Of a stretch of 64,000 bases of DNA, positions 1 to 64,000 are shown one piece after another. Position 1 is the stretch's first letter; each line of letters starts with the position of its first letter. The stretch comes from an uncultured Gammaproteobacteria bacterium (lineage in GTDB: Bacteria; Patescibacteriota; Microgenomatia; Levybacterales; GWA1-39-11). A program made the translations under genes and the position numbers. The stretch is taken from contig CAYYLC010000002.1 in NCBI GenBank assembly GCA_964472415.1, positions 32,470 to 96,469 of the forward strand, in the 5' to 3' direction. The notes beneath the pieces were generated by a model. That model searched no databases and was not told the DNA's origin. It saw nothing but the letters and a program-made list of their open reading frames with translations.

Positions 1-360
1 ATCATCCCATTTACCACGGTACCTAATCTTTTCCGATATTCAGTGATTATTGCATCTTTTTCTCGCTCTCGGATATTTTGCAGGAGAACTTGTTTTGCAG
101 TCTGAGTCGCGATTCTTCCAAATCCAGGCGGTGTAATATCTTTCCCGTCTTTTACAATTTTTGTCTCGCCCGTATTCTCATTTAATGAAACGCTAACCCC
201 TTCAAGCTCCTCTTCATTCTCATCTGATATGTGGTCTTTTTTGTATGCAGCAAGAATTGCAGATTTAATGCTCTCCATAATAGTCTCTGCGGATACTCCT
301 CGCTCAGATGCAATTTGATTTAATGCGAGTGCAAACTCGCTTCGTTGTATTACAGCCATA
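1..360 (-). CDS. nusA: Transcription termination/antitermination factor NusA, N-terminal part (gene continues beyond window start)
   Basis: Reverse-strand translation from ATG at 358-360 gives MAVIQRSEFALALNQIASERGVSAETIMESIKSAILAAYKK...RIATQTAKQVLLQNIREREKDAIITEY, which aligns with the E. coli NusA N-terminal domain ([20 protein letters not shown]). Not in the ORF track because it is partial. Confidence 0.8.
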
Positions 361-544
361 TGTTTATAAAAAAAGGTGGGCAAATTATGTCCCACCAGTC
401 ACTTTTTTTCTTTTGGTACGTTCTCAATTGCCTGAAATCGTACTCATATTTTACTAAAATTAGGCTATCAAGTCAAGAATGCTGATCTTCTAGTTATTAA
501 AAACTTTGCATTATTGCGTTATAAAAGTAACTATTTTGTATCAC

Positions 545-575
545 TTGACAAGAGTATTCACTTATAGAATATAAT
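545..575 (+). promoter_or_regulatory. Putative sigma70-like promoter (TTGACA ... TATAAT) upstream of the 729 CDS
   Basis: TTGACA at about 545-550 and TATAAT at about 570-575 with a slightly long spacer. An AAAGGAGGTG Shine-Dalgarno sits 8 nt before the ATG at 729. Confidence 0.3.
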
Positions 576-728
576 AGCGTAATCTCTCGTTGTTATCTTC
601 TTGCCTAGTTTGTATTATTGTAGCCTGCCTATGAATACATTACGCAATATATCTATATAAACAGTCTCTGGGCTGTTTTTTTTGTGGCATGATTTTATAG
701 GAAGGATACGAAAGGAGGTGAAAATTAC

Positions 729-1334
729 ATGAATATAAAGCAAAAAGTTACGAGTGCAGTAATTCTCGGAAGCTTTGCACTTACTGTATTTGCACCAGTA
801 GGGGCATTTGCTGCACAAAGTAACGGAACTATAAAAAACAATGGACCATTCTCTTGGAATTCGATTTTCTCTGTAACCAAGAAGAAAACAAGCGTTTCTC
901 AGAACAACACTACAAAAGCAACCACGAACACCACTATTATCTCAAATACTGGCAAAAATAAGTCCGGGTTCAATGTGGGATGGGGAGGAAATAATACAAT
1001 TACCTCTGGAGATTCTACAACGAATGTTGGTGTTGTCGTGGTCGGAGGATCAAACGCTACAATTGACGAATGCGATTGCGAAGAAAGCTCATCGACAAGC
1101 ACCATTTCAAATAATGGCCCGCTGAGCAAAAATACAATAGTATCAGTCAATAAAAGTAAAAAGTCTGTTTCTCAAAACAACACTACTATTTCAAATACAA
1201 ATACAACAGTTGTTTCAAATACCGGTAAAAACTCAACTGGATTTAATGGAGGGAATTCTTCTTCTATCACAAGCGGGAATTCTGATACATCAGTATTTGT
1301 ACTCGTTGGAGGTTCAGCAAATATTAATAACTAA
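729..1334 (+). CDS. Secreted Asn/Thr-rich repeat protein (signal peptide; two ~75-aa internal repeats); paralog of the three downstream minus-strand repeat proteins
   Basis: N-terminal signal peptide (VILGSFALTVFAPVGAFAAQS) and strong SD (AAAGGAGGTG). Internal duplication: NNGPFSWNSIFSVTKKKTSVSQNNTT...TSGDSTTNVGVVVVGGSNATI versus NNGPLSKNTIVSVNKSKKSVSQNNTT...TSGNSDTSVFVLVGGSANIN. The CDC motif lies between the repeats. Confidence 0.75.
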   Translation: MNIKQKVTSAVILGSFALTVFAPVGAFAAQSNGTIKNNGPFSWNSIFSVTKKKTSVSQNNTTKATTNTTIISNTGKNKSGFNVGWGGNNTITSGDSTTNVGVVVVGGSNATIDECDCEESSSTSTISNNGPLSKNTIVSVNKSKKSVSQNNTTISNTNTTVVSNTGKNSTGFNGGNSSSITSGNSDTSVFVLVGGSANINN

Positions 1335-1358
1335 TTAAGGCCGCTTTTTTAGTTTTTC

Positions 1359-1398
1359 AAACCCTTTCTTAAGTACACAGGAAGGGTTTGTTTTTTTA
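1359..1398 (+). terminator. Rho-independent terminator after the 729-1334 gene
   Basis: Hairpin aaacccttt...aagggttt followed by a T-run (tgttttttt). It lies between the convergent 729 gene and the sortase gene. Confidence 0.5.
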
Positions 1399-1953
1399 AA
1401 TTGGTTTCGCAAATACCAATAGTCGTCTCAACGCAGTCCCCACTGGTGCACACGTTTGTAAAATTAAAATATCTCCCTGCGGTTCTGTAAGATATTGCAC
1501 CTGATCCGGCCATACTTCTTTCTTATCATACACCTTATATTCATACTCACTCCCATCATTTCGGATAATGATTTTTTCACCTATTTTGACCTCACCAAGT
1601 CGGAAGAATGCCGTATTGTACCGGGTTATCCGCCACGGCACGTCTGAGCTATGTGCAAACAAATACACTGTACCACTCTCTCCTGGCAATGAAGAATTTT
1701 TTGCATGTGCGACTCCTTCCTTCAATTTTTCTCTATACTCATCTTGATTAAATGGGTCTACGTCTTTAATAACTTTTGAAAATACTCCGAGAGAGGGGAT
1801 TTCTACAGAAAACTCGACTGCATTTTTTTCTTGTTGAGAATATACGGGAGGAAAAAAGAATTCTTTTGCGAGCGGATAATAAATAAAAACTAATCCTAAA
1901 AAAGAAAACGCCATTAAGGCGTTTCCGATATTCTTCTTGAGCCTGGTATTCAT
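1396..1953 (-). CDS. Sortase-family transpeptidase (small, N-terminal membrane anchor)
   Basis: N-terminal TM (ALMAFSFLGLVFIYYPL). Catalytic His in YLFAHSS, TLxTC-type motif ILILQTCAP with catalytic Cys, and a downstream Arg (ALRRLL). It is the last gene of a minus-strand operon of LPXTG/repeat proteins. Confidence 0.75.
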   Translation of the reverse strand: MNTRLKKNIGNALMAFSFLGLVFIYYPLAKEFFFPPVYSQQEKNAVEFSVEIPSLGVFSKVIKDVDPFNQDEYREKLKEGVAHAKNSSLPGESGTVYLFAHSSDVPWRITRYNTAFFRLGEVKIGEKIIIRNDGSEYEYKVYDKKEVWPDQVQYLTEPQGDILILQTCAPVGTALRRLLVFAKPI

Positions 1954-1983
1954 AAGTATTGTATCTTACCGTACGAGGCTACT

Positions 1984-3108
1984 CTAGGCAAGCGCTGGTG
2001 GCGCATTTCCCGAATGAAAACGCAGATACAGACCAAGCATGAAAAGCATTAAAAACATAATGGTAAAAAGATATGTCAACGGGAGCCCACCAGTCACTGG
2101 GAGCACTGCACCATTTGCAGGGCCCTGATCACCATTACCTCCACCGCCATGGCCACCATTCCCAGACTGAACTGTAGATTTTGGTGTATCAGTTGGCTTT
2201 TCAGGCGCTTCTGGTTCTTCTGGAGTCTCAGGTGTTTTTGGCTCACAACTTACACACGTTGTTATTGCGGTACTGCTGTTGATATTTTCATTTTTAACCG
2301 TAATATCACTCTCTATATCTCCTGTTACAATTGCAACATCTCCCAGATTTCCCTGTGCTTTATTTCCGCCAGTATTGAGCTTATGCTTTATATTATTGGT
2401 GATGTTTGCGAGATTTACGACATTGGTAATTGTAGTGTTTTTTTCGTTTACCGTAACGATGTTTACAGAATTGCTTCCGTTTCCAGATATAACTACTGAA
2501 GATGTGTGGGTGCCTGTCTGAGATAGAGCAAAGCTATTATTAATATTTTTGTTCACCACATCAGTAGTTGCGATAATATTTCCAGTTTTTATCCAAACAT
2601 CACCGCTATTGTAATGTGCGTTGTTGTTACCTGTATTCGAATCTGTCTTTACATTATTTGTAATATTTGCAGTATTATTCTGACTAGTAGTTGAGCTTGA
2701 ATTATTTGAAGAATTTACGACATTATGAGAATGAGAACTATTTCCAGAGACTACTATATTTGCCCCTCCATTACAGCAACTGTTGTTATTTGCCACATTT
2801 GAATTAATATTTGTGTTCGTTACCGTTGTATCAGTAGAAACATTTCCCGTTTCTATATTTACTTCACCACCATTGCTATCAGCGCTGTTATTGCCTGTAT
2901 TCGAATCTGACTCTACATTATTTGTAATATTTGATTCATTATTCTGAGATATAACACTTTTGTTCTCAATCTTTATATTCGTTTCATTATTAGAAGAAGA
3001 TCCATTTCCTTCAACTACAATATTAATTTGCTCAGCCATAACCTGCAAGCTAAGCACTTGGTGAATAATGGGCAGGCAGATAAGTAATAATGCTGCCTTT
3101 TTTATCAT
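1984..3108 (-). CDS. LPXTG-anchored Asn/Thr/Ser-rich repeat surface protein (sortase substrate)
   Basis: Start chosen at MIKKAALLLICLPIIHQVLSLQVMA (signal peptide); its ATG overlaps the TGA stop of the upstream gene (ATGA). The C-terminus is a canonical cell-wall sorting signal: a Pro/Glu/Lys/Thr linker (PKTPETPEEPEAPEKPTDTPK), then LPVTG, then a hydrophobic stretch (LPLTYLFTIMFLMLFMLGLYL), then RFHSG. The body carries tandem ~48-aa repeats (QNNTANITNNVKTDSNTGNNNAHYNSGDV.I.TG) and a CC motif. Confidence 0.8.
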   Translation of the reverse strand: MIKKAALLLICLPIIHQVLSLQVMAEQINIVVEGNGSSSNNETNIKIENKSVISQNNESNITNNVESDSNTGNNSADSNGGEVNIETGNVSTDTTVTNTNINSNVANNNSCCNGGANIVVSGNSSHSHNVVNSSNNSSSTTSQNNTANITNNVKTDSNTGNNNAHYNSGDVWIKTGNIIATTDVVNKNINNSFALSQTGTHTSSVVISGNGSNSVNIVTVNEKNTTITNVVNLANITNNIKHKLNTGGNKAQGNLGDVAIVTGDIESDITVKNENINSSTAITTCVSCEPKTPETPEEPEAPEKPTDTPKSTVQSGNGGHGGGGNGDQGPANGAVLPVTGGLPLTYLFTIMFLMLFMLGLYLRFHSGNAPPALA

Positions 3109-5411
3109 AAGAATAGATTTACTCCTCGCAGAGCAAGTGATTTCATTGGTACAAATATCTTTTTCAAAAAAATGAGTACTCCAAGTACTGGCAATGCGAG
3201 AATTAACCATGCAAGATTGATAGTAATCGATTCATCAGCTACTGTCGCAGAATCGTCTTGCCCAACAATTGATGCAACAGTAGCCTCTGACAAATCTTTT
3301 CCAGAGGTTTTTTCACCCCGGACTGTACCTGCGACAATCTTTTGTTCGTTTTCATCATCAATTCCTGCAACATACGTAACATTTTCATTGCCACTATTTT
3401 CTACAACTACCTCAGTTTTTGAAGATTTTGCGTTAGAAGATACATTTTGAGTAGTATTCTGTTCATTATTAAATTTCTCACTATTTCCACCAATATTTTG
3501 TGCGGTATTTTCCTTTTTATGCCCTGGAGTCACAAAATCTCCTATCCAGCTTCCGAACACATTCACGACAGTAACAAGCATCCTTCCCCCACCACTCACA
3601 TTGTTATTTACAAAGTTCACGATATTCGCAACAATCTGAGCGTCCCCTGTCTGGATATTTGAATCTCCGTCAGTATTATAGTTTGCATCATTTTCACCAG
3701 TATTTGCACTTAGGTTTATATTATTCTCAATGTTTGCAGTGTTAGTTTGACTTGTTGTGTTTGTATTGGTGTTATCTATATCACTATTATTGTAAGATCC
3801 TACACCATTCTCATTGTTCTTTGCAGTAACGCTCCCTGTTGTAGGGTCAACATAAAACTCTGTCCCAGCGGAACCTGCCATATTCGATCCATTCTCTGCT
3901 CCAAATAACTTTCCTACCCAATTCCCAGCTTCATTAACAATTACGAGCCACCAGTCCCCGCCATTGATATTTGAATTTGCGATATTTAAAACATTTGCGT
4001 CAATCGATGCGTCCCCTGTCGTAACATTTGAAACTCCGCCAGTATTATAATTTGTACTATTACCTCCCGTTACCGCATCAAAAACAAGGTTATTATTAAT
4101 AGTTGCATCATTGTATTGGAATGTTTCATCAGTATTTATGTTAGTTACTTCCGAATTGTTGTAAGAACCTGCGCCGTTATTGGTATTTGCCGCACTGTTT
4201 TGTGCATAACATGACCCTCCGCAGATTGATTGCATCATTTCCTCAGTAAGAATTATGTCTCCCACGAGGTCTCCGAATATATTTACCACTCCATAGATGA
4301 TGTCTCCAGCCAGATTATTGTTTGCAAACGTCATAACATTTGCGGAAACATTTGCGTCACCTGTGATAATTGTAGAATCTCCCCCTGTATTGAAATTCGC
4401 TGAGTTATTACCTGAGTTTGCAGAAAGATTTAAATTATTCCCGACATATGCGTCGTTATTTTGATTCGTCTTATTTGTGTTCGTGTTATCTACATCACTA
4501 TTATTATAAGATCCAGCACCATTATTGGTATTCTGCGCGACAGCTTCTTCCGGCATGCATCCTTGGATACAATTTGCCCCAAAGTCTAGAATTATGTCAC
4601 CAGTATGGTCATCGAGAATATTAAATTCAGCAATTGCTACCCCGTCTACGTTCGTATTTACAGATGTTACAACAGTTCCCGTTACATTCGCATCTCCTGT
4701 GGTGATCGTAGAATCTCCTACATTGTAAGATGCAGAATTATCTCCTGTTACGGATGATTGCTCTATGTTGTTTCCTACATTCGCACTATTATTTTGAGTC
4801 GTATTATTCGAATTATTAGTCGTTGCTGATCCGTTATTTGAAGAATGAGCGCCATTTCCGCTATTTACTACTCCAGCACTGCCATTCTGAGAGCCATTAT
4901 TTGTAGCAGTATTCATATTTCCACTTGTAATAACATTTGAAGCATTATGTGCGTCATCGGTTTCTACTGTAGTGCTTCCTACATTTCTATTTGCATTCGT
5001 TCCAGTATTGCCATTTGGAGTTTGTACGCTATTTGAGTTATTAGTATTTCCTGGATTGGAGTTATAATTTGGCTTTGGTTTCCAAGCATTCTCTGAAGGC
5101 TTCTTTGGTACCTCAGGTGCTTTTGGCATATCTGGGCTCTTTGGAGCATCCGGAGTCTTAGGTCCTTCTGGTGTTTTTGGAGCATCCGGAGTCTTAGGTC
5201 CCTCTGGTGCCTTCGAGGATTCTGGACCTTTAGGGCTCTTCGGTGACTCAGGTGCTTTTGGTTCTTCAGGGGTCTTTGGCTCCTCAATTGTAGCTTCTGT
5301 GGTTGTTTCCGCAACTATGTCTTCCGCGATTACGACTGATGGTGCGACTGCACGCCCAAGGAGCACGAGGATCAGTGCTATTGTTAGTATCTTTTGTGTT
5401 ATTGTTTTCAT
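3105..5411 (-). CDS. Large secreted Asn/Thr/Gly-rich repeat surface protein with a PE/PK proline-rich linker and a C-terminal hydrophobic anchor
   Basis: Signal peptide MKTITQKILTIALILVLLGRAVAPSVVIA. It carries PEEPKAPESPKSPKGPE...PKTPDAPK repeats. Three ~110-aa repeats contain the shared core (A.YNTGGDS.I.TGDA.V.ANV). CxxxC motifs (CIQGCMPEE, CGGSCYAQN) lie between repeats. The C-terminal TM segment LAWLILALPVLGVLIFL is followed by KK, but there is no canonical LPxTG. Confidence 0.7.
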   Translation of the reverse strand: MKTITQKILTIALILVLLGRAVAPSVVIAEDIVAETTTEATIEEPKTPEEPKAPESPKSPKGPESSKAPEGPKTPDAPKTPEGPKTPDAPKSPDMPKAPEVPKKPSENAWKPKPNYNSNPGNTNNSNSVQTPNGNTGTNANRNVGSTTVETDDAHNASNVITSGNMNTATNNGSQNGSAGVVNSGNGAHSSNNGSATTNNSNNTTQNNSANVGNNIEQSSVTGDNSASYNVGDSTITTGDANVTGTVVTSVNTNVDGVAIAEFNILDDHTGDIILDFGANCIQGCMPEEAVAQNTNNGAGSYNNSDVDNTNTNKTNQNNDAYVGNNLNLSANSGNNSANFNTGGDSTIITGDANVSANVMTFANNNLAGDIIYGVVNIFGDLVGDIILTEEMMQSICGGSCYAQNSAANTNNGAGSYNNSEVTNINTDETFQYNDATINNNLVFDAVTGGNSTNYNTGGVSNVTTGDASIDANVLNIANSNINGGDWWLVIVNEAGNWVGKLFGAENGSNMAGSAGTEFYVDPTTGSVTAKNNENGVGSYNNSDIDNTNTNTTSQTNTANIENNINLSANTGENDANYNTDGDSNIQTGDAQIVANIVNFVNNNVSGGGRMLVTVVNVFGSWIGDFVTPGHKKENTAQNIGGNSEKFNNEQNTTQNVSSNAKSSKTEVVVENSGNENVTYVAGIDDENEQKIVAGTVRGEKTSGKDLSEATVASIVGQDDSATVADESITINLAWLILALPVLGVLIFLKKIFVPMKSLALRGVNLFL

Positions 5412-5507
5412 TTTTTTAGTTTTATTTTTTAATCTATTTTTAATTTTTGTTTTGGGTTTTGTAGAGGTGCTGCCGAAGTGCTAGCAACCACCTCTACTCC
5501 CGCCCAA

Positions 5508-6788
5508 TTAGTTGGACATTCCAAATGTTGCGAAAAATGCTGCCCAGCTGAATGAGAATTCAAGGTTTGGCATTTCTGGCATATCAAAAGAAAAGTCTCC
5601 TAAGATGTTTTCGTTTCCACTGTTTGAAACAGTCGTATCAGAAACAACGTTTCCGGTAGTAATGCTTGGATCAGAATATTCTCCCTCTCCAACATTGTAA
5701 CCAGCTTCGTTATTTCCAGCGTCTGCATCAGCTTCTACGTTGTTGGTCAAATTAGCAGTGTTTCCCTGTCCAACAGTTTGTGTGTTGTCAAGAGTTAAGC
5801 CGATGTAATTTTCGTCTTTATCCCACCAATTTTTCCACCATTTGTGATCTTTGTCACCTGCATTAGCTCCGTTTCCGGAAATTTCAGCAGTGACATCGTA
5901 TTCACATCCGCAATCAACATCTGCTGCATTGAAGTTAACAGCATTGTCAACTCCAACAGTTACTGTTGAATCACCACCCATACCAGCATTGATGTAAACA
6001 TCACCGCCAGTGTTGTAGTTTGCTTTATTGTCACCAGTCTCAGCATCTGCACCTACATTATTAGTAATGTTTGCTGCATTATTCTGAGAAAGTCTTGTGT
6101 CGTTTGTAAGCGCAGCTGCGATTTCATTATCAGATCCTGATCCGTTTCCGATAATCACAAAGCTTGCTGATGGTGTAGGGGTTGCGCTGTTTCCGCTTCC
6201 AATTCGAGCAATATTAGTGTTTGCTTGAGTAGTTACGTCAACATTTGCGAATGCTTTACCAGTATTTATATGAACTTCGCCGCCGGTGTTTTCACCTGCT
6301 TTGTTGTTCCCAGTCTGAGCATCAACTCCTACATTATTTGTTACATTAGCAGTATTTTTCTGATTAACAGTAGTTTTGTTCTCATTTACGAGTCCAACTT
6401 TGTTGTCAGAATCTGAACCGTTCTTTTTAACGGTAACGTCAGCGCCTCCTGCTGCACAACAATCAACCTCAGCAATATTCTTATTGAGGTCGTTTGAAAC
6501 ATTAGCAGTTACATCTGCTTTACCGGTATTAACGTAAACGTCTCCACCAGTATTGTAGTTAGCTTTATTGTCGCCTGTATCTGCTTTTGTTGTTACGTTG
6601 TTGGTGACATTTGCTGTGTTATTCTGGTTAACGGTAGTTTTATTGTTAGATTCAACAATTACTTTATTATCAGATCCTGATCCGTTTCCAGAGATTTCTA
6701 TAGTACCTGCGAGTGCTGGAGTAGCAACATTAAGAAGCATAGCTCCTGCTGCGAGTACTGAAAAGGTTTGTTTTGTAAAATTTGTCAT
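5508..6788 (-). CDS. Secreted Asn/Thr-rich repeat surface protein (four copies of the ~48-aa module)
   Basis: Start chosen at MTNFTKQTFSVLAAGAMLLNVATPALA (signal peptide), preceded by AAGGAGGTG 9 nt upstream; the track ORF extends to 6860. Repeats follow QNNTANVTNNV...TGDNKANYNTGGDVYVNTG. Interspersed motifs: VDCCAAGG and VDCGCEYD. Confidence 0.75.
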   Translation of the reverse strand: MTNFTKQTFSVLAAGAMLLNVATPALAGTIEISGNGSGSDNKVIVESNNKTTVNQNNTANVTNNVTTKADTGDNKANYNTGGDVYVNTGKADVTANVSNDLNKNIAEVDCCAAGGADVTVKKNGSDSDNKVGLVNENKTTVNQKNTANVTNNVGVDAQTGNNKAGENTGGEVHINTGKAFANVDVTTQANTNIARIGSGNSATPTPSASFVIIGNGSGSDNEIAAALTNDTRLSQNNAANITNNVGADAETGDNKANYNTGGDVYINAGMGGDSTVTVGVDNAVNFNAADVDCGCEYDVTAEISGNGANAGDKDHKWWKNWWDKDENYIGLTLDNTQTVGQGNTANLTNNVEADADAGNNEAGYNVGEGEYSDPSITTGNVVSDTTVSNSGNENILGDFSFDMPEMPNLEFSFSWAAFFATFGMSN

Positions 6789-6879
6789 TATTTGTTTCAC
6801 CTCCTTCTCATAATGATTGTTCGATTTCTCGAACGCACTTCGTAAACTTGCTCCGCACATTTCGCCTTCGGTAGCCCCT

Positions 6880-6937
6880 TAAAAACGAAAAACGGAGACT
6901 TCCGCACACAAGAAATATTGTGTGTAGAAGCCTCCGT
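6880..6937 (-). terminator. Long imperfect hairpin plus U-tract; probable terminator of the 6992-7222 gene
   Basis: acggagacttccgcacacaagaaatattgtgtgtagaagcctccgt (about 6892-6937) forms a stem of about 20 bp with G-U pairs. On the minus strand it is followed by TTTTCGTTTTT. Confidence 0.45.
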
Positions 6938-6991
6938 TTGCGGTCAGCTTTCGTTACTAGATACTACTTATACCCTATGAGCCATGTGGTG

Positions 6992-7222
6992 TCAAGAGTG
7001 TAAGTTTATCCGAATTTTTCCACTTGTCCGAATACCTTTTTCATAAGAAGAATTTTTTGGAGAATGGTCTTCATCGCCAATTCCAACGCTAGTTTTTTTT
7101 ATATTTCTGACGGTAATTTGAGTGACGGTGTTATCCTGAACAAAGATCTCAACACTGCCATATCGCACGCTCTTTAAGGCATTTTTTATTTCTGAAAGTA
7201 AATCGACCTTTAAGTTACTCAT
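6992..7222 (-). CDS. Small YezD/DUF2292-like protein
   Basis: LLSEIKNALKSVRYGSVEIFVQDNTVTQITVRNIKK fits the YGSV...QDG.V.QI pattern of the YezD family; this is a match from memory. Confidence 0.4.
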   Translation of the reverse strand: MSNLKVDLLSEIKNALKSVRYGSVEIFVQDNTVTQITVRNIKKTSVGIGDEDHSPKNSSYEKGIRTSGKIRINLHS

Positions 7223-7245
7223 AAAATGATAAACGAATCTTGAAT

Positions 7246-8067
7246 TTAATTAAAATTAATTTCTATCGTTTTCTTTTCCCCGCTAATCTCTCCAACTTGG
7301 AGAACGATAGGGGACTTCGTGTCTGATTCATTGATCGCAAGACCGAGTCTCGTATATTTAGTAGAAATCGCCTGCACTTCAACTGGATCGTTGTGAATAT
7401 CTGGCGCAAGCTTTTCATCTATATTTCCATTCACTACAATTCGGATATAATCTCGAGTATTGAGCTGAATTGCCTGATCAAGGTTATTCACAATCTTAAG
7501 ATTTAAAATAAGAAATATTCGTCCTTCAATAGAAGTTGCTCGCTTTCCTTGCACAATAATCTGCTTTCTCAGCTCTGCATTCTCTATAGTGTAATCAAAT
7601 GAACCCACCTCTTCCCCTGCTTCATCTGTCAAAGGGAAATTTGATGTGTCGTCCAGCTTTTCTACTGCAATTGCGTCAGGAAGTGCTGCACCGACTTCTG
7701 TTGTGTTATTAACAGCAGATGTAGAGTTCATGCTTCTCACTAAGCTCATTGCCCCAAGGATAAAAATTACAACTACTAAGACTGGAAGTGCCAGCTTTAT
7801 AAAAAACTTTTTATTAAATTTTGGGAATTTAAAATTTTTAAAAGGGTTTTTCAGAGATCCTAGTTTATTTTTTACCTGAATATTTTCTCGGATTGTACGA
7901 TTATAAAAATTTACTGAAGAAAAAAGTACTACTTGTTTAATTTTCTCAATTCCCAATAAGGGATTCGGGATGTTGATAGAAATTGTTGAATTATCCTTAT
8001 CCATATTTTTTGCTATAAAAAAAGCCCCTTTGCTGGGGCAGTTCAGTTCGAGGATAGTATCAAACAA
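7246..8067 (-). CDS. Membrane-anchored hypothetical protein with a DUF4352-like C-terminal beta domain
   Basis: Single TM (FIKLALPVLVVVIFILGAMSL). The C-terminal region resembles the DUF4352 fold; this is weak similarity judged by eye. Confidence 0.3.
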   Translation of the reverse strand: MFDTILELNCPSKGAFFIAKNMDKDNSTISINIPNPLLGIEKIKQVVLFSSVNFYNRTIRENIQVKNKLGSLKNPFKNFKFPKFNKKFFIKLALPVLVVVIFILGAMSLVRSMNSTSAVNNTTEVGAALPDAIAVEKLDDTSNFPLTDEAGEEVGSFDYTIENAELRKQIIVQGKRATSIEGRIFLILNLKIVNNLDQAIQLNTRDYIRIVVNGNIDEKLAPDIHNDPVEVQAISTKYTRLGLAINESDTKSPIVLQVGEISGEKKTIEINFN

Positions 8068-8086
8068 TACTCAACGAGTCAATATG

Positions 8087-8629
8087 TTATAGTATTTTCA
8101 CTGTCATTTTTGTGAAATTATCAGAATCTGAACGTGATACTTCCACTTCTACAGTCATCTCTCCGTTACTGGCAGCAACCTTATTCAGAATGGCTCCATT
8201 TGTATTTGTCGTAACAACACTCGTCGTATTCATGTCATGCCCACTGACCTTCTCTTTATACCAGTCGGTAATCTGAGAAGGAGTATCCACAGACTGCGCC
8301 ACTATGACTCCATTGCTTTGTGAAAGGACCGTGCTCCCAGGATACATAAATACACTTTCGTGACTACTGGTATCTCTCGGAGTTATAGGATTTACCGTAG
8401 GAGATTTTAGAACACCTTTCTTTTCTTGAATTAGTTCTTCTTCTCTTTTTTTAATATCATCTTCTCTTAATACCTCTCTATTGTTATTTTTAATATTTTT
8501 TTGTTCTGATTCTATTTCTTGATTACCATCAGTAATATATACGAATATATTACCCACTAAAAGCACTGCTAGTACGCCTCCTAAAAAGATAATCAACTTA
8601 TTTTTTTGCAAGATATCAGAAAAATTCAT
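8087..8629 (-). CDS. Membrane-anchored hypothetical protein
   Basis: N-terminal TM (LIIFLGGVLAVLLVGNIFVYI), a charged coiled region and a Ser/Thr-rich C-terminus. No recognisable domain. Confidence 0.4.
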   Translation of the reverse strand: MNFSDILQKNKLIIFLGGVLAVLLVGNIFVYITDGNQEIESEQKNIKNNNREVLREDDIKKREEELIQEKKGVLKSPTVNPITPRDTSSHESVFMYPGSTVLSQSNGVIVAQSVDTPSQITDWYKEKVSGHDMNTTSVVTTNTNGAILNKVAASNGEMTVEVEVSRSDSDNFTKMTVKIL

Positions 8630-8701
8630 GTAGTCTGCTCATTATAATCTACCCGTCAAATTTGTTTTGAAAAATCACCTCATCAATGATACTATGGGGA
8701 A

Positions 8702-9946
8702 ATGAAATTCTTCAAAAAAATCCCTGCTATCCCACGAAAATTATTTACGTGGTTTAGAAAGCTTTCTTGGAAAAAAAAGCTCCTCGTTAGCATCGTTCTT
8801 ATCATCTTATTCTTTGTTATTATGGGGCAAATTGCAGCGCTTACTGCACCTCCCAAATATACTCTCGCAAAGGCTGAACGACATGACATTACAGAAACTG
8901 TCACTGAGACAGGAAATATCTCCACCAATGGAAACACGCAAATATTTTCTCCAACAAATGGGGTAGTAACTGAAATATATGTCTCGAATGGCACAAGAGT
9001 TACAAAAGGACAAAACCTATTAACCATCCAAAGCACTGCAACTCAGCAAGAACAACAGGCAGCTTATGCAAATTATCTTTCTGCGGTAGCCTCTCTCAAT
9101 GCAGCACAAGCAAACTTAAATGTATTGAGAGCTGATATGTATACGAACTGGGAACAATTCAGAAATCTCGCAACAAATGACACGTATGAAGATGGGAACA
9201 ATAATCCCGACGAACAAAATAGGGCTGCTGCAGAATTTCAGATTTCTCAAGATATGTGGCTTGCCGCAGAAAAGAAATTTAAAGATCAACAAACTGTTGT
9301 TGGGCAGGCAAGTGCACAAGTCAGTTCGAATTGGCTCTTATATCAAGCAACACAAAATGCAATAGTTCAAGCAACCAGAAATGGAGTGATTACAAATCTT
9401 ATGGTTCAATCTGGTGCAACGGTACAGGCACCTACCGCTATGGGAACAACGCAGCCCATTCTTAATATTACAAATCTCACAACTACTGAAGTAATCATTG
9501 CGCTGAGTGAAAGTGATATCGTAAAAATTAAAGAAGGGCAAGAGGTGACAATCGATGTTAATGCAGTAAACGATAAAACATACCAAGGAGTTGTTAATCG
9601 CATGGATACCGTCGGAACAAACAATCAGGGAGTAATCCGTTACAATGCATACATCGAAATTTCAGATCCTGATGAAAGCCTGCGCCCTGGCATGACTACT
9701 GATGCAGAAATCATCACAAATAAAATTAGCAATGTTTTATCCGTCCCGAACGCTGCAATAAAACCATATCAGGGAGGGCGCGCTGTACGAATCGTTAATC
9801 CAGAAAAAGAAGAAATAAAATACATTCCGGTAAAAATCGGAGTGCGTGGGAAAGATAGAACACAGATCTTGCATGGCATAGAAGAAGGACAAGAAGTAGT
9901 AACAGCGCTATCAAATGAACAAATTAGCCGCCCGGGACTATTCTAA
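8702..9946 (+). CDS. HlyD/MacA-family periplasmic adaptor (membrane fusion protein)
   Basis: N-terminal TM, then a coiled-coil-rich region with Ala/Gln heptads (QQEQQAAYANYLSAVASLNAAQANLNVL), then a beta-barrel C-terminus. It lies immediately upstream of ABC ATPase and FtsX permease genes. Confidence 0.7.
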   Translation: MKFFKKIPAIPRKLFTWFRKLSWKKKLLVSIVLIILFFVIMGQIAALTAPPKYTLAKAERHDITETVTETGNISTNGNTQIFSPTNGVVTEIYVSNGTRVTKGQNLLTIQSTATQQEQQAAYANYLSAVASLNAAQANLNVLRADMYTNWEQFRNLATNDTYEDGNNNPDEQNRAAAEFQISQDMWLAAEKKFKDQQTVVGQASAQVSSNWLLYQATQNAIVQATRNGVITNLMVQSGATVQAPTAMGTTQPILNITNLTTTEVIIALSESDIVKIKEGQEVTIDVNAVNDKTYQGVVNRMDTVGTNNQGVIRYNAYIEISDPDESLRPGMTTDAEIITNKISNVLSVPNAAIKPYQGGRAVRIVNPEKEEIKYIPVKIGVRGKDRTQILHGIEEGQEVVTALSNEQISRPGLF

Positions 9947-9957
9947 TTTCTGATGCA

Positions 9958-10653
9958 ATGCCAAACAAAACTCCACTTATCCAGCTAAAAAGTGTTACAA
10001 AACGCTACCCTTTGGGGGATAATGAATATTACCAAGCACTGAATGGAGTAAGCCTTGAAATCAATGAAGGAGAATTTGTTGCAATTATGGGGCCATCGGG
10101 AAGTGGAAAATCTACCACTATGCATATTATTGGAGCGCTTGATACTCCAACAACTGGAAAATATCTCTTAAAAGGGAAGGATATTAGCGCATACACTGAA
10201 GACCAGCTTGCAGACATTAGGAATAAAGAAATTGGATTTGTATTTCAATCATTTAATCTCCTCCCAAGAACTACCGTGCTTAAGAATGTAGAACGCCCTA
10301 TGCTATACGGAAAAATAGATCTCCAAGAACGAACCAAACGCGCAATGGATGCGCTCACGCTTGTAGGGATACCTGATAAAGCACAAAATTTATCAAACCA
10401 TATTTCGGGAGGACAAATTCAACGTGTTGCAATTGCCCGTGCCCTTGTCATGAATCCTGCAATCCTCCTTGCTGACGAACCAACTGGAAATCTGGACACA
10501 AAAACTTCTCATGAAATCATGAAGTTTATTAAAAATCTCCATGAAAAAGGGCACACAATTGTCCTCATCACGCACGAAGACGACATCGCACAATATGCAA
10601 AGCGTATTATTAGACTCGTTGATGGAAAAGTCATATCTGATAAAAAACAATAA
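9958..10653 (+). CDS. ABC transporter ATP-binding protein (MacB/LolD/FtsE-like)
   Basis: Walker A GPSGSGKST, ABC signature LSGGQIQRVAIARAL, Walker B ILLADEPTGNLD. Confidence 0.85.
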   Translation: MPNKTPLIQLKSVTKRYPLGDNEYYQALNGVSLEINEGEFVAIMGPSGSGKSTTMHIIGALDTPTTGKYLLKGKDISAYTEDQLADIRNKEIGFVFQSFNLLPRTTVLKNVERPMLYGKIDLQERTKRAMDALTLVGIPDKAQNLSNHISGGQIQRVAIARALVMNPAILLADEPTGNLDTKTSHEIMKFIKNLHEKGHTIVLITHEDDIAQYAKRIIRLVDGKVISDKKQ

Positions 10654-10658
10654 AAACT

Positions 10659-11864
10659 ATGGAATACAAAGAGATAATTCAGTCCGCAATCCAAGCATTA
10701 AAAAGCAACCTTCTCAGAACGTCGCTCACAATGCTTGGGATTATTATCGGAATTACGTCTGTAATTCTTATCTATTCAATTGGACAAGGGGCCGTTGCAT
10801 TTGTCACAAATGAATTGTCATCATTTGGAACTGATTATTTCCAAATCACACCAGGATCTGACTCCTTCAGTTCACTTGTAGGCACGAATACACTCACTAT
10901 GGAAGATGTAGAAGTCCTCCAAAATGATGCTTCTCTAACAAATATAAATAAAGTTGCTCCTATTGCTGTCACTTCTCAAATCGTAGTAGGGAATGATGAA
11001 GAAGATCTATTGACTATTATGGGTATTACTCCAGAAGCAGGAGAAATTTTACGTCCAGAAATCCTCTATGGAGAATTTCTCACAGAAGATGCGGAATCAG
11101 AGCGGGTAGCAGTTATCGGATCTGAGGTGGCTGAGACATTTTTTGGAGAAGATACTGATCCCACTGGCGAAACGCTTCGAATTAAAGATTCTACATTTCG
11201 TGTTATCGGAGTTGATCATTCTACGAATGCACTTGCAGGAAGTGTGTTAAATAATAGCATCTATATTCCTATAACTATTGTCTTTAATGAGTTAACGGGA
11301 GAAGATACTATCCAGGAAATAGATGTCAGCGTGCATGACACAAACCAGATCAATCAAACAATCGCAGATGTAGAATCTCTGCTCCGTGAGCAACATGGAC
11401 TCGATGAAGGCGATGAAAGCGATTTTCGGATAGCAAGCGCGCAAGATATTCTTACAACAGTCGAAACAATAACCGGACTCTTAACGGCAATGATTGCGGG
11501 AATTTCAGGAATCTCACTCATTGTAGGAGGAGTTGGAGTTATGAATATTATGCTCGTATCTGTTACTGAACGGACTCGAGAAATAGGGCTCTTGAAAGCA
11601 ATAGGTGCAAAAGAAAAGGATATCCTAACACAGTTTTTAATTGAATCTGTTGTAATGAGTGTAATCGGAGGACTTATCGGGATTACTCTCGGCATATCTG
11701 GTGCATTTATTATTTCACTGTTTGCAAATATTCCATTCGTCATAAGCCCTGTTGCAATCCTAATCGCAGTTGGCGTATCAACACTTGTGGGAATTGTGTT
11801 TGGGATATATCCTGCCAAACGTGCTGCAAAACTTTCACCAATTGATGCGCTCCGATATGAATAA
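10659..11864 (+). CDS. ABC transporter permease, FtsX/MacB family
   Basis: N-terminal TM, a large extracytoplasmic domain and a C-terminal FtsX 4-TM module ([26 protein letters not shown]...[18 protein letters not shown]). It follows the ATPase. Confidence 0.8.
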   Translation: MEYKEIIQSAIQALKSNLLRTSLTMLGIIIGITSVILIYSIGQGAVAFVTNELSSFGTDYFQITPGSDSFSSLVGTNTLTMEDVEVLQNDASLTNINKVAPIAVTSQIVVGNDEEDLLTIMGITPEAGEILRPEILYGEFLTEDAESERVAVIGSEVAETFFGEDTDPTGETLRIKDSTFRVIGVDHSTNALAGSVLNNSIYIPITIVFNELTGEDTIQEIDVSVHDTNQINQTIADVESLLREQHGLDEGDESDFRIASAQDILTTVETITGLLTAMIAGISGISLIVGGVGVMNIMLVSVTERTREIGLLKAIGAKEKDILTQFLIESVVMSVIGGLIGITLGISGAFIISLFANIPFVISPVAILIAVGVSTLVGIVFGIYPAKRAAKLSPIDALRYE

Positions 11865-12660
11865 TTTGCATAGACAATTTCAGGGAAAAATCTTGAATTT
11901 TTACAGCAACAATAAACGCAATTTCTCCTGGCGTGAAACAACTGATCCTTATAAAATCCTTGTCTCAGAGATTATGCTCCAACAAACCCAAACGCAGCGT
12001 GTGATTACAAAATACGAAGAATTTTTGAAAACATTTCCTACTCTTGAAACACTTGCACAGTCTTCTACCCAAATACTCCTGACAGCATGGCAGGGATTGG
12101 GCTACAATCGCCGTGCATTATATCTAAAAAAAATAGCAGAAATTGTTATGCATGAATACAATGGCATACTTCCTAAATCTTCTAACGAACTCCTTAAGCT
12201 TCCTGGTATTGGGAAAAATACTGCAGGATCAATTATGGCATTCGCCTATAATGCACCTTCAGTCTTTATTGAGACAAATATACGTCGCGTTTTTATCCAC
12301 GAGTTTTTTTATGATAAAACTGACATTCATGATACAGAGATATTAACGCTTATCAAGCAAACGCTCCCAAGAGAAAATATTCGTGAATGGTATTACGCGC
12401 TGATGGATTATGGTGCATATATTGCAAAACAGGTTCCTAATCCAAATAGAAAAAGTAGACACTACACAAAGCAGTCTAAATTTGAAGGATCTCTCAGGCA
12501 AATTCGTGGGAAAATCTTGAAAATTCTCATTGAAAAACCACAAAAAACGGTGCATCTTTTCCATCTTCTTAATAGTCCACATACTGAAAATGCAGTAAAA
12601 CAACTTCTCAGTGAGGGATTTATCGAGGAAGAAAATGGCTATCTTTCAATCCCGTATTGA
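11857..12660 (+). CDS. HhH-GPD superfamily DNA glycosylase (MutY/Nth-like, no Fe-S cysteine cluster)
   Basis: DPYKILVSEIMLQQTQ (MutY/EndoIII N-terminal motif) and the helix-hairpin-helix LPGIGKNTAGSIMAFAY. There are no C-terminal Cys-x6-Cys-x2-Cys-x5-Cys residues. Start chosen at MNNLHRQ (ATG 11857, overlapping the ftsX stop by 8 nt); the track ORF starts at 11770 inside ftsX. Confidence 0.65.
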   Translation: MNNLHRQFQGKILNFYSNNKRNFSWRETTDPYKILVSEIMLQQTQTQRVITKYEEFLKTFPTLETLAQSSTQILLTAWQGLGYNRRALYLKKIAEIVMHEYNGILPKSSNELLKLPGIGKNTAGSIMAFAYNAPSVFIETNIRRVFIHEFFYDKTDIHDTEILTLIKQTLPRENIREWYYALMDYGAYIAKQVPNPNRKSRHYTKQSKFEGSLRQIRGKILKILIEKPQKTVHLFHLLNSPHTENAVKQLLSEGFIEEENGYLSIPY

Positions 12661-12765
12661 CAAGAAAATTATAGTCTCCTACACTAAGCCAAGAATGAAA
12701 TCTCACGCATATCTCAATATAATCTTGCCGCCAATCGAATTCTTCATATTTCAATCGCAATAATT

Positions 12766-13330
12766 ATTCTGATAATTTATTGCGCTCTGGATTATAAAAT
12801 CCTTTAATATTGCGTATCCCATTAACATTACTACCCGTCAAGCCTCAGGAGAGCTTGCAGTTGTCGGTGAAGGAATAGTAAACGTAATCCCCGATACTGC
12901 AAATGTGACACTTGGGATAATCGTTAACAATACTCAAACTGTTCAAGAAGCACAGTCTCAGATCAATACTGTCAACAATGCGATTATTTCTGCCATGGAA
13001 AAGCTTGGAATCCAAAAAGAGGATATTTCTACCTCAAATTATTCAATAAGTCCAAACTACAACTATGAAATAGGCGCAAAGGAAAAGGATATATTAACGC
13101 AATTTTTGGTCGAATCCGTTGTCATGAGTCTTATAGGGGGACTTATAGGGATCGCGCTAGGGATATCTGGAGCTTTTCTGATTTCCCTTGTTGCAAATAT
13201 CCCCTTTGTCGTAAGTATCCCCGCAATTATAATTGCTGTGGGGTATCAACTCTTGTCGGAATTGTGTTTGGGACATATCCTGCAAGGCGTGCAGCAAAAC
13301 TATCTCCTATCGATGCTTTGAGGTATGAAT
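12766..13330 (+). pseudogene. Decayed duplicate: SIMPL-gene 5' fragment fused to ftsX 3' fragment (frameshifted)
   Basis: 12766-13075 translates to [95 protein letters not shown], homologous to residues about 30-125 of the 13374 SIMPL protein. 13076-13330 is about 78% identical at the nucleotide level to the last 255 nt of ftsX ([27 protein letters not shown]...), with a 1-nt frameshift near the end. Confidence 0.8.
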
Positions 13331-13373
13331 AATTCTTATTGACAAAGGATTTACTAAAATCTAAACTTTAATT

Positions 13374-14147
13374 GTGAAACTCCAAAGAAATATTGCCGAT
13401 CTTGTCGCAAGCAGAAATTTTCTCTTCACTATCGTTTTACTTGCACTTATTGTATTTACTCTTTGGGTAATAAATGCTCTAGGAATTTCGTATCCTATAG
13501 ACGTTACCACCAAACAAGCCTCCGGAGAACTTGCTGTAATCGGAGAAGGGAAAGTGGATGTTGTCCCTGATACGGCACAAGTAAATGTCGGAATTATCGT
13601 AAGCAACGCAACCACTGTCGAAACAGCACAAAACCAGATCAACCAAACCAATAACTCGATTGTCGCCGCCATGGAAGCCTTAGGGATTTCTGACGAAGAC
13701 GTATCTACATCAAATTACTCGATAAATTCTGACTATAATTATGAATCAGGAACTAACGAAATCACCGGATACAGCGGCAATGCAAGTCTTTCCATAAAAG
13801 TAAGAAATCTTGATATCCTTCCCCAACTCATAGAGCAGTCGACGGCAAATGGTGCAAATCAGATACTAGGAACAAGCTTTGTTATAGATAAGCCCGAAGA
13901 TTACCGCGAGCAAGCTCGAAATGCGGCTATAGAAAATGCACAACAGCAAGCAAAAGAACTTGCAGATAGACTTGGAATAAAACTCGGAAAAGTTACAAAT
14001 ATCGTTGAATCCAGCGGAAATGACTATCCAATGCCGATGTATGACAGAGCCCTCTCAGTAGAGGCCATGGGCGGGGGAAGTGCCAACCTCCAGCCCGGAA
14101 GTCAAACAATCACCTCGACAGTTACTTTATATTTCGATAAAAGGTAA
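13374..14147 (+). CDS. SIMPL-domain (DUF541) protein
   Basis: GTG start. N-terminal TM, then VDVVPDTAQVNVGIIV...NYSI..DYNYE...YSGN, typical of the SIMPL/26-kDa periplasmic immunogenic protein family. Confidence 0.6.
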   Translation: MKLQRNIADLVASRNFLFTIVLLALIVFTLWVINALGISYPIDVTTKQASGELAVIGEGKVDVVPDTAQVNVGIIVSNATTVETAQNQINQTNNSIVAAMEALGISDEDVSTSNYSINSDYNYESGTNEITGYSGNASLSIKVRNLDILPQLIEQSTANGANQILGTSFVIDKPEDYREQARNAAIENAQQQAKELADRLGIKLGKVTNIVESSGNDYPMPMYDRALSVEAMGGGSANLQPGSQTITSTVTLYFDKR

Positions 14148-14180
14148 CTAAATCAAAGCTCTTCTGGTAAAATACTCTCC

Positions 14181-15317
14181 ATGATAGATTTCAAGATCGA
14201 ATTTAAGTCAAAAAAGTCCAACGCGCGTATAGGTGTTCTCAAGACTCCTCATGGAGAATTCGAGACACCTAGCTTTACTGGTGTCGCGACCCAAGCAGTA
14301 GTTAAAACATTAACGTCCGATGAAGTTGAGAAGACAAACACGAATATTCTCATCTCCAACACCTTTCACCTCCATATCAAGCCAGGTGAAAAAATCCTAG
14401 ACAAAGCCGGTGGAATTCATAAATTTATGAACTGGAATCGTCCTCTCATGACAGACTCTGGTGGATTCCAAGTCTTTTCTCTCGGGTTTGGGATTGATCA
14501 TGGCGTAGGGAAAATCCTGAAGGAAAAGTCAGACCTGTCCATTAAGGAAGGTCAACAACCGCAAAACATAAAGATAACAGATAACGGAGTATTTTTCCGC
14601 AGCCCAGTTGACGGCAAGAAATTATTTATTGGACCTAAAGAGTCTATAAAAATTCAAGAAAAAATTGGCGCGGATATAATATTTGCATTTGATGAATGCA
14701 CAAGTCCAGTTGCCAACTACGAGTACACAAAAAAGTCCCTAATTAAAACCCACAAGTGGGCCAAAATTTGCCTCGATGTAAAGACGTCTGATCAAGCACT
14801 TTATGGAATAGTACAAGGTGGAAAATTTGAAGACCTTCGATCCGAAAGCGCTAAATTTATAGGCGCACTCCCTTTCGATGGTTTTGGTATTGGAGGAGAG
14901 TTTGGAGATGATAAGAAAACCATGCAGAAAATGCTCCGTCTTACAAATTCCTTTCTCCCTGAAAAAAAACCACGTCACCTTCTCGGAATCGGGCATCCAA
15001 GTGATTTTTTACCCATTATGTCAGAAGGTATCGAAACTTTTGACTGTATTACTCCTACGCACTATGCCCGACATGGAGTCGCATTTACTCCACATGGAAG
15101 ACTCACTATGAAAAAACAGTCCTTTCTTTCTGAAAATAAACCCCTTGACCCCACATGCGAATGTGTTGCTTGCGAGAAATACTCACGAGCGTATATCTGT
15201 CATTTATTAAGGAGTCACGAGATTACCGGATTAAAGCTCTTAACAATCCACAATCTTACATACTTCAACAAGCTTATCAATAATTTGAGGGAAGAAATTA
15301 AAAATGGAACAATTTAA
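14181..15317 (+). CDS. tgt: Queuine tRNA-ribosyltransferase
   Basis: LKTPHGEFETPSFTGVATQAVVK, MTDSGGFQVFSL, and the zinc site CECVACEKYSRAYICHL. Confidence 0.85.
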   Translation: MIDFKIEFKSKKSNARIGVLKTPHGEFETPSFTGVATQAVVKTLTSDEVEKTNTNILISNTFHLHIKPGEKILDKAGGIHKFMNWNRPLMTDSGGFQVFSLGFGIDHGVGKILKEKSDLSIKEGQQPQNIKITDNGVFFRSPVDGKKLFIGPKESIKIQEKIGADIIFAFDECTSPVANYEYTKKSLIKTHKWAKICLDVKTSDQALYGIVQGGKFEDLRSESAKFIGALPFDGFGIGGEFGDDKKTMQKMLRLTNSFLPEKKPRHLLGIGHPSDFLPIMSEGIETFDCITPTHYARHGVAFTPHGRLTMKKQSFLSENKPLDPTCECVACEKYSRAYICHLLRSHEITGLKLLTIHNLTYFNKLINNLREEIKNGTI

Positions 15318-15319
15318 GC

Positions 15320-16015
15320 TTGACATCAACCTCAGATACTGATTACTATAGAATAATGAGTGTAAATACCCAAAACGTTGTTGGTGTGTTTTTGTTTTTA
15401 TTTATTGCAGCATCCCTCATTGCTATACAAATTCAAGCACAAGAGGTTACAAATAATCCATCAGAAATTGCACCACTGCAAATAGCACAGCAAAACCCTA
15501 CCACTATCAATACTTCACAACAACAATTTCTCAACCAATTAAACCAGATCGAAAACATAGCTAAGCGAAATACTGTAGAACAAATCTATACTGATCTTCA
15601 TGCCATAAATGAAGATAAGACTACTCATTGGATAAATACTCTTGACACCCTAACCAATATTCTTACCCGTGTCCAAACAAAAATAGATACTCTTGCAACA
15701 GAAGAAGTTGACACCTCGACAATTCTCCAACTTATCACTACTGCAGAGTCTGATATCGCTTCGGCAACTCTTTCTATTGGTGAGCAAGCATTAAACACCT
15801 ATACGATCAGGCTTGATAATGAACAAGCATTAAAACAGTCTGCTCAGCTTACCGTTACTCAGGCGAAATCTGATCTAGAAGCTACACTCCAAACAGTCCT
15901 TACAGCCCGAGACTCTACTCGAGAAGCCGCACGAGAACTTGGAATGCTTACGACGGGAGAGAATACGCCTTCTGAAAATACACTACCAGAACAAATTATA
16001 AATCCTGTACAATAA
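15320..16015 (+). CDS. Secreted or membrane-anchored hypothetical coiled-coil protein
   Basis: Hydrophobic N-terminus (VVGVFLFLFIAASLIAIQIQAQ), Gln/Thr-rich. The start is uncertain; MSVNTQ at about 15356 is possible. Confidence 0.4.
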   Translation: MTSTSDTDYYRIMSVNTQNVVGVFLFLFIAASLIAIQIQAQEVTNNPSEIAPLQIAQQNPTTINTSQQQFLNQLNQIENIAKRNTVEQIYTDLHAINEDKTTHWINTLDTLTNILTRVQTKIDTLATEEVDTSTILQLITTAESDIASATLSIGEQALNTYTIRLDNEQALKQSAQLTVTQAKSDLEATLQTVLTARDSTREAARELGMLTTGENTPSENTLPEQIINPVQ

Positions 16016-16019
16016 TCTT

Positions 16020-16520
16020 ATGGACCCAAATAGACCCAATAATTCACAACCTAACAATCCTGGAAATGGAAATCCGCAGTCAGTAAATCATGATTCAGCA
16101 ACACAAAACCCTCCAGCTTCTCAAACTCCCCCAATACCGCCAGGGCAAACGCCTCCAACACACCCTTCAGAGCCACCTCCGCCTCATACGCCGGTATCAG
16201 AGGCAAGTCCTGCAAACCCTATTCCGAATCCTCCCCTACAACCATCTTCTAGCGGAAATCGCGGTGGGGTACTCATTGTAGGAGGAGTACTTTTTGTATT
16301 TATAGCAATAGTCGTAGCGCTCTACTTTCTTATTATTCAGCAATCTGCAACTCCTGAGTCACAAGTAGTACCTCAGGTACCAATCCCTACCTACTCTCCA
16401 ACACCGGAGGCTACCTCAAGCGCCCTCACTGAGGAAGAGCAGGAAGTACTCGATCTCCCTATAGAGGAAAATATAGAAAACGATTTTATAGAACTAGAGC
16501 AAGCCATAAATCAACTGTAA
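16020..16520 (+). CDS. Proline-rich membrane protein (hypothetical)
   Basis: Pro/Asn-rich N-terminus, a central TM (VLIVGGVLFVFIAIVVALYFLII) and an acidic C-terminus. Confidence 0.4.
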   Translation: MDPNRPNNSQPNNPGNGNPQSVNHDSATQNPPASQTPPIPPGQTPPTHPSEPPPPHTPVSEASPANPIPNPPLQPSSSGNRGGVLIVGGVLFVFIAIVVALYFLIIQQSATPESQVVPQVPIPTYSPTPEATSSALTEEEQEVLDLPIEENIENDFIELEQAINQL

Positions 16521-16526
16521 AATCCA

Positions 16527-16859
16527 CTAGCTAAAATTCTCCAAGGAGCTTCCAACCACAGAAACGATAATACTAAATAAGAGTGCCCACCAAAATCCAT
16601 CGACAACAAATCCTGGAATAAATAGCTCTACAAGAAGTACTAATAACGCATTAATCACCAACAAGAATAATCCGAACGTTAGAATAGTTATCGGTAATGT
16701 AAGGATGAGAAGAATGGGCTTAATAAATGCATTTACAATTCCTAATACAATTGCGACAACGAGTGCTACAAAAAATGAGTCTATACTTACACCAGGCAAA
16801 ATCCACGCTGCAAGAAGTACTGCTACTACTTGAATAAAAATCCTTACAAAAAGATTCAT
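16527..16859 (-). CDS. DUF360/YvlD-like small membrane protein (putative holin superfamily IV)
   Basis: Three to four TM segments with a WILPG.S motif and FIKPILLILTLPITILTFGLFLLVINALL, typical of DUF360. Confidence 0.5.
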   Translation of the reverse strand: MNLFVRIFIQVVAVLLAAWILPGVSIDSFFVALVVAIVLGIVNAFIKPILLILTLPITILTFGLFLLVINALLVLLVELFIPGFVVDGFWWALLFSIIVSVVGSSLENFS

Positions 16860-16901
16860 AGAATCAGAATACCAAAGAATAAATTCATTCTCAACTTATC
16901 A

Positions 16902-17960
16902 CTAAAATGTTCGCTTCGTATTATAATCTAGAAGTGTTTTATACACATCTTTATATTCAGGCGAAATTTCTAATTGCCCAATAATACCTTGCGACTCATT
17001 ATAAAGGTTTTCTATGAGAGACTGTATTTCTGATCTTACCCCTAATTCTTCTGTCATCTCCCGAATCCTTAGAACATCTTGGTTCTTCAAGGAAGGATTT
17101 CCAAATATCTCTTCGAGGTATTTTCTTTCTTCTGGTGACGCTTTTTTTATAAGAAGACTTCGCATGAAAGTTTTTTTATTCTCTCGGATATCAGATCCTA
17201 TCGGTTTTCCTATCTTGCTCTCACTTCCAAATATCCCGATGTCATCATCTATAAGCTGAAAAATAAGCCCTATTTTTTCTCCCAATTTTTCCATCATCTG
17301 TATTTGGCTATCAGGCATCTCCGCTGCAATCGCACCAAGACAGAGAGGTAATGTAAAAGAATATCTCGCACTTTTATCAATATACATCCTCTGAATTTCT
17401 GCTCCATCAAATTCTTTCGAGAGAGCACCGTATTGAAAATCCAGCAACTGTCCAATTCCAACAATTCTCAATTCTCTCGTGTAAAACTGTAATAACTTCT
17501 GCAAATTTTTTTGGTCCGCATATGCGGCTAGCTCCTCCGCTATAAAAAGCGCTATATCTCCTACTACAATTCCCATAGAAATTCCGAAATGATCTGCATT
17601 TTGTATTTTTAAATTCCTTGCTTGATCTTTATACTTTGCAAATACTGTTTTCTCGCCACGGCGGAGTGTGTCATTATCCATAATATCATCATGGATGAGA
17701 AGCGCTGAGTGCATCAGCTCAAGAGAGGCAGCAATATTTAATAATTCTTTACTTGTCTCTTTTTTATAACTATTTACAGAAAGCAAAAAAAGAGATCCCC
17801 GAAGCAATTTGCCTTTTGTAGAAAAACTTCGAAGCGTTTCAAAAACATCAACTTCGGAATGCATCCGTTCGTCAAATTCTGTTTGTTTTTCTGAAAGAAC
17901 TTCCTGTATCCTTTCAGAAATTATCGTACGATAATATGCAAATAATTGTTTAAAATCCAT
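16902..17960 (-). CDS. Polyprenyl diphosphate synthase (trans-isoprenyl diphosphate synthase family)
   Basis: First DDxxD motif LIHDDIMDND and second motif FQLIDDDIGIF. Confidence 0.8.
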   Translation of the reverse strand: MDFKQLFAYYRTIISERIQEVLSEKQTEFDERMHSEVDVFETLRSFSTKGKLLRGSLFLLSVNSYKKETSKELLNIAASLELMHSALLIHDDIMDNDTLRRGEKTVFAKYKDQARNLKIQNADHFGISMGIVVGDIALFIAEELAAYADQKNLQKLLQFYTRELRIVGIGQLLDFQYGALSKEFDGAEIQRMYIDKSARYSFTLPLCLGAIAAEMPDSQIQMMEKLGEKIGLIFQLIDDDIGIFGSESKIGKPIGSDIRENKKTFMRSLLIKKASPEERKYLEEIFGNPSLKNQDVLRIREMTEELGVRSEIQSLIENLYNESQGIIGQLEISPEYKDVYKTLLDYNTKRTF

Positions 17961-17981
17961 GTAAAATCTTATTTTGCACTA

Positions 17982-18977
17982 TTATACCGTATTGATAGGG
18001 TTCCCCGTGAAGAAAGACGCTATATTGTCATGTGTTGTCTCAAGTATTTTTATAAGCGCCTCATAACTATTAAACGCATTATGTGGGGTTATCAGAACAC
18101 GCGGATGAGTACAGAGCATATGACCCTCTAGAACTGACTGCAATTTCTCTTTATCAAAGTTATGCGACAATAATTGCTTTTCTTCGTGCAAGACCGGCTC
18201 CTCTTCCAAAACATCGAGGCCAGCAGCGTATACTTTCCCTGAATCCAATGCCTCGAGAAGCGCTCCGCTATGAATAAGTCCGCCACGTGCAGTATTGATA
18301 ATAACACAATTATTTTTCATTTGAGAAAACTTTTCTTGAGAAAGAAAATGGTGTGTTTCTTTCGTATAAGGAATATGCAGAGAAACGACATCAGAATTTC
18401 CTAGAAGTACTGATAAATCGACATGACGGAACCCTAACCTTCTCTCTAGAGTCAGATCAGGATGCCGCGCATACGCAAGTACATTCATCCCAAACCCATT
18501 TGCAATTTCTATGACATGCTTCCCGATGGTCCCAATCCCAATCACACCTAATGTCTTTCCCCTTAATTCAAATCCAGTTAATCCTTCTGGGCTAAAATGA
18601 TTCTTCCGTGTTCGCTCAAATGACTCCTCAAGACGACGAGAAATCGCAAGCAGAAGTGCAAATGCATGCTCTGCTACTACGGTCTCTGCATACACTGGAA
18701 CATTTGAAACTATAATTCCACGCTCGCTTGCAGCCTTGATATCAATATGATCAAACCCTGTAGACATCGTAGTGATAAATTTTAAATTTGGGAGGGACTG
18801 TATCATCTCACGAGTTACCCGTGAGTATACAAATACTACGAGAACCTCAGTATTTTGAACTTCCGAGATAAGATCTGTAGATAATTCTTCATCAAAACAT
18901 GTCACACTATGTCCTTTAAATACATTCTGGAAATACTCTTGTTCTTGCTTGTCTGCTTCAAAAATAGTAATTTGCAT
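17982..18977 (-). CDS. D-isomer-specific 2-hydroxyacid dehydrogenase (LdhA/PGDH family)
   Basis: NAD-binding GKTLGVIGIGTIGKHV and catalytic region ...INTARGGLI...GLDVLEEEP... Confidence 0.75.
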   Translation of the reverse strand: MQITIFEADKQEQEYFQNVFKGHSVTCFDEELSTDLISEVQNTEVLVVFVYSRVTREMIQSLPNLKFITTMSTGFDHIDIKAASERGIIVSNVPVYAETVVAEHAFALLLAISRRLEESFERTRKNHFSPEGLTGFELRGKTLGVIGIGTIGKHVIEIANGFGMNVLAYARHPDLTLERRLGFRHVDLSVLLGNSDVVSLHIPYTKETHHFLSQEKFSQMKNNCVIINTARGGLIHSGALLEALDSGKVYAAGLDVLEEEPVLHEEKQLLSHNFDKEKLQSVLEGHMLCTHPRVLITPHNAFNSYEALIKILETTHDNIASFFTGNPINTV

Positions 18978-21413
18978 CTATTTTTCTAATATATAATTAT
19001 TATCATGATCAAGTGTCACAAAGATCTTTTCTCCCTTTCTAATTGTCTCTTCTAGAATCCCTCGGGAAATAAGATTCTCGATATGCTCCTCTATGTATCT
19101 TCTCACATTTCGGGCACCAAAGTCAGCATCAAATGCCTCACGAGAAATTTTAGCTATTGAACTTTCTGAAAAACTGATATCAATACTTTGTTGTAATAAT
19201 TTTTCTTTGAGATCCATAAGCATTAGGTCTGCAATTTTTATTACATGCTCTTTTGCCAAGGGATGAAACACAACAACATCGCTAAATCTATTGATGAGCT
19301 CTGGCCGGAATATTTCCTTTGTAAGGACGAACTCTATTAACTCTGTTTTTATATTCTCTTCTCCTGTTGCAATCTTCTGACGGATAAACTCACTTCCGGC
19401 ATTTGATGTTGCGATAATTATCGCATTAGAAAAAGAAACCTTTTTCCCTTTATTATTTGTCACAAATCCTTCATCAAGAATTTGTAGGAATACATCTAAA
19501 AGTCGCGTATTCGCTTTCTCAAATTCGTCAAGGAGCACCACTGAGAATGGATTTTTTACAATCTTATCTATTAAACTTTCTGAAAAACTCTGCTCTCCAG
19601 GCATTTCTCCCAATAGTTTTTTCATCGATTCCTCCGTCTGATATTCTGACATGTCAACTCGAATCATTTTCTTTTCATCGCCAAAATATTCCTTTGAGAG
19701 GAGTTTTGCCATCGTCGTCTTCCCCACACCACTGGGTCCTAAAAATAAAAATGACGCGATTGGTCCTTGGCTTTTTTTTAATCCGCTCCTTAATCGCCTT
19801 ACTGCATTCGATACTGCTGAAACTGCTTCATTTTGACCCACTAGTCGCTTATGAAGCGTGTCTTCTAGATTGAGTAATTTCTTCTTCTCCTCAACAGTAG
19901 GCGCAGACAAATTTACGCCAGTCTTCTCCACTATAAGCTCTTGCACGTCCGCTGCAGTAATTGTATTTCTTCCTGCATGAAATACTCGGACTATTGTGTC
20001 TTCCAGAAGTCGTATTGCAGAACCAGGAAGCAACAGATTTGACGAATATAAATTTGCAGAATTGATAATTTCCCGAACTGCTCCATACGTCACAATTACA
20101 TTCGAGCTTTTTTCCCTAATCTCAATATCATGAATTGCCATAAATAATGTAGTTTTTTCGTCTGGCTCATCAAGCGAGATCGCGTGAAAATGAATCTGAA
20201 CTGAAGATTTTGGTGCAATAAAATCTTTATATGCTTGTGGTGTCGTCGTTCCGATAATCTGCACACGGCTACTTTCTAAATATGGCTCAAGTGCCCCTGA
20301 AATATCAAAATTAAATCCACCCCCACCAAAAATATTCTCTATGCTCTCCAAAAATACAATAACATTTCCCGCATGAGAAACTTCAGTAAAAATATTATTC
20401 AATCTCCTCTCTATCTCTCCCCTATCCTTTGCACCGGAAATCAACCTATCAATAAACAAAAAATATATCCTTTTTCTCTTGAGATTTTTCGTGATCTCTC
20501 CTTTATGCGCATCATACGCAACGTCCATCACTAACGTCGTCTTCCCAACGCCCGGATTCCCAATCAAAAGAACATTACTTGAAGATCCTCGCGAAAGGCT
20601 TTCTATCATTTGCCGATATTCTTTTTCTCTCCCCACTGCTTTTGGTTCATATCCAAGGCGTATTACTTCACTCGTAAAATCAGATGTATATTTTTTTGTA
20701 GCAGGAGTCCAACCATGTATCAATTGGTCGAAAATACCACTTCCATTAAAAGTACCCTGCAACACTTCCGTCGGGTCTTCAATACGAAATCTTTTCCTCA
20801 CCCAAAACAAAATAACCAACATATCTTGAGCCATTAACCCCTCTTGTTCTAAGATTTTTACACTTGGCTCTTGAAGTAAAATATAAGCAACTAATACATC
20901 TACTGCATGGATATATTTTCCTTGAATCATCTGCACCAATTCCCCAGCCTTTTTTAAAAGTTCATCTTTGGAAAGATTTATATCGACAAGCTGAAGTGAA
21001 GAATTTATTTTTTGAATAGCAAATCTTCCTTCTTTTGTACGGGCAATCTGTACAACAAGCTCATGGCTTGTCTGTGGTGACAGCATGTCTGCTCGAACAT
21101 TAAACAACGTAGCTTCATAGAGATTTTCAGCATTAGTTACTGTCCTTGCCGGATTTAGGGTACGGAGTTTTTTAATAAATAATTCTTGGAGGATTAACAC
21201 AAAAAGGAACGGTGAGAGAATCAAGAGTATCCGAACATTATCAAAAAAAAGTATCCCAATTACAAAAACCAGCATGAATAATACTCCTCGCACAAACAAT
21301 GCTTCTTTTGTATTCAAAATTTTATAGAGTTTAAAATGATTAGAGCCCAACATAGAAAAGATATAATAATAACCCTGGAAGTATAAAAAAGAGTGCAATG
21401 ATAAAAAGTTCAA
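18978..21413 (-). CDS. ClpA/ClpC-like double-AAA+ ATPase with N-terminal transmembrane segments; no M-domain; no obvious ClpP-docking tripeptide
   Basis: Two Walker A motifs (LIGNPGVGKTT and LFLGPSGVGKTT) and a Clp_N-like region. Hydrophobic segments lie at the N-terminus (VLFMLVFVIGILFF, LLILSPFLFVLIL). A short linker separates AAA1 from AAA2. No [IVL]GF loop seen between ATSNAGS and FRPELINRF. Confidence 0.7.
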   Translation of the reverse strand: MNFLSLHSFLYFQGYYYIFSMLGSNHFKLYKILNTKEALFVRGVLFMLVFVIGILFFDNVRILLILSPFLFVLILQELFIKKLRTLNPARTVTNAENLYEATLFNVRADMLSPQTSHELVVQIARTKEGRFAIQKINSSLQLVDINLSKDELLKKAGELVQMIQGKYIHAVDVLVAYILLQEPSVKILEQEGLMAQDMLVILFWVRKRFRIEDPTEVLQGTFNGSGIFDQLIHGWTPATKKYTSDFTSEVIRLGYEPKAVGREKEYRQMIESLSRGSSSNVLLIGNPGVGKTTLVMDVAYDAHKGEITKNLKRKRIYFLFIDRLISGAKDRGEIERRLNNIFTEVSHAGNVIVFLESIENIFGGGGFNFDISGALEPYLESSRVQIIGTTTPQAYKDFIAPKSSVQIHFHAISLDEPDEKTTLFMAIHDIEIREKSSNVIVTYGAVREIINSANLYSSNLLLPGSAIRLLEDTIVRVFHAGRNTITAADVQELIVEKTGVNLSAPTVEEKKKLLNLEDTLHKRLVGQNEAVSAVSNAVRRLRSGLKKSQGPIASFLFLGPSGVGKTTMAKLLSKEYFGDEKKMIRVDMSEYQTEESMKKLLGEMPGEQSFSESLIDKIVKNPFSVVLLDEFEKANTRLLDVFLQILDEGFVTNNKGKKVSFSNAIIIATSNAGSEFIRQKIATGEENIKTELIEFVLTKEIFRPELINRFSDVVVFHPLAKEHVIKIADLMLMDLKEKLLQQSIDISFSESSIAKISREAFDADFGARNVRRYIEEHIENLISRGILEETIRKGEKIFVTLDHDNNYILEK

Positions 21414-21675
21414 TTATGATAAGGATAAGGAAAAAAAATCCAACCAAACTCAAAAGGAAAGTCTTAATGAAAATCCCAAATACGATAGAAAATAATACTA
21501 ATCCTTTCCGATACTCATTCTTCAAAGGTTTAAAGAATGTTTGCAAAAGAAGACCTACGGAAAATAATTTTGCAAGATATGAGTTAAGTTTTACGAAAAA
21601 ATCTATTACCCCAAACCCTACATCATGATACCAAAAAACAAGAAGATCCAATGGATACATGAGGGCAGTTTTCAT
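21340..21675 (-). CDS. Small polytopic membrane protein ORF overlapping the start of the Clp-like gene (separate gene or frameshifted N-terminus)
   Basis: 111 aa, very hydrophobic (FFLILIIIELFIIALFFILPGLLLYLF). It overlaps the downstream Clp ORF by 74 nt in a different frame. Confidence 0.25.
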   Translation of the reverse strand: MKTALMYPLDLLVFWYHDVGFGVIDFFVKLNSYLAKLFSVGLLLQTFFKPLKNEYRKGLVLFSIVFGIFIKTFLLSLVGFFFLILIIIELFIIALFFILPGLLLYLFYVGL

Positions 21676-21724
21676 CCTACTATCAGTTTAGAGGGTGTAC
21701 GAATTCAAATCAAGCGAACATATA

Positions 21725-22591
21725 CTAAAACCATCCTTTTTTCGAACTCTCTTTCTCAAACTCCTCAATAAGTTTTTTCTGCTTCGAATTCAGCTTTTTA
21801 GGGATTTGAATTTTTATTTGCACAAAATGACTCCCCTTTTGACTACTATTAATCCGCTTTATCCCCTTATCCTTTATGCGAATAAGTGCACCCGGCTGAG
21901 TTCCCTGAGGAATCTTCAGTTTAATCGTTCCATCAAGTGCTCGAATTTCAGTAATTCCACCAAGTAAAGCGAGTGTAAAAGAAATCTCTTCTTCAGAAAA
22001 AATATCAGATCCCCGTCGTTCAAAAAAATCATGGGGTGCAACATCAATCACCACATCAAACTCCTCAAATCGAATCCGTTGCCCACTACTGATTCCAGCA
22101 GGGATTTTTATACTCCGCTCTTTCCCTTCAACTGCCACCTTCTTTGTTACCCCTTTTACCGCCTCCATAAATTCAATCCTGAGTGAATACACCGGCTTTC
22201 TCTGCCCAAAAGGACTTCCACCACCAAAGAATTGCTCAAAAATATCAAATGGATCATTAAACCCAAAATCTTGATTATTTGCATTCTGTCCAGATGAGTA
22301 ATAATACCGGAATGGTCCTCCTCCGCCACCGCCAAATGGCCCTCCCCCATACGACCCACCAGCATCACCTCTTGGCCCTTCACTTGATCCATACTGATCA
22401 TAATTTTGCCGCTTTTGAGGATTTGAAAGCACTTCATATGCCTCATTGATTTCCTTAAATTTTCCTTCCGCATCCTTTGATTTGTTCTTATCCGGATGAT
22501 ATTCTACAGCTAGCTTTCTATATGCTTTTTTCAATTCATCAGCAGTAGCATTTTTTGATACTCCTAAAACTTGATAATAATCTTTCGCCAT
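21725..22591 (-). CDS. DnaJ-family co-chaperone lacking the zinc-finger domain (type II / CbpA-like)
   Basis: J-domain [33 protein letters not shown], a G/F-rich region, then C-terminal beta domains with no CxxCxGxG repeats. Confidence 0.8.
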
Positions 22592-22629
22592 AATGGATAT
22601 TTTAGCATTCGAGATGCTCTATTGCTAGT

Positions 22630-24459
22630 TTACTGACTCGTACAGATTAGAGGGCATAACTGTATACTACCTTCACCTTGATTACACGATGGATCAAAAT
22701 CACACCGATAATATTTTATGGGCGTAGGAGTAGCAGTAGGCTTTTTTGCCGCTTCTGTAGGAGGCTGTATAGGATCATTAGTCGGTAATGGCCCAGAAGT
22801 AGGCTGGATTACTACCGTAACAGTAGGCTGTGCGATATCTCTCGTAACCCGAATGGGAACCTGAATAGAGGGGCTATTCTGATCAAGAATAAGGTCTTCT
22901 GTACTTATCCCTTGGTAGCCTATGCGAAATGTCCCCGGAAAAAGGCTATCGAAAATAAAGGTTCCATCAGTAAGCGTCGCAGTCGTATCAGAATATGCTC
23001 CTGAAAGCTCAACTATCTGATTCTCCATAGGTGAATCTCCAGCATCAAAGGAGCCACTATTATTAGTATCTTCATATATAATACCTTGAATATAATATTG
23101 CGCAACACCAGGGGTCAGTGTTACTTGAGGGTCAGGGGTCAATGTAGGTATTGTAATACTCCCACTCCGTCCACAATTTGCTATCGCATTTGCGATATTC
23201 AGGCGTGGACCAATAGAAGACGATGAGGAAGTGCCATCCGCATTACTCACTAAGCAACTTTCCACTTCAGCTGATGTAAGTCCTGAATTCACAGAGAGCA
23301 AGAGTGCTGCAGCACCTGCTACATGAGGCGCTGCCATTGACGTTCCTTGCATCACTTTATAACTAGCACCAGGAATAGTAGATAATATATTTACACCAGG
23401 AGCCGAAATATCAACAGTATCTCCATAATTACTAAATGATGCTTTTCCATCATTTTGTGTCGACGCACCTACCGAAATTACTCCTTGGCATGAAGCGGGA
23501 GTAAACCCTACTGCATCCGTATTACTATTCCCTGCTGCGACAACTACAACGACCCCTTTAGAAATGCCTTCATTAATTGCATTTTGATACGACGACTGCG
23601 GAGCGCACGACCCTCCTCCACCAAGACTCATATTAATCACTCTCGCTCCATTAGTTATTGCATATTCTATCCCTGAAACAATACTCTGAGTAGTACCCCC
23701 GCATCGACCGTATGCTGGACCCATGGTCTTTACGGGCATAATACGAACATCCCAATTCACGCCCACAACCCCCACATCATTATCACCCACTGCACCAACT
23801 GTTCCTGCGACATGGGTTCCGTGACCACATTCATCAGATGGATCGGAGTCATTGGAATAAAAATCGTATCCTGAAGTCAACCTACCAGATAAGTCTGGAT
23901 GCGAGAGATCAATTCCACTATCAATCACCGCGACAGTGATCGCACTCGATCCGATCGTAGTATCCCATGCGACCGGCGCTTGTATTTTTTCTAGTCCCCA
24001 CAAACTAGAATACTGAGGATCATTTGGAATACGAAATGGTTCCATAATAAAGTTCGGTTCAGAAGCAAGTATTTCATTAATATGAGAAAGCTCTTCTTGA
24101 AGCACTCCAATATCTTTTCCTTCTTCAAGCTTCAATAAATAATACCTACTCAATAATCCCTCCATGGATTCATACGCCTTCTCCTGACTCTCTACTCCGA
24201 ACGCTTTCAGCCTTATCTCTAGATCTTGTCTCTGAGAATCACTTAACTCATGAGGCGCTTTATCTTCTCTATAGTTAACAAGTAATTCATAAGGAACATA
24301 TGGCGCTACCGGAGGAATCGCAACATACGGATCACGACTCAAAAAGTATCCTACTACAAAGCTTCCTATCCCCAAAAAAAGAACTCCGGAAAGAGCGACT
24401 ACTAGTTTCTTATTCTTGAAATATTTAGAACGTTTCAAATTGCGTATTTGGCTCGGCAT
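22630..24459 (-). CDS. Subtilisin-like serine protease (S8) with N-terminal TM, I9-like propeptide, CarboxypepD_reg-like domain and Cys-rich C-terminal tail
   Basis: Catalytic Asp (VAVIDSGID), His (HGTHVAGT) and Ser (GTSMAAPHVAGAAALL). The C-terminus reads YYRCDFDPSCNQGEGSIQLCPLICTSQ. Confidence 0.85.
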   Translation of the reverse strand: MPSQIRNLKRSKYFKNKKLVVALSGVLFLGIGSFVVGYFLSRDPYVAIPPVAPYVPYELLVNYREDKAPHELSDSQRQDLEIRLKAFGVESQEKAYESMEGLLSRYYLLKLEEGKDIGVLQEELSHINEILASEPNFIMEPFRIPNDPQYSSLWGLEKIQAPVAWDTTIGSSAITVAVIDSGIDLSHPDLSGRLTSGYDFYSNDSDPSDECGHGTHVAGTVGAVGDNDVGVVGVNWDVRIMPVKTMGPAYGRCGGTTQSIVSGIEYAITNGARVINMSLGGGGSCAPQSSYQNAINEGISKGVVVVVAAGNSNTDAVGFTPASCQGVISVGASTQNDGKASFSNYGDTVDISAPGVNILSTIPGASYKVMQGTSMAAPHVAGAAALLLSVNSGLTSAEVESCLVSNADGTSSSSSIGPRLNIANAIANCGRSGSITIPTLTPDPQVTLTPGVAQYYIQGIIYEDTNNSGSFDAGDSPMENQIVELSGAYSDTTATLTDGTFIFDSLFPGTFRIGYQGISTEDLILDQNSPSIQVPIRVTRDIAQPTVTVVIQPTSGPLPTNDPIQPPTEAAKKPTATPTPIKYYRCDFDPSCNQGEGSIQLCPLICTSQ

Positions 24460-24874
24460 TTACTACTTCTGGCAACAGATAGATTTGCTGTGCTACTTCT
24501 TCTATATTAGTACCTTGCTGAAACTTTAACAAGTAATATCTGCTCAAAGCTCCTTCTTCTGCTTCATACGCCCTCTCTTGAGAAATAACCCCAAAGCTCT
24601 CAAAGAGACTCAAAATCTCTTGCTGCCGTTCCGGCACTAAATTATCAAACTCCTGACCCTCAGAATATTGAATAATAAGCTCCTCTTCTACACGGGGTGC
24701 ATCAGGAAATGTAGGAAGCGGTGCTTTTTGCGTCGGCGTAGGAATCAATAGGACATGATCTTCAGACTCTTCCACGCTACTCGCCAGAAAAAATAACACC
24801 ACTGGGATTAATACTGCAACACCGAGAAGGATGACTACTATTTTTCTATTTTTTACAGAAAGTTTTTGTATCAT
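24425..24874 (-). CDS. Membrane-anchored stand-alone subtilisin-propeptide (inhibitor I9)-like protein, paralogous to the N-terminus of the downstream S8 protease
   Basis: TM (IVVILLGVAVLIPVVLFFLA), then ELIIQYSEGQEFDNLVPERQQEILSLFESFGVISQERAYEAEEGALSRYYLLKF... This aligns with the S8 gene segment ELLVNYREDKAPHELSDSQRQDLEIRLKAFGVESQEKAYESMEGLLSRYYLLKL. It overlaps the S8 gene by 35 nt. Confidence 0.6.
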   Translation of the reverse strand: MIQKLSVKNRKIVVILLGVAVLIPVVLFFLASSVEESEDHVLLIPTPTQKAPLPTFPDAPRVEEELIIQYSEGQEFDNLVPERQQEILSLFESFGVISQERAYEAEEGALSRYYLLKFQQGTNIEEVAQQIYLLPEVVNAEPNTQFETF

Positions 24875-27855
24875 TGTGTTGTTTGAGAATCTCCATTTAC
24901 TGCCATAGTTAATGCCTCACCAGTCGCAGGGTCAACAGGAGGAGGGGCTGGAGTTGGATCTTGAGTAATTGGTGCTGCCGGATCAACAATTATTCCACTA
25001 TTTTGCGGAGGTAGCGGTTGACCAGGAGGATACATTCCTTGATTCATTTGAGGATTTCCACCCTGCTGAAGATTGTATACCCCATTTTGCGGCACTACCT
25101 GCCCTCCCTGTTGCACACCATCTTGCCTAAGAGACGGATCCAATTGCGTAGGGTTTTGTTGGGCAGTTGGATTATTAGGGTCTACTGGAATTGTACCTTG
25201 TTGAGGAGGAGCTCCCATCTCCTGCTGCTGATTCTGTGAATTCAATGATTTTTTAAAAGTAAATTGTTTCGTTTGCTCATCATAATCTACGATAATTATA
25301 TCTCCTTGAACAAATTTCTTCCCAATAATATCCATGCTTATCGGGTTTTCTATAACTGACTGGATGAGTCGCCTCAACGGACGGGCACCATACACAGGAT
25401 CAAATCCATCCTTTGCTAAAATCTCAACTGCTTTCTCCGTTATCTCGAGCCCGAATCCTTGCTCTTTCAAAAGTTTCTGCGTATTCTTAATCCCCAACTT
25501 CGAGATCGCATTCATATATTTTTGAGTCAATGGTTTAAAAATGGCAACACCATCAAACCTATTTATAAGTTCTGGTCTAAAGAATTTGATAAGCTCATCC
25601 ATAAGATTCTTGGAGAGCTCCTGGAATACTTTCTCATCAATTTTCTCCTCATCTGTCATTCCTGCTTCCACACTTGAGCTCGGTGGCTGTTCATTTTGAG
25701 AATTTTGATTTTCAGCACTAGGCACAGCTTGAGCCTGTTCAGCACTTACCTCTGCCCCTTTTTCCTTATTATCTGCTACAGAAAGCTCCTTTACTTCTTT
25801 TTGTGTAATTAATGTTTCTTGAATCAATCTGCTCCCAATGTTTGATGTTGCAATAACAATCGTGTTTTTAAATGAAATCGTATTTCCTTTATTATCAGTT
25901 AGCCTTCCATCCTCAAGGAGCTGAAGAAGGATATTAAATACATCCGGGTGTGCTTTCTCTACCTCATCAAGCAACACTATAGAATATGGCTTATGCCTGA
26001 CCGCCTCAGTTAACTGTCCGCCCTCTTCATACCCTACATATCCAGGAGGTGCACCAATGAGCTTTGCAACCTCATGTTTTTCCATATATTCAGACATATC
26101 GAGCCTGACCATCGCATCATCTCTTCCAAATAAAATTTCTGCGAGTGTTTTTGCAAGCTCTGTTTTTCCGACTCCTGTAGGACCCAAAAACATAAATGAT
26201 GCTATTGGCCTATTTGCCGAAGCGAGACCAATCCTCCCACGACGCACTGCTTCTGAGACTGCCTTTACTGCCTCTTCTTGATCAATTAGCCTTTGATGAA
26301 TCAAATCCTCAAGCTGCAAAAGCTTTTTACTTTCATCCTCAGTAAGTTTTGTAACAGGAATTCCTGTCCATGCACTTACAACCTTTTCTATATCAGCCCT
26401 AACAACTTGTGTATCTTTTCGCTTCCCCTCAGCAGCCATAAGCTTTACCTCCGCTGCTGCCTCATCTATTAAATCAATTGATTTATCAGGAAGGTGCCGC
26501 TCACCGATATATTTTTTCGAGAGTTTTACTGAATATTCTATTGCCTCAGGAGTGATAGTTACATTATGAAACTTTTCATATTTTACCTGTAAAACCTTCA
26601 TCATTTCTATTGCCGTCTCGACGCTTGGCTCTTCTACAATTATCGCCTGGAAACGTCTCTGAAATGCCTTGTCTTTTTCAAAGAACTTTCTATATTCTGC
26701 AGTAGTCGTAGTCCCAATAATCTGCAATTGCCCTCGTGCAAGATATGGCTTAATGATGTTTGATGCATCCATCGCACCATCTGTTGAACCAGCGCCAATA
26801 AGCGTATGAATCTCGTCAATAAATAATAGATATTTCCCTTCAGAAAGCATCACTTCTTTAATGACATTCTTCAATCGCTCTTCAAATTCTCCCCTATGCG
26901 AAGCCCCAGCAATAAGAGAAGTTAAATCAAGTTGAATTATTTTCTTATCTTGAAGTTCTTTTGGGAGTTTTTTCTGGACCATTAACTGTGCAAGTGCTTC
27001 AACAATTGCTGTTTTTCCAACTCCTGCCTCCCCAATTAAAATTGGATTATTTTTACTCCGCCTGAGCAATATATGCACAGTGCGCTCTATTTCTTTTTCA
27101 CGGCCGACAACTGGATCAAGCTTTCCGTTTTGCGCCTCAAGCGTTAAATCGATTCCGAACTCCTCAATAACACTTTTTTTACCGGTCTTGAACTTTGTAT
27201 CTTTTTGGATTGCCTCCTCAAAAGCCTTTTTTTCTATTCCTTTCGCCGAAAGAAGTTGTGCAGCTGACTCAGAAGAAAACAGCGCAAGCAATAAATCTTC
27301 TGGTGAAACAAAGCTTGTTCCTCGTTTCTGAGAATTCTGATACGCTTCATCAAAGATCCTCTGTGTTGCTTCTGATAAAATTGGAGGAGTTGTTGCAGTT
27401 CCCGTTTGCTGATGTGTTTCAATTTCCTGTGCGAGCAGCGCCACATCTACTTGATGCTTCTGGAGAATTTTATATATCTCTCGATCATGCGTTAACGCAA
27501 GAAGAAGCATATCAGGCTCAATTGTAGGATGCTGAAAACGTCTGGCGTCATTCTGAGCCTGCTGAAGAATTTGATTGGATCTAGAATCCAAATGGGAAAG
27601 AGCATTAACGTTTTGTCGTTTTGACGGATCCATAGTTGTTCCCGCAATACCTTGATTTGGGGCCATTCCATTTTGCATTTGAACTTGAGGGGGATATCCT
27701 TGCAAAGGCATCTGTGGTGCTCCCTGAACCATCTGATTTTGCTGAGGATCACCTTGCCCTACTACTTGATTATTTGGCGCAAATAGACCCTGCGGGTTCT
27801 GTGGTGCAGGCTTCGCCTCATCAAATTGTTTTTTCTTAAATAAGTCTCCAAACAT
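24871..27855 (-). CDS. ClpA/ClpC-like double-AAA+ ATPase with Gln/Asn/Pro-rich low-complexity N- and C-terminal extensions
   Basis: Clp_N domain, then AAA1 Walker A IGEAGVGKTA and AAA2 Walker A FLGPTGVGKTE, with no M-domain. The first ~75 aa (PQNPQGLFAPNNQVVGQGDPQQNQMVQGAPQMPLQGYPPQVQMQNG) and the last ~120 aa are Q/N/P-rich. Confidence 0.8.
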   Translation of the reverse strand: MFGDLFKKKQFDEAKPAPQNPQGLFAPNNQVVGQGDPQQNQMVQGAPQMPLQGYPPQVQMQNGMAPNQGIAGTTMDPSKRQNVNALSHLDSRSNQILQQAQNDARRFQHPTIEPDMLLLALTHDREIYKILQKHQVDVALLAQEIETHQQTGTATTPPILSEATQRIFDEAYQNSQKRGTSFVSPEDLLLALFSSESAAQLLSAKGIEKKAFEEAIQKDTKFKTGKKSVIEEFGIDLTLEAQNGKLDPVVGREKEIERTVHILLRRSKNNPILIGEAGVGKTAIVEALAQLMVQKKLPKELQDKKIIQLDLTSLIAGASHRGEFEERLKNVIKEVMLSEGKYLLFIDEIHTLIGAGSTDGAMDASNIIKPYLARGQLQIIGTTTTAEYRKFFEKDKAFQRRFQAIIVEEPSVETAIEMMKVLQVKYEKFHNVTITPEAIEYSVKLSKKYIGERHLPDKSIDLIDEAAAEVKLMAAEGKRKDTQVVRADIEKVVSAWTGIPVTKLTEDESKKLLQLEDLIHQRLIDQEEAVKAVSEAVRRGRIGLASANRPIASFMFLGPTGVGKTELAKTLAEILFGRDDAMVRLDMSEYMEKHEVAKLIGAPPGYVGYEEGGQLTEAVRHKPYSIVLLDEVEKAHPDVFNILLQLLEDGRLTDNKGNTISFKNTIVIATSNIGSRLIQETLITQKEVKELSVADNKEKGAEVSAEQAQAVPSAENQNSQNEQPPSSSVEAGMTDEEKIDEKVFQELSKNLMDELIKFFRPELINRFDGVAIFKPLTQKYMNAISKLGIKNTQKLLKEQGFGLEITEKAVEILAKDGFDPVYGARPLRRLIQSVIENPISMDIIGKKFVQGDIIIVDYDEQTKQFTFKKSLNSQNQQQEMGAPPQQGTIPVDPNNPTAQQNPTQLDPSLRQDGVQQGGQVVPQNGVYNLQQGGNPQMNQGMYPPGQPLPPQNSGIIVDPAAPITQDPTPAPPPVDPATGEALTMAVNGDSQTTQ

Positions 27856-27904
27856 ATTTCTATTATAGACAAATTACAAACTATTGACCAAATTATAAGT
27901 CCCT

Positions 27905-30292
27905 TTATGCATCTTGCTCTCCTGAATTATTATCTTTATTTTGCTCAATTGGCAATTCTCGTCGCATAACCATCTCAGCAGAAGCTGATTCTTGCCGTGG
28001 CTTATTTTTAAGAAGCATATCATCTTCCTCACGCTTTTGGGTTAATGCTTCTAGCACCTCACGACCAGCAGCTTGCTTTGCCTTGAGATATGCAATAACC
28101 TCTGCTTTTGAAAATCCTCCAATTAACAAGAATGGCAACACATCCGAAACTGTTTCCATGCCTTTTTGTATTTGTGTTTGATCTGGAGAGCTTAAGAGAT
28201 TTATTGCTTCTTCTATCTTTTGACCATCCTGAGTAACCCACTCTTCCTTTGAAAGCCTCTTTCCATCAAGCGGTGCTGGTGGTTCCATATTGGCGTAATT
28301 TTCCTTCCATATATTCTTTACTTCTTCATACTCATCCAAGCTTACTTGTTGAACACGATTGACTACCGGCAGTGATGCTTGTGCAATAGCACTTACCCCT
28401 TCTTGCGGAAGTACTTTTTCTGCAAGCTGGCTTCCTTTCTCTTTTTCTGCAAATAATTTCTCCTTTACTTTATCGAGAAGTGATTGTCGCTCTTCCTCAT
28501 TAATTGTCTCACTTGCAACCTTATTACTCATGTCCAAAACATAGGTTGCGAGCGGATTCCCTTGACTCTGCGCAGAGAGTAACTCTTCACGAATAGATTG
28601 TGCCTTTTGTCGCTCTTGGGGAGAAAGTGCTCTTGTAGGAGACGCGATATGCTGAAGCGTAAGATTCAAACGATTCTTTACCATCTCGCCTGCCATTCGT
28701 CCTCGCATACCAACTTGTGATCCAAGACGTGACGCACTCAAAATAGAAGATGCAAGAGGGTCTCCCTTCTGCTGCATTTGAACCAATTTTTCTTTAATAG
28801 TTGTAAACTTCTCACGTTCAATAACAGGAGCTGTCGCAGGAGATGAGATTTGACTCAGCTTATTTGTTACCTCAGTGCGCTGCTGCTGAATAGTCTGATT
28901 TTTTGTCAATGAGGCTGATTCCATACGCGCAATATCACGCATTTTTGGAATTGAGAGATTTGCAAGTCGCATTACCTCTGTCGTTTCATTTGTAACTGCA
29001 GAAGTCCTTTGTTGAGAAGATACCCCTTTATTTACATCAGCACTCGTTATTTTCTTAACAGGTATCTGCATTTGCCGCTTATTTGAAAATGGCAAACTCA
29101 TAGCACGCCCAGCTCCTGCCGGACTAATTGGCGGTGGGGGAGGAGGAGATCCAGGAGGAGATCCAGCAGGTTGATTGATAAATGGAATGTTTGTCCTTGC
29201 TATTCGCCGATACAACGCAGTCTCGGTAAATGATGCATTATTTATGTAATCCAAAAATATCTGCAACAACAGCCAGGGAAGGAGGATCACTACCCAGAGC
29301 ATTAAGAGCGCTACGACATACTGTGCAAATGTGTCACTCAAATTTACAGAATTTGTAATTCCGATTCGCTGCGCTGGACCTCCAAGTAAAATACTAATTG
29401 CTGTCGGATATACTACCTGACCTTGTTCTACTCCAGAAAAATCAAATCCTAATGGAATTCTATCTCGCCACATTCCAACTAAACCATGGAGGAAAATCGC
29501 AAAAAGAGGAGCGTATAAAAGCCATCGGAAAAATTCTCCCACCCATACTTTGGCAGTATTTCTCAGTGGAGAAAAAAAGATTAAAAGCGGAAAAACAGGC
29601 GAGATGATAAGAAAAAACCATAATATAATTTTCCTGATTAGGAGAATACCTGACATCACATAATATGTCACCGCAGTAATCCGAACAAGTAAAAGCGAAA
29701 TATAGGCAGACTCATCATATTGGATACCTGCCTTTCGATAACCCATAAATTGATAATCAAATCCTATATAGAGAAGGTCTGTTGGATCAATCAATCGTTC
29801 ATTCTGAGACTCTGGATCTGTCGTTGCAAGAAAGAAACCTTGAATAACATCAAAAAACTGATAAAGAAATCTCACAATCGCAAAGGACAAAACAATAAAA
29901 AGGAGAATTATGATGAATCGAGGAATAAACCGCACAATGGTAAGATTCTGCCCTCTTGTAATAATCATAATAAACGCAGCAACAAGAATAAAAAGTACGA
30001 TTAACGCAAGAACTATTCGAAGAATCTCGCTCCAAAATACTGCTAGAGGATTCGTTGCAGCATCTTCTCCAAGATCAATCCACTCATAATTCTGCAATGT
30101 CCATTCTAAAAACGCATTTGCACGAGCTGCCGTTTTCCCAATAAACGTTACCTCTTGATCTTCTCTCCAATCGGCTAACACATCGGGCACAGGGGTAGTG
30201 CCCACAACTTGTGCTGAAGCAGTGCCGGGAAAGGAAAAGACACCTGATAAAAATAGGACTGTGGTAAACAATATGGGCAGTAATCGTTTCAT
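27905..30292 (-). CDS. Large polytopic membrane protein, VirB6/TrbL-like (putative type IV secretion-like channel component) with a long coiled C-terminal cytoplasmic domain
   Basis: Signal peptide, about 6-7 TM helices over residues 90-350, a poly-Pro linker (SPPGSPPPPPPISPAG), then a ~400-aa Gln/Glu/Lys-rich domain. It lies immediately downstream of a VirB2-like pilin gene. The family assignment is by architecture. Confidence 0.35.
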   Translation of the reverse strand: MKRLLPILFTTVLFLSGVFSFPGTASAQVVGTTPVPDVLADWREDQEVTFIGKTAARANAFLEWTLQNYEWIDLGEDAATNPLAVFWSEILRIVLALIVLFILVAAFIMIITRGQNLTIVRFIPRFIIILLFIVLSFAIVRFLYQFFDVIQGFFLATTDPESQNERLIDPTDLLYIGFDYQFMGYRKAGIQYDESAYISLLLVRITAVTYYVMSGILLIRKIILWFFLIISPVFPLLIFFSPLRNTAKVWVGEFFRWLLYAPLFAIFLHGLVGMWRDRIPLGFDFSGVEQGQVVYPTAISILLGGPAQRIGITNSVNLSDTFAQYVVALLMLWVVILLPWLLLQIFLDYINNASFTETALYRRIARTNIPFINQPAGSPPGSPPPPPPISPAGAGRAMSLPFSNKRQMQIPVKKITSADVNKGVSSQQRTSAVTNETTEVMRLANLSIPKMRDIARMESASLTKNQTIQQQRTEVTNKLSQISSPATAPVIEREKFTTIKEKLVQMQQKGDPLASSILSASRLGSQVGMRGRMAGEMVKNRLNLTLQHIASPTRALSPQERQKAQSIREELLSAQSQGNPLATYVLDMSNKVASETINEEERQSLLDKVKEKLFAEKEKGSQLAEKVLPQEGVSAIAQASLPVVNRVQQVSLDEYEEVKNIWKENYANMEPPAPLDGKRLSKEEWVTQDGQKIEEAINLLSSPDQTQIQKGMETVSDVLPFLLIGGFSKAEVIAYLKAKQAAGREVLEALTQKREEDDMLLKNKPRQESASAEMVMRRELPIEQNKDNNSGEQDA

Positions 30293-30295
30293 AGC

Positions 30296-30592
30296 TTAGC
30301 TGAATCCGGGAATTTGTAAAATATCTCCACTAATAATTTGCATAAACACAAACCCGAAAACAGCAAGCAAGACGCCAATAATAGAATACGTTATGTATGA
30401 TTTTCCTATTTGAAGCTTACTTGGATCGCCCTGAGAAGTCATAATATAATACCCACCCACAATAATAAAAATAAGCGCAACCATTCCAATAAACCCAAGC
30501 CCTATTCCATAAAATTTCTCAACAAATCCGACAGGGTCATTCGGGATACACCCAAAATCTGTCATTATTTCACTAGGAGCACACACAGCCAT
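30296..30592 (-). CDS. VirB2/TrbC-like T4SS-type pilin (two-TM hairpin)
   Basis: Two conserved N-terminal Cys (C4, C15), TM1 FYGIGLGFIGMVALIFIIVGGYYIM, the loop motif TSQGDPSKLQIGKSYI, and TM2 YSIIGVLLAVFGFVFMQII. Confidence 0.4.
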   Translation of the reverse strand: MAVCAPSEIMTDFGCIPNDPVGFVEKFYGIGLGFIGMVALIFIIVGGYYIMTSQGDPSKLQIGKSYITYSIIGVLLAVFGFVFMQIISGDILQIPGFS

Positions 30593-30645
30593 AGTATCAT
30601 CGTATCATGCAGAAGAACGCAAGACAAGAATTGGAGAAGAGGAAA

Positions 30646-32553
30646 TTAGTTTTTTACGTCAGGCTCGTCTACGACTTCACCTTCCATAGATTCTTTTGTA
30701 TCTTTTTCAGGAGCTTCTTTCGTATCATCTGAAGAAGTCTTATCTGAAGAATCTGTTTGCTCAGCTTGAGAATACATTTTTTCACCAATCTTTGAGAGTG
30801 CCTCAGAAAGTTCCTTTGTTTTGCTTTCTATCTCATCCCTACTTTCTCCTTCAAGCGTCTTTCTCAAATCAGAGATAAGAGTCTCAAGGCCTTTCTTATC
30901 ATCTTCATTCATATCTTTCATATCATTGATTGTCTTCTCAGTAGTAATAATAAGCGCCTCTGCACTATTTTTTGCATCAATAATCTCTTTTTTCTTTTTA
31001 TCTTCTTCAGCATACATCTCCGCTTCTTTTGTCATTTTTTGTATTTCTTCATCAGAAAGACCGGTAGATCCAGTAATCGTAATGCTTTGCTCTTTTCCAG
31101 TTGCTTTGTCTTTTGCAGTAACAGACAACATTCCTGAAGCATCAATATCAAATGTCACTTCAACCTGAGGCACGCCTCGTGGTGCTGGTGGAATTCCATC
31201 AAGAATAAAACGTCCAAGCGACTTATTATCAGCGGCCATTGGGCGCTCTCCTTGAAGAATATGAATCTCTACTTGAGTTTGATTATCAGCTGCGGTTGAA
31301 AATATTTGTGATTTCTTCGTAGGAATTGTCGCATTTTTCTCAATTAATGGCGTTGCGACTCCGCCCAGCGTTTCAATAGAAAGTGTTAATGGTGTGACAT
31401 CAAGAAGTAGAACATCTTTCACATCTCCCCCTAAAACTCCAGCCTGTACTGCAGCACCAACTGCTACAACCTCATCAGGGTTTACAGACTTATTTGGCTC
31501 CTTCCCAAAAAACTTTGTTACTTCTTCCACAATCTTTGGCATTCGCGTCATTCCTCCCACCAGGATAACTTCATCAATTTTCCCTGATTCTACTTTTGCA
31601 TCTTTGAGCGCCTTTTTTACCGGATCAAAAGTTCTCGTAATCAAATCTGAAACAAGAGATTCCAGCTTTGAGCGAGAGAGCTTTGTCGTGAGATGAAGTG
31701 GGCCACTATCAGACATGGTGATAAATGGCTGATTGATCTCTACCTCCTTTGAAGAAGAGAGTTCTATTTTCGCTTTCTCAGCCGCCTCTTTCAGACGCTG
31801 CAAAGCCTGCTTATCCGCTCGCAAATCCACACTGTGTTCTTTCTTAAATTCATCTGCGAGATAGTCGATCAACGCTTGATCGAAATCATCTCCTCCAAGG
31901 TGCGTGTCTCCATTTGTGGCCTTTACTTCGTATACACCCTCACCAAGTTCCAGAATAGAAATATCAAACGTTCCACCACCCAAATCATATACTGCAATTG
32001 TGTGTGCATGCTTTTTATCCATTCCATAAGAAAGTGCAGCTGCAGTCGGCTCGTTTACAATTCTGAGCACTTCAAGCCCAGCAATTTCACCTGCTTGTTT
32101 CGTCGCCTGACGCTGAGCATCATCAAAATATGCAGGGACAGTAATTACTGCTTGCGTTACTTTATCACCAAGATAATCTTCTGCATCCTTTTTGAGTTTT
32201 TGGAGAACCTTCGCTGAAATTTCCTGTGGAGTATATGTCTTTCCGTCTACTTCAACTGCCACCATCCCATTTTTTCCTTCGACGATCTTATACGGAAGGA
32301 ATTTTATAGCCTCCTGTACCTCTTTATCCTTGAAGCGTCTTCCCATAAGCCTCTTTACAGAGTAAATAATTTTTTCCGGTTTTAGAACCATCTGACGCTT
32401 CGCAACTTCTCCTACCACTCCTTCAACAGGATCAACTACTGACGGGGTCGTGTTTTTACCTTCCGAATTAAAAATTACCTTCGGACTTCCACCCTCCATG
32501 ACAGCCATGCAAGAATTCGTTGTACCTAAATCTATTCCTATTATTTTTCCCAT
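30646..32553 (-). CDS. dnaK: Molecular chaperone DnaK (Hsp70)
   Basis: [26 protein letters not shown], and a full Hsp70 architecture with an acidic C-terminus. Start chosen at MGKIIG by homology; the track ORF extends to 32607. Confidence 0.95.
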
Positions 32554-32628
32554 AATTACATTTATTGTTTTATTTTTATCAAATATTTCGCTTATATCAA
32601 GTATCAATTCCTTAATACTTTATATAAA

Positions 32629-33093
32629 TTAAATATTCTCTTCGCCACCCCCTACTCTTACCTGTGCGGGCCGAATTACTTTATCAAATAGCATAAACCC
32701 TGGCATCAATTCTGCAACTACAATATCTTTTTTTCCCTCTACCACATCAACGCACTCCATTTGATTCGGATCAAACTCCCTCCCCAATACTTCGATTCTT
32801 ACAACTCCTACCTCCTGCAGACTCTCCGTCAACTTCTTAATAGTTAGCTTAATTCCTTCATCTTCAATATATCTTTCTGCTAAGTATAAATTATCGAAAG
32901 CCGGCAAAAGCCTTTTTAAGAGCTCTTCGTTTGCATATCTGATAGAACCTGCTCGCTCCTCAAGGACGCGTCTTTCAAGATTCTGATAATCAGCAAGTGC
33001 CCTCTTCAAGTTCTCTTCAAGATTTGCTATTTGATTTTCAAAGTCCTTTACATCAGTCTTTTTCTTATTACCTGTTTTCTTCTCCTCTTTCAT
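32629..33093 (-). CDS. grpE: Nucleotide exchange factor GrpE
   Basis: Coiled N-terminus, then KRLLPAFDNL...VGVVRIEVLGREFDPNQMECV, typical of GrpE. It sits between hrcA and dnaK. Confidence 0.85.
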   Translation of the reverse strand: MKEEKKTGNKKKTDVKDFENQIANLEENLKRALADYQNLERRVLEERAGSIRYANEELLKRLLPAFDNLYLAERYIEDEGIKLTIKKLTESLQEVGVVRIEVLGREFDPNQMECVDVVEGKKDIVVAELMPGFMLFDKVIRPAQVRVGGGEENI

Positions 33094-33107
33094 AGTATGT
33101 TTTCATT

Positions 33108-33830
33108 TTACCAATCTGCAACCTCATCTACCAGTGACCCATAGTATCGAACAACTGGCAAGATGTATTCGTATCGCATCCGGAACGGTCCGATAACACC
33201 AATCGTTCCTGTATAACTTCGCCTTGTATTAAATTTTGCAAAAACAAAACTATACGGTCTCAAAACTTCTTGCTCAAACTCGTCTCCCAAAATTACCGTA
33301 CATTTCTCAGTAATCCTTCCATAAATTGCATCAAAATACTCTTCATTATCTAAAATTGCTAATAAGTTCTTCATGACATCAATGTCATAAAATTCTGGCA
33401 TTGAGAGAATGTTTGAATATCCTGCAAAAAATAAATCGCCTACGCTCGTACTCGCAACAGCAAGTGACTTTGTCTTCTCTGCCAATTTCTTTGTTGCTGC
33501 ACGTAAAAACTGTGCTTCTTTTGAACGCAAGTCCCAAATATTTTCTTTTGCCTCAACCTCTTCTGCAACAGAAAGCTCTTTTTCTTTCATAAGCTCGTTG
33601 ATGTAGAGCTTTATTGCTCTTGAAGTTGGAACATTTCCTGATGAGGAATGGGCTTTTGCAAGATATCCTTTTTTTACCATGCTTGCCGTTTCATTCCTAA
33701 TCGTAGCTGGACTTACTCCCAAGTCATATTTTTTCTCAAGAGTCTCAGACCCAACTGGACTTGCTGTATCTGTATATTCTTTGACAATGTGCTTCAAGAT
33801 CTCGATTTGTCGCTGCGTTAAATCGTACAT
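33108..33830 (-). CDS. hrcA: Heat-inducible transcription repressor HrcA
   Basis: MYDLTQRQIEILKHIVKEYTDTASPVGSETLEKKY (winged-helix N-terminus). Start chosen at MYDL so that the CIRCE operator lies upstream; the track ORF starts at 33908. Confidence 0.8.
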   Translation of the reverse strand: MYDLTQRQIEILKHIVKEYTDTASPVGSETLEKKYDLGVSPATIRNETASMVKKGYLAKAHSSSGNVPTSRAIKLYINELMKEKELSVAEEVEAKENIWDLRSKEAQFLRAATKKLAEKTKSLAVASTSVGDLFFAGYSNILSMPEFYDIDVMKNLLAILDNEEYFDAIYGRITEKCTVILGDEFEQEVLRPYSFVFAKFNTRRSYTGTIGVIGPFRMRYEYILPVVRYYGSLVDEVADW

Positions 33831-33853
33831 ACCTGCTAAACGTTTATTGAGTA

Positions 33854-33880
33854 TTAGCACTAATATAGCATGACTGCTAA
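33854..33880. promoter_or_regulatory. CIRCE operator (HrcA binding site) upstream of hrcA-grpE-dnaK
   Basis: TTAGCACTA-ATATAGCAT-GACTGCTAA versus consensus TTAGCACTC-N9-GAGTGCTAA, one mismatch per half-site. Confidence 0.8.
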
Positions 33881-33912
33881 GTCTTGTCAAGAGCCTCCAT
33901 GATGTCAAATCA

Positions 33913-34269
33913 TTGTTTTTTTGCTACGCTATATCTATGCATCAAAGAAAATCGTTTATCCCCGCATTATTATCTTCATTTATTTTATTTCTCTGCCTTG
34001 TCCTGTTTATCATTTTTATATCTCCAAACAAACAAACGTTCTTTTCACTTCCAATCTCGCCATTTATCTTTTTTTTTCTTTTAGTTTTTATATCAACAGC
34101 CCTTCTCGGAAGCTTTATTTTTGCTAATTATATTCGAGGAATCTTTCTGGGAAGCTACATATTCACTATACTCTTATTGCGGTTTTTCGGATTCACCAAT
34201 ATATTGTATCCAATCCTCCTCGTGTTTCTCATAATTCTCATCGATCAATTTATATCACAGCGTGCTTGA
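33913..34269 (+). CDS. Small hydrophobic membrane protein ORF (hypothetical)
   Basis: 118 aa with 3-4 predicted TM segments and no recognisable motif. It may be spurious, as it lies in the hrcA/metG intergenic region. Confidence 0.25.
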   Translation: MFFCYAISMHQRKSFIPALLSSFILFLCLVLFIIFISPNKQTFFSLPISPFIFFFLLVFISTALLGSFIFANYIRGIFLGSYIFTILLLRFFGFTNILYPILLVFLIILIDQFISQRA

Positions 34270-34305
34270 GTTAGAAATTGTCAGCTGATACAATTCCCCT
34301 ACATT

Positions 34306-35715
34306 ATGAAGTTTTATATAACAACGGCAATTCCGTATGTAAATGCCAAGCCACACGTCGGTCATGCGCTAGAATTTGTGCAAGCAGATGTTATCGCCCG
34401 ATACCATAGACTCTTAGGTGATGATACAACACTTCTTTCCGGTGGAGATGAGAATGCACTCAAAAATGTCCAGGCAGCAGAACATGCGAATGAAAGCGTA
34501 AAAGCATTCGTAGACAAAAACAGTAAACTATTTGAAAATCTTGCAAAAAATCTCAATGTCCAATTCGATGTATTTCAGAAAGGAAGCGCTCCCTCGCACC
34601 ACAAATCCTCTCAAGAATTCTGGAATCGATGCCTTGAGAATAACGATATCTACAAAAAAACATACACTGGGTTGTACTGTGTCGGATGTGAGGCATTCTA
34701 TGAAAAAAATGAGTTAAATGAAAATGGGGAATGCTTCGAACATCCCGGAAAAAAACTAGAAGAGGTGAGCGAAGAAAACTATTTTTTTAAATTATCTAAC
34801 TATGAAAGAAAACTTATTGAAATTATCGAATCAGGAGAAATCCAAATTATCCCAAACTCGAGAAAAAATGAAGTATTATCATTTCTTAAACAAGGCCTCC
34901 AGGATATCAGCATTAGCAGGAGCAATGAGCGTGCAAAAAACTGGGGAGTACCTGTCCCAAACGATGACTCACAACGAATGTATGTATGGTTTGACGCATT
35001 AAATATTTATAGAAGTGGAGTAGAGGATAGGAGTATTTGGCCAGCAGATGTACATGTAATTGGAAAAGGGATTTTAAGATTTCATGCTATATATTGGCCA
35101 GCATTTTTACTCTCTGCAAAACTCGAGTTACCAAAGACATTATTTGTCCATGGATATTTCACCGTAAATGGGCAAAAAATGTCTAAAACGCTCGGGAATG
35201 TTATTGATCCATTGGAGCTTATTAAAACCTACGGCGTAGATGCACTCCGTTATTATCTCCTCAGCCAGATCCCTTCTACTGAGGATGGTGACTTTTCTGA
35301 AGAAAAACTTAAAACTGTATATAATGCTGATCTTGCAAATGGCCTGGGAAATTTATGTGCACGCATTGCAAAACTATGCGAAACAGCATCTACTTCCCTA
35401 TCTTATGAACAGAAAACTTCCCACAGGCAGGACCTCGAATATAATATAGCACTAGAGAGCTTTGAATTCTCGAAAGCACTTACCAGAGTGAATTCTTACA
35501 TTAAACAGCTTGATGTTGCCATAAATCAGGATGAACCATGGAAAATTACCAATACCGATAAACTGACTCGACGCCTTACCTATTACGTCCTCGAGGTCAT
35601 ACAGATAGCCAAGCTTCTCAGGCCCTTTCTTCCAGAAACATCTGAAAAAATTCTCACTCATTTTACAAAAGAAAAAATCGTTGCAATCGAACCGTTATTT
35701 CCCCGAATTAAATAA
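34306..35715 (+). CDS. metG: Methionyl-tRNA synthetase (short form, no C-terminal tRNA-binding extension)
   Basis: HVGHALEF (HIGH) and KMSKTLGNVIDP (KMSKS). 469 aa. Confidence 0.85.
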   Translation: MKFYITTAIPYVNAKPHVGHALEFVQADVIARYHRLLGDDTTLLSGGDENALKNVQAAEHANESVKAFVDKNSKLFENLAKNLNVQFDVFQKGSAPSHHKSSQEFWNRCLENNDIYKKTYTGLYCVGCEAFYEKNELNENGECFEHPGKKLEEVSEENYFFKLSNYERKLIEIIESGEIQIIPNSRKNEVLSFLKQGLQDISISRSNERAKNWGVPVPNDDSQRMYVWFDALNIYRSGVEDRSIWPADVHVIGKGILRFHAIYWPAFLLSAKLELPKTLFVHGYFTVNGQKMSKTLGNVIDPLELIKTYGVDALRYYLLSQIPSTEDGDFSEEKLKTVYNADLANGLGNLCARIAKLCETASTSLSYEQKTSHRQDLEYNIALESFEFSKALTRVNSYIKQLDVAINQDEPWKITNTDKLTRRLTYYVLEVIQIAKLLRPFLPETSEKILTHFTKEKIVAIEPLFPRIK

Positions 35716-35746
35716 AAAGCCCCCGATACTTCGAGGGCTTTTTTTC
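35714..35746. terminator. Bidirectional rho-independent terminator between metG and hsp20
   Basis: aaaaagcccc-gatacttc-gagggcttttttt: a GC stem flanked by an A-run and a T-run between convergent genes. Confidence 0.6.
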
Positions 35747-35759
35747 AGAAAAGGACGTG

Positions 35760-36194
35760 CTATTTTGTAGCCTTTACCTTTTTCGAAACTTTAATTTTTT
35801 TCGGTTCCTGTTTTTGAACCTTTTTAAAGGTGAGCTTCAAAATGCCATCCTCAAGCTCTGCCTTTGGCTCCTCATCTCGAACAATTCCCTCCGGAACTCG
35901 GAAAGAATAACTAAATGACGTTGCCATAGATGACATAAAATAGCGCCTCTTATCCTTCTCCTCCTGCCTATCTTCAGCGCTTCCAGTTACCCGGACTACC
36001 CCATCCTCAAACGTTATATCTATTCTATCTTCAAGGAGTCCAGGGACTGCTGCTTCTGCAACTACCGTGTCCGCAGTTTCATAAATATTTAAACCTTGGC
36101 CCATCAAGCGAGAGACACCGGGGATTGTAGGGAGATCCCAATCATCTTCAAAAAATCGTTCAATATTCCAAGGATTCCATCGTATGATTGCCAT
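35760..36194 (-). CDS. Hsp20/alpha-crystallin family small heat-shock protein
   Basis: Alpha-crystallin domain (...DGVVRVTGSAE...ILKLTFKK). Start chosen at MAIIRW, preceded by GGAGGTG. Confidence 0.85.
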   Translation of the reverse strand: MAIIRWNPWNIERFFEDDWDLPTIPGVSRLMGQGLNIYETADTVVAEAAVPGLLEDRIDITFEDGVVRVTGSAEDRQEEKDKRRYFMSSMATSFSYSFRVPEGIVRDEEPKAELEDGILKLTFKKVQKQEPKKIKVSKKVKATK

Positions 36195-36288
36195 ATTTTT
36201 CACCTCCTTCCGTTTGTATGTACATTAGCAATGTATCATAATAACTGCTAATTTGTCAACACTTTTATCGTCTGATATCATTATCTTC

Positions 36289-37179
36289 ATGAGAAGAAAG
36301 TTATTGTTTTTACTTGCCGTAATTTTAATTTGCGCTGGTCTATTCCTCTTTGTAAAAATTATTGATTCATTCAAAACTCCTGGAAAAGGAGCGCTTCAAA
36401 TAAAGACAAATATTGCAGGCACTGTATTCCTTAATGGCACGGAAATTGGCACAGCACCTCTTTGTAAATGCAACGAAAGCGATACTATCCCCGCTGGCAT
36501 ATACGACCTACGAATTGAACCTGAAGATAAAACTCTTTCTGCATTTAGCACAAAAATCTCTATTAATGGCGGAGTACTTACTGCAGTAGAACGGACATTC
36601 CTTCCTGGTGCATTCGCAAGCGCATCCATCCTCACTTTGGAAAAAATCAACTCAGAAAATCCAGAGCTTGTTATCACTTCTCTCCCTGATAATGCAATTA
36701 TTACTATCGATAGTGTTTCTCGAGGCGCAACACCCTATAAGGCAACGGACCTCTCAGAATCCGAACATGAGTTAAAAATTAATAAAGAAGGATTCCAAGA
36801 AAAAACAATACAAATTAAGATGATAAAAAATCACAGACTCATAATAGAAGCGTACCTTGGCACCCAAGGAGCTAATGAAAAATTAGAACAAATATCAAAT
36901 CAAGAAGCCACTAGCTCTGCAAGACTCAACGAAGAAAAAGACGACGAAGAAGAACCTACAGAGGACGAAGCAGCAAAAATTCAAATCACTACTATTCTTA
37001 CAACTCCAAACGGATTCCTACGAGTAAGAAGTGGTCCAGGAACGAGCTTTTCCGAAGTAACACGAGTAGATACTGGGGACGAATTTGAATTTATTTCAGA
37101 AAGAAATGCTTGGTATCAAATAAGAATAGATGAAAATACAACAGGCTGGATAAGTAGCCAATTTGCAGAAATTAATTAA
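36289..37179 (+). CDS. Membrane-anchored PEGA-domain protein with C-terminal bacterial SH3 (SH3b) domain
   Basis: TM (LLFLLAVILICAGLFLFV), two PEGA-like beta domains (...GTVFLNGTEIGTAPL...; ...AIITIDSVSRGATPYKATDL...), an acidic linker and an SH3b-like GFLRVRSGPGTSFSEVTRVDTGDEFEFISERNAWYQIRI. Confidence 0.55.
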   Translation: MRRKLLFLLAVILICAGLFLFVKIIDSFKTPGKGALQIKTNIAGTVFLNGTEIGTAPLCKCNESDTIPAGIYDLRIEPEDKTLSAFSTKISINGGVLTAVERTFLPGAFASASILTLEKINSENPELVITSLPDNAIITIDSVSRGATPYKATDLSESEHELKINKEGFQEKTIQIKMIKNHRLIIEAYLGTQGANEKLEQISNQEATSSARLNEEKDDEEEPTEDEAAKIQITTILTTPNGFLRVRSGPGTSFSEVTRVDTGDEFEFISERNAWYQIRIDENTTGWISSQFAEIN

Positions 37180-38129
37180 CCTCCCAGGACATAAATTATA
37201 AATATTACTAACAGTGCCCATGAAATAACTGCCCCCAACAAAGATTTATCCGAAAGAAGCACTCTGTCAGGACTCTCTCCTTCTTTCTTTTCATAAATAT
37301 CTTGAAGATACCGCATAATTCCGTAAATAACCGGAATTATTGTTATCATAAGCCATTTTCGTTTTAATAATTCAAATGGTAAAAATTCTGGCAGTAATAC
37401 ATCGATTTGAATTTCTAAACCTGATGGATTTGCAAGGAAGGTAAACATTGCATAAAACACAAACGTCGAAGTAGCAAAGATTGCTGAAAATGAGCCCAAA
37501 AGCGGTTCTGAATAATGAGATAGGCTCTTGCGAATCTCGTCTACTCGAATATTTTTCGCTCCTTGAAGAAGTGTTAACTCAGACCTCCGCTTCCCTGTTG
37601 CAAGGAAAAGTGATAGTGAGATTGTAGTTAGAAGAAGCCACACAGAAATGTGGAAATTTGAAATTGATGCACCGGCAAGAATTCTTAAGATGTATCCGGA
37701 TGCAATAAATAAAATATCAAATATTGCAATCGACTTAAAAATCAATGAATACAAGAGTTGCAAGAGAAGATACAACAACGCTAACACAAAAAACACAAAC
37801 CCGAGGGAGAAGGAAATAAATAGAGCGGTACTGAGTGTTATCGCAAGAATAATAATCGCTTCAAAAACAGAGACTTTTTTGCTCGCAATAGGGCGATTTT
37901 TTTTAAATGGATGAAGCCTATCTTTATGTACATCGAGTAAATCGTTCACAATGTATGTAGATGAGGAGAGTAAGCAAAATGCGATAAATGCAGTAATTAC
38001 CTGCCAAAAAGATGTCGAATCAAACAGCTGACCAGAAAATGTAATTGCTGCAAAAAGCGCAAGATTCTTTATCCACTGACGCGGTCTCAACAATTTAAAA
38101 ACTGCATACAAATGACTATTCATATTCAT
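37176..38129 (-). CDS. UbiA-family prenyl-phosphate phosphoribosyl/pentosyl transferase, similar to decaprenyl-phosphate phosphoribosyltransferase (DPPR synthase, Rv3806c-like)
   Basis: RPRQWIKN, YIVNDLLDVHKDRLHPFKKNRPIASKKVS and GKRRSEL match the DPPR-synthase signature as recalled from Rv3806c (RPRQWVKN, NDVRDVEADRQHPTKRFRPIAAG, GKRYAEL). About 8 TM helices. Confidence 0.6.
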   Translation of the reverse strand: MNMNSHLYAVFKLLRPRQWIKNLALFAAITFSGQLFDSTSFWQVITAFIAFCLLSSSTYIVNDLLDVHKDRLHPFKKNRPIASKKVSVFEAIIILAITLSTALFISFSLGFVFFVLALLYLLLQLLYSLIFKSIAIFDILFIASGYILRILAGASISNFHISVWLLLTTISLSLFLATGKRRSELTLLQGAKNIRVDEIRKSLSHYSEPLLGSFSAIFATSTFVFYAMFTFLANPSGLEIQIDVLLPEFLPFELLKRKWLMITIIPVIYGIMRYLQDIYEKKEGESPDRVLLSDKSLLGAVISWALLVIFIIYVLGG

Positions 38130-39177
38130 TTTCCTCTTTTGTTATAAACCTCAACATGAAAAAAAGACCACTAAATAAAACGATTAAAAGAATTATAGCA
38201 AATACCTTTCCGCGACTTGATGCACTCAACGCTATGAGTCCCAATACTAAGGACATAAGCCAATAAAATGCTGCAATACTCCGATGCCCCATCCCATATT
38301 CCAAGAGCATATGATGAAGATGCCCTCTATCATGCCAGAATGGAGAACGCTTAGAAAGAATTCTTCGTACTATTGTAAACAAAGCATCAATCGTAGGAAT
38401 TCCCATAACAAGCACTGCTGTCGCAAGTTTTACCCCCGAAGTTATTGATAATACTCCAAGCAAAAAACCTAGTATCGTAGCGCTGTACCCGGGAAAAATT
38501 TTTGCAGGATAAAAATTAAATACTAAAAATCCCAACGCTGCTCCCGCTACAATAAATGAAAATTGGGCGATTTCCATGTTAATAGATTCGATTGGAAAAA
38601 ATCGCAATGACGCTATTCCGATAATGACCGCAGAAATAGCTGCAATCCCCGGCATTTGCCCATCCACTCCCTTACTCCAATTCAACATATTCATCACCCA
38701 AACTATCCATAAAATCGCTAAAATAGATCCTACATGAATAGTAACAGTTCCCAAAGAAAACAGATACATCGTATCAAAATGCAAAATCCCGCCAAACGGA
38801 TTTGTGATAAACGGGATTGAAACACCGGAAAATACAACCAAGGACGCGCAGATAATATTAATAAAAAATCTCAGATACGGAGACGAATCATACTTATCAT
38901 CAAGAAGCCCTGTAATAACAGTTATAAATGAAGCACCGAGAATCGCAAGCGTAAGAGAATTTATCGGAATAAAAACAAAAACGGCAAGAGCAACTGCAAG
39001 AAATATCGGCAGTCCTCCAGCTCGAGGAATTGGTTTTTTATGCAGGATCGCAGGATGTTTATGCCTTTTTGGATCATCGATAAAATCAAATTTTTTTGCA
39101 AAATGGATTGTCGGAGGAACTAACATTATCGTTACCAAGAATGCAACAATGAGCGGTAATAATAATGTAAAATCCAT
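38116..39177 (-). CDS. Polyprenyl-phosphate N-acetylhexosamine-1-phosphate transferase (GT4 family, WecA/MraY-like)
   Basis: MNMLNWSKGVDGQ motif, 10-11 TM helices. It overlaps the UbiA-like gene by 14 nt. Confidence 0.7.
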   Translation of the reverse strand: MDFTLLLPLIVAFLVTIMLVPPTIHFAKKFDFIDDPKRHKHPAILHKKPIPRAGGLPIFLAVALAVFVFIPINSLTLAILGASFITVITGLLDDKYDSSPYLRFFINIICASLVVFSGVSIPFITNPFGGILHFDTMYLFSLGTVTIHVGSILAILWIVWVMNMLNWSKGVDGQMPGIAAISAVIIGIASLRFFPIESINMEIAQFSFIVAGAALGFLVFNFYPAKIFPGYSATILGFLLGVLSITSGVKLATAVLVMGIPTIDALFTIVRRILSKRSPFWHDRGHLHHMLLEYGMGHRSIAAFYWLMSLVLGLIALSASSRGKVFAIILLIVLFSGLFFMLRFITKEENEYE

Positions 39178-39543
39178 CTAATAAATTAAAAATAAAATTT
39201 GTAAATATGCGAATGTCCCCAGTAAGCAAAACAGGAAAGAATTAAATGAAATTATACGAGCGAGAAGGGTAAATTTTTTATAGATTGTTATTACTAATAC
39301 CATATTTATCAGAACAACTGCGAGTACAAAAATCGGGAGTATTATAACCATTTGACCAGAATACAGCCTCATCATTCCCCATGGCATACTGTTAAATAAC
39401 GGGACTAATGGAGGAAGATGTGGGTAAGAAAATACAACCAAACTACTTACTGCAAGTAAAAAAACTGCCGTAAGAGTTGATGAGTAACGTAAAAATTTAT
39501 CCTTATACAGTATGTTAATTTTGCCTTTCATAAATACTTGCAT
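39178..39543 (-). CDS. Small membrane protein (hypothetical)
   Basis: 121 aa with 3-4 TM helices, lying between the GT-C gene and the WecA-like gene. Confidence 0.35.
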   Translation of the reverse strand: MQVFMKGKINILYKDKFLRYSSTLTAVFLLAVSSLVVFSYPHLPPLVPLFNSMPWGMMRLYSGQMVIILPIFVLAVVLINMVLVITIYKKFTLLARIISFNSFLFCLLGTFAYLQILFLIY

Positions 39544-40996
39544 CCGAAATCCTATACTTCAAAGAATAGGACGGAATAATCATATTAAGCTCTTTTGAAT
39601 CCTTAGTTTTTATAATATATCGTGGGTTTTGCTCTAGAACTTTTTCCCTCATAGTATCTATAGCATTATTATAATAGGTTATATGATATGCAACAATATA
39701 CTTCCCTGGAGGGAGAGTTTCAGAGAGCGCATAAATCTGCGCACTATCTGTCCAGACAAAGACCGTTTCACCCTCTTCTTTCAATTCTCTAATAAATCGC
39801 GCAAGCTCATAATCTCGTGGGGTATTACTGTCAAAAAATGCTTGATATTTCCCAATGGGTTTATCATTTGTAATAAAGGCAAAGTAATTCCCATAATACG
39901 AAATTGTTTTTTTATAAATTCCAAAATTAAAATATAGTATCCCAAGAACTCCAAACAACACTATAATTTTCCCTATCCTATTCATGGGGGAATCGATAAT
40001 GTTTCCTATCAACAAGCAAACAGGAATTAGAGACATCAGCACATAATGAAGATAGGCTCGTTGAGAGAAAAATGTACTAAATAATCCAAATGCGAGCCAA
40101 AGAAAAATAAATAATTCTGCCTTTGTCAATTTTTTTCTCCATATATAAATTCCACAAACAACTCCGACTAATATTGCTATCTTGATAAATAAAATACCCA
40201 TAGGAAATACTAAATTATTCCCGGCACCCACATAATCAATATTTTCCGAAAAAACTCCTGACAGAAAATCAGGAAATGCATGTAAAAGGAAAAAGTAAAA
40301 GCCAAATACTCCTAACAGTGAAATAAAACCTACAAAAAACAACAGCTCTGCCTGCATTTTTTTGAAATTCAAAAACTGATGAATTTTTGCAATTTTAAAT
40401 GAAGGATTTTTAAACAAAAAGAGAAATATTATAAACGCGCTAAATTCAAATATCGCAACGATTTTTATAGCAAAAGCAAATGATAAAATTACCCCTGAAA
40501 GCACTATATATATCTCTCTCCTCTTCTCAAGATAAAAAAAGAGGAGGAGTGCAGAGACAAGAATTGGCAAATGCATAATGTTTTCTGCATTTGCAATATT
40601 CCCCTCAATAATTGGAAGACCAAAAAAGAGCGCATATACCGTTGTTGAAACAATGACACTTATTTTTTTCTGAAATATTTTTTTTCCTAAAAAATAAAAC
40701 GCGATTACACTAAGTCCTCCTAGAATAAATGAGAATAGGCGAACAAAAAATTGTTCACCATTAAAAAGAGCGTAAATATAATACAAAAGAGGAGGTTTAT
40801 TATCCCAAATATCTTGATACAAAACCCTACCATCCTGTATCGCTTTTCCAATAACTTGATAAATGCCCTCATCACCATACCAATAGGGCTCGGAAAGTGA
40901 TGGCAGGCGCAATAATCCAAAAATAAGAACACATCCTATCACAAACCACGCATCTTTGTGAGGCTTTACTTCGGCATTAAAAAATCGCTTTAGCAT
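39515..40996 (-). CDS. GT-C superfamily membrane glycosyltransferase (ArnT/PMT-like, GT39/GT83-like)
   Basis: SEPYWYGDEGIYQVIGKAIQDGRVLYQDIWDNKPPLLYY (the DE motif of ArnT/PMT enzymes), about 11 TM helices and a C-terminal soluble domain. Confidence 0.65.
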   Translation of the reverse strand: MLKRFFNAEVKPHKDAWFVIGCVLIFGLLRLPSLSEPYWYGDEGIYQVIGKAIQDGRVLYQDIWDNKPPLLYYIYALFNGEQFFVRLFSFILGGLSVIAFYFLGKKIFQKKISVIVSTTVYALFFGLPIIEGNIANAENIMHLPILVSALLLFFYLEKRREIYIVLSGVILSFAFAIKIVAIFEFSAFIIFLFLFKNPSFKIAKIHQFLNFKKMQAELLFFVGFISLLGVFGFYFFLLHAFPDFLSGVFSENIDYVGAGNNLVFPMGILFIKIAILVGVVCGIYIWRKKLTKAELFIFLWLAFGLFSTFFSQRAYLHYVLMSLIPVCLLIGNIIDSPMNRIGKIIVLFGVLGILYFNFGIYKKTISYYGNYFAFITNDKPIGKYQAFFDSNTPRDYELARFIRELKEEGETVFVWTDSAQIYALSETLPPGKYIVAYHITYYNNAIDTMREKVLEQNPRYIIKTKDSKELNMIIPSYSLKYRISDASIYERQN

Positions 40997-42495
40997 CAGA
41001 CTTTATCAGTAACCTTATACTCCATTCGCTTTCCCAAAATGAGCTGAATATGTGTAAGCAGTGCAGGAAGCGCAGAAAGGAGAAATCCCCCAATAGGCAT
41101 AAATAAAAATTCGAGAGGGAAGAGAAATTGTCGTATCCTTGACTGTTTCGCAAAGCTACTTCTTGACCGCATTGTATAGTCAACATAAATCATCCCCACT
41201 AAAGAAAACAGGCAGAGTGTGAGTATAAACCCAGAGAGTTGGGGGAGCGTATAACCCAAACTTGTCCGAGAAAACACTGGATTCAAAATTACAACTGCAT
41301 TTGCAGAGATTGTAATAATAAACCAATTTACTGGCCATAATATATGATCAATCAATACATTCAATACAAGTAGCGTCTTTCTAAAAAATGGCACTCCTTT
41401 CACCGTCAGATACCATTTCACATAAAGCGCATCGTCAGAAATCCCCCAAGACCAACGCCTCTCCTGATAAAACTTGTTCATAAGACTTTTTACGTATGAA
41501 TGTGACTCAGCTGCATCCATAGACGTTTTCAGAAAAATTGGTTCAACAACCACCCGTCCTTTTGTCCGAAAATATGCCTTGAAAAAAATTCTATAGTCCT
41601 CTGGAATCACATCTGTATCCCAATAATCTAAATCATGAAGCAGCTTAAAAGACAATGAATAGACAGAGTTTGGGATAAGGCGCACCCGCTGTACAAGAAT
41701 TGATGTCCTCCATAAGCTTCCAAAAAATGAGATGATACGAGTAAATGACGGAACTTTCCAGAAATTATTATAATTTACATTTGCTGATTGCCAGAATGTA
41801 TAATGCGGATCTTCTGACTTCAAAAATGCATGCCCAAGATAGGCATAAAACTGCCTATCAAATAATACGTCAGCGTCTACCGAAGAAACAGACATATAAT
41901 CAATATCAATTTCCCTCTTCTGAATAAGCTCCTTGTATGCATCACGCGCGGCATAAGCCTGGTTTGATGATTTTCCTTTTACTTCATGGGGCAAATCAGG
42001 ATGAAGCGTATAATAAAATCCGCCAAATACACTTTTATATTTTCTCTGAAGTTTTTTCGCTTTCTCCTCAACATTATCCTCGCGCTTCTCTAATGCAAGA
42101 TATAGAAACATTCGATCACCAGGAAATGTTTGTTTTTTAATACTTTCTAAAGTAAGAGAAATTTTTTCAATACTCTCTTTATAACTTGGGATTACGATTA
42201 GATGAGTCACCTTCTCAAAATTTGGCAGCTTTTCTGCCTCCTTAAGCCAGTCAATCTTCTCTGCTTTATGGATTTTCCGTGCGGCAATCCATGAAGTAAT
42301 CACTAAATTAACTGATTTATATAGCCAGTACACATCAAAGAAAATAATGAAATATGCAAGCCAAACTGGAAAGAAAAATGATCCCCAAAAAGGAGCTGTT
42401 ACAAAAAAGAGTGCTATGAGCGGAGGAATTATTTCCAAAAGTCGTATTGACTTATTGGGATAACGTTCGAAAAATCGTTCGAAAAAATCATGCAT
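40996..42495 (-). CDS. Processive membrane glycosyltransferase family 2 (QxxRW type, cellulose/chitin-synthase-like)
   Basis: N-terminal TM, GT2 core (LIVIPSYKES; DxD SVDAD; QERRWSWG) and C-terminal TM helices. Confidence 0.7.
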   Translation of the reverse strand: MHDFFERFFERYPNKSIRLLEIIPPLIALFFVTAPFWGSFFFPVWLAYFIIFFDVYWLYKSVNLVITSWIAARKIHKAEKIDWLKEAEKLPNFEKVTHLIVIPSYKESIEKISLTLESIKKQTFPGDRMFLYLALEKREDNVEEKAKKLQRKYKSVFGGFYYTLHPDLPHEVKGKSSNQAYAARDAYKELIQKREIDIDYMSVSSVDADVLFDRQFYAYLGHAFLKSEDPHYTFWQSANVNYNNFWKVPSFTRIISFFGSLWRTSILVQRVRLIPNSVYSLSFKLLHDLDYWDTDVIPEDYRIFFKAYFRTKGRVVVEPIFLKTSMDAAESHSYVKSLMNKFYQERRWSWGISDDALYVKWYLTVKGVPFFRKTLLVLNVLIDHILWPVNWFIITISANAVVILNPVFSRTSLGYTLPQLSGFILTLCLFSLVGMIYVDYTMRSRSSFAKQSRIRQFLFPLEFLFMPIGGFLLSALPALLTHIQLILGKRMEYKVTDKV

Positions 42496-43315
42496 GTTTA
42501 AATGAAAAAAGCTTCTTGCAATTCTCTTCTATTTGTAGGCTCAGCTTATTATAGGTAATCCCCTTTTCCTTTGCAATAAACTCTATGATCAACGGGATAC
42601 TTGCCGGTGTATTCCGTCTCCCCCGAAATGGAACCGGGGATAAAAACGGACTATCGGTTTCTGTAATAATTCGATCCACAGGAACAAAGTGTACAAGGTC
42701 AACTAGCGCCGTGTTTTCTTTTGGCGGAATACCACCATACGTAATATTTCCATCAAATCCCACATAAAATCCTGCATCTAATACTTTTTTCGTAAACTCA
42801 ATATTTCCTGAAAAACAGTGAAACATCCCTGGCGGATTTTGAAAATCTTTTTTGTAATCCAGCAAGATCCGTAGTGTATCATCCCACGCAAGGCGATTAT
42901 GAATCTGGAGTGGTAATTTCAGCTTGAGAGAAAGCTCAATTTGTTTTCGAAATGCTTCTTCCTGTAATTTTTTTTCAACAATTCCATTAGATTTGTAAGA
43001 AAAATAATCCATACCGATTTCTCCAATTCCCACCACCTTTGGATGTTTTGCAAGCTTTTCAAGCTCAGAAAGCCAATTCGTATGAAGCTCTCCTTCGAAT
43101 TCAACATCAGTCTTATCAGCATGATGCGGATGAATTCCAACGATTGCATATAGATTCTCGTACTGCTCAGAAAGCTCTACCGCACGACGAGATGAAGGTA
43201 TTGATGTTCCAGTATTAATAATTGTAGTTACGCCTGCATTAAGCGCGTCTTTTATTACCGCATCATAATCATCGTCAAATTTATGCAGGTTTAAATGGCA
43301 ATGCGCGTCAATCAT
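42488..43315 (-). CDS. tatD: TatD-family metal-dependent hydrolase/DNase
   Basis: MIDAHCHLN...AIVGIHPHHA...GEIGMDY... Confidence 0.8.
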   Translation of the reverse strand: MIDAHCHLNLHKFDDDYDAVIKDALNAGVTTIINTGTSIPSSRRAVELSEQYENLYAIVGIHPHHADKTDVEFEGELHTNWLSELEKLAKHPKVVGIGEIGMDYFSYKSNGIVEKKLQEEAFRKQIELSLKLKLPLQIHNRLAWDDTLRILLDYKKDFQNPPGMFHCFSGNIEFTKKVLDAGFYVGFDGNITYGGIPPKENTALVDLVHFVPVDRIITETDSPFLSPVPFRGRRNTPASIPLIIEFIAKEKGITYNKLSLQIEENCKKLFSFKHA

Positions 43316-43354
43316 GGTATTTATACTATATTTGTAATAAGCTTATGAGAATCG

Positions 43355-44005
43355 ATGGATTTTTTTTCACTCATTTTTGTCATAGTGCCCATTTTCATAG
43401 GCTTGACAATTATAGTAAAAATATACCAACTATCAAGCAAACGCTCTCAAACAAATATTCAGGAACATCAAGAAGATAAACAAGAATTTTATACTGACCG
43501 TCCGCGACCAGTTCGCAAACTAGAACACGAAGAAATTGAATTCCTTCAGAGACACCAAGGAAAACATATAATGCCGGAATGGATACGATATAGTCTTATT
43601 ATTGTCCTCATGATATGCTTTCTCTATCTCATCCCTGCTTCATTATTTTTTGTTCTTTTCGCTTCACAGATTTATCAAGCGTTGGGTATAGCTCCATTTT
43701 TTATACTCCCTGTCACTTTTGCTTGCTTAATATTTTTTATATACATAATTTTCTTTCGTCATGATAAATATCGATTTGATCTATATGCTCCTGTTTTTGG
43801 CACAACAGGAAAATCCAATCACTTCATTGATAAAAATAAAAAGCCATATCTCATAACCGTTCGAGAAGTTCCAATTAGCAAATATTATGAAAAAAAGCTC
43901 TTTCGCGACCTCATATCATATCCAGAGGGAACAGATATTTACGTAGAATACAGCCCCCATTCAAAAAAGGTTTGGAGTGCTAAAGTAGTAAACAGGAGAG
44001 AGTAA
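43355..44005 (+). CDS. Hypothetical membrane protein
   Basis: Three TM helices and no recognisable motif. Confidence 0.35.
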   Translation: MDFFSLIFVIVPIFIGLTIIVKIYQLSSKRSQTNIQEHQEDKQEFYTDRPRPVRKLEHEEIEFLQRHQGKHIMPEWIRYSLIIVLMICFLYLIPASLFFVLFASQIYQALGIAPFFILPVTFACLIFFIYIIFFRHDKYRFDLYAPVFGTTGKSNHFIDKNKKPYLITVREVPISKYYEKKLFRDLISYPEGTDIYVEYSPHSKKVWSAKVVNRRE

Positions 44006-44020
44006 CCAACATATGGGGAT

Positions 44021-45700
<1,680 letters not shown>

Positions 45701-45723
45701 TTAATAAATATCAAACACCACCG

Positions 45724-46035
45724 TTATTGAACGATGGCAAGTATATCTTTTTGTTCGACGATTGTCCATTCTTCGTTGCCAACCTTTATCTCATTCCCGC
45801 CCCACTTTTTATACATCACCTTATCTCCTGCTTTAACGAGCATAGAATCTTTCATGATCTTCCCTTCATTAAGCTCTCCGTCTCCCACAGCCATAACAAG
45901 CCCCGTCTGTGGTTTTTCTTTTGCAGTATCAGGAAGAATTATTCCTCCAGCAGTTTTTGCTTCTGCCTCAAGAGGTTTAATAAGTACATTTGAAAAGAGT
46001 GGTTTTATTGTTGATGTCGCACTGTTTTTTGCCAT
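45724..46035 (-). CDS. groS: Co-chaperonin GroES (Hsp10)
   Basis: IKPLEAEAKTAGGIILPDTAKEKPQTGLVMAVGDG. It lies immediately upstream of groEL. Confidence 0.9.
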   Translation of the reverse strand: MAKNSATSTIKPLFSNVLIKPLEAEAKTAGGIILPDTAKEKPQTGLVMAVGDGELNEGKIMKDSMLVKAGDKVMYKKWGGNEIKVGNEEWTIVEQKDILAIVQ

Positions 46036-46166
46036 AGTATCAATGTAAATCTATTATTGAATTCGAAAAAAGTTTACAACAGCACTGTCAGTTTGTCAAG
46101 TCTTCTGCTAAGATAATTTCATATTATTTATTGACATTGATCTTTATATTGACTACGCTGAAATAG

Positions 46167-47303
46167 ATGAAAATTCTCAAGAATAAATTTTTTATACTGG
46201 GCAATATTGCGCTCTTATTAGTCGCAATTCCACTTACACTTCTTTTTATTAGTCGCCAACAAGACTTACGCTCTTCTGCCGCTCCTACAACGCGGATCAC
46301 CTTCTCTCCACAAACAATCTCTTTCGATGACTCTCAATGTTCTGAACAAACAGTAACACTCAGACTAGACCCCGGAGAAAATATTGTTTCCACTGTCGAA
46401 CTTTTCTTAACGTATGATGCAACAAAATTTGATATCACTATCCAACCAAACGAAGATGTTTTTCCTCAAATTCTTCGTGGCCCAACAGTCTCAAATGGCC
46501 AAGCAAGCGTAGAGCTCAATATCGGATCAAGTGTCACAAAAGCTATCCAAGCTCCTGTAGATTTTGCTACTATTACCATTATTCCAGTTGCGGAAACTGG
46601 CAATACTCCCGCAAAAATTCAGATTGATAGTAGCAAAACTCGGGTATTCTCTCTCAGTGCGAATGATCAAACATCAGAAAATGTATTTTTAAGTGGAGGA
46701 CAGGTGGCAATTAGCGTTGCTGCCGCATGCCAAAACACAGTAGATACATCCCCAACTCCTTCTGCAATCGTCACCCCATCTGCTACACCTAGTGCAACAC
46801 CTCCTATTACGACACTCACACCAACCCCACCTTCACAGGTCGGCAATCAATCGCCAATCTGCACCACAATCACCGCTTCTCCTGGCACCTCAGGCATAGC
46901 ACCTTTTGTCATGACCCTTACAGCACAAGGATCAGACACTAATGGCACTATTCAAAAAGCAACCTTTAATTTTGGCGATGGAACTTCTCAAGATGTAACA
47001 GACGGAATGGGAAACACGGGAGTTACTACAGAACTCTCACACACATACCAAACACCTGGCAGCTACACTGCCTCAGTAGTATTCACCGATAACAATGGAG
47101 CAGTAAGCACATCCTGCACTCAACCTATCACTGTCACATCAAATACTCAGATAACTCCTACTACTGGCGGTGGAATTCCCGCAACTGCCACACTCACGCC
47201 AACCCCACCGATTGAAAATCCTGGCGGGGTCGGAACTACTATTGCGATAGTAGGGGGATTATTACTGGTAATAATAGGGGGGGTAGTATTGGTTGCACTC
47301 TAA
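46167..47303 (+). CDS. Surface protein with PKD-like domain, Thr/Pro linker and C-terminal PIENPG + TM tail
   Basis: N-terminal signal anchor. PKD-like FNFGDGTSQDVTDG...SHTYQTPGSYTASVVFTDNNGAVS, then TPSATPSATPP linkers. The C-terminus is TPTPPIENPGGVGTTIAIVGGLLLVIIGGVVLVAL-stop. Confidence 0.6.
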   Translation: MKILKNKFFILGNIALLLVAIPLTLLFISRQQDLRSSAAPTTRITFSPQTISFDDSQCSEQTVTLRLDPGENIVSTVELFLTYDATKFDITIQPNEDVFPQILRGPTVSNGQASVELNIGSSVTKAIQAPVDFATITIIPVAETGNTPAKIQIDSSKTRVFSLSANDQTSENVFLSGGQVAISVAAACQNTVDTSPTPSAIVTPSATPSATPPITTLTPTPPSQVGNQSPICTTITASPGTSGIAPFVMTLTAQGSDTNGTIQKATFNFGDGTSQDVTDGMGNTGVTTELSHTYQTPGSYTASVVFTDNNGAVSTSCTQPITVTSNTQITPTTGGGIPATATLTPTPPIENPGGVGTTIAIVGGLLLVIIGGVVLVAL

Positions 47304-49061
47304 TTAAATCTTTAATACAGACATAAACGCCTCCTTAGGGACATTTACGCGCCCGATACTTTTCATCTTCTTTTTTCCTTCTTTTTGTTTATCCCGTAGC
47401 TTATTCTTACGCGTTACATCTCCTCCATACAGCTTTTCAGTAACTGCCTTCATATACGCACCGATCTTTTCTGATGCAATAATCTTTCCACCGATTTGTG
47501 CACGAACCACAACTTGAAAATTATGCTTTGGAATATGCTCTGAAAGTGTTTTTACGATTTTTCTCGCAAAACTTTCAACTTGAGTCTTGTGAATAATAAA
47601 CGAAAGTTCAGGAACGATCTTATCATTTACCGAAATATCAACTCGTTCTAAATCCGAATTCCGATAGTCTAAGAAATCATAATCAAACGAGGCATACCCC
47701 GCAGAGGCTGATTTCAACTTATCATAAAAATCATAAACAATTGATGCCATGGGCATTTCAAATGTTATTTTTGCCTGATTTCCAAAGTATGCAATATCGC
47801 CTTCTTTTCCTCGCATTGAATACACGATCTCAAATATTCCGCCTAAATACTCAAGTGGTGTATATATTTCTCCTAAAATATAAGGTTCTTTGATATCATT
47901 TTTTGCAATATCAAAATCTTTCGGACTACTTATCATTTCGCCATCCACTTCATACACAATGCTCGGTGGGGCAGTAAATGCATCCACATTGTATTCTCTC
48001 TCCAATCGTTCTACAACAATCTGTGCGTGCAGCAATCCCAAAAAACCACATCGGAATCCAGAACCGAAAATAGTGGAATAGTCAGGCAAAATTTCGAGTG
48101 CCGCATCAGTAAGCTTTAGAGAGTAAAGTGCTTTCCTGAGATTCTGAAAATCAGCCGCGGTACTTGGGTAAATAGATAAAAACACAAAGGGTTTTTGCTC
48201 TTTATATCCGGGAAGCGCATTTCCTGGGTGCTTTGCGATAGTCATCGTATCTCCCACTTTTGCCTGAGTAATATCTTTTATGTTCGTAATCACATATCCT
48301 ACTTCACCATTTCTAATTTCACCTTGAGATGAATATGAGGGACTCATATAGCCTACGTCCATAACAAGTGCTTTTGATTTATCGGACAAAAACATCACCT
48401 CATCGCCTTTTTTAATTTCCCCACTTTTTACCCGTGCAAAAATTACGATCCCTCGATGCTCATCATATTTCGAATCAAAAATCAGTGCTTGCGCGCTATC
48501 AGACAAAGCATCGCTTGGTGGGGGGACTTTTTCAATAATTGCCTCTAATAAATTCTCAACACCAATTCCAGATTTTGCAGAAATTTTTAAAATTTCACTC
48601 TTTTCAAATCCAAATGATTGAACTATCTCTTGCTCTGTCTTTTCAACATCAGCACTATCCAGATCAATTTTATTGATAACCGGAATTATCGTAAGGCCCA
48701 AATCCTTTGCCACAGTAAAATGAGAAACGGTTTGTGCTTGGATACCTTTTGTGGCATCAACCACTAACACAGCGCCTTCGCAAGCATATAAAGTTCTTAC
48801 AACTTCATAAGAAAAATCGACATGTCCTGGTGTATCGATAAGATTTAGCACATAATTCTTCCCGCTTAGAGAATACTCCATATGAACCGGCGCAAGCTTG
48901 ATAGTAATCCCTCGCTCTCGTGAGATCGGATTACTATCTAAAAACTGCTCCTGCTCTAAGTCCTTACCAGAGAGTGTTCCTGTTAAAGCCATGAGCCTAT
49001 CAGCAAGTGTAGATTTCCCATGATCAACATGCGCAATAATCGCAAAATTTCGGATATTCAT
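47304..49061 (-). CDS. lepA: Elongation factor 4 (LepA)
   Basis: IRNFAIIAHVDHGKSTLADRL and the characteristic LepA C-terminal domain. Confidence 0.9.
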   Translation of the reverse strand: MNIRNFAIIAHVDHGKSTLADRLMALTGTLSGKDLEQEQFLDSNPISRERGITIKLAPVHMEYSLSGKNYVLNLIDTPGHVDFSYEVVRTLYACEGAVLVVDATKGIQAQTVSHFTVAKDLGLTIIPVINKIDLDSADVEKTEQEIVQSFGFEKSEILKISAKSGIGVENLLEAIIEKVPPPSDALSDSAQALIFDSKYDEHRGIVIFARVKSGEIKKGDEVMFLSDKSKALVMDVGYMSPSYSSQGEIRNGEVGYVITNIKDITQAKVGDTMTIAKHPGNALPGYKEQKPFVFLSIYPSTAADFQNLRKALYSLKLTDAALEILPDYSTIFGSGFRCGFLGLLHAQIVVERLEREYNVDAFTAPPSIVYEVDGEMISSPKDFDIAKNDIKEPYILGEIYTPLEYLGGIFEIVYSMRGKEGDIAYFGNQAKITFEMPMASIVYDFYDKLKSASAGYASFDYDFLDYRNSDLERVDISVNDKIVPELSFIIHKTQVESFARKIVKTLSEHIPKHNFQVVVRAQIGGKIIASEKIGAYMKAVTEKLYGGDVTRKNKLRDKQKEGKKKMKSIGRVNVPKEAFMSVLKI

Positions 49062-49090
49062 GAAGACTCATTATATCAACAAATAGAAAA

Positions 49091-50740
49091 TTATGGGTTG
49101 AGTTTTGTAGTGTCAAAAATTATCTCTTTTATTTGTTTGGATATTTTGTTGTCAAAGGTAAATCGTCTTGCTGCTGCAATAAGATAATGAAACTCTCCTA
49201 TATCCAAAAGCCATGTGAAAAAAAGATACGCTCCAAATCCTACAACTGATGCTATTCCTGTCAAGAAGAAAAGATTTATCGTTCGCGTTGTATCAAATAC
49301 AAGTTGGTCTAAAAGTTTTACTGGAATATAAAGCGCCACTCCTGTTACAAATGCTGCAATTACAATTTTTGCAGCACTCAAAAAAATAGACAACTTCGGA
49401 AGCGAAATCCTCCTATCAAGAGCAATTATCATAAATAAAAACCCGATAATATTTCCGATGGAAAACGATAGTGCGAGATAGTACACGGGAAGTTTCTGGA
49501 AAATAATAAAGTACATAGAAAATATGATATTTATCAATACCGCAATAAGCGTTATAAAAAATGGCATTTTCGTATCATGCAACGCATAGAATGCACGCGA
49601 CAAGAGAAGTGTTGCTGCTTGAACACTAATTGAAATACTCAAAAATGCAAGCGTATATCCAGTTACAAGCGTCGCTTCCCAATCAAATCGCCCAGACCCA
49701 TAAAAAAGCCGGACTAACGGAACACGAAGTACGATAAATAGCGCACTAATTGGGAGTGTAAGATACAAGATCTGATTAAAAGAATTCTTAAATACCGTCT
49801 TAAATTCTTCTAAATTTGAGGTTGATTTAGAAAGTGTAGGAAAACTTGCCTGTGCGATAGATTGCCCAAATAATAAAACAGGTGCTGCCATGAGCGTCAT
49901 GGCAAGATCAAATACAACAATACTCCTCGCGGAGATTATCGATGCAAAGAATACATTTGCAGTTATTGCGATTTGCGCAACGGCAATAGTCATTGAGCGA
50001 GGGAGCATCATGCGAAGCACTCTATCTACACCGCTATGTAAGCTTAATGTAAGCTTCGGAATGTACCCACTTGCAAGTATCAAAGGAAGCTGTGCAAGAA
50101 GAAATAGCAATGCACCCAGAACCACTCCCCATGCCGCACCATAAATTCCAAAATGTGGAACGAGAAAATACACGCCAATAATTATCCCAATGTTGTATAG
50201 CGCATTTGCGATTCCGGGAACGAGAAAAAAGTGGAATGATTGCAGCATGGCGGTAAAAACTGTACCAAATAAGAAAAAAATCTGTGATATTTGAATAATC
50301 CGCATAAGATTTGCAAGCAGTTGAATTTGGTCATCAGTAAATTCAGGCGCAATAACTCGAGCAAGCGGCTCAGCAAAGGCTATAACTATTAAAGAAATTA
50401 TGCTAAAAATAATAAGCCCCAATGTGGTAATTGCTGATGCGAAATGAAAGGCATCTTTTTTTTCCTTCTTTACTAAATTCTCAGTAAAAATAGGGATGAA
50501 TGAAGAAGAAAGCGCCCCTATAATGATAATTTGAAATAGTAAATCCGGGATCCTGAATGCCGCCAAAAAAACTCCTAAGTCACTCGTTGCACCAAAATAC
50601 GAAGCAAAAAGACGATATTTAAAAATTCCTAAAACCTGAGATAATGCGGTCGTTATGATAATTAAAAATGCTGCAGTAAAAATATTTGATTGCTTTGTAG
50701 CAACAGCAGATAATCCTCTTCGGACAAGATTTTTTACCAT
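49091..50740 (-). CDS. murJ: Lipid II flippase MurJ (MviN)
   Basis: 549 aa with 14 TM helices and a MurJ/MOP-superfamily N-terminal pattern (TALSQVLGIFKYRLFASYFGATSDLGVFLAAFRIPDLL). Confidence 0.75.
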   Translation of the reverse strand: MVKNLVRRGLSAVATKQSNIFTAAFLIIITTALSQVLGIFKYRLFASYFGATSDLGVFLAAFRIPDLLFQIIIIGALSSSFIPIFTENLVKKEKKDAFHFASAITTLGLIIFSIISLIVIAFAEPLARVIAPEFTDDQIQLLANLMRIIQISQIFFLFGTVFTAMLQSFHFFLVPGIANALYNIGIIIGVYFLVPHFGIYGAAWGVVLGALLFLLAQLPLILASGYIPKLTLSLHSGVDRVLRMMLPRSMTIAVAQIAITANVFFASIISARSIVVFDLAMTLMAAPVLLFGQSIAQASFPTLSKSTSNLEEFKTVFKNSFNQILYLTLPISALFIVLRVPLVRLFYGSGRFDWEATLVTGYTLAFLSISISVQAATLLLSRAFYALHDTKMPFFITLIAVLINIIFSMYFIIFQKLPVYYLALSFSIGNIIGFLFMIIALDRRISLPKLSIFLSAAKIVIAAFVTGVALYIPVKLLDQLVFDTTRTINLFFLTGIASVVGFGAYLFFTWLLDIGEFHYLIAAARRFTFDNKISKQIKEIIFDTTKLNP

Positions 50741-50790
50741 ATGGGTGAATTTTTATTGTGTTTTCTAGTATAGCATGGTAAAATGCGCCT

Positions 50791-51090
50791 ATGCCAGTAA
50801 CAAAACAAGCAATAAAAAAGCTTCGACAAGACAAGCGGAAAACAACGATTAATAGCAAAATAAAAGCGGCGTTTTTATCTGCAGTAAAAGGTATTAGAAA
50901 ATCAAACGGGACTACTCTCACTGACGCATATTCTAAAATAGACACAGCTGCAAAAAATGGGATTATTCATAAAAATAAGGCATCTCGCCTTAAATCTCAG
51001 CTTGCAAAAATTGCTCCTGCTCCTGCAAAATCAACGAAGAAGCCTGTAGCAAGAAAGGCTTCTCCTAAAAAAGCTCGACCTTCAAAATAA
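50791..51090 (+). CDS. rpsT: 30S ribosomal protein bS20
   Basis: MPVTKQAIKKLRQDKRKT...GIIHKNKASRLKSQLAKIA versus E. coli GLIHKNKAARHKANL. Confidence 0.8.
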   Translation: MPVTKQAIKKLRQDKRKTTINSKIKAAFLSAVKGIRKSNGTTLTDAYSKIDTAAKNGIIHKNKASRLKSQLAKIAPAPAKSTKKPVARKASPKKARPSK

Positions 51091-51149
51091 TAGCTCAACT
51101 CCGCCTCATTTCATTTTGACAAAATTCCTAAAACTCAGTAAGCTGAGAT

Positions 51150-51701
51150 GTGGAGAAAAAGAGCAAAATTTCAGTAAACTTATCCTCTAGAAAACAAATA
51201 ACGGTTGGTAATATATTCCTGAAATGGGCGTTTGAAGCTGGGCGTGCAATTGTAATCCTTATTGAGCTTATAGCACTCAGTGCACTAGGATACCGACTAC
51301 TCGTAGATGGACAAATAGTAGATTTACACGAAAAAATAGATAATGAAGCAGCCCTCGTAGGATTTCAGGCGAACGATGAAAAGGCTTTTCGCGGCATTCA
51401 CGAACGCCTTGAAAATATTAGGATTATTAATGAAGAAACAAAAGGAAAAGTACAGGTCATGGATGACATTCTTTCTGCAATAAACGTAAGCGAATTTACT
51501 GAGACCAGTCTTACCGTAAATCAAAGCTCAGTAGCACTTTCAGGAAATGCCCTCTCAGTTTTTACCGTTGAAAATTTTGTAAATAAAATTCAAGAATACC
51601 CTCAAATAAACTCTATTACGATTGACGAAATTAATACCTCCAGTAGTGGAATTAAATTTTCCTTGAGAATAGCACTGAAAGAATCACAACTTGATCTATG
51701 A
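51150..51701 (+). CDS. PilN-like type IV pilus/competence inner-membrane assembly protein
   Basis: Short cytoplasmic N-terminus, one TM (AIVILIELIALSALGY), then a C-terminus LSGNALSVFTVENFVNKIQEYPQINSITIDEINTSSSGIKFSLRIALK resembling the PilN C-terminus (LSGYA.SNERVSEFLRNL...F.LRV). Confidence 0.45.
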   Translation: MEKKSKISVNLSSRKQITVGNIFLKWAFEAGRAIVILIELIALSALGYRLLVDGQIVDLHEKIDNEAALVGFQANDEKAFRGIHERLENIRIINEETKGKVQVMDDILSAINVSEFTETSLTVNQSSVALSGNALSVFTVENFVNKIQEYPQINSITIDEINTSSSGIKFSLRIALKESQLDL

Positions 51702-52309
51702 AAGAACGACTAACACGAGAACTTAAAAGACTAAGGCATGAATTTCAAAATGCGGTAAATGCCTATGGAAAAGATAAAATTATTATATATCTGTACTTGA
51801 TCTTTAGCCTTATCGCAATAACAGTCTTTGGATTATTCGCAATTCGACCGACTTTGGCAACAATCTCAGAGCTTCATAAAGAAAAGGCAGATAGCAAAGA
51901 AACTCTTGATAAAATGACTGAAAAAAATCAAAATCTGCAGATCCTTGCAGCGCACTATCAGCAAATCCAAAGTAAACTGGAAACAGTCTATCGGGCAATT
52001 CCAACTTCACCAAAAATTCCTGAGCTTACTCGGAAAATTGAAGTACTTGCAAACCGCAATAATCTTGCTATTCAAAGTCTCAGTACTGGTGCAATAGAGC
52101 TCTATCCTGCAGTCCGCGCAAATTCGTCGTTATTTTCCTATACAGTAACTATTAATGTTTTAGGTGACGAATCTGACATTAATACATTTACTCAAGAATT
52201 TATCAGCTTTGACCGACTCATTAGTATTGACCGAATTACCTCGGGGAGTGCAGAACGTGGACTTTTTTCAGCAACCATTACTGGACGTGCATTTTTTATA
52301 AAAGAATAA
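51698..52309 (+). CDS. PilO-like type IV pilus/competence assembly protein
   Basis: TM (IIIYLYLIFSLIAITVFGLFAI), a coiled-coil (KEKADSKETLDKMTEKNQNLQILAAHYQQIQSKLE) and a C-terminal ferredoxin-like region. Overlaps the PilN-like gene by 4 nt. Confidence 0.45.
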   Translation: MKERLTRELKRLRHEFQNAVNAYGKDKIIIYLYLIFSLIAITVFGLFAIRPTLATISELHKEKADSKETLDKMTEKNQNLQILAAHYQQIQSKLETVYRAIPTSPKIPELTRKIEVLANRNNLAIQSLSTGAIELYPAVRANSSLFSYTVTINVLGDESDINTFTQEFISFDRLISIDRITSGSAERGLFSATITGRAFFIKE

Positions 52310-52621
52310 ATGAAAAACTTAATATTTTTATTTGGATTTAGCGCATTTGTAACCATGGCGTGGATTGGACTCACTGTCTACCATAATACGACAGAATCTC
52401 AAATTACTCCTGCAAATCGGATTAAAATCGAACCTATTGAACCGCAATTTGACATGGAAACGATTAACCAACTCGATTCTCGACAGGAAATACGCGCAAA
52501 CCTCAACGAACAAGCAGAAATCATTGGGGAAGATAGTGAGCTCATTAGTGCTTCAGAAAGCAGCACGATAGAACAAGAACAGATAATAGAAACAGGATCT
52601 GAATCAGCTACTTTGCAATAA
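52310..52621 (+). CDS. Small membrane-anchored acidic protein (hypothetical)
   Basis: N-terminal TM and an acidic Glu/Ser-rich C-terminus. Contiguous with the PilN/PilO-like genes. Confidence 0.35.
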   Translation: MKNLIFLFGFSAFVTMAWIGLTVYHNTTESQITPANRIKIEPIEPQFDMETINQLDSRQEIRANLNEQAEIIGEDSELISASESSTIEQEQIIETGSESATLQ

Positions 52622-52622
52622 T

Positions 52623-54032
52623 ATGGATCTACACTCATTCAAGAAAAACCTGCCCCTTCTTGTCGCAATTCTCCTCATTTTCGGGATAGCGATCACTATT
52701 GGGCTTATTCAGCAAGGAGTTTTCTTTGTAACAAAAGCTCGTCCTACTTCTGTCCCTGAAAATGTTCAGATAACGAATGTATCAGATAGCTCATTTACCG
52801 TAGTGTTCACTACTGGTCTTTCGTCTCCTGCTGCAATTCGGCTTTCAGAGGGAACAACCGGAAACACGATAATTCTTGATGATAGAGACAAATCGACTGG
52901 AACACAAAACGACTATTTTTCTCATCACATTACAATCCCAAATCTTGAACCACAAAAAACGTACGCGTTTATCATTATTTCTGATGGAAAGGAATATCGG
53001 AAAGAAGGAGAGTATCTTGTATCTACTGGATTAACTATAGAAAATCCGCCACCATCCCAAAACCCACTTTATGGAAAAGTTCTACTTCCTCATGGAGAAG
53101 GTGCCCCAGATACAATCGTTACCGCGCACACTGAAAACAGCCAAATAATCTCTTCTGTTACCAATGAAGATGGGACATATATTATTCCGACAAATTCACT
53201 CAAGCTAGAGAATTTCTCTAACTATGTATTGCTCGATCAAGATTCACCAGTATTTTTAAATTTTATACGAGAAGAACTCGAGGCAGCAATCACAACAAAT
53301 TATCAAATTGGGCAAAACCTTCCTGCAATTACACTCAATCAACAATATGCATTCTCCACTACTAATGAAGCACTCATGAGACCAAATACCTCTCCTAATG
53401 GCGATGGGCTTGGAGAATTGAATGAAATTGCAACACCATCACAAGCAGGGAGTGTAACTACTCCGCGAAACACACAGTCGTACATAGACCAACGACCAGA
53501 ATTTTCTGGTACGGGCGGTCCAGGAAGAATTGTCACTATCTCTATTCCTCAACTTAATCTCACCACTACAACTCAAATCTCAGAACAAGGACAATGGTCC
53601 TACCGTCCACAGGAAAATCTTCCCCAAGGAGACTACGCTATAAGTTTTGAAGTACCTGACGAAAATGGTATCCAGCTCCGAATTTCACGAGACATTTCTA
53701 TACTTGCATCTGGGTCACAAATCACAGAAGATGCAACCCCCTCTGCTACACCTACATTCACCCCAAGTCCAATTCTCACTCCGTCTGTTAGCATCACTCT
53801 TTCTCCTACCCAAAGCCCAACTCTCACCACGTCTCCTTCACCGACAGGAATGCTTCCCACCGCAACTCCTACTACAGCTCAAACGCTTACTCCAAACCCA
53901 ACCATATTTATCCCTACCACAACCCCCCTTCCTCCAATCGAAAAGCCCGGAACTGTTTCGCAAACCGTAATTCTTGGAATAGCTTCTATTATCTTAATTA
54001 TTGCAGGAGCAGCAATATTTTTTGCGCTATAA
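52623..54032 (+). CDS. Large surface protein with FN3-like, CarboxypepD_reg-like and Ig-like domains; Thr/Pro/Ser linker; C-terminal PIEKPG + TM tail
   Basis: Signal anchor, FN3-like region (PENVQITNVSDSSFTVVFTT) and LYGKVLLPHGEGAPDTIVTAHTENSQIISSVTNEDGTYIIP. The C-terminus is ...TPLPPIEKPGTVSQTVILGIASIILIIAGAAIFFAL-stop. Confidence 0.55.
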   Translation: MDLHSFKKNLPLLVAILLIFGIAITIGLIQQGVFFVTKARPTSVPENVQITNVSDSSFTVVFTTGLSSPAAIRLSEGTTGNTIILDDRDKSTGTQNDYFSHHITIPNLEPQKTYAFIIISDGKEYRKEGEYLVSTGLTIENPPPSQNPLYGKVLLPHGEGAPDTIVTAHTENSQIISSVTNEDGTYIIPTNSLKLENFSNYVLLDQDSPVFLNFIREELEAAITTNYQIGQNLPAITLNQQYAFSTTNEALMRPNTSPNGDGLGELNEIATPSQAGSVTTPRNTQSYIDQRPEFSGTGGPGRIVTISIPQLNLTTTTQISEQGQWSYRPQENLPQGDYAISFEVPDENGIQLRISRDISILASGSQITEDATPSATPTFTPSPILTPSVSITLSPTQSPTLTTSPSPTGMLPTATPTTAQTLTPNPTIFIPTTTPLPPIEKPGTVSQTVILGIASIILIIAGAAIFFAL

Positions 54033-54047
54033 TAAAAAGCTATTGTT

Positions 54048-55334
54048 ATGAATATTGCAATTATTGGTGCTGGATTTACCGGTCTTGCAGCAGCATATTA
54101 TTTATCAAAAAAAGGGTATAGGGTAACTATTTTTGAGAAAGACTCAAAACCTGGTGGTCTTGCAATAGGGTATCAAGAAAAGAACTGGAAATGGAGCCTA
54201 GAGGCGCACTATCACCACTGGTTTACCAACGACAAGAGTGTATTGAGTCTTGCGTCGGAAATACATCATCCCGTTATTGTAAAACGGCCTAAAACATCAT
54301 CCTATGTTGATGAAGGAATCTACCAGTTGGACTCCCCAATCTCACTTCTCAAATTCCCGAAGCTTCCTCCTGTTGATAAAATTAGAATGGGAATCTCTCT
54401 TGCATTTCTGCGCTACAATCCATGGTGGAGGCCATTAGAAAATTTTCTTGCTGTGCCATATTTAAAAAAAACCATGGGAAAAATAGGGTACCAAAAAATT
54501 TGGGAGCCACTTATGCTAAATAAGCTTGGCGAGTATGCTCATGCAGTTTCTCTTGCCTGGTTTTGGGCACGAATTTTTAAACGTACAGAATCTTTGGCAT
54601 ATCCGGAAGGAGGATTTTTACAATTTGCAAAACATTTAGAAGAAAAAATTAAAGAAAATGGAGGGAAATTTCTCTACGATACGGATGTTATAACTGTCAA
54701 TTCCAAAAAAACGCCATCAGTAACTTACAAGACACATACAGCTCGTAAAACAGAACAGTTTGATAAAATACTTGTCACACTTCCACTCGCATTATTTTCC
54801 CAAATTGCACCACAACTCCCTAAAAACTATGTATCTTCAGCAAGAAAACTTATCAACATCGGCGCAATGAATATGGTACTTAGACTCAAAAGGAGATTTT
54901 TCTCAGATACTACGTATTGGCTGAATATGTGTGATAAAAATTCCCCAATTCTTGCGCTCGTTGAACACACAAATTTTATGGATAAAAAATTCTATAATAA
55001 TGAATATCTTCTCTATATCGGAAACTACATGCAAACAACTGACCAACGCTTTGGGATGCAAAAAGAAGAACTCCTAGCACTCTACGATCCATGGCTCAAG
55101 AAAATAAACCCGAAATATAAATCGACAATAATTAACTACGAATTATTTAAGGCACCATTCGCGCAACCGATTATCACTCCCAAGTATTCAAAAAAAATTC
55201 CAGAGTTCAAAACACCATTAAAAAACATTTTTCTTGCAAATATCCAACAAGTATATCCTTGGGATAGGGGAACAAATTACGCGGTAGAACTTGGAAAAAA
55301 AGCTGCAAATAATTTAACGACATATGAAACATAG
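54048..55334 (+). CDS. FAD/NAD(P)-binding oxidoreductase (amine-oxidase/UDP-galactopyranose-mutase-like superfamily)
   Basis: MNIAIIGAGFTGLAAAYYLSKKGYRVTIFEKDSKPGGLA (Rossmann GxGxxG...E...GG). The segment EAHYHHWFTNDK resembles the UGM motif GAHIFHTNDK; this is a weak resemblance. Confidence 0.5.
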   Translation: MNIAIIGAGFTGLAAAYYLSKKGYRVTIFEKDSKPGGLAIGYQEKNWKWSLEAHYHHWFTNDKSVLSLASEIHHPVIVKRPKTSSYVDEGIYQLDSPISLLKFPKLPPVDKIRMGISLAFLRYNPWWRPLENFLAVPYLKKTMGKIGYQKIWEPLMLNKLGEYAHAVSLAWFWARIFKRTESLAYPEGGFLQFAKHLEEKIKENGGKFLYDTDVITVNSKKTPSVTYKTHTARKTEQFDKILVTLPLALFSQIAPQLPKNYVSSARKLINIGAMNMVLRLKRRFFSDTTYWLNMCDKNSPILALVEHTNFMDKKFYNNEYLLYIGNYMQTTDQRFGMQKEELLALYDPWLKKINPKYKSTIINYELFKAPFAQPIITPKYSKKIPEFKTPLKNIFLANIQQVYPWDRGTNYAVELGKKAANNLTTYET

Positions 55335-56985
55335 TAAGTATTTTAAATTCGTAAAAAAACATTATTGTGGTCTTTCGGTTTTACTATTCTCTGCACTCTT
55401 CAGCACCTGGCTCATGTTCTCCACATTCTCATATGAGAACAACATGCTTCTTATCGCATCAAAAGCATGGAGTGATTTTGGAAGTCATATCCCGCTCATC
55501 CGCTCGTTTTCCCTCGGATCAAATTTTCCACCAGAATATCCGCTCTTTCCTGGAGAAGTTATCCGATACCACTTCTTATTTTATCTTTTTGTTGGAATAT
55601 TAGAAAAAATTGGATTTCGGATTGATATTGCATTAAATGTTTTATCTACAATTGGCTTTACTGTACTCCTCGGAATGATATACCTATTTGCAAAAAAAAT
55701 ATTTAAATCAAAATCTATTGCTGCCCTTTCTCTATTATTTTTCCTATTCAACGGCTCACTAAGTTTTCTCTATTTCCTCAAAACTCACACAGATCTAATA
55801 TCTCTTCCCAAAGAAATTATTACGAATTCAACATTTCCATCATTTGGTCCTTATGATGGAAATATTATCAGCGCATTCTGGAATCTCAATATTTATACAA
55901 ATCAGCGTCACCTCGCACTCGCACTCGCACTTTCTCTTAGCGCAATCTATCTATTTATCCGTCCCATTTTTTCCAAAAAACACTCTCAACAAATACTACC
56001 CTCGATTATTCTTGGGGTACTGCTTGGACTCTCATTTTTTTTTCACCTCGCAATTCTTCTCGCCACCCTCCTTATCATCTTTCTACTTGCAATCCTTTTT
56101 GAAAAAATTCGACTAAATGGTGTTATTGCAATTATCATTGCCGGAATTATTTGCCTCCCTCAATATCTATACATGCAAACCGATGCATTGAGCGGATATG
56201 GAATTCAGATTTCCTTAGGATATCTTTCCCAAATAACAACAAGCTTTCCTCTGTTAAATTTTATTTCGTATTGGATTGCAAATTTAGGGTTTCACATAAT
56301 ACTCATCCCACTTGCTCTTTTCCTTGTTGAGAAACGGGCAAAGAAAATATTTCTCGCCTTTTTAAGTTTATTTATTCTTGCAAACACCCTACAATTTTCT
56401 CCTGAAATTGCTGCAAATCACAAATTCGTAAATTACTTTATGATCGTAGGAGTTATGTATTCTGCATTTGTAGTTATTTTTTTCTGGAAGAAAAATGTAG
56501 TTGGAAAGATACTTGCAATAATTTTAGTGTTTTTGTGCACATTTTCTGGAATCATTGACCTCTTCCCAATCATAAACGACACAAAAATCTCAATCCCAGA
56601 TCACATTGCAAATACAGACTCTCAATGGATCCTTGAAAACACGATGTCTGATTCCATAATTCTCAATACCACGTATCTCAATAATGCAGCATCTATTGCT
56701 GGACGAAAAATATTTCTTGGATGGCCTTATTTTGCATGGTCCGCAGGACATGACACTAACACTCGGCAGGAAGAAATGCAGGCTATTTTTAAGAGCAACG
56801 ATATCCATATGATCTGCAAAAAACTCGATGCAAATTCGATTGATTATGTATTTCTGGAGCAATCCTCACCAGACTTCCAGTTTGATAATAAATTCTGGAA
56901 GGAAAATTTTACCCCCGAATACCAGAATCCAATTTCAGGAAATGCAATCTATGAAACTAAGCATATATGTGCAGACCTAATCTAG
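55324..56985 (+). CDS. Polytopic membrane protein, GT-C-like (putative polyprenyl-phosphate-sugar-dependent glycosyltransferase)
   Basis: 553 aa with about 12 TM helices and no soluble domains. The N-terminal region PPEYPLFPGEVIRYHFLFY is GT-C-like. Confidence 0.3.
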   Translation: MKHSKYFKFVKKHYCGLSVLLFSALFSTWLMFSTFSYENNMLLIASKAWSDFGSHIPLIRSFSLGSNFPPEYPLFPGEVIRYHFLFYLFVGILEKIGFRIDIALNVLSTIGFTVLLGMIYLFAKKIFKSKSIAALSLLFFLFNGSLSFLYFLKTHTDLISLPKEIITNSTFPSFGPYDGNIISAFWNLNIYTNQRHLALALALSLSAIYLFIRPIFSKKHSQQILPSIILGVLLGLSFFFHLAILLATLLIIFLLAILFEKIRLNGVIAIIIAGIICLPQYLYMQTDALSGYGIQISLGYLSQITTSFPLLNFISYWIANLGFHIILIPLALFLVEKRAKKIFLAFLSLFILANTLQFSPEIAANHKFVNYFMIVGVMYSAFVVIFFWKKNVVGKILAIILVFLCTFSGIIDLFPIINDTKISIPDHIANTDSQWILENTMSDSIILNTTYLNNAASIAGRKIFLGWPYFAWSAGHDTNTRQEEMQAIFKSNDIHMICKKLDANSIDYVFLEQSSPDFQFDNKFWKENFTPEYQNPISGNAIYETKHICADLI

Positions 56986-57041
56986 ACTATAAATTACTCT
57001 CTGAAAAGATTAGAATATAGCTTGTTAAGCTCATAAAAAAT

Positions 57042-59174
57042 ATGTACTTTTTTGATTTAGGACTTGTAATAAAATTTTGGCTTGTGCTTTTTATAATTGG
57101 CATATTATTTCTCCCCATCACAACAAAAATATTTAGAGGATTTTTTGACAAAGGATATATCTTTTCAAAAATACTAGGAGTAATTATTCTGTCATATACA
57201 TTATTCCTCTTCAGCACTACATATATTCTCCCGTTTAATACACTCTCAATTTTACTAATATTTATCATCTATCTAGTAGCGCTCTTATTCTCTTATGGAT
57301 TAAAGATCCCCAAACTTCCTGAGAAAAAATTGAGGAGAATTTGGGTGTTTGAAGAATCAGTTTTTCTCGTATGTATCCTTTTTTGGTGCTACGTAAAAGG
57401 ATTCCAGCCGGATATCAATGGTCTTGAAAAATTCATGGATTTCGGATTCATAAATTCTGCTATTCGTACAGAATACTTTCCGGCAATTGATATGTGGTTT
57501 GCAAAAGAGCCAATTAACTACTACTACTTCGGGCACCTTATAACTGCATTCCTCACAAAGCTCACTGGGATTGAATCGTTTATCACCTATAATATCATGC
57601 TATCTGCTATTTTTGCCTTTTGCTTCGCCGGAAGTTTTTCGCTAGTTTTTTCTGTCGCATATGATATATTCAAAAAAATCCGCCCAAGCATTCTCGCAGG
57701 CCTCCTCTCCGCCTTTCTTGTAACATTCAGCGGAAATCTCCATACCATTTATACATTTTTTGAAGGATATCAAGGAGAAAATCCAGTTCCTTTCTGGGAA
57801 TTAAAAATGCTCCCCTTGGAAAACTATGGCACAACCTATTGGTATCCGAATGCAACTCGCTTTATCCACAACACAATCCATGAATTTCCGTCATATTCAT
57901 TTGTTGTTTCAGACCTACACGGACACGTTCTGGATATTCCTATTGTGCTTTTAACGCTCGCAGCAACATACGTCCTCGTTCGGAAAAAAGGTCTTACCAT
58001 ACTCAATGTATTTCTGTTTTCATTTTTAACAGCGATTATGTACATGACGAACGCATGGGATGGAATTTTATATTCGGGGCTCATAGGAATAATAATTATT
58101 CTGAAAAGTAGTAAACTGCCTCGCGCTGTTTCAAAAAATAATTATTCTTTTCAAAGATTTTATCCATTTTTTCAAAGTACCTTTGTAAAATTTCTCATAC
58201 TTGGGCTGGGATTTTTCCTTTTTACGCTTCCGTTCAATGTATACTTCAAACCCTTCGCATCAGGAATCGGATTTTTGTGTGCTCCAGAATCTCTACAGGG
58301 AACCTCTTTTGGACCATTTCTTTTTGAAGGAGATCACTGCCAACGATCTCCTTTTTACCAGCTCGCAATTCTTTGGGGATTTTTCTATATAACAATGCTT
58401 ACCTTTGTACTTTTTTTGGTTACGAAAGGAAAAAAGTTACTTGACACAAAGCCTGTTCTTTTTATGCTTATTTTATTCTTTTTTGCATCTCTGCTTATTC
58501 TTATCCCAGAATTTGTATATGCAAAAGATATCTACCCTGATCATTATCGCGCAAATACTATGTTTAAGCTCGGATATCAGGCATTTATCATGCTTTCATT
58601 AACAAGCGGACTCGCAATCACTATTCTTATCCGTTCATGGAAGAAAATATTTCTGATCCCGCTGTTTGTAGTTCTCATTGTGCTCGTCATGATTTATCCA
58701 TATTTTGCGATTCAATCATATTTCGGTGATATAACACCCGATCGCTATCAAGGTTTAAATGGAATTTCTTATTTAAAATTTAAATACCCAGAAGACTATG
58801 AAGCAATTATGTGGCTTCGAGAAAATGTTTCTGGTCAACCAGTAATTGCAGAAGCGCAGGGTGATTCATATACTGACTATGCACGAGTCTCTGCAAATAC
58901 TGGGCTTCCAACAATTCTCGGATGGACAGTACACGAATGGCTCTGGCGCGGAGATTATTCTATACCACAACCAAGGATTGAAGATGTCAAAACACTCTAC
59001 GAAGGAAATGTCTCTGAGGGAAGAGAGATAATTGAAAGATATCATGTATCATATATTTTTATAGGAAATCTTGAGCGAAAAAAATACCAAAATATCAATG
59101 TAGCTAAATTCAGGGAACTGGCAACGCCTGTCTTCACAAATGGCACCACTACTATCTATCAAGTAAACTTGTAG
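57042..59174 (+). CDS. DUF2298/Chlor_Arch_YYY-family polytopic membrane protein (GT-C-like) with C-terminal extracytoplasmic domain
   Basis: 710 aa, more than 12 TM helices, then a C-terminal soluble region with GISYLKFKYPEDYEAIMWLRENVSGQPVIAEAQGDSYTDYARVSANTGLPTILGWTVHEWLWRG. The family assignment is from memory. Confidence 0.4.
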   Translation: MYFFDLGLVIKFWLVLFIIGILFLPITTKIFRGFFDKGYIFSKILGVIILSYTLFLFSTTYILPFNTLSILLIFIIYLVALLFSYGLKIPKLPEKKLRRIWVFEESVFLVCILFWCYVKGFQPDINGLEKFMDFGFINSAIRTEYFPAIDMWFAKEPINYYYFGHLITAFLTKLTGIESFITYNIMLSAIFAFCFAGSFSLVFSVAYDIFKKIRPSILAGLLSAFLVTFSGNLHTIYTFFEGYQGENPVPFWELKMLPLENYGTTYWYPNATRFIHNTIHEFPSYSFVVSDLHGHVLDIPIVLLTLAATYVLVRKKGLTILNVFLFSFLTAIMYMTNAWDGILYSGLIGIIIILKSSKLPRAVSKNNYSFQRFYPFFQSTFVKFLILGLGFFLFTLPFNVYFKPFASGIGFLCAPESLQGTSFGPFLFEGDHCQRSPFYQLAILWGFFYITMLTFVLFLVTKGKKLLDTKPVLFMLILFFFASLLILIPEFVYAKDIYPDHYRANTMFKLGYQAFIMLSLTSGLAITILIRSWKKIFLIPLFVVLIVLVMIYPYFAIQSYFGDITPDRYQGLNGISYLKFKYPEDYEAIMWLRENVSGQPVIAEAQGDSYTDYARVSANTGLPTILGWTVHEWLWRGDYSIPQPRIEDVKTLYEGNVSEGREIIERYHVSYIFIGNLERKKYQNINVAKFRELATPVFTNGTTTIYQVNL

Positions 59175-60333
59175 GAGTAGGGGAGGGGGTAACTATCCCT
59201 TCTTCTGAAATCAAACAAATGTGTCCGGCTGCTATACAGTCTACATATTCATGAATCTGCGAAAACTCACTGTTACCAAGACTTGGAATAAGAACATATT
59301 GATATTTATATTCTTCAGATGAAATTGGTGCCATCACTAATCCATATTTGTCCTCCAATTCATTCCCTTCATCAATCACAAAGCTTCTAATCGTTCCGTT
59401 CTGCATTTCTTGGGCGAGCTTCACGAAATCATCAAGCTTTTCTGTATCTATGTCAGTTACAATATTGTCCTTTATGATATTAAATGCACCTACAACTTTC
59501 ACCGGGTTTAATAAAACATGTAATGACAACATCCTACTTTTAAGCGCTTCAATTACTTTTTGTTGACGTTTACTCCGTGCAAAATCACTCCCTTCGCCAT
59601 TCGTTCCATGCCGAGATCGAACATACCGCAGGGCAGTCTCTCCGTCCATTGTCTGCTCCCCTTCTGTGAAACTTAATGTTGTATATCTGCATGGAAATGA
59701 ATCATACTGTGTTGCTGTACCAGTTGCAATTTGCACTGTTAAGTTGACAATCTCCTCATCACTATATCCACAAGAGTTATTCTCTTTTCCAGAAATTGGA
59801 TATTCATAATCGTCAAATGCACGCTCGACATCTACCTCTATCCCTCCCAGATGGTCAATCAGCTTTACGAATCCCGCAAAATCGATAATCAGTACATATT
59901 GAATATCTTCTCCGACTACCTCTGAAACAGCATTCCGGATATCCTCCACTCCGGTACCATTACTTTTACCAAACGCATAAATCGCATTTATTTTTGCCTG
60001 CGCACTATCTATCCACAAATCTCGTGGGATTGATACCATGTCTACTCGTTTTTCTTCAACTGATACGTGTGAATAAATAAGAGTGTCGGTTAAATTTGGG
60101 CCATCGTGTGTCCCGCCTCCGATTCCTAGAACAAGAATACTAAAATCTTTCTTCTCAGGCGTAACTCCCAAATCAATTGCCTTATCGACTGTCACGCCAA
60201 AAAGAAATGTTCCAATTTGTCTCAGCTGATTCTGAAAAATCCCAATAAAAATCAACACTACGACACCTCCCAATAATACATATTTATACCGTTCCCAGTT
60301 AAATTTTTTCTCTAAGGGTCGTAGTTTTACCAT
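59152..60333 (-). CDS. LytR-CpsA-Psr (LCP) family phosphotransferase (cell-wall glycopolymer ligase)
   Basis: N-terminal TM, then ILVLGIGGGTHDGPNLTDTLIYSHV...VDMVSIPRDLWIDS...AKINAIYAFG (LCP core). Confidence 0.75.
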   Translation of the reverse strand: MVKLRPLEKKFNWERYKYVLLGGVVVLIFIGIFQNQLRQIGTFLFGVTVDKAIDLGVTPEKKDFSILVLGIGGGTHDGPNLTDTLIYSHVSVEEKRVDMVSIPRDLWIDSAQAKINAIYAFGKSNGTGVEDIRNAVSEVVGEDIQYVLIIDFAGFVKLIDHLGGIEVDVERAFDDYEYPISGKENNSCGYSDEEIVNLTVQIATGTATQYDSFPCRYTTLSFTEGEQTMDGETALRYVRSRHGTNGEGSDFARSKRQQKVIEALKSRMLSLHVLLNPVKVVGAFNIIKDNIVTDIDTEKLDDFVKLAQEMQNGTIRSFVIDEGNELEDKYGLVMAPISSEEYKYQYVLIPSLGNSEFSQIHEYVDCIAAGHICLISEEGIVTPSPTPTSLLDR

Positions 60334-60989
60334 TGTAAAAGCAGATCACCCAATGTATTGGCATCAAGACTCGCGCCACCTATAAGAAGTCCATTGCATG
60401 AGGCAATATGGATATAATCTCGAACGTTTTCTGGTTTCACACTCCCCCCATATAAAATTTTCCCGCTAAACTTTTTCTGAATATCCCCAAAAACAGCTTC
60501 CACATGATCCGGCTCTGCAGGAGTCCCTGAACCTATTGCAGTCGGTGGCTCATACGCCACGCATTGTACGCCTTCTGGAATAATTTGTGCTTCATTCTGA
60601 ACACAGTAAACAACCTCTAGATTGTTACTGCGCGCTTCTTGAGCTTTTTTTTGCAAAGTTTCGTTATGCTCTGAAAGCAGATCTCGCCGCTCAGAATGGC
60701 CAATTATCGTCATATCGCAAAATTCCCTCACTTGAAAAGCACTTATTTCCCCAGTAAATGGCCCGACACCAAAGGCAGAGATATTTTGCGCAGAGAGTTT
60801 AATCGGTAATGCATGAAGCTGAATAAGCTCCTTACAAAGACTCAAAAGTTGAAAAGAAGGGGCGATAACTAGCTCTTTATTCTCTAGATTAAGCTCTAAT
60901 ATCCGCTCAGAAAAGACGGTAAAAAACTCGTGAACTTCAACAGTATTTTTATTTGACTTCCAATTGGCTATAATAAGCTTCTTCTCCAT
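60327..60989 (-). CDS. tpiA: Triosephosphate isomerase (short form)
   Basis: IIANWKSN, IIGHSERR, YEPPTAIGSG and ILYGGSV. Confidence 0.85.
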   Translation of the reverse strand: MEKKLIIANWKSNKNTVEVHEFFTVFSERILELNLENKELVIAPSFQLLSLCKELIQLHALPIKLSAQNISAFGVGPFTGEISAFQVREFCDMTIIGHSERRDLLSEHNETLQKKAQEARSNNLEVVYCVQNEAQIIPEGVQCVAYEPPTAIGSGTPAEPDHVEAVFGDIQKKFSGKILYGGSVKPENVRDYIHIASCNGLLIGGASLDANTLGDLLLQW

Positions 60990-61030
60990 AAAAGGAATAA
61001 TTCTACGTTATAATAGTATAACAACTAACT

Positions 61031-62866
61031 ATGGATATTCTCAATAAACTAAATACTGAACAACAAAAAGCAGTTTCTTATAACGAAGGTCCTATGATTG
61101 TTCTCGCGGGTGCAGGAAGCGGAAAAACACGAGTACTTATCCATAAAGTACTCTATCTAATCCAAGAAAAAGGATTCGATCCAACAGAAATTCTTATGGT
61201 AACATTCTCAAATAAAGCTGCTGGTGAAATGCGCGAACGAATGGAACTTGCACTCCACACTCCATCCCTTCCGATCGTAAGCACCTTTCACTCACTATGT
61301 GCACGAATACTCAGGCGCCATGGGGTCCATATCGGCATTCCTCATAACTTTGTGATTTATGACACACAAGATCAGCTTGCAACTATAAAAGAGTGCATAA
61401 GCCTTCTGTATATCGACCCAAAACAGGCCAGGCCAAAAGCGGTCCTTGAAACAATTTCATCTGCAAAAAATCAGATGATAGATGTAAAAATGTATAGTGA
61501 ATTCGCAAAAGGGTATTTTCAAGAATTTGTTGCAAATATTTATCCTGTGTATGAGGGAATGCTTACAGAAAACAATGCACTTGATTTTGATGATTTAATT
61601 CTAAAAACTCTCAGGCTCCTCCGTGAACACGAAGAAATCCGAGACTTCTATCAAGAGTCGTTTAAATATATTCTTATTGATGAATATCAGGATACAAATG
61701 TAGCCCAATATCAACTCACAAAGCTTTTGGGTGGGAAATATAAAAACATTTGCATTGTAGGAGATTTTTCTCAAAGTATTTATAGCTTCAGAGGGGCAGA
61801 TTATAGGAATCTTGAAAAATTTAAGCGAGATTTTCCTCAATCTAAAACATTCCAACTATCGCAAAATTATCGTTCTACCCAATCAATCCTCAACGCAGCG
61901 TATTCTATTATTGCAAATAATTCTCTGCACCCGATCCTCAAACTTTGGACAGAAAACGCTGCTGGCTCAGATTTAGTTATTCATCAAGCAAATGATGGAC
62001 ATCGCGAAGCAGAGTATATTATTGAAAAAATTCATGAACTACAACGGCATAATTCCGACTTGAAACTTTCTGATGTTGCTGTTTTATACCGCATGAACGC
62101 GCAATCCCGAACCATTGAGGAGGTCTTTCTTCATCTTGGGGTTCCGTATAAACTTGTTGGTGGCGTGAGGTTCTATGATAGGCGCGAAGTAAAAGATGTA
62201 CTCTCGTATCTAAGCCTTCTTTCAAATCCAAATGATAAAATCGCAAAAAAACGGCTTGAAAAACTCGGAAAGCGACGCTTTAGCGCATTCGCAGAATACC
62301 AAAAAGAATTTACTGAGAACAATTTTATAGAAACAGAGAAAACAATTGATATCCTTGATCGTGTGCTTCAGAAAACAAAATACCTGGAAAAATATGATGA
62401 AGATGATGGTGAAGATTTGGCACGGCTCGAAAACATTAAAGAGCTCCGATCTGTTGCGATAGAATTCCCAAATCTCATTCAATTTCTTGAAAATGTTTCA
62501 CTCGTTGAAGCAGAATATCTCCCAGATCAAAAAACTTCTGATCCAAATAATGCAATAACGCTTATGACACTGCACGCTGCAAAAGGATTAGAATTTAAGG
62601 TCGTATTTTTAGTAGGAATGGAAGAGGGAATTTTTCCGCATAGTCAATCAATGTTTAGCGTTTCAGATGTAGAAGAAGAACGCCGTCTGTGCTATGTTGG
62701 AGTAACCCGCGCAAAGGAACACCTATACATGACCTATGTTCAAGAACGAACCATTTTTGGACAACGAGCAAATTCTACGCCGTCTCGTTTTATTTTTGAA
62801 CTCCCAGAAGAAGTGCGCGAAATGAATAACATTTCATTTGATGCGGGTGCCCCAGACTTCTTATGA
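61031..62866 (+). CDS. UvrD/PcrA/Rep-family ATP-dependent DNA helicase
   Basis: Walker A AGAGSGKT and helicase motifs ...FSNKAAGEMRER..., LIDEYQDTN, ...YRS... and VGVTRAKEHLYMTY. Confidence 0.85.
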   Translation: MDILNKLNTEQQKAVSYNEGPMIVLAGAGSGKTRVLIHKVLYLIQEKGFDPTEILMVTFSNKAAGEMRERMELALHTPSLPIVSTFHSLCARILRRHGVHIGIPHNFVIYDTQDQLATIKECISLLYIDPKQARPKAVLETISSAKNQMIDVKMYSEFAKGYFQEFVANIYPVYEGMLTENNALDFDDLILKTLRLLREHEEIRDFYQESFKYILIDEYQDTNVAQYQLTKLLGGKYKNICIVGDFSQSIYSFRGADYRNLEKFKRDFPQSKTFQLSQNYRSTQSILNAAYSIIANNSLHPILKLWTENAAGSDLVIHQANDGHREAEYIIEKIHELQRHNSDLKLSDVAVLYRMNAQSRTIEEVFLHLGVPYKLVGGVRFYDRREVKDVLSYLSLLSNPNDKIAKKRLEKLGKRRFSAFAEYQKEFTENNFIETEKTIDILDRVLQKTKYLEKYDEDDGEDLARLENIKELRSVAIEFPNLIQFLENVSLVEAEYLPDQKTSDPNNAITLMTLHAAKGLEFKVVFLVGMEEGIFPHSQSMFSVSDVEEERRLCYVGVTRAKEHLYMTYVQERTIFGQRANSTPSRFIFELPEEVREMNNISFDAGAPDFL

Positions 62867-63882
62867 CCTTTACAGAAATTACAGAAAAAAATAAAGTTAA
62901 CTACAACAAAGTTGTTACCCATCCGCTACAGAGTTATGAATGGGGAGAATTCCGCAAAAAAACCAATACAACAGTTATTCGTTACGGCGTTGAAAAAAAC
63001 GGAAAATTAATTGACGGATTCACATTGACGCTTCATACAATTCCAAAAACAAACTATACAATTGGATATCTCCCAAAAGGAAATAATCCTACAAGAGAAA
63101 TACTGGAAAAGCTTAGAGAAATTGGGAAAAAACACAACTGCATCTTTATTCAACTTGAACCGAATATAAAAAAGGGGAATTCAAAAATAATATCTCACAA
63201 AAATCTTGTAAAGTCACACCGTCCATTATTTACAAAGTACACATTTGAAATAGATTTAACAAAAGATGAAGAAATATTATTGAAAAAATTTAGCTCAAAA
63301 ACGCGATACAATATCAGGCTCGCTAAACGAAAGGGTGTAATAGTACATGAAGATAATTCTGAAACAGCATTTAAGAAATATCTTGAACTAACTCAAGAAA
63401 CAACAAAACGTCAAAACTTTTATGCGCACACTCCAACGTATCACAAAAAAATGTGGGAAACACTCTCACGTTCCACTCGAGCAAATACACTCTCTACACA
63501 CCTTCTCACAGCAGAATTTGAAGAGGAAATCCTTACCACTTGGATGTTATTCGTTTTTAACGATGCGCTGTATTATCCCTATGGCGCATCAACAACAAAA
63601 TACAAGAATCTCATGGCATCAAATTTGGTTATGTGGGAGGCAATTCGATTTGGAAAAAAACTTGGACTGAAAACATTTGATCTATGGGGAGCCCTCAGTC
63701 CTGATGCAGATTCTCGTGATCCATGGTTTGGATTTCATAAATTTAAACTCGGATATAACCCTGAGCATATAGAGTTTGTGGGAAGTTATAACTTAATCAT
63801 TAATCCTACAATTTACAAAATCTATAAAATTGCAGATAGATTCCGATGGATTTATCTCAAACTAAAAGCTAAATTTTCGTAA
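62863..63882 (+). CDS. FemAB-family peptidoglycan interpeptide-bridge aminoacyltransferase
   Basis: Tandem GNAT-like fold typical of FemX/MurM, including ...LFVFNDALYYPYGASTTKYKNLMASNLVMWEAIRFGKKLGLKTFDLWG. Overlaps the helicase gene by 4 nt. Confidence 0.65.
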   Translation: MTFTEITEKNKVNYNKVVTHPLQSYEWGEFRKKTNTTVIRYGVEKNGKLIDGFTLTLHTIPKTNYTIGYLPKGNNPTREILEKLREIGKKHNCIFIQLEPNIKKGNSKIISHKNLVKSHRPLFTKYTFEIDLTKDEEILLKKFSSKTRYNIRLAKRKGVIVHEDNSETAFKKYLELTQETTKRQNFYAHTPTYHKKMWETLSRSTRANTLSTHLLTAEFEEEILTTWMLFVFNDALYYPYGASTTKYKNLMASNLVMWEAIRFGKKLGLKTFDLWGALSPDADSRDPWFGFHKFKLGYNPEHIEFVGSYNLIINPTIYKIYKIADRFRWIYLKLKAKFS

Positions 63883-64000
63883 TTACTTTTCCTAAAATAT
63901 CAGATTTCCGAATACCTTCAATCGTTAAACTGTCTGTTTTATTTTCTCCTGAAACTACAAACGTATTATTTGTAATTTCCGTAATTTTTTTAATCATAAT
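63869..64000 (-). CDS. C-terminal fragment of a gene extending beyond the window end (unknown function)
   Basis: The minus-strand frame is open to the window edge (...MIKKITEITNNTFVVSGENKTDSLTIEGIRKSDILGKVITKI-stop). Too short to classify. Confidence 0.2.
   Translation of the reverse strand: MMIKKITEITNNTFVVSGENKTDSLTIEGIRKSDILGKVITKI

Follow-up and report, generated by a model that had tools for sequence, protein, structure and literature searches.

A double-ring Hsp100 ATPase from a Levybacteria-type Patescibacterium without M-domain or ClpP-docking loop and with conserved peptides at the ends of disordered tails

Among double-ring Clp/Hsp100 ATPases, ClpB is defined by its M-domain, a coiled coil of about 120 aa in the D1 small subdomain that binds DnaK, while ClpC displays a short M-domain of about 54 aa (spacing of about 337 residues between the two Walker A motifs). 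ClpP partners (ClpC, ClpA, ClpE and ClpX) carry an [ILV]G[FL] tripeptide in a D2 surface loop, and established ClpC and ClpA structures locate the contact of ClpC with ClpP on this face of D2. Outside the Clp proteins, SSB (linker and acidic tip) and FtsZ (C-terminal linker and peptide) combine a folded core, a variable P/Q/G-rich linker and a conserved contact peptide. Two other groups of Hsp100 serve for comparison. ClpG/ClpK and ClpL are ClpP-independent, need no Hsp70, and target aggregates through extra terminal elements (the ClpG N1 domain, a C-terminal extension) (PMC8024975, PMC8129007). ClpI from Actinomycetota sets a precedent for an additional double-ring Clp unfoldase class delineated by bioinformatics, with some subtypes devoid of LGF (Jiang & Schmitz 2023, PMC10149685).

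The window, i.e., the whole 64-kb stretch of DNA analysed, encoded a 994-aa protein that displayed all features of the class-1 Clp/Hsp100 ATPases: two AAA+ modules, Walker A and B motifs, Arg fingers, sensor-2 and D2-small (Table 1). Pfam domains comprised two Clp_N, followed by AAA (272-405), AAA_lid_9 (411-492), AAA_2 (549-768) and ClpB_D2-small (776-856). An identical sequence was present on 3 public contigs, and family counts were based on the 120 nearest homologues (56-79% identity), originating from Levybacteria/Patescibacteria MAGs. The highest-scoring NCBIfam model was ClpB (TIGR03346), below the equivalog cutoff (887.9 vs 1232.1 bits); scores also stayed below cutoff for ClpA (TIGR02639, 724.5 vs 993 bits) and for the ClpG/ClpK models NF033607 and NF033606 (644 and 669 bits vs 1900). 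ClpB gave the best PDB sequence scores as well, and ClpA chains from PDB were matched with 515 bits. The nearest relatives outside the phylum were ClpC (about 42-43% identity over residues 92-860), which also provided the top fold matches, ClpC/ClpP complexes being the closest solved folds. A divergent paralogue located within 9 kb, as announced in a preliminary description of this DNA, was confirmed (Table 1).

Table 1. Coordinates of the features of the Clp/Hsp100 locus in the window
Feature	Position	Strand	Details and basis
Two-ring Clp/Hsp100 ATPase gene	24871..27855	(-)	994 aa, ATG start; ORF and Pfam
N-terminal conserved peptide MFGDLFKKKQFDE (residues 1-13)	27817..27855	(-)	Homologue counts and orthologue identity
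N-terminal disordered linker, Q/P/G/N/M-rich (residues 14-74)	27634..27816	(-)	pLDDT and orthologue divergence
Pre-helix MDPSKRQNVNALSHLD and double Clp_N (residues 75-230)	27166..27633	(-)	Pfam Clp_N; pLDDT about 90; helix 77-88
AAA+ module D1 (residues 231-480)	26416..27165	(-)	Motif positions and ClpB alignment
D1/D2 junction without M-domain (residues 469-485, EVKLMAAEGKRKDTQVV)	26401..26451	(-)	ClpB alignment and Walker spacing
AAA+ D2 and D2-small (residues 481-868)	25252..26415	(-)	Pfam, ClpB alignment, motif positions
Variable, partly disordered insertion at ClpP-loop position (residues 686-745)	25621..25800	(-)	ClpB alignment; pLDDT
C-terminal disordered linker, Q/P/G/N-rich (residues 869-952)	25000..25251	(-)	pLDDT <50
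C-terminal conserved peptide GIIVDPAAPITQDPTPAPPPVDPATGEALTMAVNG (residues 954-988)	24892..24996	(-)	Orthologue identity; model
CIRCE-like inverted repeat (HrcA operator), cluster head	33854..33880	(+)	TTAGCACTAATATAGCATGACTGCTAA, 2 mismatches
Second Clp-like paralogue	18978..21413		34% identical to the 994-aa protein

The motor was intact: the Walker A and B motifs of the two rings, their Arg fingers, sensor-2 and the GYVG pore loop of D2 were all retained, at positions invariant in a 78-sequence alignment. The D1 module harbored Walker A GEAGVGKT (275-282), Walker B LLFIDE (343-348) and the Arg finger AFQRRFQ (397-403), while D2 harbored Walker A GPTGVGKT, the pore loop GAPPGYVGY (GAPPGYVG in 119/120 homologues), Walker B IVLLDE, sensor-1 TSN, the Arg finger NRFD and sensor-2 GARPLRR. 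In the D1 pore loop AGASHRGEFE (316-325), SHRGEFE was found vs KYRGEFE in ClpC, and this Tyr to His change, shared by most of the family (H320 in 115 homologues), could alter substrate handling.

The whole M-domain is absent from this protein. Alignment to ClpB paired residues 459-475 with ClpB 390-406 and residue 481 with ClpB 528, skipping ClpB 407-527, and the Walker A motifs of D1 and D2 were separated by 283 residues (283-284 across 4 family loci), compared with 336-338 in 11 canonical ClpC loci and 399 in E. coli ClpB. Neither the long coiled coil of ClpB nor the short M-domain of ClpC was found. An N-D1-D2 layout without middle domain is shared with ClpA, to which the alignment was uninterrupted. 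In contrast, ClpG/ClpK and ClpL keep both an M-domain and folded extra domains, neither of which was found here; no folded extra N-terminal domain of the ClpG N1 type was predicted, residues 1-82 showing pLDDT <50. The same contrast applies to ClpI, from another phylum, which keeps an M-domain of ClpC length and for which no disordered tails are reported (PMC10149685). The M-domain loss, the D1 Tyr to His change and the conserved CIRCE/dnaK cluster (see below) were all three absent from the preliminary description.

That description also stated that the ClpP tripeptide was missing, and none was present in the D2 loop. The sole [ILVM]G[FL] of the protein, IGL542, was found outside this loop, in a conserved RRGRIGL before Walker A2, and no homologue out of 120 displayed a credible xGF in the D2 loop (one chance VGL occurred in a variable insert). 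The VGF/LGF loop of ClpC and the IGL loop of ClpA thus have no counterpart here, whereas all canonical ClpC loci examined encoded [ILV]G[FL] between sensor-1 and the Arg finger. The protein lacks both class-defining features, the M-domain and the ClpP-docking loop; absence of the latter is shared with ClpB.

At the position of the ClpP loop, residues 682 to 752 corresponded to residues 729 to 742 of E. coli ClpB, i.e., about 57 extra residues. This insertion showed pLDDT <50 at 702-731, between two long helices (675-699 and 735-758). Described beforehand as acidic, it does exist and contains 23% D+E, but its acidity is clade-specific and did not hold as a family trait (among homologues sharing about 59-66% identity, P0018-P0062, D+E mostly amounted to 1-8%). 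Measured from one flanking anchor to the other (residues 685-745), the segment comprised 14 to 104 residues across the family and was restricted to 14-20 in many members, those with a short loop matching ClpB in loop length.

Non-canonical docking on ClpP, through this insertion or a tethered hydrophobic C-terminal peptide rather than an IGF/VGF loop, appears very unlikely. The kinship with ClpC in sequence (about 42% identity) and in solved folds is consistent with it, as are the location of both the insertion and the C-terminal tail on the D2 face touching ClpP in ClpC and the hydrophobic G[MI]IVDP[YF] and PFNPF elements of the C-terminal peptide. However, the insertion was not conserved (15% identity among close orthologues), the ancestral short loops were ClpB-like and free of xGF, and the extreme C-terminus was not a conserved HbYX-type docking motif. 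Moreover, ClpP, ClpX and Lon were not encoded in the window, and no clpP was found in four 22-kb family loci.

The Q/N/P-rich terminal extensions put forward in the preliminary description were retrieved, with about 88 aa at the N-terminus and about 134 aa at the C-terminus. Both were present in all 120 nearest homologues, hence the tails are not artefacts, and their lengths varied from 32 to 169 aa (N, residues before the Clp_N anchor) and from 68 to 157 aa (C). The stretch following sensor-2 encompassed 127-186 residues in the family, while the canonical ClpC loci examined mostly had 45-70 and one had 108. Long disordered tails distinguish the 994-aa protein from ClpC as well as from ClpA, which has none.

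Conservation within the extensions was concentrated in short blocks. The N-terminus displayed M-[FL]-G-[ND]-L-F in 118 of the homologues, with K/K further on at positions 9-10 (MFG[ND]LFxxKK), and this MFGxLF resembled M(M)FGRFT, with which canonical ClpC begins. Identity among close orthologues reached 78% for residues 1-30, which include a semi-conserved PQNPQGxFAPN inside the linker (18-30), dropped to 28% with indels for residues 31-68, and rose to 89% for residues 69-95. At the other end, the linker (874-952) was 21% identical, again with indels, and residues 953-986 were 78% identical, with the consensus GIIVDP..P..DPTPAPPPVDPxTGEAMTM. In the wider family, the homologous stretch reads GMIVDPYTPVQNP...PFNPF plus [ST]DGTQMQP. 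The embedded peptides at the two ends thereby equalled folded domains in their degree of conservation. Residues around 966-985 were predicted to be ordered (pLDDT about 80), whether the full-length protein or a D2-small plus tail construct was modelled, and could form an autonomous hairpin that is not docked. AlphaFold confidence for the N-terminal peptide was low (about 41), thus no docking site was predicted for it. Predicted disorder, linkers variable in sequence and length with a constant composition, and conserved terminal peptides reproduce the layout of SSB and FtsZ; the likeness is architectural, as the proteins are unrelated, and in the present AAA+ unfoldase such linker and peptide modules are found at either end.

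An origin of the extensions in a wrong start, a read-through or a chimeric contig was effectively refuted and is barely credible. A Shine-Dalgarno sequence was looked for upstream of the ATG and not found, and the tails are of low complexity, as an artefact would allow. On the other hand, the N-terminal hexapeptide starts from the annotated Met across many independent metagenomes, the first 18 nt were nearly identical at 4 loci, the upstream gene stops 49 nt before the ATG, no DNA tandem repeats were found under the tails, and the C-terminal peptide was kept as far as the stop codon.

The composition of the tails was strongly biased. Residues 1-88 contained 18% Q, 12.5% P, 10% G and 9% N (Q+N 27%, QNPG 50%), and residues 861-994 contained 19% Q, 16% P, 10% G and 8% N (Q+N 27%, QNPG 53%), while Q+N accounted for 8% of the folded core. 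The suspected bias stood well above background, defined as the window proteome (Q 3.9%, N 5.8%, P 4.2%; binomial tails), with 5e-7 and 4e-11 for Q+N and 6e-13 and 3e-19 for QNPG in the N and C linkers, respectively. The tail was the densest QNPG region of the window (41/60; next 36, 32 and 30), and its Q+N content (23/60) was only marginally above that of three other window proteins (20-22/60).

Whether such tails are prion-like, as the preliminary description proposed, depends on more than this bias. A region counts as prion-like for Q/N when 80 consecutive residues include 30 or more Q+N (Michelitsch-Weissman), and proline disfavours amyloid and would lower PAPA-type scores. Self-association or phase separation of the unfoldase through its tails, or recruitment of Q/N-rich clients, is unlikely, even though some features are in line with it: the bias is conserved family-wide, charged residues (D, E, K, R) are very rare (1/60 in the N linker, 16-75; 5/81 in the C linker, 872-952), and Q+N density lies at the edge of the threshold, with a maximum of 29 per 80 residues (30/81 in the C linker, next to 14/81 P) and 14 of the 120 homologues reaching 30/80. 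However, Q/N density is not conserved across the family (median 20.5 per 80, minimum 12), and the residue most enriched in family tails was proline (4.4-5.3x core, 15-19% of the tails), followed by Q (3.3-3.7x) and N (2.2-2.7x). P, Q, N and M were over-represented in family tails, which contained hardly any R, K, L or aromatics, the aromatic 'sticker' residues amounting to 0.3-0.4x of the core. Extension lengths differed about 2- to 5-fold, and selection was seen on the embedded peptides, not on Q/N tracts. The compositional part of the proposal thus stood, and its prion part was weakly supported: the tails look like flexible tethers with conserved tips rather than prion domains as usually understood.

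The gene was found in a heat-shock cluster, in the order hrcA-grpE-dnaK-...-clp-...-dnaJ, all on the same strand and preceded by a CIRCE-like element (Table 1; 0.02 matches expected by chance) overlapped by a strong promoter match (TTGACA-17-TATATT, the best match). All genes from hrcA to clp2 were on the minus strand, which places clp co-directionally downstream of the putative HrcA operator, and an internal promoter match was detected at 27890..27862. The hrcA-to-dnaJ order recurred in 3 further genomes (59-63% identity). A heat-shock-controlled gene encoded together with the dnaK system is a trait in common with ClpB/Hsp104, but co-location of clp and dnaK is no proof of cooperation, and the M-domain, which canonically provides the contact surface for DnaK, is missing.

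Neighbouring genes of clp encoded a pilin-like protein, a membrane protein of TrbL/VirB6 type and an S8 subtilase. A membrane-associated machine, in which the ATPase would be tethered (e.g., via its terminal peptides) to the polytopic TrbL/VirB6-like protein and would unfold or extract proteins at the membrane for export or for an anchored S8 subtilase, is quite unlikely. Pointing toward it, the order dnaK-[pilin-like, about 100 aa]-[TrbL/VirB6-like, 713-795 aa]-clp-[S8 subtilase]-dnaJ was kept in 4 divergent genomes, more than 20 TrbL-like homologues were found on contigs equal in size to contigs bearing Clp homologues, and a tail-less homologue from Saccharibacteria was located outside such a cluster. 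Three G[DNS][PQ]LA..[IV]L repeats also occurred in the long soluble region at the C-terminus of the TrbL-like protein, and by inspection MFGxLFxxKK follows an amphipathic-helix-like pattern. However, synteny in a stress operon may mean co-regulation only, the Pfam scan of the 795-aa protein yielded no match at E<=1e-3 (TrbL assignments being faint or precomputed), and the pilin-like match fell just under its Pfam cutoff (25.9 vs 26.6 bits). The Clp itself showed no hydrophobic segment.

Architecture, conservation pattern, predicted disorder and operon context converge on a moderately probable reading, namely a heat-shock Hsp100 of a Levybacteria-type Patescibacterium with a tiny genome, an enzyme that would act as a ClpP-independent unfoldase and make partner or self contacts via tethered terminal peptides. 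The protein is probably a double-ring unfoldase derived from ClpC/ClpB; with the M-domain and ClpP-docking loop lost and the motor intact, its sequence makes a stand-alone role as unfoldase or disaggregase most likely, and we infer that independence from ClpP would extend to conditions in vivo. It would be co-expressed with DnaK, DnaJ and GrpE. The linkers would serve as Pro/Gln-rich, almost uncharged and Arg/Lys-poor tethers, free to drift in sequence and length, that give reach and flexibility to the putative functional elements, the terminal peptides (MFG[ND]LFxxKK and IVDP..P...PPPVDPxTGEAMTM). These peptides may dock on the enzyme itself or on partners, D2-small being, from modelling, one candidate site for the C-terminal peptide. 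If they do dock, they would take over the regulatory or targeting role that is played by M-domains and adaptors in ClpB and ClpC.

The 994-aa Clp protein harbored two Clp_N repeats followed by AAA (residues 272-405), AAA_lid_9 (411-492), AAA_2 (549-768) and ClpB_D2-small (776-856) Pfam domains, with the D2 GYVG loop, both Walker A/B pairs, the arginine fingers and sensor-2 all intact. In the phmmer alignment to ClpB, query residues 459-475 matched ClpB 390-406 and the next aligned pair was query 481 with ClpB 528, so that the entire M-domain is absent; ClpA aligned in a single uninterrupted stretch. Walker A1 and Walker A2 lay 283-284 residues apart in this protein and three divergent orthologues, as against 336-338 in 11 canonical ClpC loci used as outgroup and 399 in E. 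coli ClpB. The D1 pore loop read AGASHRGEFE in 113 of the 120 best homologues (KYRGEFE in ClpC). None of the NCBIfam cutoffs was reached, whether for the ClpB equivalog (888 bits, cutoff 1232), the ClpA equivalog (724 bits, cutoff 993) or the ClpG/ClpK models (644-669 bits, cutoff 1900). The features that define ClpB, ClpC, ClpA and ClpG/K/L place the protein in none of these classes; it is a ClpC/ClpB-derived N-D1-D2 unfoldase lacking both M-domain and ClpP loop. ClpC and ClpB structures were also the nearest folds when the full AlphaFold2 model was searched with Foldseek, which brought nothing further. Among the matches listed in a scan of species-representative genomes with the whole protein, only canonical ClpC loci (about 40% identity), the source of the outgroup, and no Patescibacterial orthologues were found.

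The preliminary description had placed an acidic insertion, devoid of [ILV]GF, where the ClpP-docking tripeptide normally lies. The insertion is real (query 682-752 corresponds to E. coli ClpB 729-742), and the sole [ILVM]G[FL] of the protein, IGL542, belongs to a conserved RRGRIGL motif outside the loop. Acidity of the insertion held for its own clade and for some further ones, but D+E made up only 1-8% of it in the majority of members at about 59-66% identity. The insert ranged from 14 to 104 residues across the best 120 homologues; in the AlphaFold2 prediction, helices 675-699 and 735-758 build an extended hairpin whose disordered tip is the insert. Genes for ClpP, ClpX, Lon and FtsH were absent from the 64-kb window, which is only part of the genome. 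A non-canonical mode of ClpP docking, dispensing with the tripeptide, is conceivable but improbable.

The gene lies in a co-directional heat-shock cluster ordered hrcA, grpE, dnaK, pilin-like, TrbL-like, clp, 149-aa ORF, S8 subtilase, dnaJ and, further on, a second Clp paralogue. This order was identical in three other genomes whose Clp proteins were only 59-63% identical. At the cluster head, the CIRCE-like operator overlapped the best sigma-70-like promoter of the region, a near-consensus one. No Shine-Dalgarno sequence preceded the clp start in any of the four loci (27856..27904 in the window; positions 9930..10000 in the three orthologous loci), and the first 18 coding nucleotides (ATGTTTGGAAATTTATTT) were nearly identical in all four. 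A TGGTCA-17-TATAAT arrangement ends 6 nt upstream of the clp ATG; its TATAAT box occurred only in the present genome, and a leaderless clp promoter was dropped because the arrangement is missing from the three orthologous loci.

Features of the Clp locus and of the surrounding window
Feature	Coordinates	Strand	Remark
Q/N-rich ORFs	729..1334; 1984..3210; 3105..5411; 5508..6860		17-19% Q+N, no Pfam match
Sortase gene	1396..1953		adjoins the Q/N-rich ORFs (region 729..6860)
Second Clp paralogue	18978..21353	-	791 aa from Met21
S8 subtilase, membrane-anchored	22630..24459	-	between clp and dnaJ
149-aa ORF	24425..24874	-	4-nt overlap with clp stop codon
clp ORF	24871..27855	-	encodes 994 aa
D1 pore loop, Tyr to His	26881..26910	-	His in 115/120 best homologues
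TrbL-like gene	27905..30292	-	
T4SS-pilin-like (98 aa) and TrbL/VirB6-like genes	27905..30592	-	between dnaK and clp
CIRCE-like HrcA operator TTAGCACTAATATAGCATGACTGCTAA	33854..33880		upstream of hrcA, 2 mismatches
Hsp20 gene	35760..36200	-	immediately upstream of heat-shock cluster
GroEL gene	44021..45691	-	about 10 kb from heat-shock cluster
PilN/PilO-like genes	51150..52309	+	

The second ATPase of the same class reported nearby was present and 34% identical to the 994-aa protein. It carried a hydrophobic, membrane-anchor-like N-terminal segment (residues ~15-63) without a Clp_N domain, and likewise lacked the M-domain and xGF. Its D1 was degenerate (Walker B FLES, arginine finger lost in SVQIHFH, pore loop AKDRGE), and its D2, with intact Walker A/B, had the pore loop GEMPGEQSF and no GYVG. 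Its position downstream of dnaJ was kept in two of the three orthologous loci (L002 and L003, not L004). A Saccharibacteria homologue, encoded outside any dnaK cluster, kept a spacer of ClpC length, had no tails, already lacked the xGF loop and displayed the pore loop KHRGDFE. This combination of spacer without tails suggests that the tails and the loss of the M-domain arose together in one Patescibacterial branch; since the histidine is shared, the Tyr to His substitution may be older than that loss.

Both terminal extensions were found in 120 of the 120 best homologues (56-79% identity, many independent metagenomes; named sources Candidatus Levybacteria or Patescibacteria group), with an N-extension of 32-169 aa and a C-extension of 68-157 aa, each enriched in Q/N/P/G. 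The conservation among relatives that the preliminary description proposed to check was thereby established, and an assembly or start-codon artefact is effectively excluded. Compositional bias above background was confirmed as well. Q+N accounted for 27% of both residues 1-88 and 861-994 (Q/N/P/G for 50% and 53%, respectively) and for 8% of the folded core. Relative to the window proteome (Q 3.9%, N 5.8%, P 4.2%), binomial tails were 5e-7 and 4e-11 for Q+N, and 6e-13 and 3e-19 for Q/N/P/G. The Q/N/P/G density (41/60) was the highest among 48 window ORFs, and the Q+N density (23/60) barely exceeded that of three probable surface proteins (20-22/60). Large Q/N-rich proteins, probably surface proteins, are encoded near a sortase gene, and Q/N-rich sequence is thus not unique to Clp in this genome. 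Expansion of DNA repeats as the origin of the tails was rejected, as no tandem DNA repeat underlies them.

The tails had been read as prion-like or condensate-forming. The Q/N/P/G bias is real, the Q/N count is borderline for such domains and charge is low, but proline was the most enriched residue relative to the core (4.4-5.3x, followed by Gln at 3.3-3.7x and Asn at 2.2-2.7x, with Met at ~2.4x), and Arg, Lys, Leu and aromatic residues were almost absent. The maximal Q+N per 80 residues had a median of 20.5 over 120 homologues (range 12-39) and was at least 30 in only 14 of them; Q/N density is not conserved across the family. Selection has acted on the tips instead of the tracts. Among 15 close orthologues, identity was 0.78 for both residues 1-30 and residues 953-986, close to the folded domains (0.73-0.94), and fell to 0.28 in the N linker, 0.21 in the C linker and 0.15 in the D2 insert. 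Prion-like behavior is, on these grounds, unlikely.

The conserved N-peptide (residues 1-13) read M-[FL]-G-[ND]-L-F-x-x-K-K in 118 of the 120 homologues and recalls the M(M)FGRFT start of the outgroup ClpC. The C-tail bears GIIVDPAAPITQDPTPAPPPVDPATGEALTMAVNG, homologous to G-M-I-V-D-P-Y-T-P-V-Q-N-P...PFNPF together with [ST]DGTQMQP close to the terminus in the wider family. A phmmer search of 1.84 billion representatives with 60 residues of the C-tail returned two matches only, both to repeated Ig-like strands (GETITVTINGNAQTT) of giant surface proteins and judged spurious; this search, which did not recover the family's own representatives either, therefore gave no evidence for the C-peptide (residues 954-988) as a module common to other families. 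In the AlphaFold2 model, built with a 78-sequence alignment, pLDDT was below 50 for residues 1-82, 702-731, 873-967 and 985-994, and the N-peptide had no confident placement (~41). Residues ~966-985 of the C-peptide reached ~80 with two beta-bridges, and still ~79 in a second model restricted to residues 746-994, consistent with a segment docked on D2-small or forming an autonomous hairpin.

The observation stands firm, the architecture is unusual for the field, and the function of tails and peptides is inferred. On balance, we lean towards a ClpP-independent heat-shock unfoldase or disaggregase, whose Pro/Gln-rich, nearly uncharged tails would flexibly tether conserved terminal peptides mediating self or partner contacts. 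SSB, with its linker and tip, and FtsZ, with its linker and C-terminal peptide, offer architectural likenesses.

The pilin-like, TrbL-like and subtilase genes sit inside the hrcA-grpE-dnaK...dnaJ operon, an order kept in four divergent genomes; the pilin-like match (Pfam, 25.9 bits) was slightly under cutoff. The TrbL-like protein is polytopic and 795 aa long; within the soluble half at its C-terminus, residues ~498-635 contained three copies of ...EKLxxxQxKG[DNS][PQ]LA..[IV]L (KGDPLASSIL, QGNPLATYVL and KGSQLAEKVL), a motif that may be a docking repeat. The 149-aa ORF combined a membrane anchor with a copy of the subtilase N-terminal propeptide-like region (37% identity over 145 aa, E=2e-22), and its product could act on the neighboring S8 protease as a stand-alone inhibitor or chaperone. 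More than 20 TrbL-like homologues occurred on contigs of the same size as those with Clp homologues. That Clp works in a membrane-associated machine with its TrbL-like neighbor is quite unlikely. It is similarly doubtful that, in this Patescibacterial lineage, tethered short linear motifs replace the M-domain/adaptor logic by which Hsp100 proteins are regulated, the N-terminal MFGxLFxxKK and C-terminal IVDP.../TGEAMTM riding on Pro/Gln-rich leashes and recruiting DnaK or anchoring the hexamer to the TrbL-like protein. If true, this would place a membrane-proximal unfolding or extraction machine within a heat-shock operon; to our knowledge, coupling of an Hsp100 in this manner is undescribed for every ClpA/B/C/E/G/L/V class.

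Literature searches, including bacterial prion-like chaperones, returned no description of Clp proteins of Patescibacteria, nor of an Hsp100 with such tails and without M-domain and ClpP loop; the ClpP/ClpB genes mentioned in a TM7x transcriptome paper are the host's. Among newly defined Clp classes, ClpI of Actinomycetota (PMC10149685) comes closest as a precedent; unlike the present family, it retains the M-domain.

For composition-based "prion-like" calls the family is a caution, the low-complexity sequence being the spacer and the tips holding the conserved information. We know of no characterized bacterial Hsp100 disaggregase (ClpB, ClpG, ClpL) without an M-domain and of no ClpP partner without the docking tripeptide; this family lacks both, with an intact motor and in a dnaK heat-shock operon. 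Should these ultra-small cells rely on it as their main disaggregase, its Hsp100 ring would be targeted and controlled in a different manner, by short peptides on disordered leashes, and Hsp70-Hsp100 cooperation without an M-domain would become testable.

Follow-up and report, generated by a model that had tools for sequence, protein, structure and literature searches.

Two adjacent genes, predicted to encode a divergent VirB2-type pilin of 98 aa (positions 30296..30592) and an extended VirB6/TrbL-like membrane protein of 795 aa (27905..30292; hereafter B6L), form the fixed core of a gene cluster that is maintained across the order Levybacteria, in which their neighbourhood with a Clp-type ATPase is a deeper link than that with dnaK. 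The pair was found in a 64-kb stretch of a 234-kb contig (the window, to which all coordinates refer; every feature given here is on the minus strand) from the genome of an uncultivated member of the Levybacteria (Patescibacteria). ORF calls confirmed the layout described in a first-pass annotation: the two ORFs are separated by 3 nt (TAA-gct-ATG), 53 nt separate the dnaK stop codon (30646) from the pilin ATG downstream of it, and a gene for a Clp-type double-AAA+ protein begins 49 nt downstream of B6L. The pilin-to-B6L gap is 0–15 nt in most of 79 loci, and the two genes are predicted to be translationally coupled.

The small protein, identified by its ORF call and by matches to two pilin profiles, is a probable divergent VirB2-type pilin for which pilus formation is predicted. 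Its sequence and an alignment of 32 orthologues reveal a short basic loop, TSQGDPSKLQIGKSY, between two hydrophobic helices, as well as a conserved C-terminal motif, D-I-L-x-I-P-G-F; Cys4 and Cys15 are invariant in the alignment. The cysteine pair and two-TM pilin layout originally noticed in this protein are confirmed. The window protein is matched by PF18895 (T4SS_pilin) at E=1.1e-5 with 25.9 bits, the Pfam cut-off being 26.6, and by the NCBIfam model NF045849 (Mycoplasma-ICE pilin-like) at E=1.2e-8. At E<0.01, PF18895 matches 31 of the 32 orthologues (best 3e-7), and a precomputed label of the same family is present on many of them. Only spurious TM matches were returned when the pilin profile was compared with PDB sequences. 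Size, two-helix hairpin and basic loop are shared with the PF18895/VirB2-like pilins of Patescibacteria and with the Mbov_0395 family (NF045849). VirB2, TrbC and TraA pilins carry an N-terminal leader that is cleaved. Unlike T4SS_pilin and VirB2-like pilins, the present protein has no cleavable leader or N-terminal hydrophobic segment, either in its sequence or in the alignment, and begins instead with a hydrophilic region bearing the conserved Cys pair. It is the sole pilin-like ORF in the window, and its orthologues, all close ones from a homologue search that did not extend to other pilin subfamilies, are 54–100% identical; this single-copy, highly conserved pilin, with a median identity of 62%, differs from the hypervariable pilin arrays near virB4, in which identity is ~25% (PMC12102498).

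The large protein, recognized from its ORF, TrbL matches, AlphaFold model and Foldseek comparison, is best described as an 'extended' VirB6/TrbL-type protein, with a signal peptide, a modelled five-helix VirB6 fold, a proline linker and a helical-repeat tail. The signal peptide (residues 1–28; 30209..30292), supported by sequence, hydrophobicity and conservation in the alignment, ends in ...GTASA|Q, an AXA-type site (ASA|Q). It is followed by the predicted VirB6-fold N-domain (residues 38–365; 29198..30181; AlphaFold pLDDT 85, pTM 0.82) and by a proline-rich, probably disordered linker (residues 373–430; 29003..29176; pLDDT <50) containing the hinge PPGSPPPPPPISP. The helical part beyond it, ~400–445 aa in length, comprises a repeat region (residues 431–640; 28373..29002), defined by alignment and modelled helices, with about three copies of a ~50-aa unit (...IA.P...ERE....I.EKL....QKGN.LA..IL.A), and a conserved C-terminal helical domain (residues 641–762; 28007..28372) delimited by invariant columns and a pLDDT of 78–88. 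The latter has the signature NRVQQVS.EDYE.V...W.ENY ... ILPFLL.GGFS..E...YLKAK and no match in Pfam or among PDB sequences. Orthologues of B6L number in the hundreds and are 700–2790 aa long, the repeat copy number rising in homologues up to 2790 aa. The combination of a polytopic VirB6-like N-domain and a large C-terminal extension is also known from the 'extended VirB6' proteins, such as TraG of the F plasmid and the RvhB6 paralogues of Rickettsiales; these differ from B6L in being encoded within a T4SS locus or alongside a complete VirB4 machine in the same genome, and their extensions are unrelated in sequence.

Two lines of evidence, profile matches and fold comparison, support the assignment of the pair to T4SS families, albeit with matches under the formal thresholds. 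PF04610 (TrbL/VirB6) matches B6L at E=0.0028 with 17.9 bits, below the Pfam gathering score of 25.9. At E<0.01 it recovers 9 of 21 orthologues (best 1.6e-5), and PF04610 or PF19590 had been assigned to a few orthologues in precomputed annotation. For the fold comparison, the N-domain was re-modelled alone and searched against the PDB with Foldseek. The five best matches are all TrwI/VirB6 chains of plasmid R388 (probability 0.96–1.0, E-values of 7e-3 to 5e-2), with TM-scores by target of 0.33–0.55 that reach at least 0.50 in three of the five; the sixth match is unrelated (E=0.3). VirB6 also ranks first with the full-length model, at an E-value of only 0.34, and the B6L family profile found nothing significant among PDB sequences. 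The initial identification of B6L as VirB6/TrbL-like was thus upheld, and T4SS families were indeed recovered by profile searches, yet with scores under the Pfam gathering thresholds for both window proteins.

Compared with VirB6/TrbL proteins (TrwI of R388, PDB 7O3V, 8RT9 and 8RTD; A. tumefaciens VirB6), the N-domain has the same predicted fold and weak TrbL HMM matches, and the B6L gene likewise stands directly behind a pilin gene. Unlike them, the B6L family carries helical repeats in a C-terminal tail of 450 to >2400 aa, lacks virB3, virB4, virB5 and virB8 neighbours, is fixed beside an Hsp100 ATPase and chaperone genes, and is isolated in sequence: at E<=1e-3 it comprises 392 representatives among 1.84 billion, and the exhaustive search of these representatives detected no gradient or bridge to canonical TrbL. 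Such isolation, together with the sub-threshold HMM scores and the fact that all neighbours are proteostasis genes, would suit a different explanation, in which the resemblance of a lineage-specific pair to VirB2 and VirB6 is superficial and the two proteins are a non-secretion factor for membrane quality control or envelope stress, for example a membrane anchor or adaptor for Hsp100 or DnaK. We regard this as highly improbable, as two independent families, pilin and VirB6, point to a T4SS and occur in the canonical virB2-virB6-like adjacency, and the fold match is specific for VirB6 chains.

The side of the membrane on which the B6L tail lies is ambiguous. VirB6 has its N-terminus outside, five membrane helices and its C-terminus inside, and the AlphaFold model of the N-domain, in which five long helices cross the membrane and two acidic loops face outside, agrees with this topology; loop charges over 71 B6L sequences also fit an N-out/C-in arrangement. 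A cytoplasmic tail would be consistent with both, but hydrophobicity indicates six further hydrophobic segments past the signal peptide, and these, if all counted as TMs, would place the tail outside. The extension of F TraG is periplasmic. The overall build proposed in the first-pass annotation (signal peptide, proline hinge, helical tail) therefore stands, and its helix number and the cytoplasmic position of the tail are left ambiguous by the discrepancy between six segments and five modelled helices.

The gene order hrcA-grpE-dnaK-(dnaJ)-pilin-VirB6-like-Clp ATPase, all on the same strand, recurs in ~70 of 80 species-level genomes, so chance does not account for the arrangement, and the position next to dnaK is conserved among relatives. 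In full, the cluster reads hrcA-grpE-dnaK-(dnaJ)-pilin-VirB6L-Hsp100-(secreted protease)-(dnaJ)-p111-membrane Hsp100. Across the species genomes that keep it, B6L identity is 35–73%, and the pilin-B6L pair is present in 148 species genomes. Control neighbours located 5–8 kb away are kept in 7–12 of 52 loci (13–23%), compared with 48–52 of 52 for the cluster genes. Among relatives dnaJ shifts its position and the protease switches family; the unit of pilin, B6L and the adjacent Hsp100 (ClpB1) is unbroken. This unit is retained in two loci from which dnaK is missing (L066, L084), and dnaK is not adjacent to the pair in these or in L091 and L093. In distant relatives, which share 31–34% identity overall and 40–45% in the N-domain, a long Clp ATPase is encoded within 5 kb in three of four informative cases and dnaK in none of the four; one distant relative lacks any Clp gene over a distance of 10 kb. 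An origin from a mobile element was considered and rejected, the pair having no integrase, no tRNA and no compositional break, and a chromosomal position that is conserved across the order.

The location of the pair directly behind dnaK (30646..32553), grpE (32629..33093) and hrcA (33108..33830), all assigned from ORFs and Pfam labels, had led to the proposal that heat or stress would induce a minimal T4SS-like channel or pilus module as part of a CIRCE/HrcA operon. The operon itself is well marked. A CIRCE operator (33854..33880) with two mismatches, where 0.02 such sites are expected by chance, was detected by sequence scan and overlaps the strong promoter of hrcA (TTGACA-17-TATATT, preceded by TG; joint span 33854..33890); the hrcA-grpE-dnaK order and the CIRCE over the promoter are as in the Gram-positive hrcA-grpE-dnaK-dnaJ operon, from which the window differs in that five genes (pilin, B6L, Hsp100, a propeptide-like protein and a protease) part dnaK from dnaJ and that dnaJ and the pilin gene have promoter elements of their own. 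The pair is also on the same strand as dnaK, with no terminator-like hairpin in the 53-nt gap, and of 51 corresponding intergenic regions in relatives just 3 contain terminator-like sites. In the window, the missing terminator leaves room for read-through from the hrcA promoter; for expression of the pair such read-through is neither needed nor demonstrated and would be at most an add-on.

Several observations stand against HrcA-driven induction. Among 80 loci, CIRCE sites are found upstream of hrcA (47) and hsp20 (9) only, and never, in the window or in those loci, before the pilin or the clp gene. An extended -10-like element, TGATACGAT (30599..30607), ends 6 nt before the conserved pilin start codon. 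It had escaped a standard -35/-10 scan and emerged when upstream regions were aligned; 61 of 79 related loci have TGnTAnnnT with an in-frame start 6–9 nt downstream of it, a combination found in 4.5% of random windows, and lepA, dnaJ and further genes of the window start with the same layout. The pair thus appears to have its own conserved extended -10 promoter element, with promoter activity predicted from the sequence pattern, and the short distance to the ATG implies that the transcript is probably leaderless. Moreover, opposite-strand genes split dnaK or dnaJ from the pilin gene in L014, L016, L075 and L079, and dnaK is not beside the pair in the four loci mentioned above. Heat-shock control of the pair, the remaining part of the first-pass annotation, is therefore not supported, and an HrcA-controlled module appears improbable.

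The gene that follows B6L encodes ClpB1 (24871..27855; 994 aa), an Hsp100 ATPase with Clp_N and two AAA+ modules by Pfam, whose ends carry Q/P-rich extensions and whose NBD2 contains an insertion; a promoter-like site, TGGTCA-17-TATAAT (27862..27890), has its -10 ending 6 nt before the ATG. It comes after B6L in 68 of 70 loci, with 54–78% identity among loci. In ClpB, the M-domain docks DnaK and is required for working with it. The alignment to PDB sequences shows that ClpB1 is missing the counterpart of E. coli ClpB residues ~412–527, i.e. the M-domain, and a linker of 29–31 aa occupies this site in 61 of 65 orthologues. The ClpP loop [ILV]G[FL] in NBD2 was found in none of 62 orthologues, its position being filled by a variable insertion of 35–113 aa. 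ClpB1 may be the housekeeping Hsp100 of the cell. A correlation between the lengths of B6L and ClpB1 (rho 0.45) was discarded as evidence, since the ORF length of hrcA, an unrelated control, gives 0.55, and the correlation is uninformative owing to phylogenetic or ORF-calling confounding.

As first noticed, the pair has no T4SS ATPase nearby: no VirB4, VirB11 or VirD4 family match was obtained among the scanned ORFs of at least ~200 aa in the whole 64-kb window, and virB3 and virB8 are likewise missing beside B6L in the window. Four loci with Pfam annotation lack VirB4, virB3 and virB8 for 10 kb on either side, and among 80 loci no Walker-A ATPase other than Clp recurs near the pair. The chromosomal MPF-FATA-like T4SS of Patescibacteria (Quinonero-Coronel et al. 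2025, PMC12102498) shares with the pair the phylum, the pilin family and the lack of a relaxase, and differs in that VirB4, accompanied by TrsD and VirB3 near dnaA, defines it. In that survey, VirB4 is reported for 20 of 44 Levybacteria assemblies, compared with ~90% in neighbouring classes in the same table, and no VirB6 is listed for Levybacteria; dnaK, ClpB and chaperones are unmentioned (PMC12102498).

These data bring into consideration an arrangement in which the pair supplies, in trans, components of an ordinary VirB4-driven T4SS of the Patescibacterial type, B6L being the 'missing' VirB6 of Microgenomatia that serves the virB4 locus near dnaA, and its location among chaperone genes a frozen historical accident. 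We consider this quite possible, although somewhat doubtful. B6L has the predicted VirB6 fold; VirB6 homologues are scarce in Microgenomatia, which the survey attributes to divergence; the virB4 loci of two Levybacteria contain VirB2, TrsD, VirB4, VirB1 and T4CP with VirB6 not listed; and T4SS genes can be dispersed, for example in Rickettsia (PMC12102498). On the other hand, Levybacteria virB4 loci hold two pilins of their own, and against VirB4 in fewer than half of the assemblies stands the pair in its 148 species genomes, including two VirB4-negative ones among the four surveyed assemblies in which the cluster was seen (incomplete MAGs; PMC12102498). The linkage of pilin, B6L and Hsp100 also outlasts rearrangements, far above background synteny.

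The reading that we tentatively prefer, with slightly less than even confidence, is that the divergent pilin and the extended VirB6-like protein act together with the adjacent Hsp100 as a module for secretion or pilus formation, and that its site in the chaperone cluster is not HrcA-driven. B6L would oligomerise in the membrane like VirB6 of the solved T4SSs, forming a platform from which the pilin might be extracted and assembled, or through which cargo might pass, with its tail presumably on the cytoplasmic side. The M-domain-less and probably ClpP-independent Hsp100 could partner B6L as an unfolding or pilin-extraction motor, either adding to a VirB4 encoded elsewhere or replacing VirB4 in genomes without it. 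The pair would then lie in a heat-shock cluster because chaperone and AAA+ functions are used in common, and not because of control by HrcA. Examples of an Hsp100 that serves a secretion machine, as its own or as a borrowed part, and is encoded with it are ClpV of type VI secretion and ClpB of Francisella, which its T6SS uses; they differ in acting on a contractile sheath and not on a VirB6 platform, and the role suggested here is deduced from gene order, which within one taxonomic order can be inherited rather than selected. A stronger version, that Levybacteria possess a VirB4-independent envelope machine of a new pilus or protein-export class, on whose VirB6 tail the Hsp100 docks in a ClpV-like manner, seems rather unlikely.

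Patescibacteria rely on host cells, and in Saccharibacteria a T4SS is essential to that lifestyle. B6L is a strong VirB6 candidate for the entire order Levybacteria, tied in the loci examined to an atypical Hsp100 within a chaperone cluster and not to virB4; the sole phylum-wide survey found VirB6 nearly missing from Microgenomatia (PMC12102498). A functional linkage would make this the first known case in which T4SS membrane components act with a Clp-family motor, and would offer a concrete model of a pilus or export system where about half of the genomes seem to be without VirB4. If the linkage is purely historical, the T4SS gene inventory of Levybacteria is still corrected.

The downstream part of the cluster is more variable in composition. 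Pfam identifies a membrane-anchored propeptide-like protein (149 aa) and a secreted S8 subtilase (609 aa) at 22630..24874, and in relatives the slot is taken by S8, M4 or M64-like proteases. Then follow dnaJ (21725..22591), whose ATG is preceded at 7 nt by a TGCTAAAAT element of its own, the small membrane protein p111 (21340..21675), recognized from its translation, and ClpB2 (18978..21353), a membrane-anchored Hsp100-like ATPase by Pfam and by PDB matches to ClpC/ClpB; p111 and ClpB2 are conserved in 41–44 of 80 loci.

The small ORF (30296..30592, minus strand, 98 aa), here the pilin, and the large ORF (27905..30292, minus strand, 795 aa), here B6L, are 3 nt apart and begin 53 nt from the end of dnaK, with hrcA and grpE further upstream; sizes, positions and both spacings match the first-pass annotation exactly. 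The window matches metagenome contigs that belong to a Candidatus Levybacteria genome (Patescibacteria, Microgenomatia). A Clp gene with a double AAA+ module, ClpB1 (24871..27855, minus strand), begins 49 nt 3' of B6L, and five more same-strand genes follow, encoding a membrane-anchored propeptide-like protein, an S8 protease, DnaJ, a small membrane protein (p111) and a membrane-anchored second Hsp100-like ATPase (ClpB2).

The assignment of the pair to the pilin and VirB6 families is well supported. With an invariant N-terminal cysteine pair, two hydrophobic helices, a basic loop and no leader peptide, the small protein has the VirB2-like layout proposed for it at first; it falls 0.7 bits below the curated cut-off of Pfam T4SS_pilin (PF18895, E=1.1e-5), which is matched by 31 of 32 orthologues, and hits an NCBIfam Mycoplasma-ICE pilin-like family at E=1.2e-8. 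Judged from sequence, the pilin family is unusually conserved: median identity to the window pilin is 62% across the family and exceeds that of hrcA or grpE. The window holds one pilin only; in about 11 of the related gene neighbourhoods fetched here (L numbers), a second pilin-like gene lies divergently upstream of hrcA, between metG and hrcA on the opposite strand (L045, L052, L053, L055, L060, L061, L064, L071, L072, L076, L081), and in L088 an array of several adjoins B6L and the Clp gene.

B6L matches TrbL/VirB6 weakly (E=0.0028), and 9 of 21 orthologues do so at E<0.01. An AlphaFold model of its N-domain, built on 82 sequences, is confident (pLDDT 85, pTM 0.82) and has five long helices; comparing it with the PDB, Foldseek ranks TrwI/VirB6 chains of the R388 T4SS in all of the first five places (probability 0.96-1.0, E 7e-3 to 5e-2; TM-score by target 0.50-0.55 in three of the five), and the next match is unrelated (E=0.3). 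Loop charges alternate (-3.4, +3.1, -3.6, +2; 71 sequences), which with five helices puts the N-terminus outside and the tail in the cytoplasm, the arrangement published for VirB6. Counted by hydrophobicity alone there are six segments, which would place the tail outside, so that its side is ambiguous. The VirB6/TrbL-like character first claimed holds in fold and weak profile match. The tail opens with a proline linker that is disordered, continues with a helical unit of roughly 50 aa in about three copies, and closes with a C-terminal helical domain that is strongly conserved and for which Pfam and PDB searches gave no known relatives; in related proteins, which reach 2790 aa, the whole tail is duplicated. 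The B6L family is compact and isolated, with only 392 relatives at E<=1e-3 among the 1.84 billion representatives that were searched exhaustively.

When one genome was scanned for each species, 148 species proved to have relatives, and 80 loci were fetched. About 70 of these keep the same-strand order hrcA-grpE-dnaK-(dnaJ)-pilin-B6L-ClpB1-(protease)-(dnaJ)-p111-ClpB2, so that the dnaK-adjacent position is conserved among relatives. In the 52 loci with full 10-kb flanks, to which the background comparison was limited, hrcA, grpE, dnaK and dnaJ are kept in 48 and pilin and ClpB1 in 51, against only 7-12 for the window's control neighbours at a distance of 5-8 kb (hsp20, a PEGA protein, UbiA); conservation of the cluster is well above background. 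In most loci 0-15 nt separate pilin and B6L, and the next assigned cluster gene 3' of B6L is ClpB1 in 68 of 70, an unassigned gene of about 1.4 kb (predicted secreted product) intervening in 8 of the 68. The position of dnaJ varies, 5' of the pilin or 3' of the protease, and the protease slot is filled by S8, M4 or M64-like enzymes, as if the slot had been kept while its occupant was replaced by a non-orthologous one. After the Hsp100 gene there is an S8 enzyme in the window (22630..24874, minus strand, together with the propeptide-like gene), M4 in L009 (15529..17811) and a faint M64-like match in L007 (16978..19686). The stand-alone propeptide-like protein (149 aa) 5' of the window S8 protease resembles that protease's own pro-region. 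Some lineages hold extra predicted secreted or membrane-anchored proteins within the cluster (L011 7013..9649; L030 5918..8508; L022 12261..13652; L032 12320..13678), one insert type being a 160-aa and 700-aa pair between dnaK and pilin, the other a protein of roughly 460 aa between B6L and Hsp100. ClpB2 (about 791 aa) and the 111-aa multi-TM protein before it (together 18978..21675, minus strand) recur in 41-44 of 80 loci; ClpB2 has two N-terminal TM helices, two P-loops, no Clp_N match and what appears to be a degenerate NBD1 Walker B (VFLESIE).

The linkage is a genuine feature of the order, and it ties the pair more closely to the atypical Hsp100 than to dnaK. In L066 and L084 the dnaK neighbourhood is gone, yet pilin-B6L-ClpB1 remains. 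Seven distant family members (N-domain identity 37-45%) were examined, four with informative flanks: one has pilin-B6L and then the start of a ClpB1-like gene, another B6L, three lipoproteins and a 1504-aa Clp ATPase, a third a convergent 1105-aa Clp ATPase, and the fourth no Clp gene within 10 kb; dnaK is absent from the flanks of all four. ClpB1 itself is, on sequence criteria, not a canonical ClpB. PDB alignment shows that it is without the roughly 116-residue M-domain, which couples ClpB to DnaK; of 65 orthologues, 61 have a linker of 29-31 aa; the ClpP-binding tripeptide is absent in 62 of 62, and at its position lies an insertion of variable length (35-113 aa; in one distant locus, 339 aa). 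Orthologues range from 795 to 1513 aa, and the window protein has Q/P-rich N- and C-terminal extensions and an acidic NBD2 insertion. We tentatively favour a pilin and VirB6 platform that would work together with the adjacent Hsp100, every mechanistic step past homology, fold and gene order being one that we infer.

The main rival, somewhat less probable, holds that B6L is the trans-encoded VirB6 of a VirB4 system. As initially claimed, the window has no such ATPases: Pfam scans of its ORFs of at least about 200 aa gave no match to VirB4, VirB11 or VirD4. A 2025 survey (PMC12102498) defines the Patescibacterial T4SS by VirB4 near dnaA, finds VirB6 scarce in Microgenomatia and says nothing of dnaK, ClpB or chaperones. 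VirB4 is recorded there for 20 of 44 Levybacteria assemblies (Table S1); over that part of the table, about 90% of ABY1 and Paceibacteria have it. Four assemblies of the table are also among the B6L loci, two VirB4-positive and two VirB4-negative. According to Table S3, VirB4-positive Levybacteria have TrsD and VirB4 grouped with two pilins, and also VirB1 and a coupling protein; neither VirB6 nor a third pilin is listed for two of them, so the survey reports no VirB6 and no dnaK-adjacent pilin there. The literature searched contained no mention of a VirB6-ClpB-dnaK linkage. A divergent gene labelled TraC-like (PF26593; L094 422..1153, minus strand), directly 5' of a distant B6L relative, is the sole conjugation-type neighbour across all loci. 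A non-T4SS function of the pair, set against the pilin and VirB6 matches, seems very unlikely, and less likely than both the Hsp100-linked platform and the trans-encoded VirB6.

One CIRCE element, the HrcA operator, lies across a strong sigma-70 promoter 5' of hrcA (2 mismatches; chance expectation 0.02), and across loci CIRCE is restricted to hrcA (47 loci) and hsp20 (9 loci). The CIRCE-like operators 5' of hsp20 in L010, L028, L033, L041, L044, L046, L054, L057 and L059 indicate that the HrcA regulon there includes hsp20; the window hsp20 (35760..36203) has no preceding CIRCE within 3 mismatches. The pilin has its own TGnTAnnnT: in 61 of 79 loci the start codon follows it in frame after 6-9 nt (motif frequency in random windows, 4.5%); the layout also occurs 5' of lepA, dnaJ and other window genes, and ClpB1 has TATAAT 6 nt 5' of its ATG. 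The extended -10-like motif or TATAAT ends 5-8 nt 5' of several genuine starts, including those of lepA and dnaJ (proximal motifs at starts 49061, 22591, 16859 and 27855, minus strand; 8702 and 14181, plus strand), which suggests gene-proximal promoters with leaderless transcripts and that leaderless mRNAs may be common in this organism. Terminator-like hairpins between dnaK/dnaJ and pilin are rare (3 of 51 loci) and absent between dnaK and pilin in the window, so that read-through from dnaK is possible; opposite-strand genes intervene in L014, L016, L075 and L079, and dnaK co-transcription therefore cannot be the conserved feature. HrcA control of the pair, which the first-pass annotation raised as a possibility, is unsupported, and a heat-shock module is unlikely, less likely than either the Hsp100-linked platform or a VirB6 acting in trans.

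Many cluster-bearing MAGs (L010-L089) are titled 'uncultured Gammaproteobacteria bacterium' (binchicken and SRP co-assemblies) and a few Limnocylindrales, Lysobacterales or Sulfotelmatobacter; these titles clash with gene content and are probably mislabelled. Elsewhere in the window, a cluster of Asn/Thr/Ser-rich repeat surface proteins (729..6860; 201, 408, 768 and 450 aa) includes three largest members without a Pfam match, the two largest ending in a C-terminal membrane anchor, and a 185-aa protein beside it has, by eye, a putative sortase-like motif (...LILQTC...).

Follow-up and report, generated by a model that had tools for sequence, protein, structure and literature searches.

The interval 37176-42495, on the minus strand, holds a tightly packed five-gene operon from an uncultivated, small-genome member of the Levybacteria (Microgenomates, CPR). 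With moderate confidence we read it as one operon encoding the synthesis of an envelope glycopolymer that depends on a lipid carrier. This polymer would be made by a synthase, primed on a lipid and furnished with pentofuranose outside the membrane. The product of the operon is most likely a core envelope polymer with ribose-type (furanose) sugars. This is the best reading since a UbiA-family protein of the phosphoribosyltransferase clade is encoded in one operon with a WecA-like transferase, a GT-C enzyme and a QxxRW-type GT2. The original prediction of a lipid-carrier glycopolymer locus is borne out in that these four enzymes, all located in exactly this interval, form one tightly coupled operon. 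However, it had placed the GT-C gene after the UbiA gene, which it precedes, and had overlooked a conserved 121-aa ORF with three transmembrane (TM) helices (39543..39178). The operon order is GT2 > GT-C > small ORF > GT4 > UbiA. Coordinates refer to the window, the whole 64,000-nt stretch of DNA that was analysed:

36253..37179, plus strand: PEGA + SH3_3 membrane-anchored protein (PF08308 6e-14; PF08239 2e-14)
37176..38129, minus strand: predicted polyprenyl-phosphate 5-phosphoribosyltransferase (DPPR/PPPR synthase, UbiA fold), 317 aa
38116..39177, minus strand: putative WecA/TagO-like PNPT (Pfam Glycos_transf_4), 353 aa
39178..39543, minus strand: small three-TM membrane protein, 121 aa as ORF
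39515..40996, minus strand: GT-C fold glycosyltransferase, 493 aa
40996..42495, minus strand: predicted GT2 synthase, processive, membrane-embedded, 499 aa
42488..43315, minus strand: TatD-family hydrolase (PF01026 1e-75; TIGR00010 252 bits)
43409..43436, minus strand: candidate operon promoter (TTGATA-16-TATAAT, 11/12 sigma-70-like)
59152..60333, minus strand: LCP (LytR-CpsA-Psr) protein, candidate ligase (PF03816 3.7e-36; TIGR00350 109 bits)

Every junction in the operon is overlapping or abutting (ATGCATGA, TGATG, TAGATG and a 14-nt overlap), and these overlaps translationally couple the genes. The start ATG of the GT-C gene and the stop codon of the GT2 gene have one base in common (TGATG), and the start of the UbiA gene overlaps the PNPT stop by 14 nt. 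The co-directional string begins with the TatD gene, which overlaps the start of GT2 (ATGCATGA). TatD is probably a housekeeping neighbour, derived from an ancestral MetRS-TatD pair, rather than a pathway enzyme. The candidate promoter, ~95 nt 5' of the TatD start, is the best sigma-70-like match of the region, but it is only a lead, since the number of promoter-like sites there is not above shuffled expectation. At the other end, the PEGA + SH3_3 gene is convergent with the UbiA gene (4-nt overlap), and its product is a possible wall- or polymer-binding partner.

The UbiA-family protein (Pfam UbiA 5e-22) is predicted to be a polyprenyl-phosphate 5-phosphoribosyltransferase. The NCBIfam decaprenyl-phosphate phosphoribosyltransferase models give it 232.7, 205.4 and 156.5 bits, the first two scores lying slightly under the cut-offs of 234 (NF008977) and 207 (NF008978). 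Moreover, it matches M. tuberculosis Rv3806c (PDB 8j8j) with E=5e-32. In the alignment to this solved structure, 17 of the 17 PRPP, Mg and lipid-phosphate residues checked, from a list taken from PMC10994848 and PMC11127046, are identical, and 16 of them are invariant among 26 UbiA homologues. The conserved positions include K28, Y70, Q135 and Y157, which are reported to contact phosphoribose and to lack conservation in true prenyltransferases (PMC10994848). The motifs named in the original prediction are literally present (RPRQWIKN, NDLLDVHKDRLHPFKKNRPIA and GKRRSEL) and hold on formal alignment to Rv3806c. That the protein is instead a conventional prenyltransferase for aromatic compounds or lipids (resembling MenA, UbiA, heme-o or GGGP synthase), in which case the glycan reading would be wrong, is extremely improbable. 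JGI automatic annotation does label several homologues '4-hydroxybenzoate polyprenyltransferase', and the score of the protein is 1.3 bits below the NCBIfam equivalog cut-off. However, the MenA, UbiA, chlorophyll, heme-o, GGGP and all other UbiA-superfamily models reach at most 53 bits, every phosphoribose-specific residue is conserved, and NCBI names close homologues decaprenyl-phosphate phosphoribosyltransferase. The assignment to the DPPR-synthase type rather than to the quinone or chlorophyll prenyltransferases therefore stands, and the enzyme would make polyprenyl-P-ribofuranose-5-P from PRPP, the committed precursor of polyprenyl-P-pentofuranose donors.

The adjoining PNPT (PF00953 4.4e-26) appears to be a WecA/TagO-like polyprenyl-phosphate sugar-1-phosphate transferase. 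It reaches 97 bits with the wecA model TIGR02380 versus 50 bits with mraY, both under the cut-offs, and is 26% identical to E. coli WecA (E 9e-20), with which it aligns at the motifs DDxxD, NxxNxxDGxDG and H-L-H-H; the PDB structures of MraY are matched at only 5e-9. The 'GT4' label denotes Pfam Glycos_transf_4 (the MraY/WecA phosphotransferases), not CAZy GT4. Thus, the WecA-type initiating transferase overlapping UbiA that had been proposed is retained, but not as a GT4 in the CAZy sense.

The GT2 protein consists of two N-terminal TM helices, a GT-A domain, interface helices bearing QERRW and three C-terminal TM helices. It has no Pfam match itself; homologues at >60% identity match PF13632 and are named GT2 or cellulose/PNAG-synthase-like. 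Foldseek searches with its AF2 model (pLDDT 86.4) return, aligned over the full length, Chlorella virus hyaluronan synthase as the best match (E 1e-8), followed by BcsA, Xenopus HAS1 and chitin synthases. D207xD209, E299-D300 and Q344ERRW348 do not vary among 32 homologues, and the same holds for homologues of 27-44% identity. The structural model thus suggests a polytopic processive synthase of the hyaluronan/cellulose/chitin-synthase type, and these matches rule out a soluble galactofuranosyltransferase of the GlfT2 type.

For the GT-C protein (PMT_2 1.7e-10, Pfam), which has ~10-11 TM helices and a C-terminal extracytoplasmic alpha/beta domain, the closest relatives are PIG-M, ALG3, ArnT and PMT. 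The donors of all four are polyprenyl- or dolichyl-P-monosaccharides, and sequence and model comparisons suggest that the GT-C enzyme likewise uses polyprenyl-P-monosaccharide donors outside the membrane. These relatives place it on the ArnT/PMT side of the subtypes that the original prediction had left to be distinguished; an Aft/Emb-type identity was rejected.

Between the GT-C and GT4 genes, all 75 Levybacteria loci, as well as many distant ones, encode the small three-TM protein. Its translation probably begins at the invariant Met5 (39531). A loop predicted to lie outside carries the conserved motif LPPxIPxFNSxPWGExRL, and 13 residues are invariant. Even at E<=10, searches assigned it to no family of Pfam or NCBIfam, GtrA (PF04138) included, and it has no similarity to ArnE or ArnF; both identities were dropped. 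The protein may serve as an accessory subunit or as a lipid-sugar flippase.

We then surveyed related genomes. Of the Levybacteria species genomes that could be evaluated, 75/75 have GT4 and UbiA downstream of GT2, and the complete set of five was detected in 74, so the arrangement is not due to chance. In lineages whose GT2 is 37-46% identical, the order GT2...GT4-UbiA is kept in 36 of 39 evaluable loci. The PEGA + SH3_3 gene occupies the same position in 70/75 Levybacteria and 23/39 distant loci, TatD is directly 5' of GT2 in nearly all loci, and MetRS is 5' of TatD in the more distant ones. The constancy of the operon within the lineage points to a core part of the wall, not to a variable antigen, although the synteny of MetRS, TatD and GroEL means that some of the conservation may be due to a generally stable gene order in these genomes. 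Many relatives have a tandem pair of GT-C paralogues. The parts of the operon are separable, since GT-C is missing from one Levybacteria locus (L049), a sulfatase-family protein resembling LtaS/EptA occupies its slot in a distant one (L090), and two loci have GT2 without GT4 and UbiA (L132 and L153).

In the pathway that we propose, the WecA-like enzyme would load HexNAc-1-P onto polyprenyl-P as a primer, and the GT2 synthase would extend the backbone from a nucleotide sugar and through its own channel, similar to the O-antigen route that depends on a WbbF-type synthase. A polyprenyl-PP primer is usually dispensable for processive synthases, and the functional link between GT4 and GT2 is one that we infer from operon structure alone. 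The phosphoribosyl-lipid would lose its phosphate via an unlinked phosphatase and then be flipped, possibly aided by the small protein. Once exported, the polymer would receive pentofuranose, ribofuranose by default, from GT-C, either in side chains or by being extended, and an LCP ligase would join the product to peptidoglycan. The LCP protein listed above is a candidate for this final attachment, and the presence of MurJ, FemAB and LCP genes in the window indicates that a peptidoglycan wall is available for it. Neither the operon nor the 64,000-nt window contains a recognisable DprE1/DprE2 epimerase, PAP2 phosphatase, glf or known flippase (GtrA, SMR or MATE type), and the same genes are absent from the sequence beyond it (~10 kb on one side and <0.5 kb on the other), which leaves two steps without an assigned gene. 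Because the operon encodes no epimerase, ribofuranose is the default sugar, and arabinofuranose would be expected only if epimerases are encoded elsewhere. Of the 'arabinan- or ribofuranan-like' polysaccharide originally suggested, the arabinan part is therefore unsupported. A polyprenyl synthase gene cited as nearby support (16902-17960) encodes a trans-type short-chain isoprenyl diphosphate synthase, ~19 kb from the operon in a separate transcription unit, and thus adds none.

The operon might instead house two pathways, with UbiA and GT-C pentofuranosylating proteins (type IV pilin or other surface proteins) or lipid, and GT4 and GT2 making an unrelated polymer. GT-Cs of the PMT_2 type often glycosylate proteins, and the GT-C here belongs to this protein O-mannosyltransferase-like family, with Pmt4 and OSTs among its strong structural matches. 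PilN and PilO genes lie ~10 kb from the operon, the four separable loci described above fit such a division, and pilin arabinosylation via a PPPR synthase is cited in PMC11127046 (cf. P. aeruginosa TfpW). We nevertheless consider this unlikely: start and stop codons overlap or abut across all five genes, their order is fixed over deep divergence, GT-C lies between GT2 and GT4 rather than adjoining UbiA, and the operon is without a pilin gene.

A true arabinan or arabinogalactan-like wall polymer, in which DprE1/DprE2-like epimerases are encoded elsewhere and one or more GT-Cs polymerise a pentofuranan on the GT2-made backbone, would agree with the mycobacterial logic (WecA priming, GT2 backbone, DPPR synthase, GT-C, LCP ligase). 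Tandem GT-C paralogues would be expected if several linkages are made. We regard it as quite unlikely. That the product is not linked to peptidoglycan but is instead secreted, capsular or anchored in the membrane as a lipoglycan (LAM- or lipoteichoic-acid-like) is very unlikely. In favour of this reading, the LCP gene lies 17 kb from the operon without being linked to it by synteny, synthase-type GT2s commonly make secreted polymers (cellulose, hyaluronan, PNAG), and the GT-C slot of L090 is taken by the LtaS/EptA-like protein. However, a WecA-like primer enzyme together with a genomic LCP ligase is the usual signature of wall-linked polymers, and the adjoining PEGA/SH3 protein suggests wall association, neither point being decisive.

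Returning to the peptidoglycan-linked, pentofuranosylated polymer, we compared it with known systems. The mycobacterial pathway for the arabinan of AG and LAM comprises Rv3806c, Rv3807c, DprE1/E2, Rv3789, AftA-D/EmbA-C, GlfT1/2, WecA and Lcp1. Its first committed enzyme appears to be the same as here (Rv3806c; see above), and the common logic consists of a WecA-type primer, a GT2 backbone, a GT-C acting from lipid-P-pentofuranose and a genomic LCP ligase. In contrast, the mycobacterial GT2 is the soluble GlfT2, combined with an ABC exporter, whereas the one here is polytopic with its own predicted channel; the mycobacterial GT-Cs are of the Aft/Emb families; and DprE1/E2, a PAP2 phosphatase, the GtrA-like Rv3789 and glf were not found in our window. 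The sugar is more likely Ribf than Araf, and the host, a low-GC CPR bacterium, has a genome of ~0.6-0.85 Mb, as judged from the complete and largest contigs of relatives. The 'same enzyme set' originally proposed is thus not what the locus encodes; the operon would be functionally analogous to arabinogalactan synthesis, a parallel of logic and not of homology.

Systems of the Gtr type (GtrA/GtrB/Gtr*) and CsbB/GtcA/YfhO, which act on O antigens and teichoic acids, likewise combine a cytoplasmic lipid-P-sugar synthase, a small membrane protein and a GT-C, the last of which acts on a polymer outside the cell. However, their donor synthase is a GtrB/DPM1-type GT2 rather than a PRPP-using UbiA-fold enzyme; here the small protein is not GtrA-like and the GT2 is synthase-like. 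Salmonella Borreze O:54 (WecA + WbbE + WbbF) also pairs a WecA-type initiator with a processive membrane GT2, WbbF, which both polymerises and exports a polyprenyl-linked glycan; the likeness to WbbF is drawn from descriptions of that pathway. We find no counterpart of the adaptor GT WbbE, and the lipid-P-pentose and GT-C module is an addition, in a monoderm-like CPR envelope. WecA plus a synthase has precedent for O antigen (PMC2841628).

Closest are the Whitfield-type three-component pentofuranose systems, exemplified by Citrobacter youngae O1/O2 with the PPPR synthase ORF15, the MATE flippase ORF14 and the GT-C/GT136 enzyme ORF12 (Kelly et al., PNAS 2024, PMC11127046). That paper, in which CPR bacteria are not mentioned, provides the precedent for extracytoplasmic pentofuranose delivery by a PPPR synthase and a GT-C. 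In both cases a PRPP-using UbiA-fold phosphoribosyltransferase with the same catalytic N/D residues is genetically linked to a GT-C, and the pair is predicted to supply Ribf or an epimer of it to an extracytoplasmic glycan. The synthase here lacks the fused HAD phosphatase (PRP) domain of the C. youngae type, an unrelated three-TM protein is found in place of a MATE, SMR or GtrA flippase, and the GT-C carries a PMT_2 rather than a GT136 assignment. Moreover, the backbone synthase and initiating transferase are joined into the same operon, which, unlike the variable, serotype-diversifying add-on of C. youngae, is kept as a fixed core unit throughout an entire CPR lineage.

Five genes, all read in the same direction from the minus strand, occupy the interval 37176-42495. 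They encode a putative synthase (GT2), a GT-C enzyme, a small membrane protein, a WecA/MraY-family phosphotransferase (termed GT4 after the Pfam family Glycos_transf_4, not the CAZy family) and a UbiA-family protein. These genes and their immediate neighbours are:

43315..42488, minus strand: TatD-family gene, the first in the co-directional string
42495..40996, minus strand: GT2, 499 aa
40996..39515, minus strand: GT-C, 493 aa
39543..39178, minus strand: small ORF, 121 aa; an invariant Met5 suggests a start at 39531
39177..38116, minus strand: MraY/WecA-family phosphotransferase (GT4), 353 aa
38129..37176, minus strand: UbiA-family protein, 317 aa
36253-37179, plus strand: gene for a membrane-anchored product with PEGA and bacterial SH3 domains, convergent with the UbiA gene and overlapping it by 4 nt

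All junctions in the string overlap or abut. The TatD stop and the GT2 start meet in ATGCATGA, the GT2 stop and the GT-C start in TGATG, and the small ORF stop and the GT4 start in TAGATG. The 3' end of the GT-C gene overlaps the small ORF, and the GT4 and UbiA genes share 14 nt. The best promoter-like match of the region lies upstream of TatD, in a promoter and terminator scan whose site counts did not exceed the shuffled expectation. Divergent from the TatD/GT2 operon is a gene for a 216-aa membrane protein (43355-44005, plus strand) with a weak, sub-threshold match to GtrII glucosyltransferase (E 5e-4, 19.7 bits vs a cut-off of 30); within the set of annotated loci, only two identical contigs carry it, and relatives such as L003 do not.

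The UbiA protein scores 232.7 bits against NF008977 (cut-off 234), 205.4 bits against NF008978 (cut-off 207) and 156.5 bits against a third decaprenyl-phosphate phosphoribosyltransferase model of NCBIfam. The best of these scores falls 1.3 bits short of the curated equivalog cut-off, so formal HMM membership is narrowly missed. Of 16 other UbiA-superfamily models, the HAD-fused UbiA model NF006088 gives 166.8 bits, and the remaining 15, which include 4-hydroxybenzoate polyprenyltransferase, heme-o synthase, chlorophyll synthase, homogentisate phytyltransferase, GGGP synthase and EboC, give at most 53 bits. At the level of sequence models, the discrimination from prenyltransferases outside the family is thus unambiguous. 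The only relatives retrieved by a PDB sequence search are the two cryo-EM entries of M. tuberculosis Rv3806c (E 5e-32). We then checked 17 functional residues drawn from the structure (PMC10994848) and from mutagenesis of Citrobacter ORF15 (PMC11127046), namely R22, K28, Y70, N73, D74, D77, D81, K87, R90, Q135, Y138, K143, Y157, K191, R192, E195 and K208. All 17 are identical in the UbiA protein, and 16 are invariant among 26 Levybacteria homologues. They include the ligands of Mg2+ and pyrophosphate in the Rv3806c-PRPP structure (N73, D77, R22, K87, R90, K143, Y138 and K208) as well as K28, Y70, Q135 and Y157, which contact the ribose or its 5-phosphate and are reported not to be conserved in genuine prenyltransferases (PMC10994848). 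The NDxxDxxxD and KRxxE motifs are conserved, too. The motifs of a decaprenyl-phosphate 5-phosphoribose (DPPR) synthase named in the original prediction therefore hold on alignment, and neither the HMM scores nor the residues place the protein with menaquinone or ubiquinone prenyltransferases. Homologues are called decaprenyl-phosphate phosphoribosyltransferase by NCBI (in some Levybacteria) and 4-hydroxybenzoate polyprenyltransferase by JGI. We predict that UbiA is a PRPP-dependent lipid-phosphoribose synthase.

GT-C matches PMT_2 at 1.7e-10, a family that we take to be GT39/GT83-like, and NCBI names its homologues 'glycosyltransferase family 39'. A PDB sequence search gave no meaningful match. 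The AlphaFold model has a pLDDT of 88.4, and the comparison list runs from GPI mannosyltransferase I (PIG-M, 21.2), ALG3 (18.6), ArnT (17.3), Pmt4 (16.8) and AglB (15.6) down to AftA and AftB (12.1 each), AftD (11.3) and EmbA (8.0); Foldseek agrees with this list. The first loop carries an invariant EPxWYGDEG motif at the place of the GT-C catalytic acidic residues. It aligns with the PDE segment of ArnT, in a weak N-terminal hhalign alignment to the E. coli protein (probability 1.6%). Judged by its model, GT-C is a bona fide GT-C enzyme of the kind that uses polyprenyl-P-monosaccharide donors. Neither by sequence nor by closest structure does it belong to the mycobacterial arabinofuranosyltransferases (AftA/GT85, AftB/GT89, AftC/GT87, AftD and Emb/GT53).

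GT2 itself has no match in Pfam, NCBIfam or PDB sequence searches; its homologues at 62-83% identity match PF13632 and are labelled GT2 or cellulose/PNAG-synthase-like. In an AlphaFold model built from 32 sequences (pLDDT 86.4, pTM 0.86), a GT-A domain and two interface helices are flanked by two long helices on the N-terminal side and three TM helices on the C-terminal side. The top Foldseek matches in the PDB are Chlorella virus hyaluronan synthase, BcsA, Xenopus HAS1 and chitin synthases, in alignments that span about 500 columns and have E-values of 1e-8 to 1e-5 and TM-scores of only 0.44-0.48. Lipid-P-sugar synthases of the GtrB/DPM1 type are absent from the top 50 matches. Across the homologues, including members at 27-44% identity, D207xD209, E299-D300 and Q344ERRW348 do not vary. 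The modelled fold and these motifs are those of processive membrane-integrated synthases (BcsA, HAS, chitin synthase, NodC, PgaC and WbbF type), and GT2 is predicted to be processive. An exhaustive HMMER search found 269 clusters of relatives (50% identity) at E<=1e-30. The Levybacteria GT2s all group together in a single cluster, and identity to the next clusters is no more than 38-40%. The few named cluster members are hypothetical or GT2 proteins of Patescibacteria and one MAG labelled 'Spirochaetales'. GT2 thus belongs, as far as sequence tells, to an uncharacterised synthase family whose named relatives are nearly all CPR bacteria.

GT4 matches PF00953 at 4e-26 (92 bits) and scores 97 bits with the wecA model vs 50 with mraY, both far below the equivalog cut-offs. 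Aligned with E. coli WecA (26% identity, E 9e-20), it matches in the DDxxD, NxxNxxDGxDG and HLHH motifs. It is probably a PNPT of the WecA/TagO type and fits WecA better than MraY. Three TM segments are predicted in the small protein, whose extracytoplasmic loop LPPxIPxFNSxPWGExRL is conserved, with 13 positions invariant among 17 orthologues. Five orthologues gave nothing consistent in Pfam at E<=10, and hhalign detected no similarity to E. coli ArnE or ArnF. It is clearly a real gene under selection.

We then surveyed how far the operon is conserved. Its nearest genomes are those of Candidatus Levybacteria / Levyibacteriota (Microgenomates, CPR), including the complete 762-kb chromosome CP066685.1, and identical proteins are encoded on publicly available metagenome-assembled contigs, the longest of 233 kb. 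When each GTDB species was represented by one genome, a scan recovered 384 genomes with GT2 relatives; the top 80 of these are Levybacteria, one of them under a Roizmanbacteria label, and provide 75 evaluable loci. GT4 and UbiA lie downstream of GT2 in all 75, and all five genes are present in 74, so that the UbiA and GT-C genes share an operon in 74/75; the exception, L049, is a Levybacteria locus that has no GT-C. Median identities to the window proteins are 63% for GT2, 63% for UbiA, 59% for GT4, 43% for GT-C and 37% for the small protein. Many of the species-representative MAGs that carry the operon (L007, L009, L011-L019 and others) are titled 'uncultured Gammaproteobacteria bacterium'; because their gene content and similarity are those of Levybacteria, these titles are unreliable placeholders.

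A metagenome scan, seeded with 6 GT2 homologues at about 40% identity, showed that the order MetRS-TatD-GT2-[GT-C]-small-GT4-UbiA-(PEGA) persists at only 37-46% GT2 identity. GT4 and UbiA are kept downstream in 36/39 evaluable distant loci, and in L132 and L153 neither follows GT2. The variable slot lies between GT2 and the small gene (for example in L089, L092 and L106). Many loci have a second, shorter PMT_2 paralogue there, of about 430 aa and with an N-terminal WGDEA motif. L090 has a sulfatase-family, LtaS/EptA-like membrane protein in place of GT-C (9538-11190), and L134 an inserted SDR epimerase/dehydratase and an EamA transporter with a toxin-antitoxin-like pair (10273-12074). Such a pattern is more in keeping with a core function passed on vertically than with a mobile locus of the serotype type, with the caveat that the housekeeping neighbours are conserved too, so these genomes simply rearrange little. 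The PEGA and SH3 gene keeps its position in 70 of the 75 Levybacteria loci and in many distant ones, and its product may therefore be a wall- or polymer-binding partner of the operon product.

Enzymes that would complete such a pathway were sought in the operon, in nearly all window ORFs of at least 100 aa (Pfam or NCBIfam) and in about 10 kb beyond one window end, with only a 4-kb contig at the other end. Within this scope there is no DprE1/DprE2, PAP2, HAD phosphatase, GtrA/SMR/MATE flippase or glf. The DprE1 (FAD, VAO-type) and DprE2 (SDR) epimerase pair of the DPA (arabinofuranose donor) pathway is also absent from all operon copies inspected. UbiA, at 317 aa, has no extra domain and hence no fused HAD/PRP; the genome may encode a phosphatase at another site. 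The window operon contains no MATE, SMR, GtrA or EamA protein, its only extra gene being that of the three-TM small protein, and the sole MOP-family protein in the window is MurJ (49091-50740). TatD was considered as the missing phosphatase and set aside: MetRS-TatD is an ancient pair of housekeeping genes, and nothing points to a sugar-phosphate activity. The polyprenyl synthase at 16902-17960, originally cited as nearby support, proved to be a trans-type short-chain IPPS whose best matches are GGPP/FPP synthases; it is not UppS and belongs to another, unlinked operon. It is flanked by genes for a D-2-hydroxyacid dehydrogenase and a 4-TM 'phage holin 4_2' family protein (16527-18977, minus strand).

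The window has a GC content of 36-44% and carries GroES/EL, DnaK/GrpE/HrcA, two ClpB-like genes, MurJ, FemAB, an LCP ligase, a sortase and PilN/O; an Rfam scan of its whole length found no RNA family. The segment 54048-59174 (plus strand) may be a second lipid-linked glycosylation module. Its products are a flavoprotein (NF005560/PRK07233, 390 bits, above the cut-off); a 553-aa protein that has about 10 TM segments and a soluble C-terminal domain and matches no family or PDB entry; and a 710-aa DUF2298 / TIGR03662 'chlor_Arch_YYY' membrane protein (501 bits). The flavoprotein (54048-55334) was rejected as Glf- or DprE1-like, as its PDB match is confined to the dinucleotide-binding motif. The LCP glycopolymer ligase gene (59152-60333, minus strand) abuts this module on the opposite strand. 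The sortase gene (1396-1953) adjoins three large ORFs of 408, 768 and 450 aa that have no Pfam family (region 1396-6860, minus strand) and possibly encode sortase-dependent surface or pilus proteins. Between DnaJ and DnaK (18978-30292, minus strand) lies a chaperone and protease block unusually large for a small genome. It comprises two ClpB-like AAA+ genes (811 and 994 aa), a gene for a 609-aa subtilase and one for a 795-aa protein whose sole match, a weak one, is to TrbL/VirB6. The long ORFs 44013-44603 and 45727-46048 (both plus strand) were discarded as mechanical ORFs antisense to the well-supported groEL and groES.

How the enzymes of the operon work together can be read in two ways. According to the main rival explanation, proteins such as pilins are the targets of the UbiA and GT-C pair, and the GT4 and GT2 pair acts separately. 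Set against such a division, UbiA, GT-C, the WecA-like GT4 and the synthase are translationally coupled and co-inherited and fit two published paradigms; on these grounds we propose a lipid-primed pentofuranose polymer. Its lipid-primed backbone would be made and exported by GT2, GT-C would add pentofuranose, by default ribofuranose, to this backbone, and LCP-mediated attachment to peptidoglycan may follow. More broadly, and at somewhat less than even confidence for the reading as a whole, we suggest that CPR bacteria of the Microgenomates type possess a lineage-wide, vertically inherited core wall heteropolysaccharide. Its backbone would come from the synthase-type GT2 family whose named relatives are Patescibacteria, with WecA-like priming, and ribofuranose or another pentofuranose would be added by one or two GT-Cs from polyprenyl-P-pentose. 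The polymer would correspond to mycobacterial arabinogalactan in function but have evolved independently of it, and the three-TM protein would be a new flippase or an accessory subunit of GT-C or the synthase, in place of GtrA, SMR or MATE.

CPR bacteria are tiny, mostly uncultivated and dependent on contact with host cells. If the lineage-wide reading is true, a specific pathway for an envelope polymer would be defined in the CPR for the first time, which matters because the DPPR-synthase step is a validated drug target, best known against tuberculosis, and because, to our knowledge, almost nothing is known of CPR cell envelopes biochemically. The operon is a concrete, testable envelope pathway that predicts a furanose-pentose polymer fixed in Levybacteria and related Microgenomates, and the size of all five genes permits heterologous reconstitution. 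It would also give the DPPR-synthase step a conserved role far beyond Actinobacteria. Gene-level annotation was already available in NCBI, and a literature search on CPR, Patescibacteria or Levybacteria with DPPR synthase, UbiA, glycosyltransferase or operon found nothing relevant; new are the operon-level picture, the lineage-wide conservation, the small protein and the combination of modules, as a synthase-dependent backbone, a PRPP-derived lipid-pentose donor and a GT-C have not been described together before.

The original prediction had seen in this locus the enzyme set of the mycobacterial arabinogalactan cluster. That parallel does not extend to the individual enzymes, since GT-C falls outside the Aft/Emb families, GT2 resembles HAS, BcsA and chitin synthase by fold, and glf and DprE1/DprE2 were not found among the window ORFs searched; the likeness to arabinogalactan is functional and not one of orthology. 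The paradigms that appear to fit best are the three-component pentofuranose systems of Kelly et al. (PMC11127046) and the synthase-dependent, WecA-primed O-antigen route. As in the three-component systems, the gene for the polyprenyl-phosphate phosphoribose synthase is linked to a GT-C gene, which in those systems encodes a member of CAZy GT136. Those systems have a dedicated MATE flippase, and their mycobacterial and Gtr analogues one of the SMR/GtrA type (PMC11127046), whereas the Levybacteria operon has no dedicated flippase, and no phosphoribose 5-phosphatase, be it a fused HAD/PRP or a separate protein, was found among the window ORFs scanned. Mechanistically, the operon would thus extend the three-component systems by a version that has a new small membrane protein and no known flippase or phosphatase; phylogenetically, it would carry them beyond cultivated bacteria, where they belong to variable antigens, to a core operon conserved in the CPR.
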